From a virus (taxonomy: Duplodnaviria; Caudoviricetes): DNA of 64,000 bases. Where the stretch lies: IMG/VR virus record IMGVR_UViG_3300013383_000028, positions 18,873 to 82,872 of that record; one strand, given 5' to 3'. Position 1 is the first letter of the stretch, and every line of letters begins with the position of its first letter. Under the pieces are notes generated by a model. It saw nothing but the letters and a program-made list of their open reading frames with translations, was not told the origin of the DNA and made no database searches. The position numbers and the translations under genes were made by a program. Shown in pieces: positions 1-64,000 of the stretch.

Positions 1-26
1 GGTGTGGAAGAAAGGTTTGAATTTGA

Positions 27-455
27 ATGACACTGCGCGAAGCAATTAGGCAGTATGCTGGCTTCCCACCGAAAGAAAACTTTGACTTTCCGGTGGAAAG
101 CATTGGACCGTACATCATTGCCTTTGCGTCAAACTATAAGCGGGAAGAAAACCGGCAATCCTTCACGATAAAAATCAGATATGGTGTCAATACGTTCTCT
201 GACTACGCTGGTCGTGTTGGATTCAGTGATGGACTGCCGGGGCGGCTATACAAAGCAAAAATTGACGTAACTGCGCTGTTGGACGCTGACAATATCATTA
301 AGCCAAACAAGGAAGGCTGTTTCGTTGTGGATGATCGTATTACAGACGAACTGAAAATTGAGAAAATTGAAGTCGGCCCCATTTCACTTGTTGCGGTATT
401 CGACGGGAAGGAGATTGACAGCACATGGATAGATACATTAACGCGACCAGATTGA
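27..455 (+). CDS. hypothetical protein
   Basis: 142-aa ORF, start-stop overlaps with next ORFs; no recognised motif. Confidence 0.55.
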   Translation: MTLREAIRQYAGFPPKENFDFPVESIGPYIIAFASNYKREENRQSFTIKIRYGVNTFSDYAGRVGFSDGLPGRLYKAKIDVTALLDADNIIKPNKEGCFVVDDRITDELKIEKIEVGPISLVAVFDGKEIDSTWIDTLTRPD

Positions 456-805
456 TTGCGAGCATTGACGAAGACCTTGAATCAATGCGGAAAGAAGATG
501 GCAAGCTGCCGGACACGGAGGATGTCGATGAATTGCTTCGATTCAGGAGCAAACTGGCATCCGCACCGGAAGCCCCAATTAGGGATTATCGTCCAGAGAA
601 CGCACCGTTTGTGACGGCTAACGGCAATCCCGTTGGACTTCTGAAAAGCATATGGCCCGATATTACTGAAATTGTAATTTCGACCAGCTACTGCGGATGC
701 GAGTTTGTAAACGGTGAACTTGCATCGGTAGAAATTCTGAAAGAACCTTTGGATAAATGGGAGGAACGATATGGTAAAGCTATCGACGATTCAAAAGCAC
801 AATAA
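425..805 (+). CDS. hypothetical protein
   Basis: 126-aa ORF in a tightly overlapping run, GGAG upstream. Confidence 0.55.
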   Translation: MDRYINATRLIASIDEDLESMRKEDGKLPDTEDVDELLRFRSKLASAPEAPIRDYRPENAPFVTANGNPVGLLKSIWPDITEIVISTSYCGCEFVNGELASVEILKEPLDKWEERYGKAIDDSKAQ

Positions 806-1130
806 CCCGCACGCCATCCTTCGGAGTGATAACGAAGGACCCGGAGGTGGCTATCACGATTACACTGTGATGGATGTGGACAGAAAAAGTGTGATTACAC
901 AGATAAAATTTCAGAAAGGCGCTCGAAACGACCCGAATGCGCGTCACGGTGTTTTGGACGCTGACCTTCTGGAAGTTGTGCGCGACAGGCTGACGGCTTT
1001 CAACAAGGGTGAGTTTGCCACGCGGGAGAACGCCTGCGCGATCACGCATATTGAAGAAGCCCTCATGTGGATGGCGAAACGCGCCGATGACCGGGCAGAG
1101 CGCGGCGTGCTGGGGACGTATAACAAATGA
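771..1130 (+). CDS. tad1: Tad1-family anti-Thoeris signal sponge
   Basis: Motifs LSTIQK, EGPGGGYHDY, IKFQKGAR, HGVLDADLLEVVRDRL, RENACAITHIEEALMWM, DRAERGVLGT match clostridial Tad1 as I recall it, over the full length. Confidence 0.9.
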   Translation: MVKLSTIQKHNNPHAILRSDNEGPGGGYHDYTVMDVDRKSVITQIKFQKGARNDPNARHGVLDADLLEVVRDRLTAFNKGEFATRENACAITHIEEALMWMAKRADDRAERGVLGTYNK

Positions 1131-1441
1131 GAGAAGATGAAGCTAAGACCATTTTTGTATGCAACACACTCACCGGCGGCATCTATGAGGTGAAAAAAGG
1201 GTTTGGCATCGACGAGACGAGCATCCGACAGATTCAAAAACGTGCGAAAGCGCGCGGAGAAGAATATATGGCTGTTGTACTTCCGGGCGATGTAAAGCAT
1301 GATGATATCGAGAAATTAGCCAATGCCGTTGCGGATTGGAGACGATTTCAAGATACCAGACTCTCAGAATGCGTGTATGGAACACCAGAAGCGATTGAAA
1401 TCCTGACGGCTGGAATGGAGAAACCGGATGGCGAAACATAA
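1127..1441 (+). CDS. hypothetical protein
   Basis: 104-aa ORF, ATGA overlap with tad1. Confidence 0.6.
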   Translation: MREDEAKTIFVCNTLTGGIYEVKKGFGIDETSIRQIQKRAKARGEEYMAVVLPGDVKHDDIEKLANAVADWRRFQDTRLSECVYGTPEAIEILTAGMEKPDGET

Positions 1442-1832
1442 CCAACAATGGCGCGATGCCAGATGGAAGCAGAAAAAACGTCAGAGGGACGCTGAAAGCA
1501 AGCGACGGGAATTGGAACTGTCAGAATTTGCACGGCAGGCGGACGAAGCGCTTGAGCATATGCGGCAATTATCCGATCGGGCGGAGCCGATGATAGAAAG
1601 ACTTGATTTTTTGAAGGAAATCGGGCCGGGAGTCAACTTCGCGGAGATACTGGAAGGAACCAAGTACAGATTCGTTTCGCAGAAGTACAACGGCGATGGG
1701 ACATACGATGTCACATTCGAGGTGGATGTACTGAGCAACGACAGTAAACACGAAAAAGTTGGCACGCTGACAGCGACTGCGCTCAGCGTGTCGTATATCG
1801 CCGGGATGTTGGAAATTCATGGCCGGTATTGA
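1428..1832 (+). CDS. hypothetical protein
   Basis: 134-aa ORF, SD upstream, overlaps previous gene. Confidence 0.6.
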   Translation: MAKHNQQWRDARWKQKKRQRDAESKRRELELSEFARQADEALEHMRQLSDRAEPMIERLDFLKEIGPGVNFAEILEGTKYRFVSQKYNGDGTYDVTFEVDVLSNDSKHEKVGTLTATALSVSYIAGMLEIHGRY

Positions 1833-1862
1833 ACAATCGAAAATAAACTTATGCAACTTCTC

Positions 1863-1891
1863 TTGCATTTTCGCTGACTATATGGTATAAT
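1863..1891 (+). promoter_or_regulatory. sigmaA-type promoter of packaging/morphogenesis operon
   Basis: TTGCAT-N17-TATAAT. Confidence 0.75.
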
Positions 1892-1918
1892 TAAACAAAA
1901 TAAACAGAGGTGCTTACG

Positions 1919-1978
1919 CACTGTTCCGGTGCTTTCTCCTACGGGAGAGGTATCGGAACAGCGCTTTTTTTCGTTTTT
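1919..1978 (+). terminator. leader terminator/attenuator upstream of packaging genes
   Basis: About 18-bp stem with cUACGg tetraloop followed by a U tract, between promoter and first gene. Confidence 0.7.
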
Positions 1979-1987
1979 GGAGGGAAA

Positions 1988-2935
1988 ATGGGCGAAAACG
2001 TCAGCGAACTGGAACAACAAGAATATTATGCGCAGCTTGCAAAAAAGACGTCAGAAAGCCTTGCGTATTTCTACTGCTGCGTCAAATATGACGTTCCGTT
2101 TGCGCGTGACTGCGTGCCGCGAGATAACGGCCGCGACAAGTGGCTCTCGTACCTCGACAACCTCCATATCAAAAAGCTGGACGTCAGCAAGAGCGGAGAA
2201 CGATACGGTTTTCTTGACGGCCTGACCGATATCACAAAAATCTTCGGCGAGGGGCTGAAAGACGGTGAGTTCACAAAGGCTGTATACGCCGAAAAGAACG
2301 CACAGACGGCAAAGGCCGGAACGGTGAGACAGCGGAAGGACTGGGGAACCGGAAACGAAGATCATCCGTATACGAATGAAGACTATGCGGAGTTCGACAG
2401 GATTTACACAATCCTCGCGTCAGACCTTGGAGGAGAAGACGCACTGAGTGCAAAGCAGCAGCTCATTCTCCGCAACGTGTCCAAATGGACGAAACAAATG
2501 AACGATGCTTCTGATGCTGGAAAATTCGATGCAGCAAGAAAGCTGTCGGCCATCATTCAGGAAAACTTGGCGAGTGATAACCTCAGAAAGCGCGATGCCA
2601 AACCGGTAGAGGAAATCCGGATTGACGGAATTACTGAACGGCTCGAAAAGGCTGGCTTGATGAAGAACGGTAAACCGGTAGACCCCGATACTGCATTTGA
2701 GCTGCTTTTCCACCGAAGACCTAAATACTCTTACACGAAAGACGCGGCAGAGCAGATGCTTCTCGCAATTATCAACACGTCGCGTATGAACGATTCGCTT
2801 CCAGAGTTCTCGACGCTGCCAGATAGCGCGAGAATCAAAGATGATCTCCACGAGTTTGCGGAAGAACCAAATGAAATGGAGAAAATCGCATATGAAGGGT
2901 TCGGCTATGTGAAAATGCCGCCCGCGAAGGGGTGA
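1988..2935 (+). CDS. putative terminase small subunit
   Basis: Position directly upstream of terL; start moved to ATG 1988 after GGAGG. Confidence 0.5.
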   Translation: MGENVSELEQQEYYAQLAKKTSESLAYFYCCVKYDVPFARDCVPRDNGRDKWLSYLDNLHIKKLDVSKSGERYGFLDGLTDITKIFGEGLKDGEFTKAVYAEKNAQTAKAGTVRQRKDWGTGNEDHPYTNEDYAEFDRIYTILASDLGGEDALSAKQQLILRNVSKWTKQMNDASDAGKFDAARKLSAIIQENLASDNLRKRDAKPVEEIRIDGITERLEKAGLMKNGKPVDPDTAFELLFHRRPKYSYTKDAAEQMLLAIINTSRMNDSLPEFSTLPDSARIKDDLHEFAEEPNEMEKIAYEGFGYVKMPPAKG

Positions 2936-2944
2936 TGCTAGGTT

Positions 2945-4816
2945 ATGGCGAGACGTTACGGTAAGGCGTGGGCGCCGGGCCTACAATCATAAGGCGTTGG
3001 ATGGATAAGTAAACGCGAAGTTGAACAACGCGATTACAGCAACTTTGAAAATGATTTTTGGTGTCTTCTGATTTGGGTCGGAAGATTCTTCCCAGATATC
3101 CTTGCGGATGTGCTCCGCGCCGATGACGCGGACTACAAGACACTTGAAATTGTGCAGCGCGTCATGCTGCGTGCAAATGCGCGGTATCAGGACGTGGCAA
3201 TCACGGGAACCCGTGGACTGAGCAAGACCTATTCGGAAATGCTTGGCGAGGAAATCAATGGTGTCGTTTGGCCGGGTACGAGAGTCCTGTATACTGGTCC
3301 GGCACTAAAGCAACTGTCGGATATTGGAAGCAAAACACACGCAGACTTGGCAAAAAGCTATCCGTGCATTACAAAACACTGGCGCATTGCGGCAGAAAGT
3401 AAAGACGATTTCAAAATCACGACGGATTATGGGTCATCCTTCTACATAGGGGCAAAACGTGGCGACAACCTTCACGCTGTTATCGCAGAAGAGTTTGCGC
3501 AGGAAGAACAACCGGCCTTTGACTTCAATGAATATACGACGGTCGCGCTTCCTGCCGTTCGATTGGCGCATAACGTAAACGGTGAGAAGGACGAAAACTT
3601 CGTAGCGTATAAAAACCACTCGATCACCAGCGCAGGGAGAAAGCAGAATCACGCATTCTTGGTTCGCTGTGAAGTGAGAAAAGGGATGCGGAACGGAGAC
3701 AGCAGCTTCCAAATGGATGTCCCGTATCAATGCGTAATCCTTCAACAGATGCGTCCCTACTCATGGGCACAGAAGCTGAAATCGAAGCTTACCCCTGAAC
3801 GCTGGATGCGTGAGATGGAAAGCCGGTACACCGGCGCAGATGAGTATCCGATCATTTCAGATGAGAGCCTTTCCGAGAGTTGCTGCTTGCAGAGCATGGA
3901 ACGGCAGCACTGCTGCAAGTATCCCGGCTGCAGGACAGACCCGAAGGACGTCATATACATTGTCTGCTACGACGTTTCCTATGAGGATGCCAAGAAGAAT
4001 GCAAAATGCGCTGTTGGCGTTTGGAAACTCACTAAACAGGAAGACTTCCTCAAGCGAGACAGATACCTGAAACAGCTCGTGTGGCTGGACGATTGGCCAC
4101 CACCTGATAATGCCATGAAGCAAGCACGCCGGTTGAAAGACGTATGGTATCGATTCTGCTTTGAAGGCGGAAATACTACGTATATCGCAATCGACGGCTG
4201 GCAATACGGCAAGGCCGTCATCGAAGACCTGATGAAAGACCTCGGCGATGGATTGCCGCCACTGTGCATCTTAGACCACACAGAGTACACAGCGCTGGAA
4301 CTTGACGGTGCACTTCCAATCATTTATCCGATCAAGGCCGGCGGCAGTGGTGTCACCGACCCGGATGCAGAGATGATCAGGTACGCGCAGACGCAGTTCG
4401 ATAACCACAATGTGCAGCTTCTCACAATGAACACCCGTGAGGGCGTAGAAGCGTACAAGCGGCTTCATAAGATCAAGGACGATGATCTGGATTATCAGAT
4501 TGCACGGCCATATCAAAAGACCAGAGAACTGTCTGGACAGATACAAAACCTGAAGGCCGTGCCGTCAGGCGCTGGTATCAGCGAGAAACGAATTTCCCGC
4601 GCAATACAGAGAGACAGCTGGTCGGCAATCAAGTACGGACTGCGGCTCTCACAGAAGCTGGAACGTGAGCTTGCGTTGAGCGAGGTCAAGAAAAAAAGCG
4701 ACTGGGACGCAGCTCTTTCAAAATATAAAGGCATGGACACCGTTCGCAACGTCGGTGGAAGACAGAATGCGGGCGGACGAATGGTGACGCAGAGACGCGG
4801 AGGAAGGATATTCTGA
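2945..4816 (+). CDS. terL: terminase large subunit; open frame 3110-4816, 5' extension from ATG 2945 interrupted by in-frame TAA at 2990-2992
   Basis: Walker A-like ITGTRGLSKT, Walker B VIAEE, nuclease CYDVS and IAIDG motifs; sits before portal. Confidence 0.9.
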
Positions 4817-5196
4817 TGGCTGAAGAGAAGGTTTATCGGTTGTATGCTCTGCGGGTTACGCAGGAATCCGTTGAAACGGCCATGATGGCGCGGTTCAGCA
4901 GAATCGCACCGGGATACATCCTGATTTATACGGCCGGTGAACAGCCGAAGAATAGCCTTGAAGTAAAGGGCGATGACGTAAACCGTCTTTCCAAAGCCGA
5001 TGAGGATTGGATCATGTCATGTGCGGCGGCGCTCCTGCGGGAACGGCTGAAAAAAGAAAAACCGCAGACGATGGAAAATCTGAGCCGAATGGTAGACCAA
5101 TTTGCGGCAGCGCTGGAAGCCGAACGAGAGAAACTTGGCGGCACAAATGAGAAGGGAGCAAAAGACCATGGCGATAGAGACGAGCGAACTCAGTAA
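4816..5196 (+). CDS. hypothetical protein
   Basis: 126-aa ORF coupled to terL stop. Confidence 0.65.
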   Translation: MAEEKVYRLYALRVTQESVETAMMARFSRIAPGYILIYTAGEQPKNSLEVKGDDVNRLSKADEDWIMSCAAALLRERLKKEKPQTMENLSRMVDQFAAALEAEREKLGGTNEKGAKDHGDRDERTQ

Positions 5197-6919
5197 GCTT
5201 CAATATGAGTCTTTTCCCGAGATCTTTAGCCGATTTCGCAGACTCGCGGCAGAAAATCAGGGCGTGCCGATGGCATCCATCACGTCTGCATTTTCTGGGA
5301 TAAACTCTGGCCGGTACGGAATGGCGAATCCGTACATTCAGAACCGGCGTGTCAAGCAGATATCCTCCTTGCCAGTCAATTTCACCAAGGATAAAGTCGG
5401 TGAAATGTTGACAAAGCCTTATGAGAGTGAACAGCCGCTCCGGCAGGTGGCGCATATCCTTGAGTATACGGCATACCCGCTTTTCCATATTCGCAAAGTC
5501 TATCAGGAAATGTTGACGTATCACAGCTATGTGATACCGAAACTGGTTGACTCGGCCGATACCAAAAAGGACGAGTTCATGCGGGAATGGAAGCTGCTCG
5601 AGAAACTTCGCGAAGCGTTCAATCCAAAGGAAACCGCGCACCAGATCGTCGGGCAGGTCGGCGTAGAAGGAAAGGTTTTCTACTATCCGAGATACGGTGT
5701 CGACAAGAGCCACAACAAGGTCAACTACGCATTCATGCAGCAACTGCCGAGTGACTGGACGAAGATTACTGGCTACAACAGCGTATCAAAGTACACGGTT
5801 GCATTCAACATGATGTACTTCCTGCAGCCCGGATGCGTACCGGAACAGTTTGGAGATCTGTTTACTCCGTATCTGTATGATTTCAGCAGCGTTGTGCAGA
5901 AGCCGAAAGGCGTCGGATCGACAATGGTCTTCGCGCAGAAGACGCGCGTTGATATGCAGAAATTCCAGCGCATCCAAGCACAGGGCGATATGCCGGGAAA
6001 GCCGGATGTCTATTACCAGAATGGGCGCTGGTACTACTGGGTGTACCTGCCGGCAGATGAAGTCTTCACCTTTGAAGCTGATGATGTGAGCCGCACGGCG
6101 ATTTCGCCGTTTGCAGGACTGTTCCTGAACATGATCCAGCTCGCGCAGATGGAACAGATCCAGTTGGAGTTGATTCAGAACCCGTTGGTGAGCATCTTGC
6201 ACGGCGAGATTCCATACCGAGACGAGAAAACCGCTACTAGTGATGACCAATACAGACTGAGTAACGCCGGAAGATTGTTCTTTGAAGCTGTCTGGTACGA
6301 CATGCTTCAAGCGGCCAACACATCTGGCATAGGCCTTTTCATGGCACCGCTTCAGTCGATGAAACTTGAATCCTTATCCGAAGCACCTTCCGCAATGGAC
6401 ATCGTGAAGCAGGGCTACAGCGATACCATGAGCCAAGCCGGTATGGGCGCAATCATCCCGCTTGGAGACGATCCGAAAGCAGGCACCGCGCAGATCTCGC
6501 TTCAGATCGAGAGCAAGTTCATGCAGACGGTCTATCGGGGATATGAGCGGATGATGAATGCGATCATCAAAAAGCTCAATCTCAAGTATGATTGGAAGTT
6601 CGTCATATTTGGCGATATCTCGGAAGACGAAAAGATGCTCGAACGCTGCATGAAGGGCATGGAGCACGGCATTCTACCGGATACCATCATATACAATGCC
6701 CTGCTTGACCGGTCGATTCTCGATGATATCTGTCTGTCCGACGCGGTATACAACAGCAATATCCTCGACAAGCGTATGCCTCTGATTACCTCGTATAGCG
6801 CGTCTCAGGACAAATCCAATTTGCCGCCGCAGAGTCCCGGACGGCCGAAAGGTGACGGAAGCGCCACAACTGACGGCAGTGAGACCATGATCGATCAATA
6901 CGGAGGGACAAATGACTGA
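5168..6919 (+). CDS. portal protein
   Basis: About 583 aa, synteny after terL, SD GGAG before ATG 5168. Confidence 0.75.
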   Translation: MAIETSELSKLQYESFPEIFSRFRRLAAENQGVPMASITSAFSGINSGRYGMANPYIQNRRVKQISSLPVNFTKDKVGEMLTKPYESEQPLRQVAHILEYTAYPLFHIRKVYQEMLTYHSYVIPKLVDSADTKKDEFMREWKLLEKLREAFNPKETAHQIVGQVGVEGKVFYYPRYGVDKSHNKVNYAFMQQLPSDWTKITGYNSVSKYTVAFNMMYFLQPGCVPEQFGDLFTPYLYDFSSVVQKPKGVGSTMVFAQKTRVDMQKFQRIQAQGDMPGKPDVYYQNGRWYYWVYLPADEVFTFEADDVSRTAISPFAGLFLNMIQLAQMEQIQLELIQNPLVSILHGEIPYRDEKTATSDDQYRLSNAGRLFFEAVWYDMLQAANTSGIGLFMAPLQSMKLESLSEAPSAMDIVKQGYSDTMSQAGMGAIIPLGDDPKAGTAQISLQIESKFMQTVYRGYERMMNAIIKKLNLKYDWKFVIFGDISEDEKMLERCMKGMEHGILPDTIIYNALLDRSILDDICLSDAVYNSNILDKRMPLITSYSASQDKSNLPPQSPGRPKGDGSATTDGSETMIDQYGGTND

Positions 6920-7091
6920 ATTTGTTAAACAAGAAGACCTCCACATTATCAACAGGGCGCTTAATAATAACAGAGATATAAGGATACAACGCACGAAGGA
7001 CGGTTATCGTATTGTAGAAGACGCGGTAAAAGTCCTTGTGAAGCGTGATATTGCAAAAAACTCTCCCATCCAAGTCGAAGGCCTGCGCTGA
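6912..7091 (+). CDS. small hypothetical protein (59 aa)
   Basis: GGAGG SD; MTEFVKQEDLHIINRALNNNRDIRIQRTKDGYRIVED..., hand-translated. Confidence 0.6.
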   Translation: MTEFVKQEDLHIINRALNNNRDIRIQRTKDGYRIVEDAVKVLVKRDIAKNSPIQVEGLR

Positions 7092-7136
7092 TGCGTGGGG
7101 TATTGATTTAGGCGAAGCTGGGAGCATATAGAGACA

Positions 7137-7211
7137 CCCACACCGGAGTAGCGGCGTGGAAGAGCTAGTGGAGCTAACGACACAGAAATGTGCCGTTAGC
7201 TCTTTTTCATT
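7137..7211 (+). promoter_or_regulatory. dual-hairpin + terminator RNA element, copy 1 (before head genes)
   Basis: CCG-GAGTAG-CGG hairpin, GAAGAGCTAGTGGAGCT, terminator stem + U tract; homologous to 23355 and 39741. Confidence 0.75.
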
Positions 7212-7233
7212 TTCACGGAAAGGAGACAACGAA

Positions 7234-7767
7234 ATGGCTCGACTGAAAGAACGGTTTGATTTTGAAAACGGTGCGCTTGCGGCTGTGAGAGATGCCGCAA
7301 AGGACGTGACCGGCACGTATCAGGATGCCGCTCGTGGGCTGGATACGCTGAAAGAATGGGTTCTGATTGAACTCGGAATGCCGAATACTGCTGACAAAAT
7401 TCACAAACTGGCTCATCTTCAAGCTCATCGCTTCGATGCCGTCGGAGACCTACTGCACCAGCGTCATATTCTGCAAATCTACCCTGCAACCGCTGAGTAC
7501 GACGGCCGGCCTGATGATCTGGACGGCGTATTTGAGTCCATCATCGACATGCTGCAAAAGATCGAAGACACGCTCCGCAAATGCGTGGAAGTCTGCGATG
7601 AAAACGGACTTTATCCGCTTGGCCGTGGCTTTGAGAACCTGCAAATGGAGAACAGCGCCAGCTATGAGAAGTTCCTGTATGCGTGGCAGATGTACTCCGA
7701 GCATGAAATGAGCGCGACCAGTTTTGATGGATGGATTGAAGAACTCTTCGAGGGAGAGGGTGACTGA
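7234..7767 (+). CDS. putative ferritin-like four-helix-bundle protein
   Basis: Helical 177-aa protein with E/H patterns (KEW, HKLAHLQAHRF, EVCDENG, ENLQMEN). Confidence 0.4.
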   Translation: MARLKERFDFENGALAAVRDAAKDVTGTYQDAARGLDTLKEWVLIELGMPNTADKIHKLAHLQAHRFDAVGDLLHQRHILQIYPATAEYDGRPDDLDGVFESIIDMLQKIEDTLRKCVEVCDENGLYPLGRGFENLQMENSASYEKFLYAWQMYSEHEMSATSFDGWIEELFEGEGD

Positions 7768-7769
7768 CG

Positions 7770-9182
7770 ATGCCGCTGACCAAAAACCAGAAGTCGATGG
7801 CGACCGGCCAACTCAAGGTGCTGCAAAGGCTGAATCCTTATGAGTTCGGCGTTGAACTGTGGCTGCTTAGAGACGGCGAGAACCGAAACAAGTGGTCGTA
7901 CCAAAACCTCGATAAATACTACAAAACGTTCGTTGGGCAGCCAATTTTGATCGCCTATGTCATGGGAAAGATCGGAGATGGCCACAACAGCCAGCTCAAG
8001 ACCGACCCCAGAACAGGCGAACAGTATTACTCCTACACGGACGGAACGGCGGAACGCATTGTCGGAACGCTGTCAGATGATGAACGTGATTTTTCCCTCC
8101 AACAGAGGGATGGTCGAACTTGGATTGTTGCGAAAGGCAGGCTCTTCGCTTTCTACGCGAAGGAAGCCGTAGACGAAATCGTGCGAACAGGGCGCATGGA
8201 TGTGTCTGTGGAAACGCTTACCTACGAATCCCACATGGAAGGTGACGTTGAAGTAATCACGAACTTCCGTGGGATGGGCGTAACCATCCTTGGGGCGGGC
8301 GTTGCTCCGGCTGTTCCGGGGGCCAACATCGCTCGACTTGCCGCAATGGACGAAGAATTTAAGACTTTGAAGCTCAAGGCGGCATCTTTGCAGAAGGCCC
8401 CGGATACAAACAACGCCCCGGATAACGGGAGCTTATCACACAAAGGAGTGAAAGACTTGAAAACTTATAACAAGAGACAGCTTGCGGAGCTTTCTGCTCG
8501 TTTCGAGGGTTATAAGGTTCTGGCCGCAGGCGAGAAGGACGGCAAGGTCTACGTCTGCACGCTGTCGAAGGACGGTGCTTACCAGTACTACGTCGTCGAG
8601 AATGCGGCCGAAACGATCGTCCCCGAACGTTTCCAGAATCTCACGGTCAACGCTGTCATGCAGATGGGCGAAGAGTCCGTTTCTATGGACTGCATTGAGT
8701 TCATGGAACTCATCGGCAAAGAAAACAGCACGCGGCTGAGTGCTGCAGAAGCCAAGGTGAACTCTCTGGAACAGGAACTTGCTGATACGGATGCAAAGCT
8801 CAAGGCCATGAAGGAGTTCGAAGACAAGCGCCGTCTGAACGCAGCCAAGGACAAGGCCATGGCTACCCTCGCGAAGTTCAATGCGAACCGCGAACAGAAG
8901 GTTGCAGACACCGAGATCTCTGCCATTCTGAGCGACATCGAAGCAGGACTGTACACCAACAGCTATGACAAGGATCAGAACTGGACTGGTGAAGTGGAAG
9001 TCGCAAAGGCCGTCTACGCCGTCTGCGGTGAAGCCGTGGAGAAGATGGACGCTGCCGCTGCGAGCCGCAACAAGCAGGTCTACGCATGGGACAAGTTCAA
9101 CCAGAACAGCGCGGGCGAGGACGATGGCAGCATCTCTGGCCTGTTTGCGAAGTGGGGCGTCGAAGCCGCCACTGAAAAGTGA
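7770..9182 (+). CDS. prohead protease/scaffold fusion
   Basis: N-terminal protease-like region (GDGH, DVSVET, GVTILG, PAVPGA), C-terminal coiled coil; lies before capsid genes. Confidence 0.7.
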   Translation: MPLTKNQKSMATGQLKVLQRLNPYEFGVELWLLRDGENRNKWSYQNLDKYYKTFVGQPILIAYVMGKIGDGHNSQLKTDPRTGEQYYSYTDGTAERIVGTLSDDERDFSLQQRDGRTWIVAKGRLFAFYAKEAVDEIVRTGRMDVSVETLTYESHMEGDVEVITNFRGMGVTILGAGVAPAVPGANIARLAAMDEEFKTLKLKAASLQKAPDTNNAPDNGSLSHKGVKDLKTYNKRQLAELSARFEGYKVLAAGEKDGKVYVCTLSKDGAYQYYVVENAAETIVPERFQNLTVNAVMQMGEESVSMDCIEFMELIGKENSTRLSAAEAKVNSLEQELADTDAKLKAMKEFEDKRRLNAAKDKAMATLAKFNANREQKVADTEISAILSDIEAGLYTNSYDKDQNWTGEVEVAKAVYAVCGEAVEKMDAAAASRNKQVYAWDKFNQNSAGEDDGSISGLFAKWGVEAATEK

Positions 9183-9199
9183 GAGAGGAGTGAAACGAA

Positions 9200-9781
9200 A
9201 TGTTTACTGAAAAAACTGCATTTGAGGCGCGCGTAACCAACAACTTCCGCGATGACCTCATCAACATCACCGGCAGATATCAGGCTTCCAGCGCTGATGC
9301 AGACTGCGATGCCGGCCGTCTGGTCGTTCGCAACGGTCAGCTTCCGTGCGAAGGCTTCACCGGCGTCAAGAACGAAAACGCGTGGTATATGAACGACGCT
9401 ACCTCTGCCACCACCGCTGGCGATGTCGTCTACGCTGCGAACACCTACGAAGTTCAGCTGCTTCAGGGCAAGAACGGCAACATGTATGCCGTCGGCACCG
9501 AGACCCTTGGACTTGGCATTCCGGCCGGCCGCGACGGCACCTTCACCAAGATCGTTTTCGACGGTGATCACGCATACCGATTCGGTATCGGCAACGTCAA
9601 CGCCGCAATCAGCACCAACACGTTCTTTACCATCGACGCAGGCCAGCTGAAGCCCGCCGCTACTGCCCCGACTTCGAACGGCGCTCTGTACTTCAAACTG
9701 CTCGGCACCGGCAAGTTCACCGAAGGCACCAACGCAAGCTTCGAGTACGTCGATGTACAGGCTTACAAGGTCTACGCATAA
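9200..9781 (+). CDS. putative head decoration protein
   Basis: 193-aa beta-rich, highly biased codons, between scaffold and capsid. Confidence 0.55.
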   Translation: MFTEKTAFEARVTNNFRDDLINITGRYQASSADADCDAGRLVVRNGQLPCEGFTGVKNENAWYMNDATSATTAGDVVYAANTYEVQLLQGKNGNMYAVGTETLGLGIPAGRDGTFTKIVFDGDHAYRFGIGNVNAAISTNTFFTIDAGQLKPAATAPTSNGALYFKLLGTGKFTEGTNASFEYVDVQAYKVYA

Positions 9782-9798
9782 GGAAGGAGTGAATCAAC

Positions 9799-11022
9799 AT
9801 GCCGAAAATTAATCTGAACAGCGTTCCTACGTCTGTTTTCATGGTCAACGCGTCCAACGATGAGCGCGCTGATATCGTCTCCAAGGGCAGAGTGCTCTTC
9901 TATGAGCATGCTGCGACCGGCAAGTCTGCCATTATGGCGGCAAACGGTCTGAACGCAAACAGCGTGCAGCATATGCTGACCCCGAAGGGCTATAAGGAAC
10001 TGAACGAAAAGTTCCAGTGCGAGCACCTGATGTACGCTGCAAAGGTCTGCTGCGCACAGACCGGCGAGGCCGCACCCGCGAACTTCGATGAGTTCAAGCG
10101 GAACGGCCAGCGGTTCTACGGCAACCCGGCGTTCTACCGTGTCCTTCAGGGCATCTATCAGGAGATCGTCACCCCGATCATCGCTTCCGTCTACTCTGAA
10201 GCTGTCGATCGCTTTGCCGATGTCGTTGAGGTCGGCTTTGGCGAGACCTACGCCATCTCCGTTGGCTCCAACGATATCCCGGTCTTCCAGGATTCCTCTT
10301 GGGGCGCGTCCAGAAGCGTTCCCAGCAACCGCTTCTACTCCAAGGACTATACGCTCAACCCGCAGCCCAAGACCGCACAGATCGTCGCAAAGTGGTTCCA
10401 GCTGGTCGGCAACAATCAGGACTTCGGCGTCTTCTTTGCCAACATCGTCGCTGGCATGTACGCGAAGACCATGGGCATGTGGAATGCCGCTCTGACCGCG
10501 GCTGCCGCAGACACGACCATGATTCCGGCAAACCTGAACTACACGTTCAGCAACCAGAACTGGCTCTCCGCTGCGAACAAGATTGCTGCCCTCAACAACA
10601 CGGTTACGACCAATCTGTTTGCGACCGGCTCTGCTGTCGCTCTCGGCAAGGTTCTCCCCACGCAGGCGACTGGCACCACCAACGTCAACATGGATGCTGC
10701 GCTGGCAATGCTGCTCGGCGAACGCTACAACAGCACTGGCATGCTGGGTGAGTTCCTTGGTGTGCGTCTGATGCCGCTGCGTGATGCTGTCAGCCCGATC
10801 GGCCTGAACACCGCCCCGACTACCATCCTGTCTGCAAACGACATTTGGATGATGGCCGCGAACAGCAGAAAGCCGATGACCATCGCTTACAACTCCGCGA
10901 CGCCCATCACCCTTGAGATCGATCCCACGCGGGCATCTGACTTCTCTGTGGGAATCAATCTCACCATCGCGCTTGATTCTGTCTCTGTGTTTTCTAGCCG
11001 TATTGCCCATTTTACGATTTAA
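9799..11022 (+). CDS. major capsid protein
   Basis: 407 aa, strongest codon bias, canonical position, followed by GC-rich hairpin. Confidence 0.8.
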   Translation: MPKINLNSVPTSVFMVNASNDERADIVSKGRVLFYEHAATGKSAIMAANGLNANSVQHMLTPKGYKELNEKFQCEHLMYAAKVCCAQTGEAAPANFDEFKRNGQRFYGNPAFYRVLQGIYQEIVTPIIASVYSEAVDRFADVVEVGFGETYAISVGSNDIPVFQDSSWGASRSVPSNRFYSKDYTLNPQPKTAQIVAKWFQLVGNNQDFGVFFANIVAGMYAKTMGMWNAALTAAAADTTMIPANLNYTFSNQNWLSAANKIAALNNTVTTNLFATGSAVALGKVLPTQATGTTNVNMDAALAMLLGERYNSTGMLGEFLGVRLMPLRDAVSPIGLNTAPTTILSANDIWMMAANSRKPMTIAYNSATPITLEIDPTRASDFSVGINLTIALDSVSVFSSRIAHFTI

Positions 11023-11074
11023 GCGTTCCTCCTTTTGCGGGGCGGGTATCACCTCCGCCCGTCCCGCAGCATAT

Positions 11075-11121
11075 GGTTCTACATGGCGCAGTAAGAAACG
11101 GTTCGAGTCCGTTCGGAGCCA
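11075..11121 (+). ncRNA. minimal tRNA-like structure (acceptor stem + T arm)
   Basis: GGTTCT/GGAGCC stem enclosing AACGG-TTCGAGT-CCGTT T arm; no anticodon arm. Confidence 0.45.
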
Positions 11122-11166
11122 ACATCAGTGGAGGAAAAGCCATAAAATCTGAAAGGAGTGTGCGAT

Positions 11167-12081
11167 ATGGCTGAAAGCAAGAATACTGGTAAGAAACCCG
11201 GAAGACCGAAGAAGACCCCTGTGGTTGAGGAAGCCAAGGAAGAAGTGGTTTTCTTCGATGTCCCAGAAGAACAGACTGTAAATACCGCGGAGAAAGCAGA
11301 ACTGGCCGAAGAGAATGTTCTGACTGTCAATGCGGATGATGTGACGGGAATCAGCTATGACGGCAGTGAGACCCCGCTGACCGAACTGGCTCCCGAACTG
11401 AAGGGTGAGGAAGTCGAAGTTCCCACGGAAGCAATCGTTCACGAAGAAGCCAAAACACCGCAGGCAGAGCCGACGTTTACGATGGCTGACGTGCAGAAGA
11501 TGGTAGCAGAGGCTGTTGCAAAGGCAACTGCGGAGATTCAGGCAAAGACCACTACCGTCCCGCAGATTGTGCAGGTCGCGAATGATACCGAAATGGTGCA
11601 GTTCCTGTGGCAGGCGGAAGTTTCCGTCGACAATACCATCGCATTCGGCGAGGGCGGAATCTACGGTCAGATCACCGGCAAGACCGGAAGCTTCTATGTC
11701 CCAAAAAGAGACCTGTCCAGAGTGCTTTCGGAACTCAATCGCTACTTCCTGAAGAAGCGTTGGCTGATCGTAGTCTCTGGCCTGAACGAAGAGGAGCGGG
11801 AAGCGCTCGGCGTCAACTATAAAGAAGGGGAGATTCTGGACAAGAAGGCCTTCGCGAAAATGGTTGAACTCGGCGATCAGATGCTGGAAATCTATCCGAA
11901 CCTCTGCGAAGGTCATAAGAAAATGGTCGCGCAGCGGTATGCGGATGCGTACCATGATGGCAGCCCCTACGTGACGAGAGACATCGTGGTCAAGCTCAAT
12001 GAAATGAGCAAGACAGCCAAGAACCAGAAGGGCGATTTCGTCGCCATTATCGAGGAAATGAACGCGCGAGACGCGCAATAA
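11167..12081 (+). CDS. hypothetical virion-associated protein with acidic low-complexity N terminus
   Basis: SD AAGGAG; about 304 aa. Confidence 0.65.
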   Translation: MAESKNTGKKPGRPKKTPVVEEAKEEVVFFDVPEEQTVNTAEKAELAEENVLTVNADDVTGISYDGSETPLTELAPELKGEEVEVPTEAIVHEEAKTPQAEPTFTMADVQKMVAEAVAKATAEIQAKTTTVPQIVQVANDTEMVQFLWQAEVSVDNTIAFGEGGIYGQITGKTGSFYVPKRDLSRVLSELNRYFLKKRWLIVVSGLNEEEREALGVNYKEGEILDKKAFAKMVELGDQMLEIYPNLCEGHKKMVAQRYADAYHDGSPYVTRDIVVKLNEMSKTAKNQKGDFVAIIEEMNARDAQ

Positions 12082-12122
12082 GCATTGCGCCGCATGTGGG
12101 CGCAGGAAAGAGGTATTGAAAC

Positions 12123-13118
12123 ATGAGTAGTCCTATCTATAGTGAGTTTTCCTTTGTGCCTGCGTCCGCATACGCGGCTGGTAAGAACGTTTTGCCGGAT
12201 ATCCGCACGGCAGTCCAGAATAACTTCTCTGGCCTTGAGTGGAGCGGTTCGGAAGCGGATATTCTCGGCGTTGAAATGCAATCTGCGGCGGCTTTTACTG
12301 TGAAGCTCAACCGAGAGACGCAGCTGGCGGCGGTGCAGGAAGGTTCGGTCTATACCGTTAAATACAATGGCCCGATTGAATATGTCGTATTCAGCGCGGC
12401 CACCACGCTCACCTATTTCCACGTTCGGTGGGCAATGCAGAACAAGACGCATGGTGTCGTAACACTCACGACCGTATCTGGCGCTGCAATCTCGCGCGGC
12501 GGATACGAAGTGCCCACCGTTGATACCGGCAAATATGAACTGGCTATTGGCGGCTATGTCCTTACCGCAGACGGCGTAAGAACGACGTTCTTCTATAACC
12601 TTGAAAGCACTCTGACTGTGAGATTCAGCATTGAAAGTGCTGATGTGACGGTCGGACCTGCGCTGACCTATACGGGCGGTGAACAGGAAAAAACTGTGAC
12701 AAGCGTGAAAGTGGGCACAAAGACCCTTACCGTCAACACCGACTACACTGTGTCTGGCAATACAGGCACAAACGCCGGCGCATACTCTCTGAGAATCGAC
12801 GGTATTGGCAGCTACAAGGGCACAATCATCGCCCCGTGGACAATCGCAAAGGCAGCGGCTGGACTGAGCGTTACGCCGGAAGCCCTTGATATGTCTGCCG
12901 GCGCAAGCGATACCTTCAAGATCGCGACCAGTTCCAACGGAACGATGCACATTGAGAACAGCAATCCGGATGTCGCATCGTTTGGAGAAGTGGACGAAAG
13001 CTCGAACGTCACAGTGGAAGCGCTGGCTGCGGGTGAGACGGTTATCACTGTCGCGCAGGATGAAAACGAAAACTATCTGGCAGGACAGGCACAATGCACT
13101 GTCACTGTCGCGGCTTAA
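12123..13118 (+). CDS. Ig-like domain virion protein
   Basis: T/V/G-rich beta repeats (DYTVSGNTGTNAGAYSLRIDGIGSYKG; SSNPDVAS-type Big_2 motif). Confidence 0.6.
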   Translation: MSSPIYSEFSFVPASAYAAGKNVLPDIRTAVQNNFSGLEWSGSEADILGVEMQSAAAFTVKLNRETQLAAVQEGSVYTVKYNGPIEYVVFSAATTLTYFHVRWAMQNKTHGVVTLTTVSGAAISRGGYEVPTVDTGKYELAIGGYVLTADGVRTTFFYNLESTLTVRFSIESADVTVGPALTYTGGEQEKTVTSVKVGTKTLTVNTDYTVSGNTGTNAGAYSLRIDGIGSYKGTIIAPWTIAKAAAGLSVTPEALDMSAGASDTFKIATSSNGTMHIENSNPDVASFGEVDESSNVTVEALAAGETVITVAQDENENYLAGQAQCTVTVAA

Positions 13119-13141
13119 TATAGAAAGGCGGCGGTCACATC

Positions 13142-13291
13142 ATGGACAGCAAGGAACGAATTGAAGCTCTGTGCGGCATCATTGAATCTCTTTTGCTTCT
13201 CATTGAAGATGAGACTGCCGCCGACTGTATCCGGGAGGAATACCGAAACACGATGGACAATTCTTCCTATGAGAAGGAGGAATGGGACTGA
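13142..13291 (+). CDS. small hypothetical protein (49 aa)
   Basis: MDSKERIEALCGIIESLLLLIEDE..., stop overlaps next start. Confidence 0.5.
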   Translation: MDSKERIEALCGIIESLLLLIEDETAADCIREEYRNTMDNSSYEKEEWD

Positions 13292-14004
13292 TGGGGACCT
13301 CTTGGAGCGATATCATTACAAATCATGCCATGGTCATCATCGGCGATGAGCGAATGACGGATGACCTCAGAACTGATGCGGCGCTTTTCTTTCGCCGTAT
13401 GAGCGCTTGGGTCGGTATGGCAATCCCAATGCTGAAAAGCCCGCCTGAACTGCAAGCGTACCTGACGGACGGGCTTGTAGAGCCACAATACGCCGATTTC
13501 GACTGGGTAAGCGACCAGACCAGCACAACGCAGGAAACGGTCCTGCAAACCGGCAAGATCGGCTATGAGCTGTGCAGCTGTGTGACAGTGCAGTATGCGC
13601 GGAATGGAGACGCAACGTTCTTCCCGTGCTTGGACTTCACGTATGACGCAGAAACCGGAACTGTGACATTCCCTCAGCAGGATAACGCGGGAACCGAGTA
13701 CCGGCTGGACTTCTATACGGACGGCCAGTTCCCACATGATCTGACGCTCCGGCAGAAGCGGCTTCTTGGACTGGCAATCGCGGTGACGTGGGATAACCGG
13801 TTCAACAGAGAATGGCTGAACATTCAGCCGAAGGTCAAGGACAAGAGCTTCAACACACCGAACGAGAACACGACGATGAAGGAATCGACCGCGCGGTATA
13901 AGGAAAACTTGCAGGTTTTCTATTCGGAACTGCGCGGGTACGAACAGGAATGCGCCTACATGAACAGGGTGAATCCCATGCGGCGCGTGTTTTCCATGCT
14001 GTGA
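13291..14004 (+). CDS. putative head-tail adaptor
   Basis: Synteny after capsid block. Confidence 0.45.
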   Translation: MGTSWSDIITNHAMVIIGDERMTDDLRTDAALFFRRMSAWVGMAIPMLKSPPELQAYLTDGLVEPQYADFDWVSDQTSTTQETVLQTGKIGYELCSCVTVQYARNGDATFFPCLDFTYDAETGTVTFPQQDNAGTEYRLDFYTDGQFPHDLTLRQKRLLGLAIAVTWDNRFNREWLNIQPKVKDKSFNTPNENTTMKESTARYKENLQVFYSELRGYEQECAYMNRVNPMRRVFSML

Positions 14005-14032
14005 TGACGAAACGAAAGGACGGTTTGACATC

Positions 14033-15352
14033 ATGCCGATCTCAGACAATATCAAGAACGGCCTGATCGCATCCGGCCGACTGAAAACAGCAATCAGAAA
14101 CGCACCGGCGCAATATGGCGACCGTCAGCGGCAGTACCTTGGAGACCCAAGCACAGAGTTTGTGCATCAGTACGCAAAATACGCGACGGATTTCTTCGCG
14201 GCGCGTGTACAGGGATTGAACCCGGATGCACCATATGAGTGGGAGACCACTTATATCCGCATGGCCGATATCGCGCCGGAGACTGCTTCAACGCTCCGTA
14301 AGCAGGATGACTACAAGAACATCATGTTTGCGGATGAAAGCATCGAATACGTGCCGGAAGGTACGAAAATCGAAGCCATGGGCAGCATCTGGCTGGTCAC
14401 AAACCCGCAGAACATCTCCAATGCGATTGGCGGCGGCGTCATCCAGCGCTGCCGGTCCACATGGAACCATCTGGACTGGTACGGAAACCTGCTGCAGGAA
14501 CCGCTCTGCGTAGAAAAGGCTATCCTGACCGCGAATGACAGCGATATGCAGGAGTATGCCCTTATCACCAAAGGCTACGTCAATATCACCTGCCAGAGAA
14601 ATGAGCACACGAAGAATCTGAACACCAACAGCCGCATGATTCTCGGCTCTTCGGCGTTCCGGATCACGGGCTTCGGCGATTACGCGCAGGAGTTCACCGG
14701 CAATTACGATTCCGTCAGGCTCCTTGAGTTCACGGCCAGATATGAGCCACCAAATGAAGAAATAGATGACATGGAACGCCACGTGGCTGGCGGCAAGACG
14801 TTTTCTTGGGAAATCCGAGTGAACGGACAACCCAAAATAAAAGCCGGTCAGAAAGCTGTGCTGACCGCCACAAGCGTTCGCTGCGGCGAGTATGCGGCAA
14901 GCACGGAACAGAACCCCGTAAACTACATTTGGACTTCGAATGATGAATTGATAGCATCCGTAAGACCAGATGGGCTTGTTACGGCGATTTCTGGCGGAAA
15001 ATGTGCGATCCGCTGCACACTCGCGCAGAATCAGGATATTTTTATGGACTATGAATTGATGGTGGAACCTGTTTCTGAAGAACCAGAAATCGCGTTCCTT
15101 GGAACTATCCCACAAAGACTAAAGATGTATGAAAGCGCAACAATCACAGCCGCGTATTTCGAAAACGGTGAGCAGACAGATAGCGTGGTTCACTATGAGT
15201 TTGAAGGTGCTGACGCTATGGCATACAGCGCAGAAGTAAGTGGAAATGCTGTGACGGTTACGTGCTGGCGCGGTAATACGCTTCCCCTGACTGTTACAGC
15301 CGCGTATGGAGATCTTCGCGTAAGTGCCGATATTGAGCTGGAGGGTATTTGA
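14033..15352 (+). CDS. putative head closure protein with Ig-like domains
   Basis: C-terminal WTSNDELIASVRPDGLVTAISGG Big_2-type motif; synteny. Confidence 0.5.
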   Translation: MPISDNIKNGLIASGRLKTAIRNAPAQYGDRQRQYLGDPSTEFVHQYAKYATDFFAARVQGLNPDAPYEWETTYIRMADIAPETASTLRKQDDYKNIMFADESIEYVPEGTKIEAMGSIWLVTNPQNISNAIGGGVIQRCRSTWNHLDWYGNLLQEPLCVEKAILTANDSDMQEYALITKGYVNITCQRNEHTKNLNTNSRMILGSSAFRITGFGDYAQEFTGNYDSVRLLEFTARYEPPNEEIDDMERHVAGGKTFSWEIRVNGQPKIKAGQKAVLTATSVRCGEYAASTEQNPVNYIWTSNDELIASVRPDGLVTAISGGKCAIRCTLAQNQDIFMDYELMVEPVSEEPEIAFLGTIPQRLKMYESATITAAYFENGEQTDSVVHYEFEGADAMAYSAEVSGNAVTVTCWRGNTLPLTVTAAYGDLRVSADIELEGI

Positions 15353-16995
15353 TGGCGACTTCTATAATGCAAGGTGACAAGTACGCAATCCCGTTTGTGC
15401 TGCAAGCACTGGATGGCACGCTTATCACGCCCGATGTGGTGAATACTGTAATTCTGAACCTTGGCAGCTTTTCACGGCAATATCCCGGAGACGTTACATA
15501 TGAAAACGGGAAGTGGCTCATGCCGCTTGCGCAGAAACAGACCTTTGCGATGCGTGGGTTCGTAGAGCCACAGGCAAGAGTTGAGTTTTCGGACGGAAGC
15601 ATCTTCGGTGGAGCCGGTGATGCCATTGATGTTACAAAAGCTCTGAGCCTCGGCATTGTCGGAACTGACGGAAAAAAAGGCAGCACAATAAGCAAGAACT
15701 CCACCAAAAATTCAGGCGCAACCGGAATGATCTTCATTCGCATCAATGCGGCCGGGGTTGAAGTTACACTCAACGGCGCAGTGCGATACGATACGCCGCA
15801 GGAACTTACAGAGGAACAGAAAGAACAAGCACGGAAGAACATCGGGGCGGATAAAGCTGGAACGGGCGCAGTTCTGTACGATCAGGCACAGGATTTGACC
15901 GCTGAACAGAAATTACAGGCGAGAGAAAACATCGGAGCTGGAACGTCTGACTTCGACGGCTCGTACAACAGTTTGACCGACAAACCGGAACCGTATGAAC
16001 TTCCAACCGCTAGTGAAGAAGCCCTTGGCGGCGTAAAAGCGATTCCGAAGGCCGACGAGATGACTGAACAGGTCGGTATCGACGAGAACGGTACGCTCTG
16101 GTACAAACCGGGAAGCGGAGGCGCTACTGCTACACCAACTGCGGACGAAGTCCTTTTTACGAAAGACCTTATACTTACGGAACAGTTCGGACGCTATACG
16201 CCGGTGAACGGCAAAGTAACTGTGCCGGCAGAAGAAAAGAGCGTACAGGCGGTTATCTTAAACGCATTCTCACAGGACAAAAATCCAACGATCACACAGC
16301 CAACGATAGGCATTACCTTCACTCCCGGAAAAGCCTACGAGGTTGGAACTCCTGTTACGGTCACATACGCCGGTACATTTAACCCCGGAAATTACTCATA
16401 CGGGCCTGATACTGGCATCACAGTAAGCGCGTGGAAGTCCACAAACAACGTTACGGATGAGACACTAGATACTCAAAGCGGAACATTTGCGAACTATGTG
16501 GTTGCGGATGGAGCCAATTACCGGGTAACAGTGAAGGGCACATACACGGACGGCGCAATTCCGCTGACTGCGCTTGGCGCAGAATATGCCGAAGGTCAAA
16601 TCAAAGGCGGCAGCAAGACGGCGACCAGCTCGGCGATTACCGGATATAGAAATTCATTCTACGGCACAACGACCGACAAGGAAGCAACAACGGACAGCGC
16701 CATTATTCGCGGACTTGCGCAGAAGTCCAACCGGGCATATACAAATGGCTCCACATTCACCGTAAATGTACCTGTAGGTGCACTGCGCGTCATTATCGCT
16801 TACCCCGCGACGCTGCGCGATTTAACGAGTGTCAAGGACGTGAACGGAATGAACGCCGATATCACGTCAGCGTTCGTACAGTCAACGGTCGATGTTGAAG
16901 GCGCATCCTCGTATCTTGCAATTCCGTACAAGGTTTATACGCAAGACTTCGCAAACCCAAACGATGTGAATGACACGTACACAGTCACAATCTGA
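15349..16995 (+). CDS. putative fibre/collar structural protein
   Basis: Tandem AVxYD-QxLTxEQK-QARxNIGA fibre repeats, T-rich beta C terminus. Confidence 0.55.
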   Translation: MMATSIMQGDKYAIPFVLQALDGTLITPDVVNTVILNLGSFSRQYPGDVTYENGKWLMPLAQKQTFAMRGFVEPQARVEFSDGSIFGGAGDAIDVTKALSLGIVGTDGKKGSTISKNSTKNSGATGMIFIRINAAGVEVTLNGAVRYDTPQELTEEQKEQARKNIGADKAGTGAVLYDQAQDLTAEQKLQARENIGAGTSDFDGSYNSLTDKPEPYELPTASEEALGGVKAIPKADEMTEQVGIDENGTLWYKPGSGGATATPTADEVLFTKDLILTEQFGRYTPVNGKVTVPAEEKSVQAVILNAFSQDKNPTITQPTIGITFTPGKAYEVGTPVTVTYAGTFNPGNYSYGPDTGITVSAWKSTNNVTDETLDTQSGTFANYVVADGANYRVTVKGTYTDGAIPLTALGAEYAEGQIKGGSKTATSSAITGYRNSFYGTTTDKEATTDSAIIRGLAQKSNRAYTNGSTFTVNVPVGALRVIIAYPATLRDLTSVKDVNGMNADITSAFVQSTVDVEGASSYLAIPYKVYTQDFANPNDVNDTYTVTI

Positions 16996-17013
16996 GCGGA
17001 AGGAGGAGTGTAG

Positions 17014-17472
17014 ATGGCGATTACCAGTATACCGAAAACAAACATGAGCGTATCGTTTGCGATGACGTCAGCGATACCAGCAGAGTACAATGCCTACTTC
17101 AACTCCCTCGAAGAAGCAGAGGCAGCTGCCGCCATGGCTGGGCCTCCGGGTTCCACAAACACTGTATACTACTACTGTCAAGTGCTTCACGTTCTGACAG
17201 ATACAACGGCAGACCTCTACGTAATCCAGCCAAATAAGACTTTGAAGTACATTGGCTCGGATGCATCAGGCGGTTCAGATAAAAGTTTTGTGTTTACGCA
17301 AAGCGTAGCGGCTGCAAAATGGGAAATTCAACACAATTTGGACAAATACCCGTCCGTATCTATCGTGGACAGCGCAGGAACAGAAGTAGTAGGAGACGTG
17401 CAGTATACAGATCAAAACAACATTGTGATACTGTTTACCGCGCCGTTTTCCGGAAAAGCATATCTCAACTAA
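17014..17472 (+). CDS. hypothetical structural protein
   Basis: SD GGAGG; C-terminal W.I.HNL.KYPSV...D motif common in phage fibre modules. Confidence 0.55.
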   Translation: MAITSIPKTNMSVSFAMTSAIPAEYNAYFNSLEEAEAAAAMAGPPGSTNTVYYYCQVLHVLTDTTADLYVIQPNKTLKYIGSDASGGSDKSFVFTQSVAAAKWEIQHNLDKYPSVSIVDSAGTEVVGDVQYTDQNNIVILFTAPFSGKAYLN

Positions 17473-17496
17473 ATTTATGAGAAGGAGAAATTACTC

Positions 17497-19029
17497 ATGA
17501 GCAGAAACGTACTTACGAACCTCGACCTCAACAAAAACGAACTCCAAAATGCAGTAATCCAGCCGCTGGCTACTGCGCCCGCGAACCCTAAACTTGGTCA
17601 GATCTATACGAACTCCCAAGACAAGGTCATCTACAGATATGATGGCACGAAGTGGGGACCCGTAGGTGTTGTCTACGAGCAGGAAGGCGGCACTGGCGCG
17701 GTTATCGTTGGCCTCGATGCGGAAGGCAATGTTACCACCAAAAAGGTCGTTGAACTGACCCTGACGGACTATACGCCGATTGAGGACGGCTATGTTGCAG
17801 CTGGCGATACCATCCAGAAAGCAATTGCAGCCCTCGACACCGCCGTTAAAAATGCGGTCGCCGGTGGCGGTGAAGTCAACCAGAACGCATTTTCTAACAT
17901 CACTATCCCCGTTCAGAGCACGAATGACACGACCGAAGTTGCGGGACAGACTGATAGCGCCACGGTTTCCGCTACCAGCAAGACCGACACGTTTACGGTC
18001 GCGTCCGGTGACAAGTGGGTTCACGTCAATGCCGATGACACGACCAAGATTATCACGCTCGGCCATGCGTTCTCTGGCGCTACCGCCGGTAATTACGGTG
18101 ATGCGACCCACACGGTTTCTATCACGGTTGACAAGGCTGGCCACATCACGGCGGCAGAAGTTGTAGAAATTGTCGGCGCACAGTACATTGCCGGTTTGAC
18201 CTCCGACGTGCAGGAACAGCTCGATTCCAAGATTCCTGCATCCGAAAAGGGCAAGGCAAATGGCGTTGCGACGCTTGGCGAAGACGGCCTCGTTCCCGCC
18301 GCACAGCTGCCCAGCTACGTCGATGACGTTGTGGAAGCGTATATTGTCGGCGAAACTCCTCTTGCGGCTGATTGGCTGTCCACGACCGCCGATGGTGCGG
18401 CACTGACTCCGGAAACTGGAAAGATCTACGTCATCATGACGGAAGGGGCATACCAGAACAAGCAGTACCGTTGGGGCGGCACGACCTATGTTCTCTGCAA
18501 CCCGTCTGACGTGAACTCTGTCAACGGTAAGACCGGCGTTGTTGTTCTGACACAGGATGATATCGGCGAGGGCACGACCTACACGCAGTTCAGCAAGACC
18601 GACAAGTCCAAGCTCGACGATATCGCAGAGGGCGCGACGAACAACACCATTACGCTCAACGGCACGGAGACTGCGAACCCGTCGTTCTTTGCACCGATCG
18701 ATGCCGGTACTGCCGGTCAAGTGCTGATTTCCAACGGCGAGGGTCAAGCTCCCACTTGGCAGGAAGCTCCTGAAAAGCTGCACAAGTACACCATCACCAA
18801 CCCGGCCATCACGGCAAGCGGCGGCGCATTCACGTGGGCAATTGCCGCACAGTCGAATGGCCCAGCGACTCCGATGCTGGTTCAGGTCTATGAAGTTGCT
18901 ACGAACGCTATGGTTCTGGCCGATGTTCAGGTCAACTCTGATAGCAGCATTTCCATCATCATTAACCAGACCGATACGGCGGTCACTTCGCTTACTGCGG
19001 GCACGTATCGTGCGGTAGCTATCGGCTGA
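17497..19029 (+). CDS. putative tail/side fibre protein
   Basis: NGVATLGEDGLVPAAQLPSYVDDV and SVNGKTGVVVL fibre motifs. Confidence 0.6.
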   Translation: MSRNVLTNLDLNKNELQNAVIQPLATAPANPKLGQIYTNSQDKVIYRYDGTKWGPVGVVYEQEGGTGAVIVGLDAEGNVTTKKVVELTLTDYTPIEDGYVAAGDTIQKAIAALDTAVKNAVAGGGEVNQNAFSNITIPVQSTNDTTEVAGQTDSATVSATSKTDTFTVASGDKWVHVNADDTTKIITLGHAFSGATAGNYGDATHTVSITVDKAGHITAAEVVEIVGAQYIAGLTSDVQEQLDSKIPASEKGKANGVATLGEDGLVPAAQLPSYVDDVVEAYIVGETPLAADWLSTTADGAALTPETGKIYVIMTEGAYQNKQYRWGGTTYVLCNPSDVNSVNGKTGVVVLTQDDIGEGTTYTQFSKTDKSKLDDIAEGATNNTITLNGTETANPSFFAPIDAGTAGQVLISNGEGQAPTWQEAPEKLHKYTITNPAITASGGAFTWAIAAQSNGPATPMLVQVYEVATNAMVLADVQVNSDSSISIIINQTDTAVTSLTAGTYRAVAIG

Positions 19030-19081
19030 TGAAGCAATGCCTCCCGCGTGAAATACCGTGGGAGGCTAACTTGGAGGAACT

Positions 19082-20212
19082 ATGAAGAATTTAAGTCGAT
19101 ACGATGAAAATTTATCCGTCCCGCGCAAGCAGGACGTGGATGACAAGCAGGCAAAAATCGATGTAGCCGGAATCCTCAAGGGGACTGGCGATGGTGGCGT
19201 AGAAGCAGCAGTGCCGGGCACGGATTATCTGGCCGAATCTGACATTTATATCTGCACAGTGACCGCATCCGGCACAATCTACACTGCGGACAAAACACCG
19301 ACAGAATTACTTGCGGCTTCGAATGCTGGAAAAATCGTAGTTGCAACACTTAACAACGCCGTATATTTTTTAGCGGGTGGCAACGTTCAGATTGTAAGGT
19401 TTGCACGGATATTAGGTACAAATGTTTATACTATGCAAGTTACGGCCACAGGCACTGCATCTTTACTAACTGTCAAGATACAGGAATCCGCCCTAATCAC
19501 TAACCTTGAGACGAATAAAACCAGCGATATAACTTATCCATCATCAAAGGCGGTATGGGATGCAATCAATCATCCTGATGCCAAGACAGATGAGCAAACG
19601 CAAACAGTTGGTGTCGATGCGGACGGTAAGCTCTGGACTGCACCAAGTACTGAGCCAGATGTTTTTACTGGTGCGGATGCAACAACCACAGGTTCGGCTG
19701 GCATCGTTCCCGCACCGACAGCAGGAGCACAAGCAAGATTTCTAAAGGGCGACGGCACATGGGCTGATTTGCCAAGCGCCAGCACAGGAGCAAGAGGCGT
19801 CACGTATCTTGTAGATTCCTACACGAGGACGGATACGGACAAGGCTGTTACTCCCAAGGCGCTGAACAATGTATACAAGCTCATCCCGGTAAAAGTAAGT
19901 CAGCTCGAAAATGACAGTGGCTATATTACAATTGCAGCTGTTCCTACCAAAACTAGTGAGCTTGAGAACGATAGCGGGTTCATTACATTTGCCCCAGTCA
20001 CCAGCGTTAATGGCGAAACTGGTAATGTAGTTTTGGAGGCGAGTGATGTAGGTGCGGCAACTACAGGCAATATTCAGGCATATATTAACCGCACTAGCGC
20101 GGTCGATGAACCAAACACTAGTTATACATCATATATGGCTAGAGGAGAGGCATTGTACGGTTATGAGGCTACTCCATCTGCGAACGGCTGCATTGCCTGG
20201 CAATACGAGTGA
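19082..20212 (+). CDS. putative tail fibre protein
   Basis: GILKGTGDGGVEAAVPGTDY, AGIVPAP...RFLKGDGTW, VTSVNGETGNVVL motifs. Confidence 0.6.
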   Translation: MKNLSRYDENLSVPRKQDVDDKQAKIDVAGILKGTGDGGVEAAVPGTDYLAESDIYICTVTASGTIYTADKTPTELLAASNAGKIVVATLNNAVYFLAGGNVQIVRFARILGTNVYTMQVTATGTASLLTVKIQESALITNLETNKTSDITYPSSKAVWDAINHPDAKTDEQTQTVGVDADGKLWTAPSTEPDVFTGADATTTGSAGIVPAPTAGAQARFLKGDGTWADLPSASTGARGVTYLVDSYTRTDTDKAVTPKALNNVYKLIPVKVSQLENDSGYITIAAVPTKTSELENDSGFITFAPVTSVNGETGNVVLEASDVGAATTGNIQAYINRTSAVDEPNTSYTSYMARGEALYGYEATPSANGCIAWQYE

Positions 20213-20228
20213 TGAGTGAGGTGATAGC

Positions 20229-20987
20229 ATGGCTGAAACATGGATATTAAATAAAAGTCTTAATCTTACTGGTAATGCCAAATATATAGCTAAGTTTACT
20301 TGCAATGGAAATGCTTATGCCGGCATTTCAACCACTACGGAGGTTGTAAAATATCTTTATTATGCTAGTACTGACGGTGGGCAAAGAGCATACACTAAGT
20401 ATGGTTGGGATAATGAGGTATATCGAACAATTGTATTTGACGAATCACCGTCCGGAACACTTCTGAGCTGGCTGCAACGTAATGGTGTAAAGCAAAGTAC
20501 CCCAGATCCAGTAATTGATGTTAATCATAAAACTTTAATAGACGGTACTGGTTATTCCATCAAGCGAGGGAAGGCGCTTATTGGCAGCACAGGGTACGAC
20601 ATCATCAGTGGGCGAGTGCTTGTCAGCGGCACTGGCTATGATATTGTATTTACGCCGAAAGCGTATGTTGTCACGGTGACACTGAGCAACTATACCTATG
20701 TCATATACAATGACACGCTCTATAGCAACGATACGGTTCTTTACGTTACACCCGGCGATTCTGTGCGATGTGTAGTTAACGCTCCACTGCGCGATGGTAG
20801 GACTGAAGTTGCCGTTAGAGTAAACGGAACGGAGGTCGAGACCTCGAGCTTTCAAGGGCCACCGCCGTATAGTCTCGGCCAATATAGTTATTACTATGAT
20901 TTTACGCCTGAATCTGACGCAACTGTTGTCGGAATAGTGGGAGGAGCAAATAGGCAGCAACATGGAGAAATTGACGTTACAACATAA
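20229..20987 (+). CDS. putative fibre-associated protein
   Basis: SD GAGGTG; Y/T-rich beta protein, AT-rich 5' half. Confidence 0.5.
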   Translation: MAETWILNKSLNLTGNAKYIAKFTCNGNAYAGISTTTEVVKYLYYASTDGGQRAYTKYGWDNEVYRTIVFDESPSGTLLSWLQRNGVKQSTPDPVIDVNHKTLIDGTGYSIKRGKALIGSTGYDIISGRVLVSGTGYDIVFTPKAYVVTVTLSNYTYVIYNDTLYSNDTVLYVTPGDSVRCVVNAPLRDGRTEVAVRVNGTEVETSSFQGPPPYSLGQYSYYYDFTPESDATVVGIVGGANRQQHGEIDVTT

Positions 20988-20999
20988 GGAGGCAAAAAA

Positions 21000-21392
21000 A
21001 TGATCTATTTCAAAGTAAATAACACTGAATACTCGGCAAGTATCGCCGGTAAAATAACCGACCGCGAATGGGATAACCGCGAATCCAAGGCGGTCACGCT
21101 CGAAATTACATATGCAGAGGCCGCGCAACTCTTTGTCGACGGCCTGAGTTGGTCGATTGTGCAGCGCGATACTGTGCCAGTTTACGACGAGAGTGGAAAC
21201 CCAACAGGCGAAACCACTGAGCAGGTGCAGGAATTTGATAACTCTGATTTCTGCGTTGCAGGTTCGATCACGGACAACCGCAACCGCACATGTACCTGCA
21301 AGATGGGTAAAAAGACCGAGGTCGAGATCCTGCGCGAAACCTCCGCAGACGCGGAGCAGGCGGCAAAGATTCTTCTTGGGGAGGCGGAATGA
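21000..21392 (+). CDS. hypothetical protein (fibre chaperone-like position)
   Basis: SD AAGGAGG; 130 aa. Confidence 0.6.
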   Translation: MIYFKVNNTEYSASIAGKITDREWDNRESKAVTLEITYAEAAQLFVDGLSWSIVQRDTVPVYDESGNPTGETTEQVQEFDNSDFCVAGSITDNRNRTCTCKMGKKTEVEILRETSADAEQAAKILLGEAE

Positions 21393-21853
21393 TGGCTACT
21401 TACACGGAAAGAGCGAGGGCGCTGCGCCCGTTTATCGTCAAAGCATCTGCCAGTCTGAGCGACGAAGATGCGCTGAAGGCGAAGGAACTGTACGCCCGTT
21501 GGGCACCAGATATGGTAGTCGAACCCGGTGACCGACTTGTTTTTGCCGTCGATGGCGTGGACAAGCTTTATCGCGTAAATGAGGGACAGGGGCACACTAC
21601 GCAGCTCGGCTGGGAGCCGGACAAGACGCCTGCACTGTTCACCGTCATTGACGAAACCCACGCAGGCACGAAGGAAGATCCGATACCGGCATCTCGTGGC
21701 ATGGAATATACATACGGTCTGTACTACACAGACCCGGAAGACAGCAAACTGTACCTCTGCGAGCGTACTGGCGCAACTGCTGGCAGCAAGATTACACTGC
21801 AGTATTTGCCGCACGAACTGATCGGACAGTATTTTACGGAGGCGGCGGTTTGA
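21389..21853 (+). CDS. hypothetical protein with carbohydrate-binding-like motif
   Basis: LYRVNEGQGHTTQLGWEPDKTPALF pattern of small CBM-like phage proteins. Confidence 0.55.
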   Translation: MMATYTERARALRPFIVKASASLSDEDALKAKELYARWAPDMVVEPGDRLVFAVDGVDKLYRVNEGQGHTTQLGWEPDKTPALFTVIDETHAGTKEDPIPASRGMEYTYGLYYTDPEDSKLYLCERTGATAGSKITLQYLPHELIGQYFTEAAV

Positions 21854-22023
21854 AAGCTTATTGCGAATATGCATACCGGAAAAACGGAGACGCGAGCCTG
21901 CATTGCCGACGCTTGAAAGAAAACGGTGAAAGGCATGACTGGTGTGCGCATCAGTATTTGTGCAGCAGGACAAAAAAGTGGGAAGCTTCAGACGGGGCTT
22001 CACACTGCAATATCAAAACCTAG
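21850..22023 (+). CDS. small Cys/His-rich protein (57 aa)
   Basis: TTG start overlapping upstream TGA; MKAYCEYAY...HC...WCAHQYLC...HC. Confidence 0.45.
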   Translation: MKAYCEYAYRKNGDASLHCRRLKENGERHDWCAHQYLCSRTKKWEASDGASHCNIKT

Positions 22024-22067
22024 CATACAATCAATAAAGCCATACAGCCGAAAGGAGTTGTGAAAGT

Positions 22068-22646
22068 ATGGAGAAGATCGTTGTCACGAAAGAAAAACTC
22101 ATGCAGATGCCGGACTATGTGACGCTGCGTGAGAAAATGGAGTTCGTCAAGGAAGCGGCAGACCTCTGCTTTGACCGTGTGGAGCTGAAAATCGACGGGG
22201 GGCTGGACAGCATGCCGATGCCGCCGCTCTACAAGGAAAACACTGCGATCAAGAGCTGCGTCCTCATGTCGGCATATGCGAAGCTCTATCTCAGCGAGCC
22301 ATATGAGACCGAGAAAAACCAGTGGCTTATGACAGAATCGGACTATGACCGATTCGCCGCAAGCCACATCATGAACCAGATCGAGCGGCTGAAACGCTAT
22401 GACGGCGAGGTACGTGATAAGGCGTTTGACGTGATCGCAGACATGCGAGACCTCGAAAAACGGCTGAACACCGAAGTTTACGGTTTGACGCAGGTCATGA
22501 ATGAACCGGTCACGCGCATCATCATGGCACTGCAGCAGCAGACCACGCCGGAGGCTGTCAGCGGCGCTCTGAACGAACTGAAGGACGCGCAGAAGGCATT
22601 CGCCGACTACATGGATTCTCGGCAGAAGCAGGCGGAGGAAGGCTGA
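22068..22646 (+). CDS. hypothetical protein
   Basis: SD AAGGAG; 192 aa helical. Confidence 0.65.
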   Translation: MEKIVVTKEKLMQMPDYVTLREKMEFVKEAADLCFDRVELKIDGGLDSMPMPPLYKENTAIKSCVLMSAYAKLYLSEPYETEKNQWLMTESDYDRFAASHIMNQIERLKRYDGEVRDKAFDVIADMRDLEKRLNTEVYGLTQVMNEPVTRIIMALQQQTTPEAVSGALNELKDAQKAFADYMDSRQKQAEEG

Positions 22647-22647
22647 A

Positions 22648-23334
22648 ATGGCGGTATCGGTCAACTCGGACACTTATCCGTATGACAGAATCCAGTCTGG
22701 ATTTACGCGGCTGCGCGGCACAGAGGAAATCCCTATCAAGATCTTAAAGTACCTGATGGATTTGCCCCTGCCGGGATACACGCCGATAGACGATAACGAC
22801 CGCGCCCGTGTGCGCCTGATGAAGTATCTGTGGTATGACGGTGCAAGGCCACTGGCAAATCCACTGCCCACGCCGACTGAGAAGCTGTCCATGCTGTTTG
22901 ATGGTGATAACCCCGTCCTCAACACGCAAGAGGAAAAGGCACGGCATCCAAAAGGCTACAGAATCTACCCACAGCGCGTCTGGGGGCAGAGCGATACGGA
23001 AGCTGATACGACGCTGAAACTTTATCTCGGCCGAACCATCGCGAAGGACAACTTCCATACAGTGCTTGGACTTCAGTTCGAGATCCTTGTGAACGTCAAC
23101 ATGGAGAACACAACGCGGACGGACGCATATTCCAGAGCCTATAACATCGAGCAGTGCATCATTGAAGCGCTGCATGGCGTAAACATCACGGGCATCGGTG
23201 TCATCGACTTTGACCGGTATGCGCATGCAGACAACGGGAGCAAGAGTGGTTTTGACTATGGCAACCATGTCCTTCGGCTTCCCCACATGAGCGTAGAGTG
23301 GTGCGATTCCGAAATGGACATGCCCAGTGACTGA
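22648..23334 (+). CDS. putative tail completion/terminator protein
   Basis: Synteny before tail tube block. Confidence 0.4.
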   Translation: MAVSVNSDTYPYDRIQSGFTRLRGTEEIPIKILKYLMDLPLPGYTPIDDNDRARVRLMKYLWYDGARPLANPLPTPTEKLSMLFDGDNPVLNTQEEKARHPKGYRIYPQRVWGQSDTEADTTLKLYLGRTIAKDNFHTVLGLQFEILVNVNMENTTRTDAYSRAYNIEQCIIEALHGVNITGIGVIDFDRYAHADNGSKSGFDYGNHVLRLPHMSVEWCDSEMDMPSD

Positions 23335-23354
23335 CAAACCTAATATTGTCTAAC

Positions 23355-23431
23355 CTGTGCCGAAATGGCGGCACAGAAGAGCTAATGGAGCTGTGAACGC
23401 AGGAGAACTGCGTTTGCGGCTCCTTTTGTGT
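23355..23431 (+). promoter_or_regulatory. dual-hairpin + terminator RNA element, copy 2 (before tail genes)
   Basis: CTGTGCCG-AAATGG-CGGCACAG, AAGAGCTAATGGAGCT, terminator stem + TTTT. Confidence 0.75.
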
Positions 23432-23465
23432 TCAATACAGCAAACAGAAAGGCGAGGAAATAAAA

Positions 23466-24299
23466 ATGCAAGACCTTTCTCCTGAAGTGGCAAGAGCCAT
23501 TCGGCGATTCGAACCGATTGAAACCGAAGGCCTGACACTATATCCAATCCGCGTCAAGGACATCATTGAGTTCACCATCGCGCGACCGGCAATCGAGTTT
23601 ATGCAGCAGAGTCTCCCTGTGGCGATGCTGTCTAAGCCGCTTTTGCAGGCGTACTACCAGATGGAGCTTGACGCGGCGGCAAGCGGACAGCCCGGAAGTG
23701 GAAGCTTCTATAAGAGCATCCTGTTCCTGCTGCTTGCGCTCCGCGCAGGCGATGGCCTTTCAGCCGAGAAACGGATGGAGCTTGTAGACATCGAACCGGA
23801 TGAGAACAATCCGATGCGGCTGAAAAGTGTGCTCATTTTCGTGGGTGGGGAAGTCAAAAAAATCACCCCCATGCGGTTCCAGCGTCTGCGACCGATTTTG
23901 GCGGCTCAGAACGGCATTGAGCTGCTATCTGAGAATGCCAACCCTGAGTTGGTGCAGGCGGAACGCGACCTTGCGGAAATGAACGCGCCGAATCTGCAAT
24001 ATGACGTCTTGGCACTGAAAGCCACGATTGCAACGGTTTCCGGTGCAGACGAATCGGAGATGGAAGAATGGCCGATTCTGAAGCTTCTGCGCAGGCGTGA
24101 CGCAGTTCAGCGGCTCGTCGGGTTCGTCACATGCAGTTTCGCGGAGTCGCAGGGCGGCAAGTGGAAGCATGGAAACCCGTACCCCAGCCCTCTGTATGAC
24201 CGCGAGATCGACTACTGCGGCGGGCTGATCGATATGTCTACGTTCGCTGGCGGAGCCGGTATGCGGGCTGTCCAGAATGCAGGAAACAAAACAACCTAA
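23466..24299 (+). CDS. putative tail assembly chaperone
   Basis: Helical 277 aa next to major tail gene. Confidence 0.4.
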   Translation: MQDLSPEVARAIRRFEPIETEGLTLYPIRVKDIIEFTIARPAIEFMQQSLPVAMLSKPLLQAYYQMELDAAASGQPGSGSFYKSILFLLLALRAGDGLSAEKRMELVDIEPDENNPMRLKSVLIFVGGEVKKITPMRFQRLRPILAAQNGIELLSENANPELVQAERDLAEMNAPNLQYDVLALKATIATVSGADESEMEEWPILKLLRRRDAVQRLVGFVTCSFAESQGGKWKHGNPYPSPLYDREIDYCGGLIDMSTFAGGAGMRAVQNAGNKTT

Positions 24300-24342
24300 C
24301 ACACAAACATCTTTCTGAAACACGCAAAGGAGTGACAAAAGA

Positions 24343-25473
24343 ATGATTCGTTTTACTGATTCCCGTCTTTATGCAAAAGGCATCGGCGAAGCAATCTGCA
24401 CCGATAAGACTACCGGCCAGATTCTGTACTTCTCCAACAAGTTCCAGACCGGTAACGTGACGCCGAGCGTCACCATCGGTGAAATCCGCGCCGGTCTTGG
24501 CAACGCTATCGCGACTACGCTTCCTTCCGACGCTTCCGTCAACGTAGAGTTCACGGCGGCTGACTTCAACCTGTGGGCAAAGGCCGCGCAGATGGGCGCA
24601 ATGCTCCGCCACAACGCGCCAGTTATGGTTTGCCAGACCGTTACCGCTGATGGCACATTGCTTTCCATCGACATCACCGAGGGTACGCCTGTCGCGCAGA
24701 AGGGCTTCTCCAAGATCTTCTGCTATGTACAAGAAGTCGGTGCTGCTTCTCCGATTGCGACCGGCGGCGTATCTTACGACCTGAACCCGACTACCGGTGC
24801 AGTCACTGGATTTACCGCGACGTCCGGCAAGACCTACAAGGTCTTCTACTTCGTCAACAAGGCCACTGCACAGATCGCAACCATCACCACGGCAATGGAC
24901 CCGAAGGTCGTTCACTTCATCGCAACGGTTGCGGTCTTCTCCACTGCTTCCGGCTCCGCACAGAACGAGGGCACTCGCGTTGGTACGCTGTACATCATCA
25001 TCCCGTCTCTGAAGTTCGGCGCGAACGGCGGCGTCACTGGCGACCAGACCAGCAACGATACTACGTCCCTGTCTGGTCAGGCAATCGCGTATGACCCGGA
25101 TGTCATCACTGACGGCTGCGATGAATGCACCGGCGCAGGCAGCGACCTTGCGTACTACATCTACCAGCCGTGCGGCTCTGGTGTTGAGGAAATCGAGGGT
25201 GTCGTTGCCAGCATCGGCGGCATTTCTCTCAAGGCGTCCTCCACCTATCAGATGCAGCCGCGTATCGCCATGAAGAATGGCGAGCTGGTCAAGGGTGACG
25301 CGAATACCTTCACCTACACTGCGACTGGCGCTCCCGAGGGCACGACCGTTGGTGCAAACACTGGCCTTATCACGGCCGGCGCTACTGCCGGTGACTTCAC
25401 GGTTGAGGTCAGCTATACCGCAGGCGAGTCCACGTTCAAGGACACCTGCGAGGTCGAGGTCACTTCGGCCTAA
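24343..25473 (+). CDS. major tail protein with C-terminal Ig-like domain
   Basis: Strong codon bias like the capsid gene, T-rich, two genes before tape measure. Confidence 0.7.
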   Translation: MIRFTDSRLYAKGIGEAICTDKTTGQILYFSNKFQTGNVTPSVTIGEIRAGLGNAIATTLPSDASVNVEFTAADFNLWAKAAQMGAMLRHNAPVMVCQTVTADGTLLSIDITEGTPVAQKGFSKIFCYVQEVGAASPIATGGVSYDLNPTTGAVTGFTATSGKTYKVFYFVNKATAQIATITTAMDPKVVHFIATVAVFSTASGSAQNEGTRVGTLYIIIPSLKFGANGGVTGDQTSNDTTSLSGQAIAYDPDVITDGCDECTGAGSDLAYYIYQPCGSGVEEIEGVVASIGGISLKASSTYQMQPRIAMKNGELVKGDANTFTYTATGAPEGTTVGANTGLITAGATAGDFTVEVSYTAGESTFKDTCEVEVTSA

Positions 25474-25588
25474 ATAACCTGCTACCCGGAGGGGAGAAAT
25501 CCTCTCCGGGAAATGCGCAAACCGATCAATATTCAGTGCAAGCGAGATGTTGGTAGGCTTGCGCATTTTTCGCATTCAGGAGGCAGAT

Positions 25589-26053
25589 ATGTCGATTGAA
25601 GATTTCGTGATTAAATTCAACGCCGCGCTTGACCAGTCCATTCACAGAGCAATGGAAGGTCCTGTGACCGACAGCGTAAAAGCGGCTATTACAGAAGCCG
25701 TTCAGACAGAAGTCTACGACGCCTACGAGCGCGGGGATTATCTTCCGTACATACGCCGCGACGAGGTAGGCAAGACCGGTGGCCTTCAGGACTGGAACGT
25801 TATGGAGTCGAAGTATGACCCGTCGACCATGACGCTGGAAGTCCAGAATATGAGCCGTGACGATGATACTGGACGTTTGATTGCGCCGGTTGTAGAAAGC
25901 GGCAAGGGATATCAGTGGAAAAAGTCGACGATTTACAAAACAAAGCAGCCGCGCCCATTCCACAAAGAGGCTCAGAGCATGGTAATGCGTGAGGGTATGT
26001 TCTCGGATGCCCTTCGGTACCAGCTCAAAAGAGACGGATTCGACCCTAAGTGA
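25589..26053 (+). CDS. putative tail component (HK97 gp10-like)
   Basis: GGAGG SD; C-terminal PRPF motif. Confidence 0.45.
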   Translation: MSIEDFVIKFNAALDQSIHRAMEGPVTDSVKAAITEAVQTEVYDAYERGDYLPYIRRDEVGKTGGLQDWNVMESKYDPSTMTLEVQNMSRDDDTGRLIAPVVESGKGYQWKKSTIYKTKQPRPFHKEAQSMVMREGMFSDALRYQLKRDGFDPK

Positions 26054-26068
26054 TAGGAGGAAGATTGA

Positions 26069-29000
26069 ATGGCAGATTTTGAAAAGGTTCAACTTCAGGT
26101 AGAGGTTATCCGCACGCAGCTTGATTCGCTGGTGAAGGATGTAAACGGCCTGAAGGATCAGAAACTGAAACTCACTGTTGATTCCTCCGGGCTGGAAGCA
26201 ATCAATCGGTTCAACACCTCTGTGCAGGCTATTACGCAGAATGTAGATGGTCTGAGCGGAAAGTTTACAAAGGTTTGGGCTGGCGCAGCAGATGGCGCAC
26301 CGACCAGAACGATTGAAACCGTCAACGAAGGCCTTGGCCGCACAACTGAAATTATTCGGACTCTTGATAAGGAAACTCAGGAGTACACGACGGCTCAGAC
26401 AAAAACAACTACCAACTACGATGCGATGGCAAAAGCGGCACAAAAGGCCGCTGAACAAAATCAAAAAGCAGCAGATCAGGCGAGAGCATACCTACTCACA
26501 GAAGAACAGGCAGCACAGAAAGCTGCATCTGTCTATAACCCCACGCCGATGCAGCAGCAAATCGAGGCACTGACCGGTGTAAGCAACGCCACTAAGAGCG
26601 CAGCAGATAGTGCAAGGGTTTTTGAACAGGCGTGGGCAGACGCTTCCGGAAAGTCCACCGCTTCCGCGCAGCAGCAGGCGCAAGCGGCACAGAATGCGGC
26701 ATCCAAGGTCGATACGCTTCGCAAAGGCTTCGCCGATCTCGGATTACAGATGACTTCCGCAGCGGATAAATACCCTGCGGGCACTTTTGATACTATTCAG
26801 TCGGATGCGCGACAGGCAAGTGCCGCGCTGGAAGAACTGTATAACAGTTGGAAAAGTGGAACCATCAGCGATCAGGAATTTATCGCTGGCGTAAAGGATG
26901 CTTCTGGTTCGTTGAAAAACCTTCGGGCGAACTACGCAGAGACACGCAACGAGACGGATAAGCTCACGAACTCCACCAACGTCCTTGGTGATACGTTCAG
27001 CCATATCGTCGGAAAAATCACCGTCTGGCAGGTCGTGAATGCGGCTGTTGCAAAGGTAAAGCGGTCGTTTACTGAAGCTATCGACACGATGAAGCAGGTC
27101 GACACTGAAATGACGGCCATCCAAAAGGTCACTGGCAACACCGCTGCCGAAATGGAGAAACTGGGCGATTCGGCGTATGAAGCTGCTTCCAAGTATGGCG
27201 TCGCAGTCACGGACTATCTGGAATCTGTCGGTACGTTCGCAAAGGCCGGTTATAAGGATATGTCGGAAGACATGGCAGAGCTTGCAACGAAGACACAGCT
27301 CGTCGGCGATGTGACTTCCGATATTGCGAACCAGTTTATCCTTTCCGCTGATGCGGCGTTCCAGATGAAGGGCAACGTCGATGAACTCAATACCGTCCTC
27401 GACAAGGCAAACGAGATCGAAAACAATTACGCCACATCTATTCAGAAGATGGCCGAAGGCTTCCCGATTGTTGCAAATGTCGCATCGATGGCGAACATGT
27501 CCGTTGATGAACTGATGGCGGCACTTGGCACAATCACGGCTGTCACGCAGGAATCCGGTACAAAGGCAGCAACCGCTCTCCGCGCCCTGATCCTGAACAT
27601 TATCGGAGATACAGAAACAGAAATTGAAGACGGCGTTTCTTGGACGAAGGAAGAAATCAACAGCCTTAACGACGCTCTCTGGATTTACGCCGAGGATGCA
27701 ATGAGGGCTGCGCAGGAATCAGGAAAGCTCGTAGATCCAATGAAAGCGATTGCGAGCCTTTCCCAAGCCTATAAGGACGGTCTTCTGAACCAAGCGGAAC
27801 TGGCTGACCTAGAATCCAAACTTGGCGGCAAGCTCCGAACCAATCAGCTTGATGCGCTTATCAAGAACTACGATATGTACGCCGAGATGCTGAATAAGGT
27901 AGCAAACTCTGCTGGCAGCGCCGACAAAGAAGTTGACATCATGCTGACGAGCTGGGATGCCAAGGCAAAAATTCTCAACAATACATGGACGAAGTTTATT
28001 GCAGACACGGTTGACACCGACTGGGCGAAAGGACTACTTGATACACTTACATGGCTGATTGAAGGATTCGGAAGTCTTGGAACAGCTGTCACTATTTTCG
28101 GCGGCGTTCTTGTCGCATTCAAATGGAACAATATCGTAAGCAGCTTCAAAACTCTTGGAAGCGTTATTGGGGCGCTTCCTATGCTGTTCAGCAGTGCGAA
28201 GGGCGGAGCAGCTGGATTCGATGCCGGCATGAAAGCGCTCAACATCTCGCTCACAAGTACACAGCTTCTTGTAGGCGCAGTTGTTGTGGCAATATCTGGG
28301 CTTGTAATTGCGTATAACAAAATTAAAGCGTCTATCGAAGAATCAAGGCAAGCGGCCATCGACGCAGGAGAAGCTTCTACCACGGAAGCGAAAGAAATCG
28401 TATCTCTATATCAGAACTACGAAGATCTTAGAAAAGCAGTCGAGGACGGAACAGGGTCTAAAACCGAGTTCATTGATGCGTCCGATAAACTGATTGACAA
28501 GCTCGGAATCGAGAAGAGCAGCGTATACGACCTCAAGAAAGAACTCGGCGGGTTAACCGGAGCCTATAAGGAAGCCACGGCAGCAAAAATCGAAAGTGCG
28601 TTGTATGACGCAAAATCCGCAACTGCTGCAGCCAGAAAAAACCTCTTAGAGGGGAGCGGATACAGTGCAGCGCTGTATGGAGGGCCGGAAAAAGCTGCTG
28701 CTGAAGCTCAAAAAGAATATGACAGGCTTGTCTCAAAGCGCAATGAGATGCTTGACAACGGCGTTAGTTCTGGAAAAGCATACGAGAACATTACGTCTCG
28801 AATGTCCAAATTAAAGCCCCTTCTTGATGAGTACAACGCTGCAATCGAAGATCAAACATACCTTGAAGGTGCTCACAAAGCAGCTCTGGACGGAACACTT
28901 GATAGCTACCTGAAATCCGAGGGAACTGTCAACGACTACACAGATGCGCTGAACAATGCGGCAGACACTGAAAAGACAACAGTCGAAACACTCCAAGAGT

Positions 29001-31267
29001 ACGCGAAAACGCTGAAGCAGCAGGAAAGCGACCTGACAACTGCGTCGCAGGCGCTTGCTGAGTACCAGCAGAACGGCCGCGTCTCTGCATCTACAATGAA
29101 GTCACTTATCTCCATGAGTGACCAGTATGTAAATGCGCTGACGGATGAAAACGGCAAACTTGATGTTTCGGAGAAAAAGCTGCGTGACCTCGTAGACACA
29201 ATTTTGGACGATGTTGACGCGACGAACGACCTAATCGGCGTCACGAAGAAGTCCAGTGGAGCTATGGATAGCTTCGTCACTGGCCTTAAAAATGCAGCAA
29301 AGCAGTCCGGCGTAACGGATGATGCAATCGGAGATGTTGTTGCGAGCCTGATTATATTTAATAATACAGGTCTTTCTGTTAATGACAAAATCGCGGCGCT
29401 GCAGGCTCTCATTTTACAATTTGGCGTTTTGCAGTCTGTCGTTGACGGCATTAGCTTGAACAACATCGGCCGGGATGCAGGCATGACCGTAGAAGAAGCT
29501 CAGAAGAAATACGGCATGTCGCTTTCCGAAGCGCAGAGATATATCAACGACCAAACTGCGAAAGCCAAAAACAACGATCAGGCACTGATTGACTACTGGA
29601 ACTCCCTTGCTTCGAACATTCCAGAGACAAACACGTCTTCCGACGGCAGCTCCTCCGACGCAAACCTTGACGCACACAAACAGAAGGTCGAGCTTCTGAA
29701 ATCCGAGCTGACCCTGATGGAAAAACAGGGAGCCAGCGAGGACGCACAGAAGGCCAAGATGAAGCAGATCCAGCAGGCGCTTCATGCGCAGGCACAGTAT
29801 CTGCGCTCCATCGGCGGCAGTCAGGCAGATATCAACGCGCTCTCCGCAGAATGGTGGGAGTGGCAGGAGAAGATCAACGGCACGCTCAAGAGCACAGACG
29901 ACCTTCTGAGTGAGCTTCAGAGCGTTATGTCAGATAAGCTTTCTGACCTTTCTGACCAGCGGCAGAATGAACTCGACGCCATCGATGAGCAGATCGACGC
30001 GCTGAAACAGCAGAAGGAAACCCGCGACGAGCAGCTTGAGCTTGAGGAAAAAATCCTCGCAGTACAGGAAGCGCAGGCCAAGCTTGCCAACGCACAGAAC
30101 GAGCGCACAATCCGGCAGTATAATGCCCGCACCGGCCAATGGGAGTGGGTGGCCGACCAGAAAGAGGTCGACAGTGCACAGGAAGCCTTGGATGATGCGC
30201 AGAAAGACCTTGAGGACTTCAAGGCGGACATGGCCTATGAAGCGGCACTGGCTGAACTGCAGGCAAAGAAAGACGCAATCAACGATCAGTACGACGCGCT
30301 TGAAAAGAACTACAACAACTTCCTGAAGTCCCTCAAGGAAAAAACACGCGGCATTGGCGAAATCCTTCAGGATATCTGGAAAAACGCCACACCGGAACTC
30401 AAGCAGATCATCCTTGAGAACGCAGAGCTTTTCCGCCAGTTCGGTTTCGATGTCGCGGAACTGTCCGACGCGGTGAAGGATACGGCAAAGAAATTGTATG
30501 GTGTATCCGCGAACGGTGACAGGTATGAAATTGGAAGTGATAAGGGACTGGACTTTATCGACAATAAGCCTGCTGGCTCCACCATGACCGGCGGCGATGG
30601 CTCCACATGGACAAAAAATGCTGACGGAACAGTCACAATCGTTGATAAGGACGGCATTTCTTACACTGTATATCCGGACGGAAACTCTGGAAATTCCAAC
30701 AGCGGCTCATCTGGCGGACAAAAGTACAGCGGGACTGTTCGGGCGATCAGAAACGATGGTAACGGTGATGACTACACGATATCCAGCGCAGCAGGTCTGA
30801 ACTTCCTGAACAATGAACCTGCCGGCGCAACGATGCGTGGCGGTGACGGTTCGTACTGGGTCAAGAATGCGGACGGAACAACGTCCATTACTGACAAGTA
30901 CGGTATCGGCTATACGGTCTACGACAGGGGCGGCATCCTTCACGGGATGGGTGGCATCAAGGCCACTATGCAGGATGAAGGAATCACGCCACCGGACGTA
31001 ACGGCGCTGCTCAAGAAGCGGCTGCTGTCACCGGTTGGAGACGCGAATTTCGACCGAAATATGGATGCGTTGAGATGGATGCTGTCTGAGCGCGGGATCG
31101 GCGCTGAATCGGTCTCCAACGCTTCCTACGACAACCACAGTATCGGCACGCAACACAATGGCAACCTGTATCAGTTCGGCAATGTAACGATCGGCGAGCG
31201 GCAAGCATGCGACACAAGCGTCAAGAGGTTCGCAGATCTCGCATTTGGACTTGGAAACTTCAGTTAA
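26069..31267 (+). CDS. tape measure protein
   Basis: 1732-aa helical A-rich protein with TP901-type core (ATKTQLVGD, ALGTITAVTQESG, LGGKLRTNQLDAL). Confidence 0.9.
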   Translation: MADFEKVQLQVEVIRTQLDSLVKDVNGLKDQKLKLTVDSSGLEAINRFNTSVQAITQNVDGLSGKFTKVWAGAADGAPTRTIETVNEGLGRTTEIIRTLDKETQEYTTAQTKTTTNYDAMAKAAQKAAEQNQKAADQARAYLLTEEQAAQKAASVYNPTPMQQQIEALTGVSNATKSAADSARVFEQAWADASGKSTASAQQQAQAAQNAASKVDTLRKGFADLGLQMTSAADKYPAGTFDTIQSDARQASAALEELYNSWKSGTISDQEFIAGVKDASGSLKNLRANYAETRNETDKLTNSTNVLGDTFSHIVGKITVWQVVNAAVAKVKRSFTEAIDTMKQVDTEMTAIQKVTGNTAAEMEKLGDSAYEAASKYGVAVTDYLESVGTFAKAGYKDMSEDMAELATKTQLVGDVTSDIANQFILSADAAFQMKGNVDELNTVLDKANEIENNYATSIQKMAEGFPIVANVASMANMSVDELMAALGTITAVTQESGTKAATALRALILNIIGDTETEIEDGVSWTKEEINSLNDALWIYAEDAMRAAQESGKLVDPMKAIASLSQAYKDGLLNQAELADLESKLGGKLRTNQLDALIKNYDMYAEMLNKVANSAGSADKEVDIMLTSWDAKAKILNNTWTKFIADTVDTDWAKGLLDTLTWLIEGFGSLGTAVTIFGGVLVAFKWNNIVSSFKTLGSVIGALPMLFSSAKGGAAGFDAGMKALNISLTSTQLLVGAVVVAISGLVIAYNKIKASIEESRQAAIDAGEASTTEAKEIVSLYQNYEDLRKAVEDGTGSKTEFIDASDKLIDKLGIEKSSVYDLKKELGGLTGAYKEATAAKIESALYDAKSATAAARKNLLEGSGYSAALYGGPEKAAAEAQKEYDRLVSKRNEMLDNGVSSGKAYENITSRMSKLKPLLDEYNAAIEDQTYLEGAHKAALDGTLDSYLKSEGTVNDYTDALNNAADTEKTTVETLQEYAKTLKQQESDLTTASQALAEYQQNGRVSASTMKSLISMSDQYVNALTDENGKLDVSEKKLRDLVDTILDDVDATNDLIGVTKKSSGAMDSFVTGLKNAAKQSGVTDDAIGDVVASLIIFNNTGLSVNDKIAALQALILQFGVLQSVVDGISLNNIGRDAGMTVEEAQKKYGMSLSEAQRYINDQTAKAKNNDQALIDYWNSLASNIPETNTSSDGSSSDANLDAHKQKVELLKSELTLMEKQGASEDAQKAKMKQIQQALHAQAQYLRSIGGSQADINALSAEWWEWQEKINGTLKSTDDLLSELQSVMSDKLSDLSDQRQNELDAIDEQIDALKQQKETRDEQLELEEKILAVQEAQAKLANAQNERTIRQYNARTGQWEWVADQKEVDSAQEALDDAQKDLEDFKADMAYEAALAELQAKKDAINDQYDALEKNYNNFLKSLKEKTRGIGEILQDIWKNATPELKQIILENAELFRQFGFDVAELSDAVKDTAKKLYGVSANGDRYEIGSDKGLDFIDNKPAGSTMTGGDGSTWTKNADGTVTIVDKDGISYTVYPDGNSGNSNSGSSGGQKYSGTVRAIRNDGNGDDYTISSAAGLNFLNNEPAGATMRGGDGSYWVKNADGTTSITDKYGIGYTVYDRGGILHGMGGIKATMQDEGITPPDVTALLKKRLLSPVGDANFDRNMDALRWMLSERGIGAESVSNASYDNHSIGTQHNGNLYQFGNVTIGERQACDTSVKRFADLAFGLGNFS

Positions 31268-31287
31268 AACGGAACGGAGGAAAGATT

Positions 31288-34200
31288 ATGCTTTATCAGC
31301 CGACAAACGTATACCCTAGTCTGACCGGCGCACTCGGGAACGGCGTTGTGGATGCCAACAACAATCTGACTGTGAGCTGGCAAGTAAACGGTAACTCCGC
31401 ACTTCAAATGTTCTCCATTACCATTTATAAGAACGACACCGATTCTACGCAGGTATACTCGACCGGAATACAATCCAAGGGATGCCCGTTCTACGGAACG
31501 GACTATGCTGGAAATGTCCATTTCTTCAGCTATACGATTTCTGCGGCTGCTCTTGCAACAGCTGGCATCGTGAACGGTGAGAACTATAAGATTAAAATCA
31601 AGCAGTGGTGGGGCATCGGAGAGTTTGTCGACCAAACATCTCCGAGTGCGTTCATCACGCGCGCCACGCCGTCCATTGCGGTCGATGTTGTTCCAACCCC
31701 ACTGAAACAGAGAAGCTATACGTTTTACGCGACCTATACGCAAGCGCAAAGCGATGCATTGAACTGGGTCCGATGGGAACTGGAAAACGAAAACGAAGGA
31801 GACACCGTTGATGATACCGGGAAAATTTACGGCACATCACAGCTACAGTATGCGTATGATGGATTCGCGGATGGGCACGTGTACTATATTCGGTGCACCA
31901 TTCAAACAGAAAATGGAGTTGAAGCGGCAAGCAACTGGGTCGGATTTCTTGTCTCCTATGAAACATCCGAACTTCCTGGAGAATTTCTTGCATGCCAAAG
32001 CATCAGAGGTAACGGCGTAAAGCTTGCTCTCCCAACGGCCAAGGACATACCGGCTGAAATTGAGGGGAACTACGATATTGCAAACAGCATTGCCAGACTG
32101 CAAAACGGCACTATTGCGAAGTGGGCAGCTGTAAATGGCGTAAAGATGTCACTCGAAGCACCATTCAACTTTGTGTGGAAGGGAAAAATGAATGCGATTG
32201 GGCCGTTTGCAGAAGTGATTGGAGACGGTCAGAGCTATTCTGAAATAACTGTCAAGTCAGAATCGAACGACATTGCATTCACCTCGGCAAATAACCTTCC
32301 ATTTTCCAACGTCGAATCCCCGTCTGTTTGCTATGGAGTTGGCAAATATGTCATGGCATGCTCTGCGGGGCTGGCGTATTCCGCAGATGGTATTACATGG
32401 ACGGCCATTTCTGATGACGAGATTGCCCCTAATACAGGCTGGAGTGTGTGCTTCAAAGGCCCAACGCTATACTCCGAAGCAATTTTCTACGCCGTTGCAG
32501 CGGATGGAACGCTGATTTACTCCCACGACGGTGTAAACTGGACATACGCGAAATCGTTTACAAAACAGTGCAGGCGTATATCGTTTGCAAACGATTCATT
32601 CTTCGTGACGTACCTGAATAGTGGGATTGCAAGGTATAAAGATGGAACCGACGAGTGGGAAGACATCAATATGCCGAACGTTGGATATTACTCCGTCGCA
32701 TACGGCAATGGCGTATACATCGCAACAAATGCAGATGAGATTGCATATTCGTATGATGGCACCAATTGGAGTGCAATGAGCGTGCCGAGGGCAACCGTTA
32801 AAAGTGCATGCTATGGGAACGGCGTATTCATCGCAATCAACGACAATGAGGAAAGCAGCACAGGACTGTACTCCTATAACGGGAGAACATGGCATGTGCT
32901 TACGCTTCCCACAACCGCTGTTTGGAACGCTATCACGTATGGCAACGGAATATTCATGCTCGTCGGTGACAATGACGTCCGGACATCGGAAGATGGATTC
33001 TCATGGAGTGCGAATCTTAATTCAAGCGCTGCATTTGCCGCAGCTTGCTTTGGAAACGGGAAGTTCTCTATAATCCCGTCGTCCGCATCTGGCGCACTTA
33101 TTACGAATGAGATCACAAAAACAATCTCCCTACAGTTCGATGACACGACAATATTGTCAACACAGATTCCAGAAAGCGAAGAAATGGCAATCCTTGTGGA
33201 CGATACAACCGCCTACGTATCGGTAGACAAAGGAAATCTAACATGGGATAACGGAAGTGTGCCTGCTGCTGTAAACGGAAGCACCGGCGTACAGGTCTGT
33301 TACGGGAATGGACGGTACGTCGAAGTTTCATCCTACGGTAGCGCACTGTATAGCGATGATGGAGAGACGTGGCTGCAATCGAACTCGTATGGAGATTACC
33401 CGGGAAGTTATTCCAACTCGAACCTCTTGTATGCGAACGGAAAGTTCTACGCGTTCCAGTACTCGAATCCGGGTTATGCAATGCGTTCCACTGACGGTGT
33501 GACGTGGGAACAATTTACCACGAACGTTACAGAAACCGGATTTGAAAGTGTCATTCATGACGGGGCAAAGTTCTGCGCAGTCGGGAATAATAACTACATT
33601 TATACAAGTACGGATGGCCAGACTTGGACGCATAAAGGGACAATAGATGCAGAGAACTGCCTTTGTGTCCGGATGATTTTTGCGAACGGAACATATGTGG
33701 TGCTGCTTGACGATACAACAGGATACGCTTCAAGAATTGCGCGCTCGAAGGATCTCATAAATTGGACGTTTAAGTTCGCAAGCGATTTCTCATGGGAAAA
33801 CCCGTTGATGCGAAACTGGGGGCTACAGATACATGACGGAACTTATGGAAATGGGCGCTTCGTCGTTTCTGGTGGTTCCCTCTATCAAGATGCTTATTAC
33901 CACGCAGTTACCATACAAAGCGAAGACGGCGAGAACTGGACAGCATCTGAACGCACGAACATCGGTACTGATACACGTATCACGTTTTACCGGAGTAAGT
34001 TCCTCATGTACTCCTCTGGCGCACTTAATGAAGCTATTATAAGTAATGATGGCGTTAACTGGGAATACGTCTATTTTCCGTATCGAGGAACATTCACCGT
34101 ATGCGCAGGAGATAAACTCATCGCATTTGAGGGTGACAGCAGCGCTGCGGCCTATTCGGACGGAATCATTGATATCAAGTCAGCGAGCATAGGCGTGAAC

Positions 34201-35058
34201 TTTGACAAGATAACCCGCATCGTACTGAATGGATTCCAAGAATGCGACTATGTGTTTGTGTCTGACGGGAACCTTTCTGCGACGCAGAAGGAAACCATCC
34301 TATACAACTATTCGTACCATCCAAGAGATATCCAAGCGCTATTCTATGCGGATTTCGATTCTGGCACGAACGCAGGCGGATTCGGGAACACCGGCGTGAC
34401 CGATTTCGCAATCTATCGAACTTCACCCGGAAACGATGACAAGCTGATGCATGTCTATGATATTTCCGTCGGAGATGGTGATGTCGTGATCGACGCAAGC
34501 GCTGCGACAGGTATCCCGTATGTGTACTATGCATACGAAATCGGCTCTGGCGCTACCGGCGTGCTGGAAAGCAATCAGATTGCTACATGCATATGGGACT
34601 GGTCGATCCTCTCCTGCACGCAGGATACAGATGGAGCCTATCACCCGCAGCAGATATTTACGTTCGGGAAAAACCTGACGACCGGTGACATCAGCAACAA
34701 TAATACTCCGCAGATCATACAGAACTTCACGCAGTACCCGACCATTCAGATGGCACCGTTCAACTATAAGAGCGGAACCCTGACAAGCCTGATCGGCGCA
34801 ATTGTTGACGGGAAATACTCCGATACGGCAAAGCTTAGAAATGAAATATTGGTGCTTTCTACGACCAGCAATACACTGTTCCTGAAGAGCCGAAAAGGCG
34901 ACATCATGAAGATCAGAATCAGCGGTCCGATTGAGTATTCGATGCTTGACAATTCTTTCACGCAGGCACAAACGGTCAAGGTTCCTTGGGTAGAAGTCGG
35001 CGATGCGGATGATAACAGGATCATCATAACGAAGTATGATACCACATGGCCTTACTGA
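31288..35058 (+). CDS. distal tail/baseplate protein with inserted beta-propeller repeats
   Basis: Follows TMP; many YGNG.F.. and S.DG..W BNR-like repeats. Confidence 0.65.
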   Translation: MLYQPTNVYPSLTGALGNGVVDANNNLTVSWQVNGNSALQMFSITIYKNDTDSTQVYSTGIQSKGCPFYGTDYAGNVHFFSYTISAAALATAGIVNGENYKIKIKQWWGIGEFVDQTSPSAFITRATPSIAVDVVPTPLKQRSYTFYATYTQAQSDALNWVRWELENENEGDTVDDTGKIYGTSQLQYAYDGFADGHVYYIRCTIQTENGVEAASNWVGFLVSYETSELPGEFLACQSIRGNGVKLALPTAKDIPAEIEGNYDIANSIARLQNGTIAKWAAVNGVKMSLEAPFNFVWKGKMNAIGPFAEVIGDGQSYSEITVKSESNDIAFTSANNLPFSNVESPSVCYGVGKYVMACSAGLAYSADGITWTAISDDEIAPNTGWSVCFKGPTLYSEAIFYAVAADGTLIYSHDGVNWTYAKSFTKQCRRISFANDSFFVTYLNSGIARYKDGTDEWEDINMPNVGYYSVAYGNGVYIATNADEIAYSYDGTNWSAMSVPRATVKSACYGNGVFIAINDNEESSTGLYSYNGRTWHVLTLPTTAVWNAITYGNGIFMLVGDNDVRTSEDGFSWSANLNSSAAFAAACFGNGKFSIIPSSASGALITNEITKTISLQFDDTTILSTQIPESEEMAILVDDTTAYVSVDKGNLTWDNGSVPAAVNGSTGVQVCYGNGRYVEVSSYGSALYSDDGETWLQSNSYGDYPGSYSNSNLLYANGKFYAFQYSNPGYAMRSTDGVTWEQFTTNVTETGFESVIHDGAKFCAVGNNNYIYTSTDGQTWTHKGTIDAENCLCVRMIFANGTYVVLLDDTTGYASRIARSKDLINWTFKFASDFSWENPLMRNWGLQIHDGTYGNGRFVVSGGSLYQDAYYHAVTIQSEDGENWTASERTNIGTDTRITFYRSKFLMYSSGALNEAIISNDGVNWEYVYFPYRGTFTVCAGDKLIAFEGDSSAAAYSDGIIDIKSASIGVNFDKITRIVLNGFQECDYVFVSDGNLSATQKETILYNYSYHPRDIQALFYADFDSGTNAGGFGNTGVTDFAIYRTSPGNDDKLMHVYDISVGDGDVVIDASAATGIPYVYYAYEIGSGATGVLESNQIATCIWDWSILSCTQDTDGAYHPQQIFTFGKNLTTGDISNNNTPQIIQNFTQYPTIQMAPFNYKSGTLTSLIGAIVDGKYSDTAKLRNEILVLSTTSNTLFLKSRKGDIMKIRISGPIEYSMLDNSFTQAQTVKVPWVEVGDADDNRIIITKYDTTWPY

Positions 35059-35078
35059 ACGAAACGGGGGTGCTTTGA

Positions 35079-37352
35079 ATGTCATTTTCGATAAGCTTTA
35101 TGGCGCGGACGCAAAGAAACATCAGGGTAACGGCGGCTGACGTAAGCTGGGCTGAAAACAGTTCGTACAGAATGCATTGGCTGCTCACCGCAAACGGAAG
35201 CGATATCAGTGAAGGATGGGTTGGATATTCGGAGTCGAGCGTATACTTGTTCGACTTCGGAAAATCCTACTACGAACCAGGACAATATCAGGTTACGGCA
35301 CGCCTCTATGAGGGCACGACATTTATTGAGCTGCAAAGAGAATCCTTTGAATTTCCGTGCAATGTAAGCATATACGCAAATGACGGAAGTGGGGATTCGC
35401 AGGAAGAAAGCGTCAGCTACGGTACAACTTATACCATCCCAGAATGCCCGTTCTCAGCTCCATCCGGAAAAACATTCGCAGGATATGCCGGTACTGCCAC
35501 TGCAACGACCGCGCAGTGGCAGCCCGGACAGACAACCACAGTGAACGTAGACCGCGACTTTTACTGCGTTTGGGCTGATATACCCGTAGAGACGTACACA
35601 ATCACCTATGACGCGAACGGCGGATATGGTGCGCCTCCGCAGCAGACGGTCGACGGCATTTATATTATAATAAGTGATACCGTCCCAACAAGGAGTGGAT
35701 ACACATTTGCCGGATGGATGGGCGTCGGAGCTACTTCAGGCCAAGAAGTATGGCGGCAGCCCGGTCAGGCTCTGGGAAACATCACAGAGGACTATACGTT
35801 CACTGCCGAATGGTATGTCTACGCAATTACGGCGATTGCAGGAGATTACGTATCAAGCGTTTCCCGTGAGTGGCATGGCCTCCCATATATCGACTATCTG
35901 GGGAATACGTACACCTCTTCTCGGCTGACGTGCCAGCTCGCATCTCCGACTGGGTATACCGTCTCCTTTGATGGCTGGTATGATTCCAACGATTCAAAGG
36001 TTTCAAGCAACCAGACATACACCGTCTCAAATCTGACAAGCGACATCACCCTTACGGCAAAAGCAACTGCAGTAGCATTGCCAACGTACACCGTAACGTA
36101 CCGCCCCGGAACAGATGGGACAGGATCTGTGCAGACGGATACAAAAATCGAAAATGTGACTTTGACGTTGAAAGGCGCTGTGTTTACCCGGAGCGGTTAC
36201 GAGCAGAATGGTTGGGCAACTTCCGATGGCGGAACTAAAGCATACGAACTCGGAGCGCAGTACACAGCAAACGCGGCTATCACACTGTATCCGACGTGGA
36301 AAAGCACTGCAGTAGAGATCGGCAGTCTTGATACGGGAAGCATCGTAAAACTCAATGTGAATGGGTCCCCAGTCGAGTTTATAGTCGTGAATCAGGGAAT
36401 CCCGGAAAACAGTTCACTGTATGACGCCAGCTGCAACGGAACGTGGCTGCTGATGAAGGACATTTACGAGAACCGCGCTTGGAATGGAACGGATGTAAAC
36501 AACTACGCAGCCAGCGATCTGAATACGTACTTGAACAATACGTTCTTTGCTTCGCTTGGTTCCAAGGAAAAAAATGCAGCGATGCAGGTCAAACTTCCAT
36601 ATGGTGACGGGACATCTGTGATTTCTGGTGCAAATGGCGTTGCGGCAAAGACGTTCCTCATATCTGCAATTGAGCTAGGACAAAGTGCTGCAGCTACAGA
36701 GTACAAAGCAAATTTCGCAGATAACACTTGGGCGGAAATCATCGAAGCATGCCAGACCAACAGCGTCCCGGATACATGGGTTGTTGGAGATCAGAAGACG
36801 ATGAGCATCGGTGAATCGTACAAGATCAATATCATAGGCAAGAATCACGACACCTATTCTGACGGCTCCGGCACTGCACCGCTGACTTTGCAGATGCATG
36901 AGGTTTATAATCTCTCAACCAAGATGAGCAACGACGCTTCCAACGCTGGTGGCTGGAAAGATTCTATTGTTCGTACTACCACAATGAATACACTTTTGAA
37001 CGGGATGCCGGATGAAGTCAAGGCAGCCGTGCGCGAGGTATCCAAGCTGACCAGCGCCGGACAGGGGAGCGAGACGATCGTAACGACGGCAGACAAGCTG
37101 TTCATTCCTTCAGAGGTGGAGATCACCGGCTCGGCGGAACACAGTGCACCGGGCGAGGGCACGCAGTACCCGTATTATGAGACGCCTGCGAATCGGATGA
37201 AATATACTCGCAATGATGTAAACACCGAGTGGTGGACACGCTCGCCGGTGTACCAACAAGGCTGGAATTACGTAGGGTTCTATCAGAGCGGAAACGCATA
37301 CGGCGCGCAGGCAAATAAGGCCCTGCGCGTGGCGGCGGCATTCTGTTTCTGA
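35079..37352 (+). CDS. receptor-binding tail protein: InlB B-repeat-like units + DUF6273-like lectin domains
   Basis: YT.TY.ANGG..F.GW repeats; C-terminal WWTRSP...AAAFCF domain. Confidence 0.7.
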   Translation: MSFSISFMARTQRNIRVTAADVSWAENSSYRMHWLLTANGSDISEGWVGYSESSVYLFDFGKSYYEPGQYQVTARLYEGTTFIELQRESFEFPCNVSIYANDGSGDSQEESVSYGTTYTIPECPFSAPSGKTFAGYAGTATATTAQWQPGQTTTVNVDRDFYCVWADIPVETYTITYDANGGYGAPPQQTVDGIYIIISDTVPTRSGYTFAGWMGVGATSGQEVWRQPGQALGNITEDYTFTAEWYVYAITAIAGDYVSSVSREWHGLPYIDYLGNTYTSSRLTCQLASPTGYTVSFDGWYDSNDSKVSSNQTYTVSNLTSDITLTAKATAVALPTYTVTYRPGTDGTGSVQTDTKIENVTLTLKGAVFTRSGYEQNGWATSDGGTKAYELGAQYTANAAITLYPTWKSTAVEIGSLDTGSIVKLNVNGSPVEFIVVNQGIPENSSLYDASCNGTWLLMKDIYENRAWNGTDVNNYAASDLNTYLNNTFFASLGSKEKNAAMQVKLPYGDGTSVISGANGVAAKTFLISAIELGQSAAATEYKANFADNTWAEIIEACQTNSVPDTWVVGDQKTMSIGESYKINIIGKNHDTYSDGSGTAPLTLQMHEVYNLSTKMSNDASNAGGWKDSIVRTTTMNTLLNGMPDEVKAAVREVSKLTSAGQGSETIVTTADKLFIPSEVEITGSAEHSAPGEGTQYPYYETPANRMKYTRNDVNTEWWTRSPVYQQGWNYVGFYQSGNAYGAQANKALRVAAAFCF

Positions 37353-38098
37353 TGGGAAAGGAGATTGAGCAATGGAAGAAAAAGCACTAGACGGTGCGAA
37401 ACTTGCGTATTTTCCAACGGCTGAATCAGGGAGGAATAACGCATACATCGCCTATCTCAACGGAACCGCATCAAAGTGGTGGACGCGAACGCCGACTGCA
37501 TCTGGGACAGAAACCGTATGGCTTCAGAATGAAACTGGTGACGGGGCATTTGCCTCGCCGACCACCGAAAATGGTATTCGGCCGGCTCTCGTCTTGGAAT
37601 CGTCAACGCTTGTAATTGAGCAGGATGACGGCAGCTATTCGATTGCCGGATCTTATACCATCACGTATGTGCCGGGCGCAAACGGGACCGGAAGCGTACA
37701 GACTGATTCGAAGGTTGAGGGATCATCCATCACACTGAAGAGCGCGATATTCACGCGCAGCGGATATGAGCAAACAGGTTGGGCTACATCTGACGGCGGA
37801 AGCAAATCATATGATCTTGGCGCGCAGTATACAGCAAATGCAGATGTCACGCTTTACCCGTTCTGGACAGCTACTGTTTCGTACTATACTGTTACCTATA
37901 GGCCGGGAGCCAATGGAACCGGAGCCGTGCAAACAGACCAAAAGACGTCCGGTGTACCGCTCGCACTGAAAGGCGCGATCTTTACACGAAATGGGTACAC
38001 GCAGGCCGGATGGTCGACTACTGACGGCGGAGCCATCGAGTATCCGCTGAACGGGCAGTATACCGAAAATGCTGATATAACTCTGTACCCATACTGGA
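36085..38098 (+). repeat. three related ~210-bp repeats encoding InlB B-repeat-like units (~36085, ~37655, ~37885)
   Basis: YT.TY.PG..GTG.VQTD.K......LK.A.FTR.GY.Q.GW.T.DGG...Y.L..QYT.NA..TLYP.W repeated. Confidence 0.75.
36705..37386 (+). other. 676-bp cassette bounded by AAAGCA direct repeats, nested in a lectin domain
   Basis: AAAGCA at 36705-36710 and 37381-37386, both at codon start; removal fuses the two ORFs in frame. Confidence 0.55.
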
Positions 38099-39402
38099 AG
38101 AGCAATGCACCTGACTTGGAGCCGCCTCCGGAACAGGCTGCCGCTGTGGAGCATGCGAAGAGGACGGCAGATTATCTAAAACAGCTTCGAACGCCGTTTG
38201 TAAAGCTGTGCCGTTTGCGGTTCCTGCAGCCGGACGGCAGCACGGCATTTGCAATCGACAACAACCCACTCAATCGACGCAGCGGAACCTTTATCCAAGA
38301 GGGAAGCATCTCTGGAAATCTGCAAAACGGCCAGCGCAGAACGGCAAGCATCACTCTCTCGAATGTTGATGCAGAGTACGATTATAACGTGAACAACGTC
38401 TGGTTTGGGCAGCAGATTGCACTTGATGAAGGCCTGATTCTTTCGGATGGATCGGAATACTATATCCCACAGGGCATTTTCTACATTCAAGATCCGCAGG
38501 AAACGCTCAATCCGAATCTCCGAACAATGACATACCCTCTTGTTGACAAATGGGCATACCTCGATGGTACGCTTTTCGGCCGACTTGAAGCCACATACGA
38601 AGTTCCGGTCGGGACGAATATTTTTGAGCCGATAGCATCGCTGCTGTCTCTCGACAAGGGCAATGGGTATAAGGTCGATAGTGTCCCTCCTATTTTTACG
38701 GAGTATTATAACGAGAAAACACAGGTGCTTCCGAGTGGGGAAACAGTGTCTCTGGCGGTTTCTCCGTATACCATGCGCGTCGATAGCGATGACGGAACGT
38801 ATGCAGACGTCGTACTTGGCATGTCGGAAATGGTGAACGCGTGGGTTGGCTACGATAACACAGGCACACTGCGCGTAGAACCTTCCCAAGACGATATCGT
38901 TGACACGAACAAACCTGTTTTGTGGAGATTTTCTTTGGCCGAAGCACAGCTCATAGGCGCAACTTACACAGTCAAAAACACAGAGGTCTTCAATGACTAC
39001 ATCGTTTTGGGCGAACAGACCGATGACAGTCCGCAGGCATCCGGACGCGCACAGAATTTAGACCCAAGCAGCGACACGAACGTGAATATCATCGGCCGGA
39101 AAACCTATCGCGAGACGGCTTCTGGATACTACACGGAAACACAGTGCCGCGACTTGGCAGAGTGGAAACTAAAACGTGCGACAGTTCTACAGAAGGCAGT
39201 ATCAATTTCTTGCATACAGATGATGCATATATTTGAGAACAGCCTTGTGGAGATCGTCAGGACGGACAAACCCGGTTCTCCGGTAGAGCGGCATTTGATT
39301 CAAGGCTATACGCGCCCACTGACGAGCAACGGAACCATGACAATCAACGCTGTATCGGTCGCAGATTTCCCAATCGCGACGATTACAAGCTGGCCGGAAT
39401 GA
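37372..39402 (+). CDS. baseplate hub/Tal-like protein with N-terminal half lectin domain and InlB B-repeat-like units
   Basis: N-term DGAKLAYF...WWTRTP...GIRPAL; two 70-aa repeats; C-term hub-like region. Confidence 0.65.
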   Translation: MEEKALDGAKLAYFPTAESGRNNAYIAYLNGTASKWWTRTPTASGTETVWLQNETGDGAFASPTTENGIRPALVLESSTLVIEQDDGSYSIAGSYTITYVPGANGTGSVQTDSKVEGSSITLKSAIFTRSGYEQTGWATSDGGSKSYDLGAQYTANADVTLYPFWTATVSYYTVTYRPGANGTGAVQTDQKTSGVPLALKGAIFTRNGYTQAGWSTTDGGAIEYPLNGQYTENADITLYPYWKSNAPDLEPPPEQAAAVEHAKRTADYLKQLRTPFVKLCRLRFLQPDGSTAFAIDNNPLNRRSGTFIQEGSISGNLQNGQRRTASITLSNVDAEYDYNVNNVWFGQQIALDEGLILSDGSEYYIPQGIFYIQDPQETLNPNLRTMTYPLVDKWAYLDGTLFGRLEATYEVPVGTNIFEPIASLLSLDKGNGYKVDSVPPIFTEYYNEKTQVLPSGETVSLAVSPYTMRVDSDDGTYADVVLGMSEMVNAWVGYDNTGTLRVEPSQDDIVDTNKPVLWRFSLAEAQLIGATYTVKNTEVFNDYIVLGEQTDDSPQASGRAQNLDPSSDTNVNIIGRKTYRETASGYYTETQCRDLAEWKLKRATVLQKAVSISCIQMMHIFENSLVEIVRTDKPGSPVERHLIQGYTRPLTSNGTMTINAVSVADFPIATITSWPE

Positions 39403-39415
39403 GGAAGGGGGTGCA

Positions 39416-39595
39416 ATGATGGCTGAAAAGAAGGCTGCGCAATACATCCTCAAACTCAAAACGGGAGAAATCTTCGATGTGAAGAAGGAAACGAACCTGT
39501 ACTGGATCTGCGAAGGTACGCAGTTCAAAAAGACAAGCAGGCAGATCGAACGTGTGACACGGCGAAAAGCCAGAAAGGGCGTAAACGATGAGTGA
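39416..39595 (+). CDS. small hypothetical protein (59 aa)
   Basis: Hand-translated MMAEKKAAQYILKLKTGEIFDVKKETNLYWICEG...; purine-rich SD. Confidence 0.55.
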   Translation: MMAEKKAAQYILKLKTGEIFDVKKETNLYWICEGTQFKKTSRQIERVTRRKARKGVNDE

Positions 39596-39740
39596 GATTG
39601 GTCCCGTCCTCAACAACCATGGAGCAAAACCGTGCAGCTCATTCACCGACACAGCATACGGAATCAGCGCCTGTATTCATTTCTTCTGTGGTAAGTGGAT
39701 TCCACCTCCCCATGCAGACTGCGCAACAATTGAATAATCC

Positions 39741-39817
39741 CCGCACCGAAGTGGCGATGTGGAAGAGCTAGTGGAGCTACAAGCGCGAAGTGAAGCCGCG
39801 TTTGCGGTTCCACTTTT
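39741..39817 (+). promoter_or_regulatory. dual-hairpin + terminator RNA element, copy 3 (before lysis genes)
   Basis: CCGCACCG-AAGTGG-CGATGTGG, AAGAGCTAGTGGAGCT, terminator stem + TTTT. Confidence 0.75.
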
Positions 39818-39848
39818 GCACAAAAGAAAATGATAGGAGAAAAACCAA

Positions 39849-40154
39849 ATGGAATACTTTGAGAACATCGTTACAATTTGCGGCGGAATCACGACGATCA
39901 GTGTCATGCTTTTGGCGGCCGTTAAACCGCTTCGGGAATGGGCATTTGGCACAAACGTAATCAGAGAAGGAATCAAGTGCCAACTTCGTTCCGATATGCT
40001 GCATACCTACTACAAGAACAAGGCTGACCACACAATACGGCAGTACGAAGCTGAGAACTTCGAATATTCGTACAAGGCTTACAAAGCGCTCAAAGGCAAT
40101 TCATTCATCGACAAAATCAAGAAGGAAGTAGACGAATGGGAAGTGGTGTCTTAA
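39849..40154 (+). CDS. lysis-module membrane protein (holin-associated)
   Basis: One N-terminal TM segment; ...Y.AY..L.GN... motif typical of Bacillota phage lysis modules. Confidence 0.6.
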   Translation: MEYFENIVTICGGITTISVMLLAAVKPLREWAFGTNVIREGIKCQLRSDMLHTYYKNKADHTIRQYEAENFEYSYKAYKALKGNSFIDKIKKEVDEWEVVS

Positions 40155-40159
40155 AGCAT

Positions 40160-40426
40160 ATGGAATGGAGTAAACGAATCCTCATCTTCTCGTATTTTAT
40201 GCTGGTAGTTTTCATCGTTATTTTCCTTGCATCTGACGATAAAGCCGCCGCTGCGACTGTGCTTTGCGGATGGATCGTAGAGTGTGGAGCAGCTACCGGA
40301 TTCTATTTCTGGAAGGCAAAGAACGAAAATAGAAGCAAGTATGCCCTCAAATTTGTGCGGGAATTGGCGGAAAAACATGGGCTGGACGCGACCGCACGAA
40401 TCATTGAAGCAGTCTTGAAGGACTGA
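40160..40426 (+). CDS. putative holin
   Basis: Two TM segments, basic C terminus (FYFWKAKNEN). Confidence 0.6.
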   Translation: MEWSKRILIFSYFMLVVFIVIFLASDDKAAAATVLCGWIVECGAATGFYFWKAKNENRSKYALKFVRELAEKHGLDATARIIEAVLKD

Positions 40427-40442
40427 GAAAGGATTGGTTAAC

Positions 40443-40664
40443 ATGAAGAACAGCTGGTGGCAGGTCATCGTCGAGAACCTTTTTAAGGTCAAGTCGCTCG
40501 TAACGATCATACTCACAGGCGCATTTGTCGCAATGGCACTTCGCGACAAGGTAGAACCAAAGGACTTCTATTCCATCATCGTGATGGTGCTGACGTTCTA
40601 CTTTGGCTATCAGAGTGCCAAGAGCGAAGACAAGAACAGCACACAGAACGACAGTCAGGAATAA
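40443..40664 (+). CDS. putative holin
   Basis: Two TM segments, ..FYFG.Q motif, directly before endolysin. Confidence 0.6.
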   Translation: MKNSWWQVIVENLFKVKSLVTIILTGAFVAMALRDKVEPKDFYSIIVMVLTFYFGYQSAKSEDKNSTQNDSQE

Positions 40665-40695
40665 GGCTTCAGCCTCGCAAAAGGAGGAATATCAA

Positions 40696-42213
40696 ATGAC
40701 AACCCAAGAAGCAAAGAAAAAACTGCTCGACATTGCGTTAGCTGAAGAAGGCTATCTGGAAAAGGCGACAAACTCAAACCTGGATAGCAAGACAAGTAAC
40801 GCCGGCAGAAACAACTACACGAAGTATGCCCGCGACCATGCGCAGTGGGGGACATATCATGCCCCTAAACAGGGTCTTCCATGGTGTGATATGTTTGTAG
40901 ACTGGTGCTTTATCAAGGCGTTTGGACTTGCACTCGGCATGAAGACAACATGTCAGCCAAAGGGCGGCTATGGGGCTGGTTGTACAGAATCGTATAACTA
41001 CTATAAAGCCGCAGGGAAGGCCGTTCCTGTCGCAGAAGTGCAGGAAGGCGACCAGATCTTCTTTGGCAAGCCCGGAAGCATGACGCACACTGGCATCGTG
41101 TATAAGGTCGATAATGCGCGGATCTATACCATTGAGGGGAACACCAGTTCCGGAAGCAACACTGTGATTGCGAATGGCGGCGGCGTTTTCAAAAAGTGGT
41201 ACTACAGAAATTCTTCCTCCATCGGTGGAATTGGCCGTCCCAAGTGGGACGTGCTTGGCAGCGAAGATTCTAAGCCCACTACGTCAACTTCTTCAACCCC
41301 AACGACAGTGAAGTATTCTGAGTTCCAAGGTGGCATCTTCGCCGAGATCCCGTTTTCCCGTATTGACCGAATTGAGCATATCAAAATGGCAGACGCGAGA
41401 GGGGAAACAACCGGCAGTGTTGCAATTCGCGCTACATGGAATGACAGATTCCCCGATATCGTCATCAATGCAGAACTATTCAACTATGGCAAGTACACAC
41501 CTGCATCCGGCGTGAAGCACAAGGGCACAATGGAGTATCAGGGATGGCAGCCGTTCATCGGCTTCAAGGACTATAAGACACCCATCCAGGAGGCCCGTGG
41601 AGCCGTCACGTCGCCCGATGCGGTCGGCGGCTACCCCGCTATGATACAGAACGGCGTGAAGGAATTTACGGTCCCCAAGGGCCTTGAGGGCAATAAGTAC
41701 CGGACGGCCATGGGCTTAAAGGGCAAGACGCTTGGTATCATCGTCACGGAGAAACAGGTTCCGATGGATGTCGTAGCAAACAAGTTCGTCGCTGAGAAGT
41801 ACGAATTTGCAATCAACCTTGACGGCGGAGCTTCCAGCAGCTACGTCACACCGACAGCCGCTTGGGCACGCCCCAATAAGCTTCGCGGATTCGTGGCGAT
41901 CTGGCTAAAAAGCGGTACAGGTAACTACCTCAGTAAGCGTCAGTATGGCAATCATGCCGTTCAGCCGAAGCCAGTGAAGTCGGAAAGCTGGATTGAAACG
42001 GATAAATCTGCAGCTAACGGCGTAAAGATGAAGGTCACGGCCAGCGAACTGAACCTTCGCGCTGCCGCCTCCACCAGCAGCGAAGTCCGGTTTGTCCTGA
42101 AATACGGTGAAACGGTCACATGGTACGGATATCAGACGAAGAGTTGGTACTATGTCAGAACCGTGTCCGGCAAGGAAGGCTATGTCTACAAAGCCTATGT
42201 GAAGAAGGTATAA
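40696..42213 (+). CDS. endolysin: CHAP + phosphodiester glycosidase (NAGPA-like) + SH3b
   Basis: PWCDMFV/HTGIV/TIEGNT (CHAP); AINLDGGASS (NAGPA-like); LNLRAAAST...GYVY (SH3b). Confidence 0.85.
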   Translation: MTTQEAKKKLLDIALAEEGYLEKATNSNLDSKTSNAGRNNYTKYARDHAQWGTYHAPKQGLPWCDMFVDWCFIKAFGLALGMKTTCQPKGGYGAGCTESYNYYKAAGKAVPVAEVQEGDQIFFGKPGSMTHTGIVYKVDNARIYTIEGNTSSGSNTVIANGGGVFKKWYYRNSSSIGGIGRPKWDVLGSEDSKPTTSTSSTPTTVKYSEFQGGIFAEIPFSRIDRIEHIKMADARGETTGSVAIRATWNDRFPDIVINAELFNYGKYTPASGVKHKGTMEYQGWQPFIGFKDYKTPIQEARGAVTSPDAVGGYPAMIQNGVKEFTVPKGLEGNKYRTAMGLKGKTLGIIVTEKQVPMDVVANKFVAEKYEFAINLDGGASSSYVTPTAAWARPNKLRGFVAIWLKSGTGNYLSKRQYGNHAVQPKPVKSESWIETDKSAANGVKMKVTASELNLRAAASTSSEVRFVLKYGETVTWYGYQTKSWYYVRTVSGKEGYVYKAYVKKV

Positions 42214-42218
42214 AAAGG

Positions 42219-42248
42219 GCCGGGGGATTCAAAATCCTCCGGCTTTTT
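42219..42248 (+). terminator. intrinsic terminator of late operon
   Basis: GCCGGGGGATT-CAAA-ATCCTCCGGC-TTTTT. Confidence 0.8.
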
Positions 42249-42255
42249 GCATATG

Positions 42256-42284
42256 TTGACACGGAATTGCAGGGGTGCTAGAAT
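42256..42284 (+). promoter_or_regulatory. sigmaA promoter of type I toxin 1
   Basis: TTGACA-N17-TAGAAT. Confidence 0.75.
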
Positions 42285-42363
42285 AAAAACGCCCTCAAGT
42301 TGGGCGGGGCGCTGCCACGGAGGCGGCAGGCGGTCAGCACTTCCTGTAAGGGAGGTGATGCGG

Positions 42364-42450
42364 ATGGTTACATGGAATGAGGTTTTCACCTATTCACTCG
42401 TACTCATCGGCTTTGCTGGTCTGATAGTTCAGATTTGCAAAAAGAAATGA
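42364..42450 (+). CDS. type I toxin-like 28-aa hydrophobic peptide (holin-like toxin type)
   Basis: MVTWNEVFTYSLVLIGFAGLIVQICKKK; SD GGAGGTG; own promoter; convergent antisense promoter. Confidence 0.75.
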   Translation: MVTWNEVFTYSLVLIGFAGLIVQICKKK

Positions 42451-42561
42451 CCGCTCCCAAGTTAGCCGCTCGGACGGTCATTTCTTTTGACCATATTCTA
42501 GGCTGACTGCTTGCGGCAGCGCCCTTATTTATTATATTACCATGACGTGTGGAAATGTCAA
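42438..42561 (-). ncRNA. putative RNA antitoxin 1 (including its promoter)
   Basis: TTGACA at 42561-42556 with TAATAT/TATAAT; ends at hairpin 42444-42484 + U tract on minus strand. Confidence 0.6.
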
Positions 42562-42669
42562 GCGAAATAGAACAGGGAAATGAGAAATGCAAAAATCCTG
42601 TTTACTTATCATGCCTGTGTGCTATACTGTTATTAGAATGAGATCTTCGGCGGGAGGTGTGATTTTTGT

Positions 42670-43101
42670 ATGGATAGTATTTTTGATGCAGCAAAGTACA
42701 TATTGGAGCAGCGTGGAACACTATCAACCATGAAACTGCAAAAACTCTGCTATTATGCGCAGGCGTGGTCACTCGTTTGGGATGATAAGCCTCTTTTTGA
42801 AGAGGATTTTGAAGCATGGGCGAACGGCCCTGTGTGCCCGCAGCTTTTTCATTTCAGCCAAGGGCAGTTCTCCGTTTTGCCAGAGCAGATGAAAGGAAAT
42901 TCCGCAAGATTGACGGAGAATCAGAAGGACACGGTGAACCGGGTGCTGGAGCATTACGGAGATAAAAATGCACAGTGGTTGAGCCAGCTAACCCATATGG
43001 AAGATCCGTGGAAACTGGCACGCGCGGAAACACCGGACAGATATCCGAGCAGCAACATTATTACAAAAGAGAGCATGGCAATGTATTATGGCGGCTTGTA
43101 A
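42670..43101 (+). CDS. Panacea (DUF4065/SocA-like) antitoxin
   Basis: MKLQKLCYYAQAW, FEAWANGPV, LSQLTH.EDPW motifs. Confidence 0.85.
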   Translation: MDSIFDAAKYILEQRGTLSTMKLQKLCYYAQAWSLVWDDKPLFEEDFEAWANGPVCPQLFHFSQGQFSVLPEQMKGNSARLTENQKDTVNRVLEHYGDKNAQWLSQLTHMEDPWKLARAETPDRYPSSNIITKESMAMYYGGL

Positions 43102-43594
43102 CAAGCAGAAGTCCGTGAAGCAAGCGCAAAAGCCGCAGCAGAAGGTCATCCGCGAGGGCGGCGTTGCGGCAAGCGGCATACTGTTTGGCTCTGACCCGAA
43201 CAGCATCATGCGAGAACATCCTGTATGGCGACTGGCGTCATGCGATGTTGATGAATCGGTTTCATGGTCTTTTTATCAACAACGTCTGTCCGATGATTTT
43301 TGGAATGTGATCTTTCCCCATCTCAGAGATTTTGAAAAGCGGACATGGAGCGATATTTTTATAAATGCGAAGAAGCATAACCACGCCATAGACGTGCGAA
43401 CGCTGAATAAATGTGCTAGAGATAGGCTGTCCAATCTGCGTGTAGAAGCGGAAGCAATCTATTCTCTGAAAATAAGCGGGAAGGTAAGAATCTATGGCTA
43501 CCTGACCGGCTCTGTGTATAACATACTCTGGTACGACGATGACCACGGGGATAACGAAACCTGTGTGTGCCGCTCAACGAAAAAGCACACATGA
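43088..43594 (+). CDS. putative toxin partner of Panacea antitoxin (RelE-like)
   Basis: Overlapping second gene; IYSLKISGKVRIYG...ILWYDDDH resembles a RelE-type beta sheet. Confidence 0.55.
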   Translation: MAACNKQKSVKQAQKPQQKVIREGGVAASGILFGSDPNSIMREHPVWRLASCDVDESVSWSFYQQRLSDDFWNVIFPHLRDFEKRTWSDIFINAKKHNHAIDVRTLNKCARDRLSNLRVEAEAIYSLKISGKVRIYGYLTGSVYNILWYDDDHGDNETCVCRSTKKHT

Positions 43595-43686
43595 CTTATA
43601 AAAGGACTGGCGCTTTTTGCGCCGGTCTATTTCTATGCGCAAATTCGAGTTTGTCCCGCTGATTTGAAAAATTTCCTGAAATGGGG

Positions 43687-43727
43687 TTGACAAGTGACTA
43701 GTAACACATTATAATGTGATTAGTCAC
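43687..43727 (+). promoter_or_regulatory. module 1 promoter with paired palindromic operators
   Basis: TTGACA-N17-TATAAT; GTGACTAGTAAC (43694) and GTGATTAGTCAC (43716). Confidence 0.85.
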
Positions 43728-43745
43728 ACGAAGGAGGTGAACAGT

Positions 43746-43922
43746 GTGGCGGAAAAAGATAGATCTGAATATTTCCGTGCTCGTCGGCAATCAATGAAAC
43801 AGTATGCTTTTCTAATTGACAAGGAACGTGCTGAGAAGTTTGAACAGAAACTTAAAGAACGCAACATTGGAAAGACAGAATGGTTCAGGCAAAAGATTGA
43901 CGAGGAAATCGGAAATAAGTAA
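43746..43922 (+). CDS. ribbon-helix-helix regulator (module 1)
   Basis: 58 aa; KQYAFLIDKERAEKFEQKLKERNIGKTEWFRQKI RHH pattern; SD AAGGAGGTG. Confidence 0.65.
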   Translation: MAEKDRSEYFRARRQSMKQYAFLIDKERAEKFEQKLKERNIGKTEWFRQKIDEEIGNK

Positions 43923-44033
43923 AGAAAAGCCCCCTCTTTGTGCTTTAGTTTGAAGACCGAACACAAAGAAGGAGCCGACCAGAGGAAGCCCTCAAGGTAA
44001 ATTGATTATACCCTGTTGTGTTTCTTCTGTCAA
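43923..44033 (-). ncRNA. antisense sRNA of module 1 (~75 nt) with consensus promoter
   Basis: TTGACA (44033-28)-N17-TATAAT (44010-05); 14-bp stem GCTCCTTCTTTGTG/CACAAAGAGGGGGC + TTTT. Confidence 0.7.
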
Positions 44034-44069
44034 ACTGATTTTGTGGGCAATGCCCAGAAAGGAAACACA

Positions 44070-44840
44070 ATGAAGGATTTAATCACCATCAACAATAACG
44101 GCCAACCCGTTGCAAGCAGCCGGGATATCGCCGAACACTTCGAAAAAGAGCATCGGAATGTTCTTCGTGACATTGATGACCTCAGAAAAGATGTGCTCAA
44201 TTTTGAGCAGATGTTTTTCTCGGTCGAAATTCCAGATAGCTACGGCAGGCCACAGCGCGCGTACCTCATGAATCGAGACGGATTCTCGCTGCTGGTCATG
44301 GGCTTCACCGGGAAGTCCGCGCTCGAATGGAAACTCAAGTATATCGACGCATTCAACCGCATGGAAGCACAAATTAAAAGTCCACAGCCTATGACCACTG
44401 CCCAGATGTTTGCCATGCAAGCACAAGTCAATCTGGAACAGGAACAGCGGTTGGCGGCTCTGGAAAGTCGTGCGGAACGCAATGAACAGACCATGCAGAA
44501 AACGCTGGACATTTTCTCTGCACCTGCGGTCAGCCCCGACGATTGGACGGCGGCGATGAACCATCAGATCAATACTCTGGTGGAACGCTATGAGGCGAAT
44601 CACCAGAAATACCGCTCTGACCTCTACAAGGAGCTGGAATCTACTGCCGGTGTTGACCTCACGCTGCGGCAAACGCGGTTACGCAACCGCATGAAGAATG
44701 CTGGCGCGACAGTTTCGGAATGCAAGAACGTATCGAAGCTGCAGGTCGTTGCTCGTGACCGCAAGCTGCGTCCGATTTTTGAGAGCATCGTCCGCCGCCG
44801 CGCCGCGCTGTTATTATCAGCCAGCGAACAAACCATGTGA
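44070..44840 (+). CDS. Rha-family antirepressor/regulator (module 1)
   Basis: SSRDIAEHFEKEH..VLRDI, YLMNRDGFSLLVMGFTG..AL.WKLKYI..F. Confidence 0.85.
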   Translation: MKDLITINNNGQPVASSRDIAEHFEKEHRNVLRDIDDLRKDVLNFEQMFFSVEIPDSYGRPQRAYLMNRDGFSLLVMGFTGKSALEWKLKYIDAFNRMEAQIKSPQPMTTAQMFAMQAQVNLEQEQRLAALESRAERNEQTMQKTLDIFSAPAVSPDDWTAAMNHQINTLVERYEANHQKYRSDLYKELESTAGVDLTLRQTRLRNRMKNAGATVSECKNVSKLQVVARDRKLRPIFESIVRRRAALLLSASEQTM

Positions 44841-44854
44841 GGGAGGAATGAGCC

Positions 44855-45061
44855 ATGACAATCAGAGAGATCTATGAGCGCACACAGAATGTTGACGGCT
44901 GGATGATTGGCATCGACGGGTACGCATCGAAAGTTGACCTCGGCAATCCGGCCATTCTCGCCGGAATTGGAAAATTCCATGTGAAGACGATCTATCCGGA
45001 CGTCCACGACGGAAAGGTCGTTGTCGAACTGGACGTTGCTACGACTATCAATTCAGATTGA
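44855..45061 (+). CDS. conserved 68-aa protein, copy 1
   Basis: MTIREIYERTQNVDGW...ELDVATT; paralogues at 46039, 55064, 62326. Confidence 0.85.
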   Translation: MTIREIYERTQNVDGWMIGIDGYASKVDLGNPAILAGIGKFHVKTIYPDVHDGKVVVELDVATTINSD

Positions 45062-45074
45062 GTTCTGCAGACTT

Positions 45075-45102
45075 CCGGGAGGTTAATTCCTCCCGGTTTT
45101 TT
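45075..45102. terminator. terminator at convergence of + and - arms
   Basis: CCGGGAGG-TTAATT-CCTCCCGG-TTTTTT. Confidence 0.75.
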
Positions 45103-45112
45103 CTTTTCTATC

Positions 45113-45403
45113 TCAGAGATTGCTCAAAGTCCCGTCTCCGATGACAACCGCATTTGTCATGCTGCTGCCGAGAACGAAGACAGTGACCTGCGTGCCGACA
45201 GCTGCATTCTCCATGCTGGAGACGTATGGGAGCGCGATTTCTTTGTCGAATGCTCGCTGAATGGTGATCTTTCCGTTTGCGGCCACCCGTGTGACCTGTG
45301 CGCGGAAATACCAAATATTTGATCTGGTCAGTTCTTCGATTTTCGGTTTGAAGTAGTCCCAGAGCCTGTCTGCGAACCGCTTCATTTCCTGATTTTCATC
45401 CAT
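45113..45403 (-). CDS. putative baseplate spike-like OB-fold protein
   Basis: RAQVTRVAANGKITIQ...ALPYV...VGTQVTVFVLG pattern; not next to tail genes. Confidence 0.4.
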   Translation of the reverse strand: MDENQEMKRFADRLWDYFKPKIEELTRSNIWYFRAQVTRVAANGKITIQRAFDKEIALPYVSSMENAAVGTQVTVFVLGSSMTNAVVIGDGTLSNL

Positions 45404-45614
45404 GTGTATTACCCTCTGCTTCCGTTGGCGTACTGCTCAAAAGCACTGCGCCTCTCCGACAATGCGGCAACATTAACGCTGCTGCACCCACACTTTCGGC
45501 TTCGACTGTGAGTTCTTCGTTGTCTTTGTCATCGTACACAACAAGGAATGTGTAGCGGTTCTTGACAACATTCGTATGGAGTTTCCCGCCCATGCAATCA
45601 TTCCTTCCAGACAT
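45396..45614 (-). CDS. hypothetical protein
   Basis: Overlaps both neighbours in an operon-like run. Confidence 0.5.
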   Translation of the reverse strand: MSGRNDCMGGKLHTNVVKNRYTFLVVYDDKDNEELTVEAESVGAAALMLPHCRRGAVLLSSTPTEAEGNTHG

Positions 45615-45942
45615 TCGTGACTGTGAAGGTCATGCGCAGCCGGCAGTTGACATCAGCGAACGTCACCATATCGGCCAGCTTGTACATTTCGGAAATGCGG
45701 TTCCGGATGCTGTCATTGAGGATGTTGACCGGGAGAGGGAAGTCGACGTAGACGAAAGTGTTTCGGTCCCGTACCTCCAGATCATCCGCGTGCCACGGGG
45801 TACGCAGCGCCTTTGCAATCGCGGCTCCGTGCTCCTTAAGTTTGTTGTAGACCTCGACTTTTGCGGGAACCAGCTCGTTTCCGTGGAAAGCCTCATCCTT
45901 GGCCAGCATTGCAGCCACCATATCCTGAATATCCATTGCCAT
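45598..45942 (-). CDS. hypothetical protein
   Basis: GGAGG SD; downstream of GGGAC motif at 45996-46020. Confidence 0.65.
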   Translation of the reverse strand: MAMDIQDMVAAMLAKDEAFHGNELVPAKVEVYNKLKEHGAAIAKALRTPWHADDLEVRDRNTFVYVDFPLPVNILNDSIRNRISEMYKLADMVTFADVNCRLRMTFTVTNVWKE

Positions 45943-46038
45943 TGTATTTGCCTCCTATATTTTTTGATTTGCCCGTGAGGGCTTCTGTTTTTTCTTCTAC
46001 CGAAGAATCAGCTTTGTCCCACACGGGCGAGAAATTTT

Positions 46039-46254
46039 TTAATCGGTTACGATTTTCGTTGCGACTACCATTTCGATGACAGGTTTTCCGTCTTCCACAT
46101 CGACATCGAATGTGCTGACGTGAAAGTTCCCAACGCCGGCCATGATTGCGGGATTATCGAGGGCGATAGCATTAGCCAACCCATCTATGGCAATCATCCA
46201 ACGACCAACGTTCTGAGAGTGCTCATACAATTCCCTGATTGTCATTTGATGCAC
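46039..46254 (-). CDS. conserved 68-aa protein, copy 2 (most diverged)
   Basis: MTIRELYEHSQNVGRW...EMVVATKIVTD. Confidence 0.8.
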   Translation of the reverse strand: MHQMTIRELYEHSQNVGRWMIAIDGLANAIALDNPAIMAGVGNFHVSTFDVDVEDGKPVIEMVVATKIVTD

Positions 46255-46260
46255 CCTCCG

Positions 46261-47037
46261 TCACATTGCCTGCGGCCTGTCCATGATCGCGAGAATGCCG
46301 CGCTCTGTCAGGATTTCGTGAATCAGGAGACGGCCCTTCTGCGACCATTGCGTGAAGACACGGGTTCCTTTGCTCCCGTCGGAGTGGAGGAAGTGGAACG
46401 TCTTGGACTTGGTATACCCATTGCCCATGTGCTTCTTATAGAGAATCCATTGACCATTGACGTTGTGCTGGATTCCAGCTTCTTTTAGAATTTTGTTGAG
46501 CTGACGGGCACTCAGGTCGTAGTCAGCGGCGATCTGTGAGGTGGCCATGGTGGAGGTACTTTCGAGGATGGTATCTACGTACCGCTTGATTGGTTCGAAG
46601 TCCGCGATCATCTGCCGCTGCGCCTCGTTCTCCGCTTCTAATGCCAAACGCTTTTCTGCTTCATCAGCCAACGCACGAAGCGCGGAAGGGTAGTCCTGCG
46701 GAATTGCAAGCTGCTTTGCCCTCAGTGCTTCCTCCATTTTGTTGAAAGCCTCAATGTACTTGAGTTTCCATTCGAGCGCGGACTTCCCGGTGAAGCCCAT
46801 GACCAGCAGCGAGAATCCGTCGCGCGTCATGTAGTACATCGGATACGACTGACCGTTTTGCGGGTGGACATAGGTTGATTTGATGAACATGGGGGTGTCC
46901 CCAATTTTGGGGAGACCCCTCAAAAGTTCCTCAATGTCGCGCATAACGTGATCGTGTCGCTTGTCGAAGTGCTCCGCAATGTCTCTGCTGCTTGCGACGG
47001 GTTGGCCGTTATTGTTGATGGTGATTAAATCCTTCAT
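46261..47037 (-). CDS. Rha + KilAC/ANT antirepressor (module 2)
   Basis: Rha N terminus near-identical to 44070; C-term PQDYPSALRALAD...IAADYDLSARQLNKIL...WSQKGR. Confidence 0.85.
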   Translation of the reverse strand: MKDLITINNNGQPVASSRDIAEHFDKRHDHVMRDIEELLRGLPKIGDTPMFIKSTYVHPQNGQSYPMYYMTRDGFSLLVMGFTGKSALEWKLKYIEAFNKMEEALRAKQLAIPQDYPSALRALADEAEKRLALEAENEAQRQMIADFEPIKRYVDTILESTSTMATSQIAADYDLSARQLNKILKEAGIQHNVNGQWILYKKHMGNGYTKSKTFHFLHSDGSKGTRVFTQWSQKGRLLIHEILTERGILAIMDRPQAM

Positions 47038-47073
47038 TGTGTTTCCTTTCCGGACATTGCCCACAAAATCAGT

Positions 47074-47186
47074 TTGACAGAGGAAACACAACACGGTATA
47101 ATAGATTTACCGTGAGGTTTCCTCCGGGTCGGCTCCTTCTTTGTGACTTGTTTGCTAGACGTTGGCACAAAGAGGGGGCTTTTCCT
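47074..47186 (+). ncRNA. antisense sRNA of module 2 with consensus promoter
   Basis: TTGACA (47074)-N17-TATAAT (47097); same 14-bp stem as module 1, different loop, TTTT. Confidence 0.7.
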
Positions 47187-47367
47187 ATTTCTGTGTCAGC
47201 CGCGAGTGCAGGTCATTAACCATTTCTTCAAGCAAATCTGTTTTTGTCTTCCCAGATAGTTGTGCGCATTCTGAAAATTTCCTGACGGTTGATTCCGTTG
47301 CCCGAAGCGCAATCTGCTTGTTTTTCGGTTCTTCACCTACAATGGGGCGTCCGTATTTAGGCGACAT
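47185..47367 (-). CDS. ribbon-helix-helix regulator (module 2)
   Basis: GRP...KQIALRATESTVRKFSECAQLSGKTKTDLLEEMV RHH pattern. Confidence 0.7.
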   Translation of the reverse strand: MSPKYGRPIVGEEPKNKQIALRATESTVRKFSECAQLSGKTKTDLLEEMVNDLHSRLTQK

Positions 47368-47382
47368 CTTGATACCTCCTTT

Positions 47383-47423
47383 ATGCCTAGGCGTATTATA
47401 ATATATGTCTAGGCATATGTCAA
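47383..47423 (-). promoter_or_regulatory. module 2 promoter with paired palindromic operators
   Basis: TTGACA-N17-TATAAT; ATGCCTAGGCGT (47383) and ATGTCTAGGCAT (47405). Confidence 0.85.
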
Positions 47424-47476
47424 GTAGAACTTTCAATTTTTGTTCTACAGGGGAGTTACGGGTTGTCCCGCCCAGA

Positions 47477-47980
47477 TTAAAGAATTTTTATCGGACGGCA
47501 TTTCTGAATGTGCATCAAGCGGTCTGCTGCTTCTGCTATCCACATCACATCTTCTGATTCCAGAAGACTATTTAGTGCATCACGTGCCGCTGATTTCTTG
47601 AGGGAAATAAATATGTTATCATCTTCGGTTTCAGTTGAAATCCTTGCCAGATTCTCAGCAGCTTTTCCTGAAATGCCGAGTGTAGCAGCTGCAACTTGAA
47701 TGTTTTGCTCAACACTTTCAATATTTGTTACACCTAGCAGCCAGTCCGTAGACACGTTGAAGTATTCTGCGATTTTCGCGATATTCTCCCAACTGGGCTG
47801 TCCAAAACCGTCACAGTATGCAGATACAGATTGTCTTGCCTTCAGGCCGAGATAATCCGCTAATTCTTGCTGCGATACAGTTCTGTTGATTTTCCCTGCG
47901 TCCCCACGCATGAGCCTACGAAGACGACTGGGGAATGGCTTGTAATAGTTGTCTGTGTAATTGAGCTTTTTGCGCGGCAT
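47477..47980 (-). CDS. XRE-family HTH transcriptional regulator (repressor-like)
   Basis: SQQELADYLGL..RQSVSAYCDG..QPSWENIAKIAEYFNVSTDWLLG. Confidence 0.85.
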   Translation of the reverse strand: MPRKKLNYTDNYYKPFPSRLRRLMRGDAGKINRTVSQQELADYLGLKARQSVSAYCDGFGQPSWENIAKIAEYFNVSTDWLLGVTNIESVEQNIQVAAATLGISGKAAENLARISTETEDDNIFISLKKSAARDALNSLLESEDVMWIAEAADRLMHIQKCRPIKIL

Positions 47981-47981
47981 A

Positions 47982-49067
47982 TTATACACCCCTCATTTCC
48001 CGCACGTTCTGTGCCACGATCTTCACGGCCTCGTCGATAATTCTTGCATCTCGTTCGAGGTTCAGGCCATAATTGTGGCTCATGTCGCTCTCACAAGGGA
48101 CGAGTTTGTAATCGAAACTGAACCGAATAGCCGAACGTGCGCGTTCTTCAGAATACCCGGAAGCCAGAAGTACACGGGACGGCGCGTTATCACCGCTGGA
48201 ACACGCTGCACCGGATGAAACCATCAGTCCATCAGCGGCAAGCCGCAGGACGAGCGCGTGGTTTTCAATACCAGGGAAAGACATGTTTGCGATGTACGGA
48301 GACTGCTCTTCCTCGTGGCCTATGTATTTGCAACCATTGAGATGTGCATCCGGGATTTCATTCATGATACCGTCAATCAGCCGGTCATGCAACAGTCCTG
48401 TTGCCCCGGCGAAAGTATTCATGAGATTTGTGCGGAACTCCAACGCAGACGAAAATGCGGCAGCAAGGGGAGCGGACGGCGTCCCAAAATGGAAATGCTC
48501 TGTGATTGCCTCCGGAGTTCGTGCAATCAGGACGCCAACTCCAATCGGAGCGCCAAATTTATGCCCGCTTCCGCATATGAAGTCTATGCTGCTTTCACGG
48601 AAGTTGATTTTTTGCTTTCCCATCGCTGCGGTGCAGTCAGAGAACTTGACGTCATACTCAGTGAAAGCAGCATCTAGGTCGTAAATCGTTCCGGTTTCAT
48701 TATTGGTGAAAATCTGCACACGTCCATTCAAATCGGAGCTTTGCCATCCTCGTAGCATACATTCGGCAATGCTCGATACAGCCGAATGCTCGACACCACT
48801 AACACGGAACACTCGACATATATCGTCCATGGCTGTCAGCGCAATCCTGCACGCTTCTGTCGCAGATGAAACGAAGAAAACCTGATCTGGCTCGCAGTTC
48901 AAGCACTGCGCTACGGTCTCACGGGACGCTTCGATTGCCTTTCTGGCGCTCTGCCCAAATGAATGTACGGAGTTTGGGTTTCCCCATACTGATGTTGAAA
49001 CTGCATTGAATGCGGTTCTTGCGCATTGAAGCAGGGGAGAAGTAGCTGCGTGGTCAAGGTAGATCAT
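47982..49067 (-). CDS. iscS: cysteine desulfurase (IscS/NifS family)
   Basis: IYLDHAATS, GNPNSVH, NNETG, SGHKFGAP (PLP Lys), SSGAACSSG (catalytic Cys). Confidence 0.9.
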   Translation of the reverse strand: MIYLDHAATSPLLQCARTAFNAVSTSVWGNPNSVHSFGQSARKAIEASRETVAQCLNCEPDQVFFVSSATEACRIALTAMDDICRVFRVSGVEHSAVSSIAECMLRGWQSSDLNGRVQIFTNNETGTIYDLDAAFTEYDVKFSDCTAAMGKQKINFRESSIDFICGSGHKFGAPIGVGVLIARTPEAITEHFHFGTPSAPLAAAFSSALEFRTNLMNTFAGATGLLHDRLIDGIMNEIPDAHLNGCKYIGHEEEQSPYIANMSFPGIENHALVLRLAADGLMVSSGAACSSGDNAPSRVLLASGYSEERARSAIRFSFDYKLVPCESDMSHNYGLNLERDARIIDEAVKIVAQNVREMRGV

Positions 49068-49609
49068 ACGGCCACCTCAACAGGCTTCGGCCAACGCGGA
49101 AGCGCGGCGGCACAGATCTTTTCGTAGATTTCCCTTTGCGCGAGCAGCGTATCGCGTTCCTTCTGCATTGCGCGGTATGCGTCTTCTAAGCCAAATGGCT
49201 CGTTGATCGGAATGCAGGCCTTTTCCAGTGCTTGCTCTTGCGAGACTGCTGCACTGCCCGCGGGGGGGGCAGAGATACCCAAGGAGACGAGCAACGCTTC
49301 GTCGACCATCTTAGTTTCTGCATCCGTTAAAGTGCAGTAGTAGTTCTCCAGACGTGCCTTATCGACTGTATAAACACACTCACACAGCGCAGTGGACTGC
49401 TTCCCCATAGTGTTGATGACGATGTGCGTCGGCATGGGCTTTTTCTCTGCGGTCGTAAGGTACACGATCTCAACTGTTTCGGAATATGTATTGTTTCGGT
49501 CGTTGCTGACGATGATGGCCGGACGGTTCTTTCTGATCTCCGAACCGACAGAATTAAGATCTTGACGAATCCAGAAGATATCTCCCCGATGAATCTTGTA
49601 ATCAAGCAT
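49064..49609 (-). CDS. MazF/PemK-family endoribonuclease (orphan)
   Basis: RGDIFW...GSEIRKNRPAIIVSND..N, PTH, ALCE...TVDK.RL. Confidence 0.85.
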   Translation of the reverse strand: MLDYKIHRGDIFWIRQDLNSVGSEIRKNRPAIIVSNDRNNTYSETVEIVYLTTAEKKPMPTHIVINTMGKQSTALCECVYTVDKARLENYYCTLTDAETKMVDEALLVSLGISAPPAGSAAVSQEQALEKACIPINEPFGLEDAYRAMQKERDTLLAQREIYEKICAAALPRWPKPVEVAV

Positions 49610-49669
49610 GAGTGTGCTTCCTTTCTAGTTGTATTTTTATATGTAGAGGGGCGAAACCGCCCCATGATC

Positions 49670-49945
49670 TCACTTGGCGACAGCGTTTTTCAGAACGCTG
49701 CTTGCCGAGAATTTGACTGCGAATCTTGCAGGAACATCGACCGTTCCACCCGTGGCCGGGTTTCTGGCGGTTCGTGCTTTCTGATACTTTGCAGCAAACT
49801 TTCCGAATCCTGCGATGGTGACATTTTCATGCGCAACGAGTGCTTCTTCAATCGCGGCAAAAACTGCATCGACAGCTTCAAGGCTGGCGGTCTTCGGCAT
49901 ATTAGTCTTGCTGGCAACTGCCTGAACGAGTTCTTCTTTGTTCAT
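49670..49945 (-). CDS. hup: HU-family DNA-binding protein
   Basis: MNKEELVQAVA...GFGKF...ARTARNPATG..V.VPAR..VKF.A...LK.AV. Confidence 0.95.
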   Translation of the reverse strand: MNKEELVQAVASKTNMPKTASLEAVDAVFAAIEEALVAHENVTIAGFGKFAAKYQKARTARNPATGGTVDVPARFAVKFSASSVLKNAVAK

Positions 49946-49972
49946 GTGTACTCCTCCTTTCTTAAGAATCAA

Positions 49973-50047
49973 TGGTGGGCCGTGCAGGTGTCGAGCCTGC
50001 AACCTGCCCGTTATGAGCGGGCTGCTCTGCCGTTGAGCTAACGGCCC
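49973..50047 (-). tRNA. tRNA with CAT anticodon, probably Ile2
   Basis: GGGCCGT/ACGGCCC-ACCA, loop CT-CAT-AA, Ile2-like body; T loop CTCGACA atypical. Confidence 0.8.
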
Positions 50048-50406
50048 GTCTATGACCGGCTTCACGTACCGGCCTTGAGGTCTTGCGCGCAGACAACAAC
50101 GGCAAATCAGGTGATTGCGCACCGGCGCTTAACAGTCGGAAGTTTCTAAAGCGTTCCCAAAGATGCTTCCCCAGCTTGGAAGGATTTCAGTTCGCCCCAA
50201 GCGTCGAACAAACATTTTGCAGCGTAGCTCCTATCCCGCTTTCTGGCCCATATAGCTGCATTGTGCCTCGTTCTCCTTGGACGCTGCGGGTACAGCGTCT
50301 TTAGCCGGGGCCGCTACGATTCACGAATCCGCTATTGCGTGCGTGAATGGATAGCCGTATTTTCCCCATGTTAAATATAGTCGCGCGGAGAACCCCAACG
50401 GGCGGC

Positions 50407-50483
50407 TGGCAGGGGTAGCAGGATTTGAACCTGCGCATATGGGAGTCAAAGGCCCATGCCTTAGACCGCTTGGCGATACCCCT
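50407..50483 (-). tRNA. tRNA-Gln(TTG)
   Basis: AGGGGTA/TACCCCT-GCCA, loop CT-TTG-AC, T arm GCAGG-TTCAAAT-CCTGC. Confidence 0.9.
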
Positions 50484-50623
50484 TTGTTGCCGGTCTTTCC
50501 CGGCCGTCAAAGCGCTTACATTCCCGAAGAGCTAATCCTTGGTATCGGCTGTATCAACCCGACGACACCGCTGCCAGATGCGGAGGCTTCATTCCACCGG
50601 GGGAAGTCATCCGATGGCGGGCA

Positions 50624-50690
50624 TGGGCGGCTTGGCAGAATCGAACTGCCTCGGGTCAGTTGCTCGTCGCTGCCCTTTACCAAATGCCGC
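50624..50690 (-). ncRNA. tRNA-like RNA / pseudo-tRNA
   Basis: GCGGC/GCCGC-CCA end and perfect T arm GGCAG-TTCGATT-CTGCC; D arm reduced, no canonical anticodon loop. Confidence 0.45.
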
Positions 50691-50852
50691 GTGTTGCCAC
50701 ACTGACGCAGTGGCCTCGGCTGTCTCTCCAGCTGTTACCGCTTCGTGTCGGCTGCTTGCGGTTAGCCCCCGTGGGTACACAATTCCGTCTGCCTGCTGTG
50801 ACCTATCTATGGCAGACCCGTTCAGGCTTGTACTTCGCCCGGTCACTGGACG

Positions 50853-50928
50853 TGGTGGAACCGACCAGACTTGAACTGGTGGCCTCCTGATTCCAAATCA
50901 GGCGCGCTTCCAACTGCGCTACGGCTCC
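50853..50928 (-). tRNA. tRNA-Pro(TGG)
   Basis: CCTGA-TT-TGG-AA-TCAGG; GGAGCCG/CGGTTCC-ACCA. Confidence 0.9.
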
Positions 50929-51116
50929 ATATTGGCCGTCTTCCCGCTTAGATTTTCACACGCTACCGGCAACTACGGTCCGAAGATCCGCAGCCCCTAT
51001 TCCGTCAGGTCAAACCGGTCTTGACGCATCAAGACAAGCGCAGTTTTCAGCGGGCATTTTCGTTCTCTGTGTGGCTCGACGGTCGCGCACACATCATCCG
51101 GGAGCGACCCGGCATC

Positions 51117-51203
51117 TGGCGGCAGATGGAGGTGTCGAACCCCACGGCTTTCACCGCGCACTGTTTTCAAGACAGGCTCCGAGGCCGCTCGAAATCATCT
51201 GCC
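51117..51203 (-). tRNA. tRNA-Ser(TGA)
   Basis: GGCAGAT/ATCTGCC-GCCA, loop CT-TGA-AA, long variable arm. Confidence 0.85.
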
Positions 51204-51210
51204 GTATTGG

Positions 51211-51284
51211 TTGGAGGTTTTGCACCATGCACGTTCAGGAGTCGAACCTGACCGTTTGGGGACTCGAACCCCGCTGCACCTCCA
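51211..51284 (-). ncRNA. tRNA-sized RNA with two T-arm hairpins
   Basis: TGGAGGT/ACCTCCA stem enclosing GGGG-TTCGAGT-CCCC and CAGG-TTCGACT-CCTG. Confidence 0.5.
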
Positions 51285-51501
51285 AGGATGACCGTCACCC
51301 TATATTGCACGGAATAGGCTTTTCTCACCGCGCTATGAACCTGTAACCTCACCGTTCTTTGTCTGGTTTCTTGTTGACCAGCAACAGCGCCATATCGCTT
51401 CAGATTCTAATGGCTTGCGCGGAATAGTGTCATCACCGTGCTATGAGCCTTCGCACAATCTCGCTCTTTGGGCGGCACGATGCCCCGCCATGATACCCAT
51501 G

Positions 51502-51575
51502 TGGACCGGTATACGAGGGTCGAACTCGCGCTCTCAGTTTGGAGGACTGATGTGCTACCACTACACCAATACCGG
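51502..51575 (-). tRNA. tRNA-Gly(TCC), atypical C33 and C1-G72
   Basis: TCAGT-CC-TCC-AA-ACTGA; CCGGTAT/ATACCGG-TCCA with U73. Confidence 0.8.
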
Positions 51576-51911
51576 ATATTTCGCACCGGCGTTTTTCTGG
51601 ACGCCGGTACTTCTCGTCTTTCCGAGCCGCCAACGAAAAAAGAAAAGATACATGAACTTCGCAGAGTATCAGAACTGCCCTGATGATAGCCTACCATTTG
51701 CCGGTTGCTTCTCTGCATACAGCACCCCATTTTACACGGTTGCGGGTGCGCTCTTGGCCGAAACCCACAGCTGATCTTCCCAGATCAGAGCGCCGGAATC
51801 TCTAAAATGTCCCGGCGAGCGCCTGCGCTTACGTGGGTGACGCTTTTCTTTATCAGAAAGGAGGCCATATGCCGTGCCGCAGGAAATCGCATGAAAAAAC
51901 TGCGGCATTGT

Positions 51912-51975
51912 GGTGAGAACCGGACTTGAACCGGTGCGGTGTGGCCGGGAACCACCCCACGTACCTACTCCCACC
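51912..51975 (-). ncRNA. degenerate tRNA-like RNA
   Basis: GTGGGA/TCTCAC stem, T arm ACCGG-TTCAAGT-CCGGT. Confidence 0.35.
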
Positions 51976-52071
51976 GTGTACCGGGTTGAATGAAACCCGG
52001 ATGGCTCTAGTTTTCTTGGTTTTGACTGCCTACCTTCCCACTATGTGCTGTTCCAGTTTTCTTGGTTTCGC

Positions 52072-53160
52072 TTACGCAATCTCCGGCTGCGGTATTTGCT
52101 TCAACCGGAGCTTTCCGAAAAAACTGTCTCCGCTGACCTCCAAACGTTCAATGTTCCTCTGTGCCTGCCGTTCTTTCTCTTCCTGCACGGTTTTCGTCAT
52201 CCTGCGGCGCTTCCGGCTGGTGAGTTTACCGGAATATATCTGCGTTGTCGATACCGACTCATGTCCCAACTTTGACTGAAGCTCTTCAATGCTCATGCCG
52301 CCATTCAGGTCAAGCCGCGCACCGACGTGCCGCAGATCGTGGGTGCGGATGTTGTCTACACCAGTTACAGATTTCACGTGCCGACAAACAACATTTGAAA
52401 GCCACTGCCGCGTCCCTGCGTGCCACTCCTCGCCCTTGTTGTCTCCCTGAAAGTCTCTGGTTGCTTCTGTCCCAAACAGCGGCTCGTCGCTGCCTGCGGT
52501 CTCAGGGCGTGCGCCACTGTTCAGATAAAGTCGCATGGCTGTCTGCGCAAGAAGGGGGAAGTCTACCGGTCTGTACTTGTCACCTTTTCCGTGCTCGACG
52601 GACAGTTCCGAGTTCTCCCAATCCAGATCATTCGGCGTGAGCGCCAGAAGCTCGCTGTTCCGGATTTCAGTGGTCAGGAGTAAAATTACAATGGCGTAAT
52701 TCCTCGGCCACAGATCCGGACGCCTGTATCCTTTCGGAGGATTGTTCCGCCAGAGCAGCAGGACTTGCTCGTCCGTCAGAAATTGGTCGTAAGGCCTTTT
52801 TTGCTGCTTGCGAGTATCCGGAACAAGAATCGGCGCGACCGGATTCGTTTCGTACCAGCGGGCATCCCCGAGCTGTGGCGATGACGCGAAGCGGTACAAA
52901 GCGGAAAGCACAGTTAAGTATTGCCTGATGGTAGACGGTTTTTTACCGTCTCGGCGCATCTGGTCGCGCCATGCCTGAATATCGATGAAGCTTTCTTCGC
53001 GCCTGTCCCATCGTTGGTTATCCAGCATGAAACCGGAGAACAGTTTGAATATCTGCTCCTCGTTCCTGATTGTTGATTCAGCCCTCCCAATGGCACGAAG
53101 ATTGTTTTCATACGCAACCATCGCAGACTGAAATTTTTCACAGGCATTTGGGAAGCTCAT
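52072..53160 (-). CDS. tyrosine recombinase/integrase
   Basis: EIRNSEL (R), GKGDKYR (K), HDLRH (H-x-x-R), LGHESVSTTQIY (H, Y). Confidence 0.92.
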   Translation of the reverse strand: MSFPNACEKFQSAMVAYENNLRAIGRAESTIRNEEQIFKLFSGFMLDNQRWDRREESFIDIQAWRDQMRRDGKKPSTIRQYLTVLSALYRFASSPQLGDARWYETNPVAPILVPDTRKQQKRPYDQFLTDEQVLLLWRNNPPKGYRRPDLWPRNYAIVILLLTTEIRNSELLALTPNDLDWENSELSVEHGKGDKYRPVDFPLLAQTAMRLYLNSGARPETAGSDEPLFGTEATRDFQGDNKGEEWHAGTRQWLSNVVCRHVKSVTGVDNIRTHDLRHVGARLDLNGGMSIEELQSKLGHESVSTTQIYSGKLTSRKRRRMTKTVQEEKERQAQRNIERLEVSGDSFFGKLRLKQIPQPEIA

Positions 53161-53183
53161 GTGAAATCCCCCTTACATTTTGC

Positions 53184-53219
53184 ATTATAGCAAATGCTCC
53201 AAGTCGAATATGTCGCACC
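53184..53219 (-). promoter_or_regulatory. 24-bp tandem 0A-box-like element + -10, copy 1 (recombinase)
   Basis: GGTGCGACATATTCGACTTGGAGC-N6-TATAAT on minus strand. Confidence 0.7.
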
Positions 53220-53223
53220 AAAA

Positions 53224-53715
53224 TCAGGAAATTCCAAGAAAATTATGATTTATTATATCCAGCTCTTCCATATATTTCGGGTGCACGTATCCTTCGAGTG
53301 CGCGGTCGATATGTTGCACTTCCTCGTCTCTTCCCATGATCCGAAGGAACGCGGCAGCAATGCGCCGATATGCTTTCCGCGCGTCGTTGAGCGGGGCCAG
53401 GAACTGCTCAAATACCGGCGTGTATCCGACAGGATAGTCCAACCCGAACAACTCCTTGTACCCCTGTGCAATCAGCGGCACAAATTCGTTCGCGAACTTT
53501 GATTCGTCCATGAGAAAAGCGTCCTTTTCGCCCTTGACACGCTTGCCGTCCTCGGTGTAGAACTCGCCGTGTTTTGCGGCGTATTCGTATGCCGCTCTCT
53601 CACGCGCCAGTGCGTCATTATACGCCTGTTCCGCCGCTTTCATTGCTGCATAGCGAGCTAAACCTACTACGCGCAATTCGTCCAACTGCTTCTGAATATT
53701 TGCTGTGATTACCAT
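53224..53715 (-). CDS. hypothetical protein
   Basis: AAGGAG SD; 163 aa. Confidence 0.65.
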   Translation of the reverse strand: MVITANIQKQLDELRVVGLARYAAMKAAEQAYNDALARERAAYEYAAKHGEFYTEDGKRVKGEKDAFLMDESKFANEFVPLIAQGYKELFGLDYPVGYTPVFEQFLAPLNDARKAYRRIAAAFLRIMGRDEEVQHIDRALEGYVHPKYMEELDIINHNFLGIS

Positions 53716-54044
53716 ACCTTTCTCCTTTGCGTTTGTCGCCGCGTTGCGATTCCGTGCTATTCCAGCGCAAAGCTGTGCGCTGCGTCACCGTTCCATGACG
53801 TTGCCACACCCGTCATCGCTGCACTACTCCATGGCTACGCACTTCTCAACTACTCCGTTGCACCGCCGAGCATTTCTTTGCCATCCCATTGCCTCTAAAA
53901 CCTATGCTATCCACTTCCGTTGCCAAGCATCGCGGCTCCGCGCGCTGCATTTCCCCGCCTTTGCATTTCTGTTCGCGTCGACACTTTTCTTTGCCATTCC
54001 TTTGCTGGACAATGCCGATCTCCGCATGCGCTAAATGTCATGCT

Positions 54045-54212
54045 TTAATACCCCCAATCCTGAATGATCTTCCCGTCCTTGACGAGCTGCGGGAAGAATT
54101 TCCCGCCGGTTGCTTCGTCACGTTTCCTTGCCGCTTCCCGTGCCTGGTCGACGCTTTTGAATGCGCCGATCAGAGTGGGGAAGTCTGCATAACTGTCGTA
54201 CAGTTCGTACAT
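54045..54212 (-). CDS. small hypothetical protein (55 aa)
   Basis: GGAGG SD; MYELYDSYADFPTLIGAFKSVDQAREAAR... Confidence 0.6.
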   Translation of the reverse strand: MYELYDSYADFPTLIGAFKSVDQAREAARKRDEATGGKFFPQLVKDGKIIQDWGY

Positions 54213-54225
54213 GCGCGTCCTCCTG

Positions 54226-54576
54226 TCAGATGAAGCTTACGGCTCCGCTCGTAATGAGCAGCGTGGCGGCTGTAGCGATGGAAGACACGATGACAACGAT
54301 GGACGCGATACAGCGGCGTTTACGTTCCACTTGCCGCTTGTAGGCCTGCTGCGCGTGCTTGGCACGGACTACGTCTGCGTGGTGGCAGACAAGATGCGAG
54401 AAAACATCTTCCGGTGTGAGTTCCGGAACATACATGAGAGCCTTTGACTTTTCCATTTGAATGATCTCCTTCCTTTTGATACGGGCATTTTTGTCCTTGG
54501 CAAACTTGCGTTTGCTCTTTGATTTTTGATCTACTGGATTTCTGCGCTTTTCCCGCTGATCGCGGGATTTTTTCAT
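54226..54576 (-). CDS. hypothetical membrane-anchored protein (start may be 54456)
   Basis: C-terminal TM helix; SD before 54456. Confidence 0.55.
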   Translation of the reverse strand: MKKSRDQREKRRNPVDQKSKSKRKFAKDKNARIKRKEIIQMEKSKALMYVPELTPEDVFSHLVCHHADVVRAKHAQQAYKRQVERKRRCIASIVVIVSSIATAATLLITSGAVSFI

Positions 54577-54932
54577 GCTGACAACCGGCGCTCGATTTCA
54601 CTTGCGCATTGGAAGACAAACATGACGTTTGTGGGTTTACCTCTTTCCGGATCGATTGAGTTTCCGAAGATCTCATACTTGTGAGTCGTATTGAGACTAT
54701 CGAACGCTACCTCAATGGCGTGGCGCATGCTGCGCTCAACACTGTTGACCGTTTTTCCATATTTCTTTGCGATTTCATAGTACACTCCACCTGGCTTTGT
54801 CGCGATGGTGCCTTCATAGTCTCCGTCGTAAGCACACTTGACAGCTTCCGTTAAATACCGGTATCCGTCGAGGTGTGCCGGAACGCCAAGTTCTTTGAAC
54901 AGATCATAGATTGCGCATTCGGTTTTTGTCAT
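54573..54932 (-). CDS. Spo0A C-terminal effector-domain protein, no receiver domain
   Basis: LGVPAHLDGYRYL..A, Y.EIAKKY..T..SVERSMRHAIEVAF, RGKPTN..F match Spo0A_C. Confidence 0.9.
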   Translation of the reverse strand: MTKTECAIYDLFKELGVPAHLDGYRYLTEAVKCAYDGDYEGTIATKPGGVYYEIAKKYGKTVNSVERSMRHAIEVAFDSLNTTHKYEIFGNSIDPERGKPTNVMFVFQCASEIERRLSA

Positions 54933-55004
54933 TTTGCATTCCTCCTAAAAATTTGATTGATAGTTTTTCTTCTACTGGGTTCCTTGTTTTGTCCCGATAA
55001 TCTC

Positions 55005-55050
55005 AATATAACACCCGCTCCAAGTCGAATATGTCGCACCTTATTCGACA
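55005..55050 (-). promoter_or_regulatory. 24-bp tandem 0A-box-like element + -10, copy 2 (spo0A-C), plus a perfect TGTCGAA box
   Basis: Motif 55017-55040, N6, TATATT; TGTCGAA on minus strand at 55050-55044. Confidence 0.7.
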
Positions 55051-55063
55051 CAGAATTGGACTT

Positions 55064-55270
55064 TTAATCGGTCTGGATCGTTGTCGCGACGTCCAGCTCC
55101 ACGACAACCTTTCCGTCGTGAACGTCCGGATAGATCGTCTTCACACGATAACTGCCGATGCCGTCGAGGATGGCCGGATTGCCAAGATCTACAGCTGACG
55201 CATAGCCGTCAATACCAAGAATCCAGCTATCGACGTTTTGGGTGTGCTCATAGATTTCTTTGATGGTCAT
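55064..55270 (-). CDS. conserved 68-aa protein, copy 3
   Basis: MTIKEIYEHTQNVDSW...ELDVATTIQTD. Confidence 0.85.
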   Translation of the reverse strand: MTIKEIYEHTQNVDSWILGIDGYASAVDLGNPAILDGIGSYRVKTIYPDVHDGKVVVELDVATTIQTD

Positions 55271-55283
55271 AATTTTCTCCTCC

Positions 55284-56057
55284 TTAGTTTTTGTGCATTT
55301 TAGCCGCTACCAACTGCGCGTATCTGCGTTGAACGATTCCTGCGAAGATTTCCCGCAGGCGCTGATCCTGTGCGATAACCGTCAGCTTGTTGACGGCCTG
55401 ACGGTCTGCGTATTTCGCGCCGCCGACCTTCATGCGTTCGCGCTGGTGCTTCACCCGGACTTCGAGGTTGCAGCCAGCGGATTCTTCCAGCGACTTATAG
55501 AGCGAGCCGGTTTCCTTCTGGAAGTTGAGATCGAACTCCATGCACATCTGCCGGATTCTGCTTCTAGTCTCCACCTGCCAATGATCGCGGCTGACGGTAG
55601 GGGAGGCGAGTGCGGAGAATGCCGTGCTCATGGTGTCGCGCATCTGCGTCTGGCCGGTTTCAAGAGCGGCAATGCGGCGCTCCTGATCTACCATAAGCTG
55701 CGCTTGCGCAAGCAACTGCTCGGCAGGGGAAAGTGACGCTTTCAAACGCTTCTGCATTTCCTCAAAAGCCGTAACATAAGCGGCTGTGAATAATACGCCT
55801 TTCTCGCCTGTCATTTTGTTTGCTACCATGTCGCAGCCTTTGCGCGTGAGAAAGTAGCGCGGGCGAGTTTTTCCTTGAGCGTCAACATAGTTGCTCGGAA
55901 CAAAGAAATCCAGCGAACGGAATTTTCCGTTGGCTAAAAAATCGTTGTATGTGCTTATCTTTTCCAGCAAGTCGGCGTGTCTCATTTCAATGGACTGCGC
56001 AACTTCTCTGCTGTCTAAAACCTCGATACCGTTGTTTGTGGTAACTTGCAGTTTCAT
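55284..56057 (-). CDS. Rha-family antirepressor (module 3)
   Basis: LDSREVAQSIEMRHADLL, YFLTRKGCDMVANKMTGEKG..FTAAYV..F; C terminus homologous to module 1. Confidence 0.85.
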   Translation of the reverse strand: MKLQVTTNNGIEVLDSREVAQSIEMRHADLLEKISTYNDFLANGKFRSLDFFVPSNYVDAQGKTRPRYFLTRKGCDMVANKMTGEKGVLFTAAYVTAFEEMQKRLKASLSPAEQLLAQAQLMVDQERRIAALETGQTQMRDTMSTAFSALASPTVSRDHWQVETRSRIRQMCMEFDLNFQKETGSLYKSLEESAGCNLEVRVKHQRERMKVGGAKYADRQAVNKLTVIAQDQRLREIFAGIVQRRYAQLVAAKMHKN

Positions 56058-56105
56058 CGTGTAATCCTTTCCGGAAGATATAAAAATCCCCCTATCAAAT
56101 TTGGA

Positions 56106-56239
56106 TTGACAGGGGAATATAATCACGGTATAATTAAAAAACCGTAAAGTATCCCCCATGTCATGCGGGTATTTTCGGGCAGCTCCCTTCTTTGTGCCGG
56201 TCGCCAAACTAGTCACAGGGAAGGGGGTATTTTATTTAT
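56106..56239 (+). ncRNA. antisense sRNA of module 3 with consensus promoter
   Basis: TTGACA (56106)-N17-TATAAT (56129); 15-bp stem GCTCCCTTCTTTGTG/CACAGGGAAGGGGGT + ATTTTATTT. Confidence 0.65.
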
Positions 56240-56333
56240 CGGATTCAAGATCTTTTTTAATCAGCTTCAAGATGTACTCTTTTAGGGTGATTTCCTCTTG
56301 CGCAAACCTCCTTAAAAAACACTTTTTTCTCAT
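56232..56333 (-). pseudogene. truncated RHH gene remnant (module 3)
   Basis: 33 codons ending AQEEITLKEYILKLIKKDLESDK, like the second RHH helix; at the RHH position of the other modules. Confidence 0.45.
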
Positions 56334-56464
56334 ACTACCATGCCATTCCAGTTTTTCAAGCACCTGCATCAAATTTTGTAAATTCTGACGAGATGCCTGT
56401 ACTTATACTTCTACGCAAAATCTGCGTTTGTCCCGCAGAATCGACCTTAAATTTTCTTGGTTTG

Positions 56465-56493
56465 TTGACATTATGGGAACGTCCCGTTAAAAT
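56465..56493 (+). promoter_or_regulatory. sigmaA promoter of type I toxin 2
   Basis: TTGACA-N17-TAAAAT. Confidence 0.7.
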
Positions 56494-56576
56494 AAAAAAG
56501 CCCACCTTCCGGTGGGCGGGGCGCTGCATGGAGGTGGCAGACGGTCGGCACTTCCCTTAAAAAGGAGGTGTTTCGC

Positions 56577-56663
56577 ATGGCTACATGGACTGAGATTTTC
56601 TCGTTCTCCACCGTACTCATCGCATTTGCGGGTTTGATCGTTCAGATCTGCAAAAAGAAATGA
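56577..56663 (+). CDS. type I toxin-like 28-aa peptide, copy 2
   Basis: MATWTEIFSFSTVLIAFAGLIVQICKKK; paralogue of 42364; SD AGGAGGTG. Confidence 0.75.
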   Translation: MATWTEIFSFSTVLIAFAGLIVQICKKK

Positions 56664-56768
56664 CCGCCATCGGCATAAGGCTAGGTCAAATCCCCTAGGC
56701 ATCCTTGGCTGACCGCTTGTGGCAGCGCCCCTTTTTCTTTATTATACCGAAAAAATGAAAAGTGTCAA
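56650..56768 (-). ncRNA. putative RNA antitoxin 2 (including its promoter)
   Basis: TTGACA (56768-63)-N16-TATAAT (56746-41), convergent on toxin 3' end. Confidence 0.6.
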
Positions 56769-57013
56769 TGAAAACCAGAACCGTCCGAACGTTGGCGGCT
56801 CTGGTTTTCTTGGTTTCAACCATTTTTGTGACCTTGCGGAAATGGTCGCTTGGTACTGACTTGGTGCAAACTTAAGACCAACTTAGAACTGACTTGCGTG
56901 TGTTTTCCGTGTGTTTTCCGTGTGTTTCCCGTGCGATTCTATTATTACAGCGTGGAATGTTGCGGCCAACTTGCAACCTGCTTGCGATCAATTTCGTGAG
57001 GTCACGAAGATGA

Positions 57014-57250
57014 TCAAATACGAACGACAGCAGACTTATACAGTTTCTTCACTCCGCCCACAACGGTCACTTCGCGGTTCTGCGAGACGATTTCCTTCCC
57101 GTAGGTTTCTATCGGTGAAATATCGTTGACGTCGCAGACGGTTTCCAACGCCGCCAGATCACCGGGATTCAATGGCAATCCGGTCGAAGTCGAGAAGAAT
57201 TTGTTTTCTTGGTTTATCCGGTACTCACCGGGCTTGTAGAACATAGGCAT
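57014..57250 (-). CDS. hypothetical protein
   Basis: GGAGG SD; 78 aa. Confidence 0.6.
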   Translation of the reverse strand: MPMFYKPGEYRINQENKFFSTSTGLPLNPGDLAALETVCDVNDISPIETYGKEIVSQNREVTVVGGVKKLYKSAVVRI

Positions 57251-57301
57251 CCCTCCCTGAAAATATAATATCGTGATTCTGCCTTGATTTCAAGCCAAGA
57301 A

Positions 57302-57892
57302 TCAAGCAGGGACACAAACGGCATATCCGTACCGCTTGATGTGCGACAGAGGATAATACACGTTCTCTGCACGAGAAATCCATACCGGATTCTTACGGTT
57401 CCTGATTCTGCCCTTCTCAAGAATTACGCTCCGACCGTTCTTCTGGACTGTGATCTGTGCACCAAGTGGGAGATTTTGAAGGCTGTTTGGGTCTTTCTTG
57501 GCAGCTGCTTTTTTCGCTGCGTTCTCCCGGCAGGCTGCACGCCACTCAATCGCCCATTTGTCATCGCGTGGGGAAAGCAGATTCAGAATGGAGACAGGGC
57601 ACTCACGTTCACACGGCCCCATGGATTCATCCATATCTTTGAACCCAAAGTTATATCCCTCGCGGCTGTCTACGCTCGTTAGGCAGATACCGGCGAAAAC
57701 ATAGGGCTGCTGGCCTGGGCGCGTCCTCTCGCAAGCGCCGTACCACGTCCGTCCCACCATTGCGGATTTCAGAACCCGGCACGTGTCTCCGGTTTCTTCG
57801 TTGTTCCACGTGTAAAGCTCGTCGCACTCTGCTTTGCGGTCGATGCAGCCCTTCCGCTTGTAGAATTTCGCACACTGCCAAGTCCAGCCCAT
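57302..57892 (-). CDS. DUF6927-like protein
   Basis: MGW..., VFAGICL, FGFKDMDESMGP...CP..IL.LLS, W...WR..CR. Confidence 0.65.
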   Translation of the reverse strand: MGWTWQCAKFYKRKGCIDRKAECDELYTWNNEETGDTCRVLKSAMVGRTWYGACERTRPGQQPYVFAGICLTSVDSREGYNFGFKDMDESMGPCERECPVSILNLLSPRDDKWAIEWRAACRENAAKKAAAKKDPNSLQNLPLGAQITVQKNGRSVILEKGRIRNRKNPVWISRAENVYYPLSHIKRYGYAVCVPA

Positions 57893-57983
57893 TTTAAGTA
57901 CCTCCTAGTTTTCTTGGTTTTCCTGTTCTGCTTTTGTATCTACCGGAAGCGGGAACTTCGTCCCGCCTCCGGCAAACTTTTTG

Positions 57984-59180
57984 TCAAATGGAATGATAGA
58001 GCATGCTATCGATATAGTCACCGATACAAATCGCCCACTTGTCGCCCTCACACGTCCGGTGGATTTTCGGTGTTCTGCGGATGACCGCGCCTGTCATCTG
58101 GTTTTTCAGCGTAACGGTCGCTGCGGTCGATTTGACAATTTCCCATACCTGTTTGACGCGATGCCCATCAACATATGCGCCGATTTCAAATGTTTCTCCA
58201 ACCTTGAATGGGTGAGTCGGCTTTTCCGCTTCCTGCGCCTTGACAATCTTAACGATCTCGGCGTATGCGGCAGTCAAGTCGAATCCGTTCGGCGTGCGAT
58301 AGATAAAGTTCTTCGGGCCTGTCCGCAGGACGGTGCAGTCGTTGTAATGCTTGATTTTCACAACATAGCCCGGCTTGATGTTCTCCTTGCTGAACTGCAC
58401 GCCGCCCAACTCGTCGATGCAGGACTGATAGTAGCAGATGCGTGAAATCTCAGATTCCAGGCGGTCTTCTGCGTCTTCAATCCAACGTTCGATTTCCCCG
58501 CGTTCGATTGGCGTACCGTCAAATCTGGTCTGCTGTTCGCCCATGCCGTCACATTCGAGCATGACATGGTAGTGGTCAAGGTTTTTCTGGATGGCCTTGA
58601 TGTTCTTCTGCGCGTCCTTTACACGACGGTCGCAGAATGCCTTGTCCTTGGAATTTTCTTGGTTCGCTGTTCTGCGGGCGATTTCTGCACGCTGCGCGTA
58701 ATACTCAGACTTTTTGAACTCCTCAAAGCCACGATCAAAGGCGGCAAACATGCGCTCGCGCTGCCGGGTGAACGCACGGCCTGCGGATGTGTTGATGTTC
58801 GGTTGTGTGAAGAACGCGATATCTCCGCGCCTGTCTTCAACGGGCTTTTGCAGAGCTTCGGCTCGCTGTGCCGCGGCGTCAGCTTTTATGTCCATGCGTT
58901 CCGCCCTGGCCGCTGCACGGTCTGCCTGCCGCTCCATCTTTTCTTCGAATGTCAGTTCTTCGCCGGTCTTGCCCTGGTACTCCGCACCAAGGTCTTTTGC
59001 TATGCGTTCAACATAGGAAAGGTTCGGCCGCTTTGCACGGCTTACCCAGCAGCTGCCACGGCGGGAGAAAAGAAAGTTGCTTCTGATTTTAGCCTTCGCT
59101 TCGTCCGGCATGGCCTGATACTCTTCCTTCGAAAAGTGAAGTTCGAGTTTGTCAGTCTCGCGGTTGATGATGTAATACAT
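57984..59180 (-). CDS. DUF3560-like protein
   Basis: E.K.ER...RA..RAERM...A, FTQPNI...GRAF.R.RER, ..YY..RA; start ATG 59180. Confidence 0.65.
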   Translation of the reverse strand: MYYIINRETDKLELHFSKEEYQAMPDEAKAKIRSNFLFSRRGSCWVSRAKRPNLSYVERIAKDLGAEYQGKTGEELTFEEKMERQADRAAARAERMDIKADAAAQRAEALQKPVEDRRGDIAFFTQPNINTSAGRAFTRQRERMFAAFDRGFEEFKKSEYYAQRAEIARRTANQENSKDKAFCDRRVKDAQKNIKAIQKNLDHYHVMLECDGMGEQQTRFDGTPIERGEIERWIEDAEDRLESEISRICYYQSCIDELGGVQFSKENIKPGYVVKIKHYNDCTVLRTGPKNFIYRTPNGFDLTAAYAEIVKIVKAQEAEKPTHPFKVGETFEIGAYVDGHRVKQVWEIVKSTAATVTLKNQMTGAVIRRTPKIHRTCEGDKWAICIGDYIDSMLYHSI

Positions 59181-59302
59181 TTTGAATGCCTCCGTATTCT
59201 GTAGTGTTTTTGTTTTCTTGGTTTTGTATCTACCTGAAATCTTGGTTTGTCCCGTAAATTGAAAAATTCCAAGAGAAAAGCAGGGGCATGATTCGTCCCT
59301 GC

Positions 59303-59524
59303 TCACCATCCGAAGTATATCTTTGCTACCGCGTATCTGATCTGCTCAAGGCTTGCCAGGCAGCCAGCGCAGGTTGCGTGATACTTGCAGTACTTGTATA
59401 TTTCGTACTGCCGCTCCTTCGGCAGATCTTCAAACTCGCCGCTGTTGATCATGTGCGTTTTCAGCAGTTCCAGATCGGTCAGATCTTCCATGTCAATCAT
59501 GGGGATGTTGACGTATGTTTTCAC
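59303..59524 (-). CDS. hypothetical protein
   Basis: GTG start, coupled to upstream ORF. Confidence 0.5.
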   Translation of the reverse strand: MKTYVNIPMIDMEDLTDLELLKTHMINSGEFEDLPKERQYEIYKYCKYHATCAGCLASLEQIRYAVAKIYFGW

Positions 59525-59713
59525 TCAGTAGTCCTCCTCGGCATTCAACCAAAACATTTTGAGCGGGTACACCGAACGCTTTTTAACGAGCCGTCTCAGA
59601 TTAGCGACAGCTTCCTCATAGTTCCTTGCTGGTATCTTAATCGAAATCAAGCGTCCATTTTCGTAATTCATGCCGAAAGTGTAGAGCTTCCATCCTGCGT
59701 CGTTTCTTTCCAT
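59525..59713 (-). CDS. hypothetical protein
   Basis: AAGGA SD; downstream of GGGAC motif. Confidence 0.55.
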   Translation of the reverse strand: MERNDAGWKLYTFGMNYENGRLISIKIPARNYEEAVANLRRLVKKRSVYPLKMFWLNAEEDY

Positions 59714-59807
59714 TGTTTATCCTTTCCGCCCGACTCGGGGCTGTCTGTTTTGCCCTTACACTTATTCTTCTACAGCAGGAAGCGGAAATGTCCCGCTTCC
59801 TACGAAA

Positions 59808-60140
59808 TTATTTTCTGCTATTGTGACCGTCTCCACCGTACTTATACCAGTCGGGGAGATACCCGGCATATTTTGCAGACAGGATTTCGTCATCCAGAAC
59901 GGTTTCCTTGGTTCCGTTGTCGGACATTATGAGGGAAACTAGAGCGTCGACGCAGTAGTCTTCGCAGCCTTGAAACGTCCACGTCAGGCAAGCGTAGTCC
60001 GTGACGGTCACGGTGTCGGTATCATAGTCCAGCGCTGTGATAAGCGCCGTATGTGCGTATGTGGTGATCGGCTTATGTGCTGCGCAGAGGATGGAGACGG
60101 CAGAAACGACGGCAAGCAGCAGCGCGATAATCTTTTTCAT
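59808..60140 (-). CDS. exported/membrane hypothetical protein
   Basis: Signal-peptide-like MKKIIALLLAVVSAVSILCAA. Confidence 0.6.
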   Translation of the reverse strand: MKKIIALLLAVVSAVSILCAAHKPITTYAHTALITALDYDTDTVTVTDYACLTWTFQGCEDYCVDALVSLIMSDNGTKETVLDDEILSAKYAGYLPDWYKYGGDGHNSRK

Positions 60141-60185
60141 GGTAGAACCTTTCTCCCCGTATGCCCGATAGGTCAGGCTTGGATG

Positions 60186-60848
60186 TTATGCACTCGGAAT
60201 ATCGTAGACTTTCTGCGATTCGTACCGGATGACTGCGCGCCCCTGATTGTCTTCACCGCCGTACATCGGACCGCAGAAGTTTTTGAGAATCGGCGCGCCT
60301 TGCAGCTCTACACGGCACGATACGCTGTGGAACTCCCCGGCAGTCTCGAACGCTTTTCTTAGATGCTCGACGGTTTCAAATTCCTCAATGGTCATGCGCG
60401 GTCGCGGGTCATCCGAATTTATGCTGATGACCATGTAGATTTTGCCCTTCTGTTGGATTTCTGCGAGGTGGACACGTTCGGATTCCTCGGCTAACTTCTG
60501 CTCCTGCGGGAAGCCGTCAACCAGCCCATAGAACATGTTCCGGTCAAAGCACTGAAAACTACGCGGATGCTCCCATGTGGTTTCCTGCCATCCGGAGAAT
60601 ACGGCCACAGTCTTAACTCCATAGAAACGCATGCCGTATAGCTTGCGACCGCCGCGCTTTTTGAAGTAGACCGTCAGCGCGTCTTTGTACTGCGCATACG
60701 GCTTGATCTCGGCGTATGCTGCGTTGACGTGGAGAAAATACACGCCGCCGAACTCGCTCTCGGTGACAATGGTCATTCTGGGGTTCTTGGAACCAGCTGC
60801 CGCGTTCACGGCATCGGCGATTTTTTGGAAGATTTCAAGCTGTTTCAT
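60186..60848 (-). CDS. hypothetical protein
   Basis: GGAGG SD; 220 aa. Confidence 0.65.
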   Translation of the reverse strand: MKQLEIFQKIADAVNAAAGSKNPRMTIVTESEFGGVYFLHVNAAYAEIKPYAQYKDALTVYFKKRGGRKLYGMRFYGVKTVAVFSGWQETTWEHPRSFQCFDRNMFYGLVDGFPQEQKLAEESERVHLAEIQQKGKIYMVISINSDDPRPRMTIEEFETVEHLRKAFETAGEFHSVSCRVELQGAPILKNFCGPMYGGEDNQGRAVIRYESQKVYDIPSA

Positions 60849-60936
60849 TGTATGTGACCTCCTGTTTTCTTGGTTTCCTCTACACCTTTATTGCTACCGG
60901 CGCAACTGCATTTGTCCCGCTGCGCCGGTACTTTTT

Positions 60937-61203
60937 TCAGTCGATTTCCTGCTCGGAAATCTCCCAACTGTAGATCGTGGCTTGCTCCAAGCAGTTTCGC
61001 CCGCACCGTCCGAGGTGAATGCTCATGGGTTCGTCCCAGGTCATATCCTCGTCCCAGAAATCTTCGTCGAACTCTTTGCGGATAGCGTCTGCTCCGACCT
61101 CGATCTGCGCACGGGCTTTCTCTACCGTTGAGAGAACGCCCAGGACTTCCACGCCCTCGTTGTCGGGCGTGTCCCAATGATGAACCACTACGTAAACGGT
61201 CAT
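60937..61203 (-). CDS. hypothetical acidic protein
   Basis: GGAGG SD before ATG 61203. Confidence 0.6.
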   Translation of the reverse strand: MTVYVVVHHWDTPDNEGVEVLGVLSTVEKARAQIEVGADAIRKEFDEDFWDEDMTWDEPMSIHLGRCGRNCLEQATIYSWEISEQEID

Positions 61204-61217
61204 GATTTTGCCCTCCC

Positions 61218-61376
61218 TCAAATGTAATACCAGACGATGAACTTGTTTTCGCTGCCGTCGGCGGACTGCCACGGCGTTATGCGTGCCTTGCGACGCTGTT
61301 TCTTGCGCGCTGCCACGAATGCGGCGGCTTGCTGTTCTGTGCTGAAAAACTCAAAGGTTTTGCGGTACTGGTTCAT
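61218..61376 (-). CDS. small hypothetical protein (52 aa)
   Basis: Hand-translated MNQYRKTFEFFSTEQQAAAF...FIVWYYI; SD GGAGG. Confidence 0.6.
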   Translation of the reverse strand: MNQYRKTFEFFSTEQQAAAFVAARKKQRRKARITPWQSADGSENKFIVWYYI

Positions 61377-61388
61377 GGTGGTTCCTCC

Positions 61389-61742
61389 CTATGCGATCTG
61401 CTCGGCAGGTTCTGCAAATTCCTGCGAAATTTTGAAAAGCATCATTTTTTTGAGCGCCTGTTTGCTCATGGTTTTCTCGTCGTAGCTGTTCGGCCTGTCC
61501 CAGACGAGGACGCGAAAAACACCGTTGTCGATGTCTGCGATCTCTCGGTATATGCAGACAGTCAGGCTTCCGGTGAAACAGATCTTTAGGGCGTTCAACG
61601 TGCTTGCATCGCCCCGGAAGATCTTCATTCCTGCATCCAGCAGGTGCGCGGCGGTCTCTTCGGAAAATGCAAGGGCGTGCTGTTCGACGTTCTCAAAACA
61701 GCCAAAAATGTTTTTCGCGTCGTAGTTTGCGATAAATTCCAT
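61389..61742 (-). CDS. hypothetical protein
   Basis: AAGGAGG SD. Confidence 0.6.
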   Translation of the reverse strand: MEFIANYDAKNIFGCFENVEQHALAFSEETAAHLLDAGMKIFRGDASTLNALKICFTGSLTVCIYREIADIDNGVFRVLVWDRPNSYDEKTMSKQALKKMMLFKISQEFAEPAEQIA

Positions 61743-61755
61743 GGTTCGTCCCTCC

Positions 61756-62103
61756 TTAGTCTATGATGTCTGAATCCAGCAAGATTTCGGAGTAGGCGAT
61801 CGTCGCACTGTTGCAAAGGTTGACGCGCTCCGACAGCTTCTGAAGCATGTCAATCGGCCCGGTAGCGCGGACAACATATCCGCGGCTAGGTGCGAAATCT
61901 CCGCCCTTGACAACGACCGAAAAGCGGGACATATAGCTTTCTTCTTCGTCGATTTCCTCAATGTCATCCATGCAGGCACCGCATTGCGCACAGAACGGCG
62001 TGATGTCTCTAACTTCTGCCCCGCATTCAGAACAGTGGGGTTCTCCCTGCGCGTTGTATACCCATTCGCCGAACTTCGGCCATGCTGCTTTCTTGCTTTC
62101 CAT
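61756..62103 (-). CDS. zinc-ribbon protein
   Basis: HCSECG...FCAQCGACMD. Confidence 0.7.
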   Translation of the reverse strand: MESKKAAWPKFGEWVYNAQGEPHCSECGAEVRDITPFCAQCGACMDDIEEIDEEESYMSRFSVVVKGGDFAPSRGYVVRATGPIDMLQKLSERVNLCNSATIAYSEILLDSDIID

Positions 62104-62117
62104 TTTACCGTCTCCTC

Positions 62118-62231
62118 TCACAGAATGAACTCGATCAACGAATCCGCACACAGAATGACAATGAACATTGCGGCGATTGCAGCGCCGGTCAGGAACATGT
62201 GGATTCCCGAAGTTTTGTAATAGTTTTTCAT
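62118..62231 (-). CDS. small membrane peptide (37 aa)
   Basis: MKNYYKTSGIHMFLTGAAIAAMFIVILCADSLIEFIL. Confidence 0.5.
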   Translation of the reverse strand: MKNYYKTSGIHMFLTGAAIAAMFIVILCADSLIEFIL

Positions 62232-62325
62232 ATGTAACTTCCCCCGTTCGGTAGTTTATCTTATATTTTTTGTTCTACCGAAGGGCGGGATTTGTCCCGC
62301 CCCTTATCGGAAAAACCGAACTTTT

Positions 62326-62532
62326 TTAATCGGTTTGGATAGTCGTAGCAACGTCCAGTTCCACAACGACCTTCCCATCATCCACATCCGGGTAGATCGT
62401 CTTTACATGATAATTCCCGATACCGGCGAGAATGGCCGGATTTCCAAGATCGACAGCTGACGCATAACCGTCAATACCGAGAATCCAGCTGTCAACGTTC
62501 TGGGTGTGTTCATAAATCTCTCTGACTGTCAT
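62326..62532 (-). CDS. conserved 68-aa protein, copy 4
   Basis: MTVREIYEHTQNVDSW...ELDVATTIQTD. Confidence 0.85.
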   Translation of the reverse strand: MTVREIYEHTQNVDSWILGIDGYASAVDLGNPAILAGIGNYHVKTIYPDVDDGKVVVELDVATTIQTD

Positions 62533-62547
62533 GGTTAAATCCTCCTG

Positions 62548-63294
62548 TTAATTTTCCAGAAGCGCCTTTTTCGGCGCGTGCTTGTTGATGAAGTATTTCT
62601 GACCGCGCGGGGTAACGCGTACAACCTTATCCAGCACTGTCCCAGCCTTTCCAACTCGCGGCGTTTCGCGCACGAAGAACAGACCGAGTTCCATGGCTTT
62701 CTGCGTCGGCATGTTGTAGTCCGTGCCTTTGTTCTTAATCAGATACCCTTCCTGACGCAGCTGTTCATACAGTCGGTTGCCGCCGATTTCATATCCGTTT
62801 TGAGAAAGAAGCTTCGCCATCTCGCGGACAAGGATGTTTGAATCTGCGCCGGTGACAGCTTCTGCGAAGAACACGGCAGGCGCGTCGGCTTCGATTTTCG
62901 CCTGCAACTGTTTCACCTGATTGTTTGCAATCTGCAAAGCCCGCGCCATGACCTTCTCCGGACTGTTCCACGCTTTTTCGAGTTCTACGAAGTACCGGCG
63001 GGCGATTTTGCCCTTTTCGTTGCGCTGCAACATACAGATTTCTTTTGCCATGTCAATGGTGATTGCCGCGTCATCGACGAAACGTTTGACCATTCGATTT
63101 CCTTCGTTTTGAACTCGCTCAATTTTGAGAAGGTTGAAATCGCGCCCCAACTCGAACCCGTATTCGCACATACGAGGGAACCAGTCGGCGTACTTTGTTT
63201 CAACTTCTAGGAATGCGTGCAAGTCACGCGCGGACAATGTGATTCGTTCAGGGTTTTCAGTGTTGATAGGGATGATTTTCGCCAATTCATTCAT
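62548..63294 (-). CDS. AntA/AntB + KilAC antirepressor (module 4)
   Basis: SARDLHAFLEV...YADW..RM..YGF..G.DF, ITIDMAKEICM; APAVFFAEAV...LVREMAKLL, MPTQKAMELGLF, VTPRGQ.YF. Confidence 0.88.
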   Translation of the reverse strand: MNELAKIIPINTENPERITLSARDLHAFLEVETKYADWFPRMCEYGFELGRDFNLLKIERVQNEGNRMVKRFVDDAAITIDMAKEICMLQRNEKGKIARRYFVELEKAWNSPEKVMARALQIANNQVKQLQAKIEADAPAVFFAEAVTGADSNILVREMAKLLSQNGYEIGGNRLYEQLRQEGYLIKNKGTDYNMPTQKAMELGLFFVRETPRVGKAGTVLDKVVRVTPRGQKYFINKHAPKKALLEN

Positions 63295-63340
63295 AAAATT
63301 GCTCCTTTGATCGTGTCGGTGGGGATTCATCCCTATTGCC

Positions 63341-63376
63341 AGCATAGCAAACGCTCCAAGTCGAATATGTCGCACC
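63341..63376 (-). promoter_or_regulatory. 24-bp tandem 0A-box-like element + -10, copy 3 (antirepressor 4)
   Basis: Motif 63353-63376, N6, TATGCT preceded by TG. Confidence 0.7.
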
Positions 63377-63415
63377 TATTTCTGGAAAAGGGTATAAAAA
63401 TCCCCGTGAATGTGG

Positions 63416-63530
63416 TTGACGATTCACGGGAAGTGTAGTAGAATATTTACACTTCGACCGTGAGGTCGTGGGGATTCCTCGTGCTGTCTGTCCGCCAAGA
63501 AAGAGCAGCGCGGGGAATTTTTATTTTTTG
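63416..63530 (+). ncRNA. antisense sRNA of module 4 with promoter
   Basis: TTGACG-N17-TAGAAT; CGACC-GTGA-GGTCG hairpin; 13-bp terminator + U tract overlapping the RHH stop. Confidence 0.65.
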
Positions 63531-63706
63531 TTGTCCAATTCAGCCCGAACAAGAGAAATTCCTTTGTTCACAACGTCAGTCCTAGATATTTGCAACTCTT
63601 TCGCGCAGCTATCGAGCGTTTCGAGTTCCTCTGTGCTCATGCGAAGCTGCAAACTTTTGTCTCGCTTGCTTGGCCCCTTAATTGGACGGCCTTTTGTTGG
63701 CAACAT
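63521..63706 (-). CDS. ribbon-helix-helix (CopG-like) regulator (module 4)
   Basis: GRP...RDKSLQLRMSTEELETLDSCAKELQISRTDVVNKGI. Confidence 0.8.
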   Translation of the reverse strand: MLPTKGRPIKGPSKRDKSLQLRMSTEELETLDSCAKELQISRTDVVNKGISLVRAELDNKK

Positions 63707-63733
63707 TTCATCACTCCTTTTTGCCATGGCTTA

Positions 63734-63762
63734 ATTGTACATTATGCAGTGGCAAAAGTCAA
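63734..63762 (-). promoter_or_regulatory. module 4 promoter
   Basis: TTGACT-N17-TACAAT with imperfect TGCCA/TGGCA palindromes. Confidence 0.7.
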
Positions 63763-63872
63763 CCATAAATTTCTCGATCTCAGGAAAATTTTCTATCTAT
63801 CTTTATATCTACAGGAACAAGTGATTTGTCCCGGAAAATCACATAAAATATGTGCCGATCTGACAAAAGAGT

Positions 63873-63899
63873 AAGCCGTCCCGGATGGGGCGGCTTTTT
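63873..63899 (+). terminator. intrinsic terminator
   Basis: AAGCCGTCCC-GGAT-GGGGCGGCTTTTT. Confidence 0.7.
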
Positions 63900-64000
63900 G
63901 TATATATACGGATATTTATTCATAAAATGTAACACAAGGCGAACAGACCGCGAACATTGTTACACCAGAGATAGAGAATAGAGATAGAGATAAAGAGATT

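Follow-up and report, generated by a model that had tools for sequence, protein, structure and literature searches.

Spo0A-box-like repeats in a lineage-specific promoter element of a large gut phage with a receiver-less Spo0A protein

The same 24-nucleotide sequence stands in front of a recombinase, an antirepressor and a receiver-less copy of Spo0A in a gut phage with a genome of about 100 kb. This raises the question of which protein, if any, reads the element, and whether it could be a Spo0A-type domain. The window, meaning the whole stretch of DNA that was analyzed, corresponds to the final 64 kb of an IMG/VR contig of 82.9 kb. A first-pass annotation had placed the 24-mer at 53196, 55017 and 63353, which was borne out by exact search of the window (53196-53219, 55017-55040 and 63353-63376); the genes and promoters concerned are listed in Table 1. 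No fourth copy with three or fewer mismatches was present in the window, and the 24-mer occurred in none of 100 shuffled sequences. A 19-kb contig (L017), both ends of which are common to the 82.9-kb contig, closes the assembly gap seen against a complete 109-kb relative. Two further copies lie on L017, one exact and one with two mismatches, each followed by gtt-TGg-TATAGT, which brings the total in this phage to five promoters with the 24-mer.

Table 1. Genes and putative promoters at the three loci of the window that carry the 24-mer
Feature	Coordinates	Strand	Details
Tyrosine recombinase/integrase, 362 aa	52072..53160	-	Pfam Phage_integrase 1.8e-17; 83% identical in 109-kb relative
Recombinase promoter	53184..53219	-	24-mer (53219-53196), att, TGc-TATAAT (53189-53184); no canonical -35
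Conserved 163-aa protein, last gene ahead of recombinase promoter	53224..53715	-	
Spo0A_C effector-only protein, 119 aa	54573..54932	-	PF08769 2.8e-25
Spo0A_C promoter	55005..55050	-	TGTCGAA (55050-55044), taa, 24-mer (55040-55017), ggg, TGt-TATATT (55010-55005)
68-aa protein, paralogue of 62326-62532	55064..55270	-	
Rha-type antirepressor-like protein, upstream of Spo0A_C promoter	55284..56057	-	Phage_pRha 3.2e-21
68-aa protein, second copy	62326..62532	-	
AntA + KilAC antirepressor, 248 aa	62548..63294	-	PF08346 2.7e-21, PF03374 1e-24
Antirepressor promoter	63341..63376	-	24-mer (63376-63353), gtt, TGc-TATGCT (63346-63341)
RHH repressor-like protein, 61 aa	63521..63706	-	phrog_876 transcriptional repressor 5.4e-10

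Architecture of the 24-mer promoters

The 24-mer makes up the upstream half of each promoter, spanning about -42 to -19. The promoters have the form 24-mer, three nucleotides, TGn, TAnnnT, and in the window the genes are read on the minus strand. The six nucleotides that had been reported between the 24-mer and the -10 hexamers TATAAT, TATATT and TATGCT were confirmed, and the last three of them are TGn in all three window copies, forming an extended -10 that was not in the earlier annotation. The absence of a -35 at 17 bp was confirmed as well: no -35 lies at 16-18 bp, and a consensus scan recognized none of the three sites as a canonical promoter. The GCGACA sequence described as lying 21 bp from the -10 does so in the window and in all five copies, and this geometry is also kept in other short-core alleles. 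Taken together, the 24-mer promoters are best explained as a class of five putative sigma-A-type promoters without a usable -35.

The distance from the 24-mer to the -10 is fixed, while the -10 hexamers differ among the copies and match those of the orthologous promoters in the relative, which indicates that the element itself was exchanged. For example, the relative's orthologous antirepressor promoter keeps TATGCT and has a different upstream element. The 68-aa paralogues that are found at two of the loci are always positioned after an antirepressor gene.

Spo0A-like boxes and the phage Spo0A_C protein

Two sequences resembling the Spo0A-binding (0A) box are present in the 24-mer. As had been proposed, AGTCGAA and TGTCGCA each match TGTCGAA at six of seven positions, and both keep all of G2, C4 and G5, the bases of the 0A box contacted by Spo0A (PMC3485338). 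The boxes are arranged head to tail, with TGCGACA at -40..-34 and TTCGACT at -31..-25. A random 24-mer is expected to hold two such boxes at a frequency of 8e-5, or 3e-5 with the contact bases required. The gap between them is 2 bp in all five copies, whereas the boxes of documented Spo0A dimer sites are 3 bp apart (PMC2731898).

Further 0A boxes are evident at Spo0A_C promoters outside the 24-mer. The perfect box previously noted at 55044-55050 reads TTCGACA on the plus strand, which is TGTCGAA in the direction of transcription, and lies at -52..-46. Perfect boxes near -50 of Spo0A_C promoters recur across three core backgrounds, those of this phage and L058, of L072-75 and L086, and of L089, and the chance of such a box is about 1.4e-3 per promoter. 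In G2, L064 and L058, a cluster of 0A-like boxes with 3-bp gaps is located ahead of an operon ending in Spo0A_C, with three recognizable boxes in G2 and L064 and a degenerate middle box in L058. A TGn-TATNGT -10 follows 12 nt after the cluster, a spacing equal to that in the 24-mer. Triple 0A-like clusters are expected at 5e-4 per 109 kb.

The Spo0A_C protein contains the effector domain alone. Its match to PF08769 scores 88.7 bits against a cut-off of 25 and covers profile positions 1-104 of 104, and no match to the receiver domain PF00072 was found in phage contigs G000, G001 and G002. The ORF has its own RBS and promoter, and the nearest full-length Spo0A proteins are 37-43% identical to its product. 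The protein aligns full-length to PDB 1fc3 and 1lq1 (4e-19 and 1e-18) with VER..RHAIEVA aligned, and its recognition helix VERSMRHAIEVA aligns to VERAIRHAIEVA of 1lq1 and 1fc3. The base-contacting E-R-x-x-R is invariant in all ten family Spo0A_C members compared, which upholds the earlier statement that the recognition helix is retained and the receiver absent. In the alignment to 1fc3 and 1lq1, the FG motif is kept and neighboring residues are changed in the tentatively assigned helix-E surface, whose residues are required for sigma-A-dependent activation. The isolated DNA-binding domain of Spo0A is able to bind its targets without phosphorylation (PMC3485338).

Core alleles in related phages and candidate binders

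Sequence comparison with its relatives shows the 24-mer to be one allele, specific to this lineage, of a promoter core found across the family. In all relatives the core marks the same genes: the recombinase, an antirepressor, rightward early operons and, if it is transcribed from a promoter of its own, Spo0A_C. Each lineage has a distinct core allele, present at the same three to five promoters. Genomes of the L072 lineage have 4-5 copies of an allele without CG cores and those of the L068/L069 lineages 2-3; CG cores are missing from the G2-type element, too. In all lineages with CG-less alleles, the Spo0A_C recognition residues stay unchanged. The boxes are not conserved at orthologous promoters, as the L058, L072-75, L068-71 and G2-type alleles lose CG cores. 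The L061 Spo0A_C has the same helix segment as this phage (VERSMRHAIE), yet its promoters carry the G2-type element, while L086 and L072 have one core allele in common and different Spo0A_C helices. Because orthologous promoters of sister phages differ despite the same recognition residues, the regulon was not ancestrally a Spo0A regulon, and because the 24-mer is one variant of a family-wide core, Spo0A control of it is at most plausible.

The closest relative, L058, has a Spo0A_C that is 94% identical and a core changed at 8 of 24 positions, including one CG core, so that its Spo0A_C promoter combines the same perfect 0A box with a diverged core. The two boxes match the 0A consensus at 4/7 and 5/7 positions in the L058 allele and at 6/7 and 6/7 in this phage. 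Relative to other core alleles as well, the changes in this lineage increase the 0A match.

We tentatively favor binding of the 24-mer by a Spo0A-type DNA-binding domain, to which we give a little less than an even chance. In this lineage the core has gained two head-to-tail 0A-like boxes that keep the three bases read by Spo0A, and occupation of the 24-mer by a Spo0A-type domain would place five promoters under one switch. Candidates for the binder are host Spo0A~P, once sporulation sets in, and the receiver-less Spo0A_C of the phage, which would act without being phosphorylated, and the Spo0A_C gene may be autoregulated through its extra perfect box at -52..-46. We infer both the binding and its sign, with activation modestly favored over repression of the phi29 type because the boxes replace the -35, as pho boxes do, and because a -35-like hexamer lies 21 bp from the -10, as in spoIIG and spoIIE. 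A more elaborate scheme seems somewhat unlikely as a whole: an ancestral regulon of about five promoters, serving the recombinase, the antirepressor, two early operons and the gene of the regulator itself, would have been rewired onto Spo0A boxes and driven by the phage's phosphorylation-independent domain. Host Spo0A~P would be able to trigger, and the phage protein to lock in, a self-reinforcing switch through which excision and antirepression follow the host's sporulation decision. The Spo0A regulon proposed in the first-pass annotation thus stands in part. The effector-only domain, the two boxes with their contact bases, the 21-bp spacing and the 0A boxes around the relatives' Spo0A_C operons speak for it, while the 2-bp gap and the different elements of sister phages speak against it, and the activation that it assumes is the somewhat likelier sign.

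Another phage-encoded factor, for example an activator of an early/middle promoter class, may bind the core instead, with the 24-mer as its site in this lineage, a possibility that we take seriously without considering it probable. The likeness to 0A boxes would then be partly inherited and partly coincidental, and Spo0A input would be limited to the separate -50 boxes and the tandem clusters. Such a factor would fit the lineage-own alleles at the same promoters and the coexistence of cores lacking 0A cores with unchanged Spo0A_C recognition residues. It would also fit the block at about -27..-20 (A-C/T-TTG-G/C-AG) that is common to this phage, the L072 type and the G2 type, and of which L058 and L069 have a shifted variant. 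Most non-G0 cores are without a usable -35 and without a correctly placed TGn, and therefore need some activator. However, no factor was found with DNA-reading residues that co-vary with the alleles, XRE, HTH241 and Spo0A_C all being invariant where alleles differ, and such a factor would not explain why the changes in this lineage converge on two boxes that retain every contact base and lie as far from the -10 as the relatives' tandem clusters.

A candidate for such a factor is HTH241, a 241-aa HTH protein conserved in the family, whose gene lies about 1.1 kb upstream of one core copy in each lineage. Its identity across lineages (62-84%), nearly invariant HTH and conserved synteny with one core copy are consistent with this role. 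As the determinant of the alleles HTH241 was ruled out, since its HTH is nearly invariant where the core alleles differ.

It is quite unlikely that the 24-mer has no dedicated binder and is a promoter module spread recently by recombination or gene conversion, its identity reflecting youth and not selection. Four of the five copies are 100% identical, flanks outside the boxes included, as against up to 3 differences in 24 positions among copies within the L072 lineage. Identity over all 24 bp, which weighs against the favored Spo0A reading, would fit a footprint that is larger or of another kind, or else very recent spread. The recombinase-promoter copy and copy A also have about 16 more bases in common upstream of the 24-mer. 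Recent spread does not account well for the sharp edges of the 24-mer beside -10 hexamers orthologous to those of the relative, or for the same gene set being marked by a lineage-specific element in every lineage, as concerted change across lineages is hard to obtain without a trans-acting partner.

It is very improbable that an XRE/CI-like repressor, or the RHH protein encoded beside the antirepressor gene, uses the 24-mer as its operator in the manner of P22 immI or classical immunity regions. The XRE repressor, which the first-pass annotation had named as the alternative binder, is made unlikely by a DNA-reading helix that is identical in this phage and the L072 lineage (G004/G005) though their core alleles differ, and it was ruled out as the allele determinant on the same ground. 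The spacer between XRE and cro contains a perfect 10-bp inverted repeat of its own and nothing resembling the 24-mer, and the 24-mer is without dyad symmetry. The RHH gene, which has its own canonical promoter (63762-63734) and terminator, lies directly upstream of the antirepressor promoter. XRE and RHH are 32% and 49% identical, respectively, between this phage and a relative with another element, and the RHH beta-strand co-varies with the element among G2, L061 and this phage, the beta-strand and the G2-type element both being common to G2 and L061. These points suit a repressor, but RHH promoters carry their own inverted repeats, and an almost identical RHH_5 is followed by an L072-type promoter in one lineage and by no element in another, which is G2-type (L064 and G003 contexts). 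RHH control would also leave four 24-mer copies away from any RHH gene unexplained.

Comparison with known systems and implications

The layout of the phage promoters has parallels in bacteria and in lambda. In the spoIIG and spoIIE promoters of Bacillus subtilis, studied by Satola et al., York et al. and Baldus et al., a -35-like hexamer reportedly lies 21-22 bp from the -10, with overlapping 0A boxes extending upstream to about -50. The phage promoters likewise have a -35-like hexamer 21 bp from the -10 that is overlapped by a 0A-like box; unlike in spoIIG and spoIIE, the proximal box extends to -25, a 2-bp gap separates the tandem boxes, the -10 is extended and the regulator may be a free DNA-binding domain. 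In pho boxes, which are bound by PhoB, direct repeats just upstream of the -10 replace the -35 and activation proceeds through sigma region 4. The layout is similar to that of the phage element, but the protein family and repeat length are different, making this an analogy only. In the lambda CII regulon (PRE, PI and PaQ), one phage factor acts on a direct-repeat site at -35-less promoters, including the integrase promoter. It has no sequence or protein relationship to the phage system, in which the set of controlled genes would include an antirepressor.

Truncated phage spo0A genes and sites for host Spo0A in phi29 have both been published already. In the Bacillus phages phi29 and Nf, host Spo0A acts via 0A boxes located at origins and at both early and late promoters (PMC2731898), and the earlier suggestion that target sites in a phage genome are new does not hold as such. 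As in those phages, paired 0A boxes, perfect or imperfect, overlap the core promoter or lie next to it; in phi29 and Nf this couples phage development to sporulation, whereas here the boxes are candidates predicted from sequence. In phi29 the host protein alone binds the boxes and represses canonical promoters or blocks activation. Unlike phi29, this phage has its own receiver-less Spo0A domain, -35-less promoters, a 2-bp gap and an identical element at five promoters. Effector-only spo0A homologues have been described in human-gut phages (Schwartz et al. 2023, PMC10294663), and the gene found here is of the same kind, a Spo0A_C domain alone in phages of gut Clostridia. That study proposed an action on the host sporulation network and reported no target sites or cis elements in phage genomes.

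The truncated spo0A is among the most striking sporulation genes in gut phages. We know of no targets bound by the products of these genes. This phage family supplies short candidate sites in its own promoters, in the form of the perfect box at the regulator's promoter, the box clusters of the relatives and the two-box element at five promoters. Sister phages with other elements at the same promoters provide natural controls, and the question of what the phage Spo0A domain does becomes directly testable. If Spo0A control is true, the phi29 paradigm, in which host Spo0A reads the phage genome, would be extended to temperate gut phages that encode a constitutive copy of the regulator themselves. 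Independently of Spo0A, the family-wide core with its lineage-specific alleles represents an unexplained regulatory class in large gut phages.

The repeated promoter element and the genes it serves

The exact 24-mer was present at 53196, 55017 and 63353, as the first-pass annotation had claimed, and no further copies with up to three mismatches were found in the window, nor any in shuffled sequence. All genes of this region lie on the minus strand and, read in that direction, every window copy is followed by three variable bases, a TGn and a -10 hexamer (TATAAT, TATATT and TATGCT); since the TGn directly precedes the hexamers, these are extended -10s. The reported absence of a -35 was borne out at 16-18 bp, with a consensus scan detecting a canonical promoter at none of the three sites, and GCGACA within the 24-mer does lie 21 bp from the -10. 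Sigma-54, ECF and sporulation-sigma promoter readings were rejected by inspection, as their spacing and -10 do not fit. Searches with 18-nt cores of the 24-mer gave nothing but the 19-kb gap-filling contig L017 in the viral collection, together with 14 matches in the genome collection and 25 in the metagenome collection, none of which had the flanks or the -10 architecture and which are therefore chance or coding matches. The element is real and looks functional, and it is specific to this phage.

The three 24-mer promoters of the window serve Spo0A_C, a tyrosine recombinase and an antirepressor. Spo0A_C aligned over its full length with the solved Spo0A effector domains 1fc3 and 1lq1, keeping the recognition helix, and its Glu-Arg-x-x-Arg is invariant across all lineages. 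No receiver domain was found anywhere in the phage. The closest full-length Spo0A proteins come from gut Clostridia and share only 37-43% identity with it, so this phage branch of the domain is an old one rather than a recent capture.

The window is the final 64 kb of an 82.9-kb IMG/VR contig, which is syntenic with G2, a complete 109-kb relative with terminal repeats (83% identity in the recombinase, 77% in Spo0A_C and 95% in Rha). L017 shares its terminal 99 and 77 bases with this contig and aligns to exactly that part of G2 which the contig lacks, so it supplies what is absent from the assembly of this phage, or comes from one almost identical to it. Two additional copies of the 24-mer lie on L017, one exact and one with two mismatches, both rightward and followed by gtt-TGg-TATAGT, which brings the promoter class to five members. 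An AGAGATA-rich low-complexity repeat, present at two places in the genome and at both ends of L017, split the assembly into the 82.9-kb and 19-kb contigs.

A second minus-strand repeat, CGGGACAAA followed after 12-13 nt by GTAGA, sits just past promoters or within 5' leaders, one site following straight on the -10 of the Spo0A_C promoter, and occurs at equivalent places in G2 and in the related contigs L058, L061 and L064; it may act as a leader RNA element or as a site for a protein. A third repeat, AAACCAAGAAAAC, occurs six to seven times on the minus strand, with several copies immediately upstream of the ribosome-binding sites of minus-strand genes. Four cassettes contain an antirepressor-type gene (Rha, AntA or KilAC) followed by one for a paralogous 68-aa protein, for which no homologue was found in G2, and a small ribbon-helix-helix (RHH) gene precedes two of the four. 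Between the RHH gene and the antirepressor promoter lies a canonical antisense promoter (TTGACG, 17 nt, TAGAAT); it would yield a short antisense RNA ending at a bidirectional terminator, resembling sar of P22 immI. Four tRNA genes (Met, Gln, Pro, Gly) are located between the structural genes and the recombinase, preceded by genes that, going by their translations alone, look like those for HU, a MazF/PemK-type toxin and a cysteine desulfurase.

Coordinates of the features discussed (window positions unless a contig or genome is named)
Feature	Coordinates	Strand	Remark
Tyrosine recombinase	52072-53160	-	downstream of 24-mer promoter
Spo0A_C protein	54573-54932	-	119 aa, complete Spo0A_C domain and nothing else
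AntA/KilAC antirepressor	62548-63294	-	downstream of 24-mer promoter
CGGGACAAA repeat	54530-54555, 56410-56435, 59229-59254, 62274-62299	-	+ strand coordinates
CGGGACAAA repeat, further sites	about 54950-54980, 63805-63835		
AAACCAAGAAAAC repeat	52003-52022, 52049-52068, 56797-56816, 57200-57215, 57901-57920, 59205-59224, 60857-60876	-	
Antirepressor/68-aa cassette	44016-45061	+	
Antirepressor/68-aa cassette	46039-47436	-	
Antirepressor/68-aa cassette	55064-56057	-	
Antirepressor/68-aa cassette	62326-63706	-	
Canonical antisense promoter	63416-63444	+	
tRNA genes	49973-51575	-	
AGAGATA-rich repeat	63950-64000; L018:1-99		also at both ends of L017
XRE repressor	L018:4875-5501	-	
Promoter next to XRE gene	L018:5585-5615; G2 34040-34065		rightward
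HTH241	L017:4293-5018	+	C-terminal HTH, weak similarity to sigma region 4
G2-type element	L005:9660-9710; G2 6743, 14825, 24264; L061:2590-2650, 10269		

Resemblance to 0A boxes and core alleles in relatives

On the plus strand the 24-mer reads AGTCGAA, TA and TGTCGCA, so that both boxes match the consensus TGTCGAA at six of seven positions with G2, C4 and G5 of the box intact. These are the bases contacted by Spo0A, and mutating them lowers binding about ten-fold (PMC3485338). At this genome's base composition, the probability of such a tandem pair is ~8e-5 per random 24-mer, or 3e-5 when the contact bases are required. The perfect 0A box reported earlier was recovered; only the Spo0A_C promoter has it, in opposite orientation and 3 bp upstream of the 24-mer. 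Documented Spo0A dimer sites have 3 bp between boxes (PMC2731898), whereas the separation in the 24-mer is 2 bp in every copy; this spacing, off by one, is the weak point of reading the element as a Spo0A site. No genome-wide excess of 0A boxes was found, with 10 seen versus 15.6 expected in G000 and 13 versus 20 in G2. The likeness of the 24-mer to a Spo0A box pair is too close to be set aside.

The 24-mer had no match in G2 even when 8 mismatches were allowed. In G2, the four equivalent promoters (recombinase, antirepressor and two rightward) share their own element of ~30 bp, made up of a TTGACA-like hexamer, an A-tract and CATTTGC and set 8-9 nt before the -10, and the recombinase promoters of L061, L064 and the related contig L087 carry the same type. 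The -10 hexamers and leaders are orthologous between phages, so the difference is limited to the upstream element. The G2 type, with its consensus TTGACA ~33 bp ahead of the -10, is a promoter architecture of its own.

Further lineages have short cores which stand in the same register as the 24-mer. In L058, with a Spo0A_C 94% identical, 8 of the 24 core positions are changed at the Spo0A_C promoter; L072-75 and L086 have a 25-nt allele at four to five promoters per genome, including those of Spo0A_C, the recombinase and an antirepressor, and L068-71 have another at two to three promoters. A -35-like hexamer 21 bp from the -10 is kept in all short cores. Near -27 to -20, the G2 and L072 types have a block in common with this phage, of which L058 and L069 carry a shifted form. 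Only the allele of this phage contains the CG cores of both boxes. The helix segment of this phage (VERSMRHAIE) recurs in L061, which yet carries G2-type elements, and L086 and L072 share one core allele with differing Spo0A_C helices; the recognition residues are thus independent of the core alleles, so that the core taken by itself is no conserved Spo0A site. Co-variation of the residue after Glu-Arg (S, N or D) with the first box was promising across four lineages, and was then broken by L086, which has the core of L072 but a Cys there and a different helix. An association of the extended -10 with 0A-like cores was likewise broken by the L068/L069 lineages, which have the TGn and no boxes.

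Other candidate binders

Binding of the 24-mer by another phage factor is possible, and only somewhat less likely than binding by a Spo0A-type domain. HTH241, a 241-aa HTH protein, is 62-84% conserved in all lineages, each of which has its gene ~1.1 kb upstream of a core copy, and it could be a common factor reading the block shared near -27 to -20. As an allele-specific factor it was rejected, its recognition helix being nearly invariant across lineages. The RHH proteins are unlikely binders, as they did not track the element consistently, and their genes have their own canonical promoters with inverted repeats. The CI-like XRE repressor, encoded outside the window, was rejected because the L072 lineage combines an identical XRE HTH with a different core; its identity is 32% between this phage and G2 and 74% between this phage and the L072 lineage, and its divergent promoters have their own perfect inverted repeat. 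No factor co-varying with the core alleles was found. What likelihood remains falls to a recently spread promoter module or a repressor operator.

The XRE protein also has a hydrophobic C-terminal stretch resembling a membrane anchor (inspection only), and its gene adjoins a second integrase with a zinc ribbon. In this phage and in G2, but not in the relative G004, the rightward promoter next to the XRE gene (TGc-TACGAT) has a 0A-like box which matches at six of seven positions and lies 4 nt ahead of the TG.

0A boxes associated with Spo0A_C across the family

The Spo0A_C promoters of this phage, L058, L072-75, L086 and L089 have a perfect 0A box near -50, in opposite orientation in L072-75 and L086 and with a G2-type core in L089. 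The chance of such a box is ~1.4e-3 per promoter. Four of six core promoters in the L072 lineage have TTCGA at this position. Furthermore, G2, L064 and L058 have a cluster of 0A-like boxes, 3 bp apart, directly after a terminator and 12 nt before a TGn-TATNGT, which precedes an operon running through antirepressor genes to Spo0A_C. Three boxes are recognisable in G2 and L064, the middle one being degenerate in L058, and triple clusters are expected by chance at 5e-4 per 109 kb. These clusters and the 24-mer agree in their box variants and in lying 12 nt from the -10. The independent clusters in relatives are very probably Spo0A sites, and genuine-looking 0A boxes go together with Spo0A_C in this phage family. 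In an unrelated Spo0A_C phage group (L006-8), the gene lies inside a tight operon with no boxes nearby.

Binding of the 24-mer itself by a Spo0A-type domain, of the phage or the host, is a tentative reading to which we give somewhat less than an even chance. The same promoters in relatives appear to work with elements that no Spo0A-type helix should read. If such binding is real, we lean towards activation of the promoters, given that the boxes take the place of the -35 and that the spacer measures 21 bp. Repression, by analogy with phi29, would be possible as well, because the proximal box reaches -25 and the extended -10 at the five promoters could suffice alone.

Effector-only spo0A genes in gut phages have been published (PMC10294663), and phi29 and Nf are established cases of phage genomes with host-Spo0A sites (PMC2731898). 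In the literature searched, target sites of a Spo0A domain encoded by a phage were not reported. The novelty lies in three things combined: a phage family with candidate sites at both the promoter and the operon of the regulator itself, one lineage whose entire promoter class carries candidate sites, and a family-wide promoter core with lineage-specific alleles.
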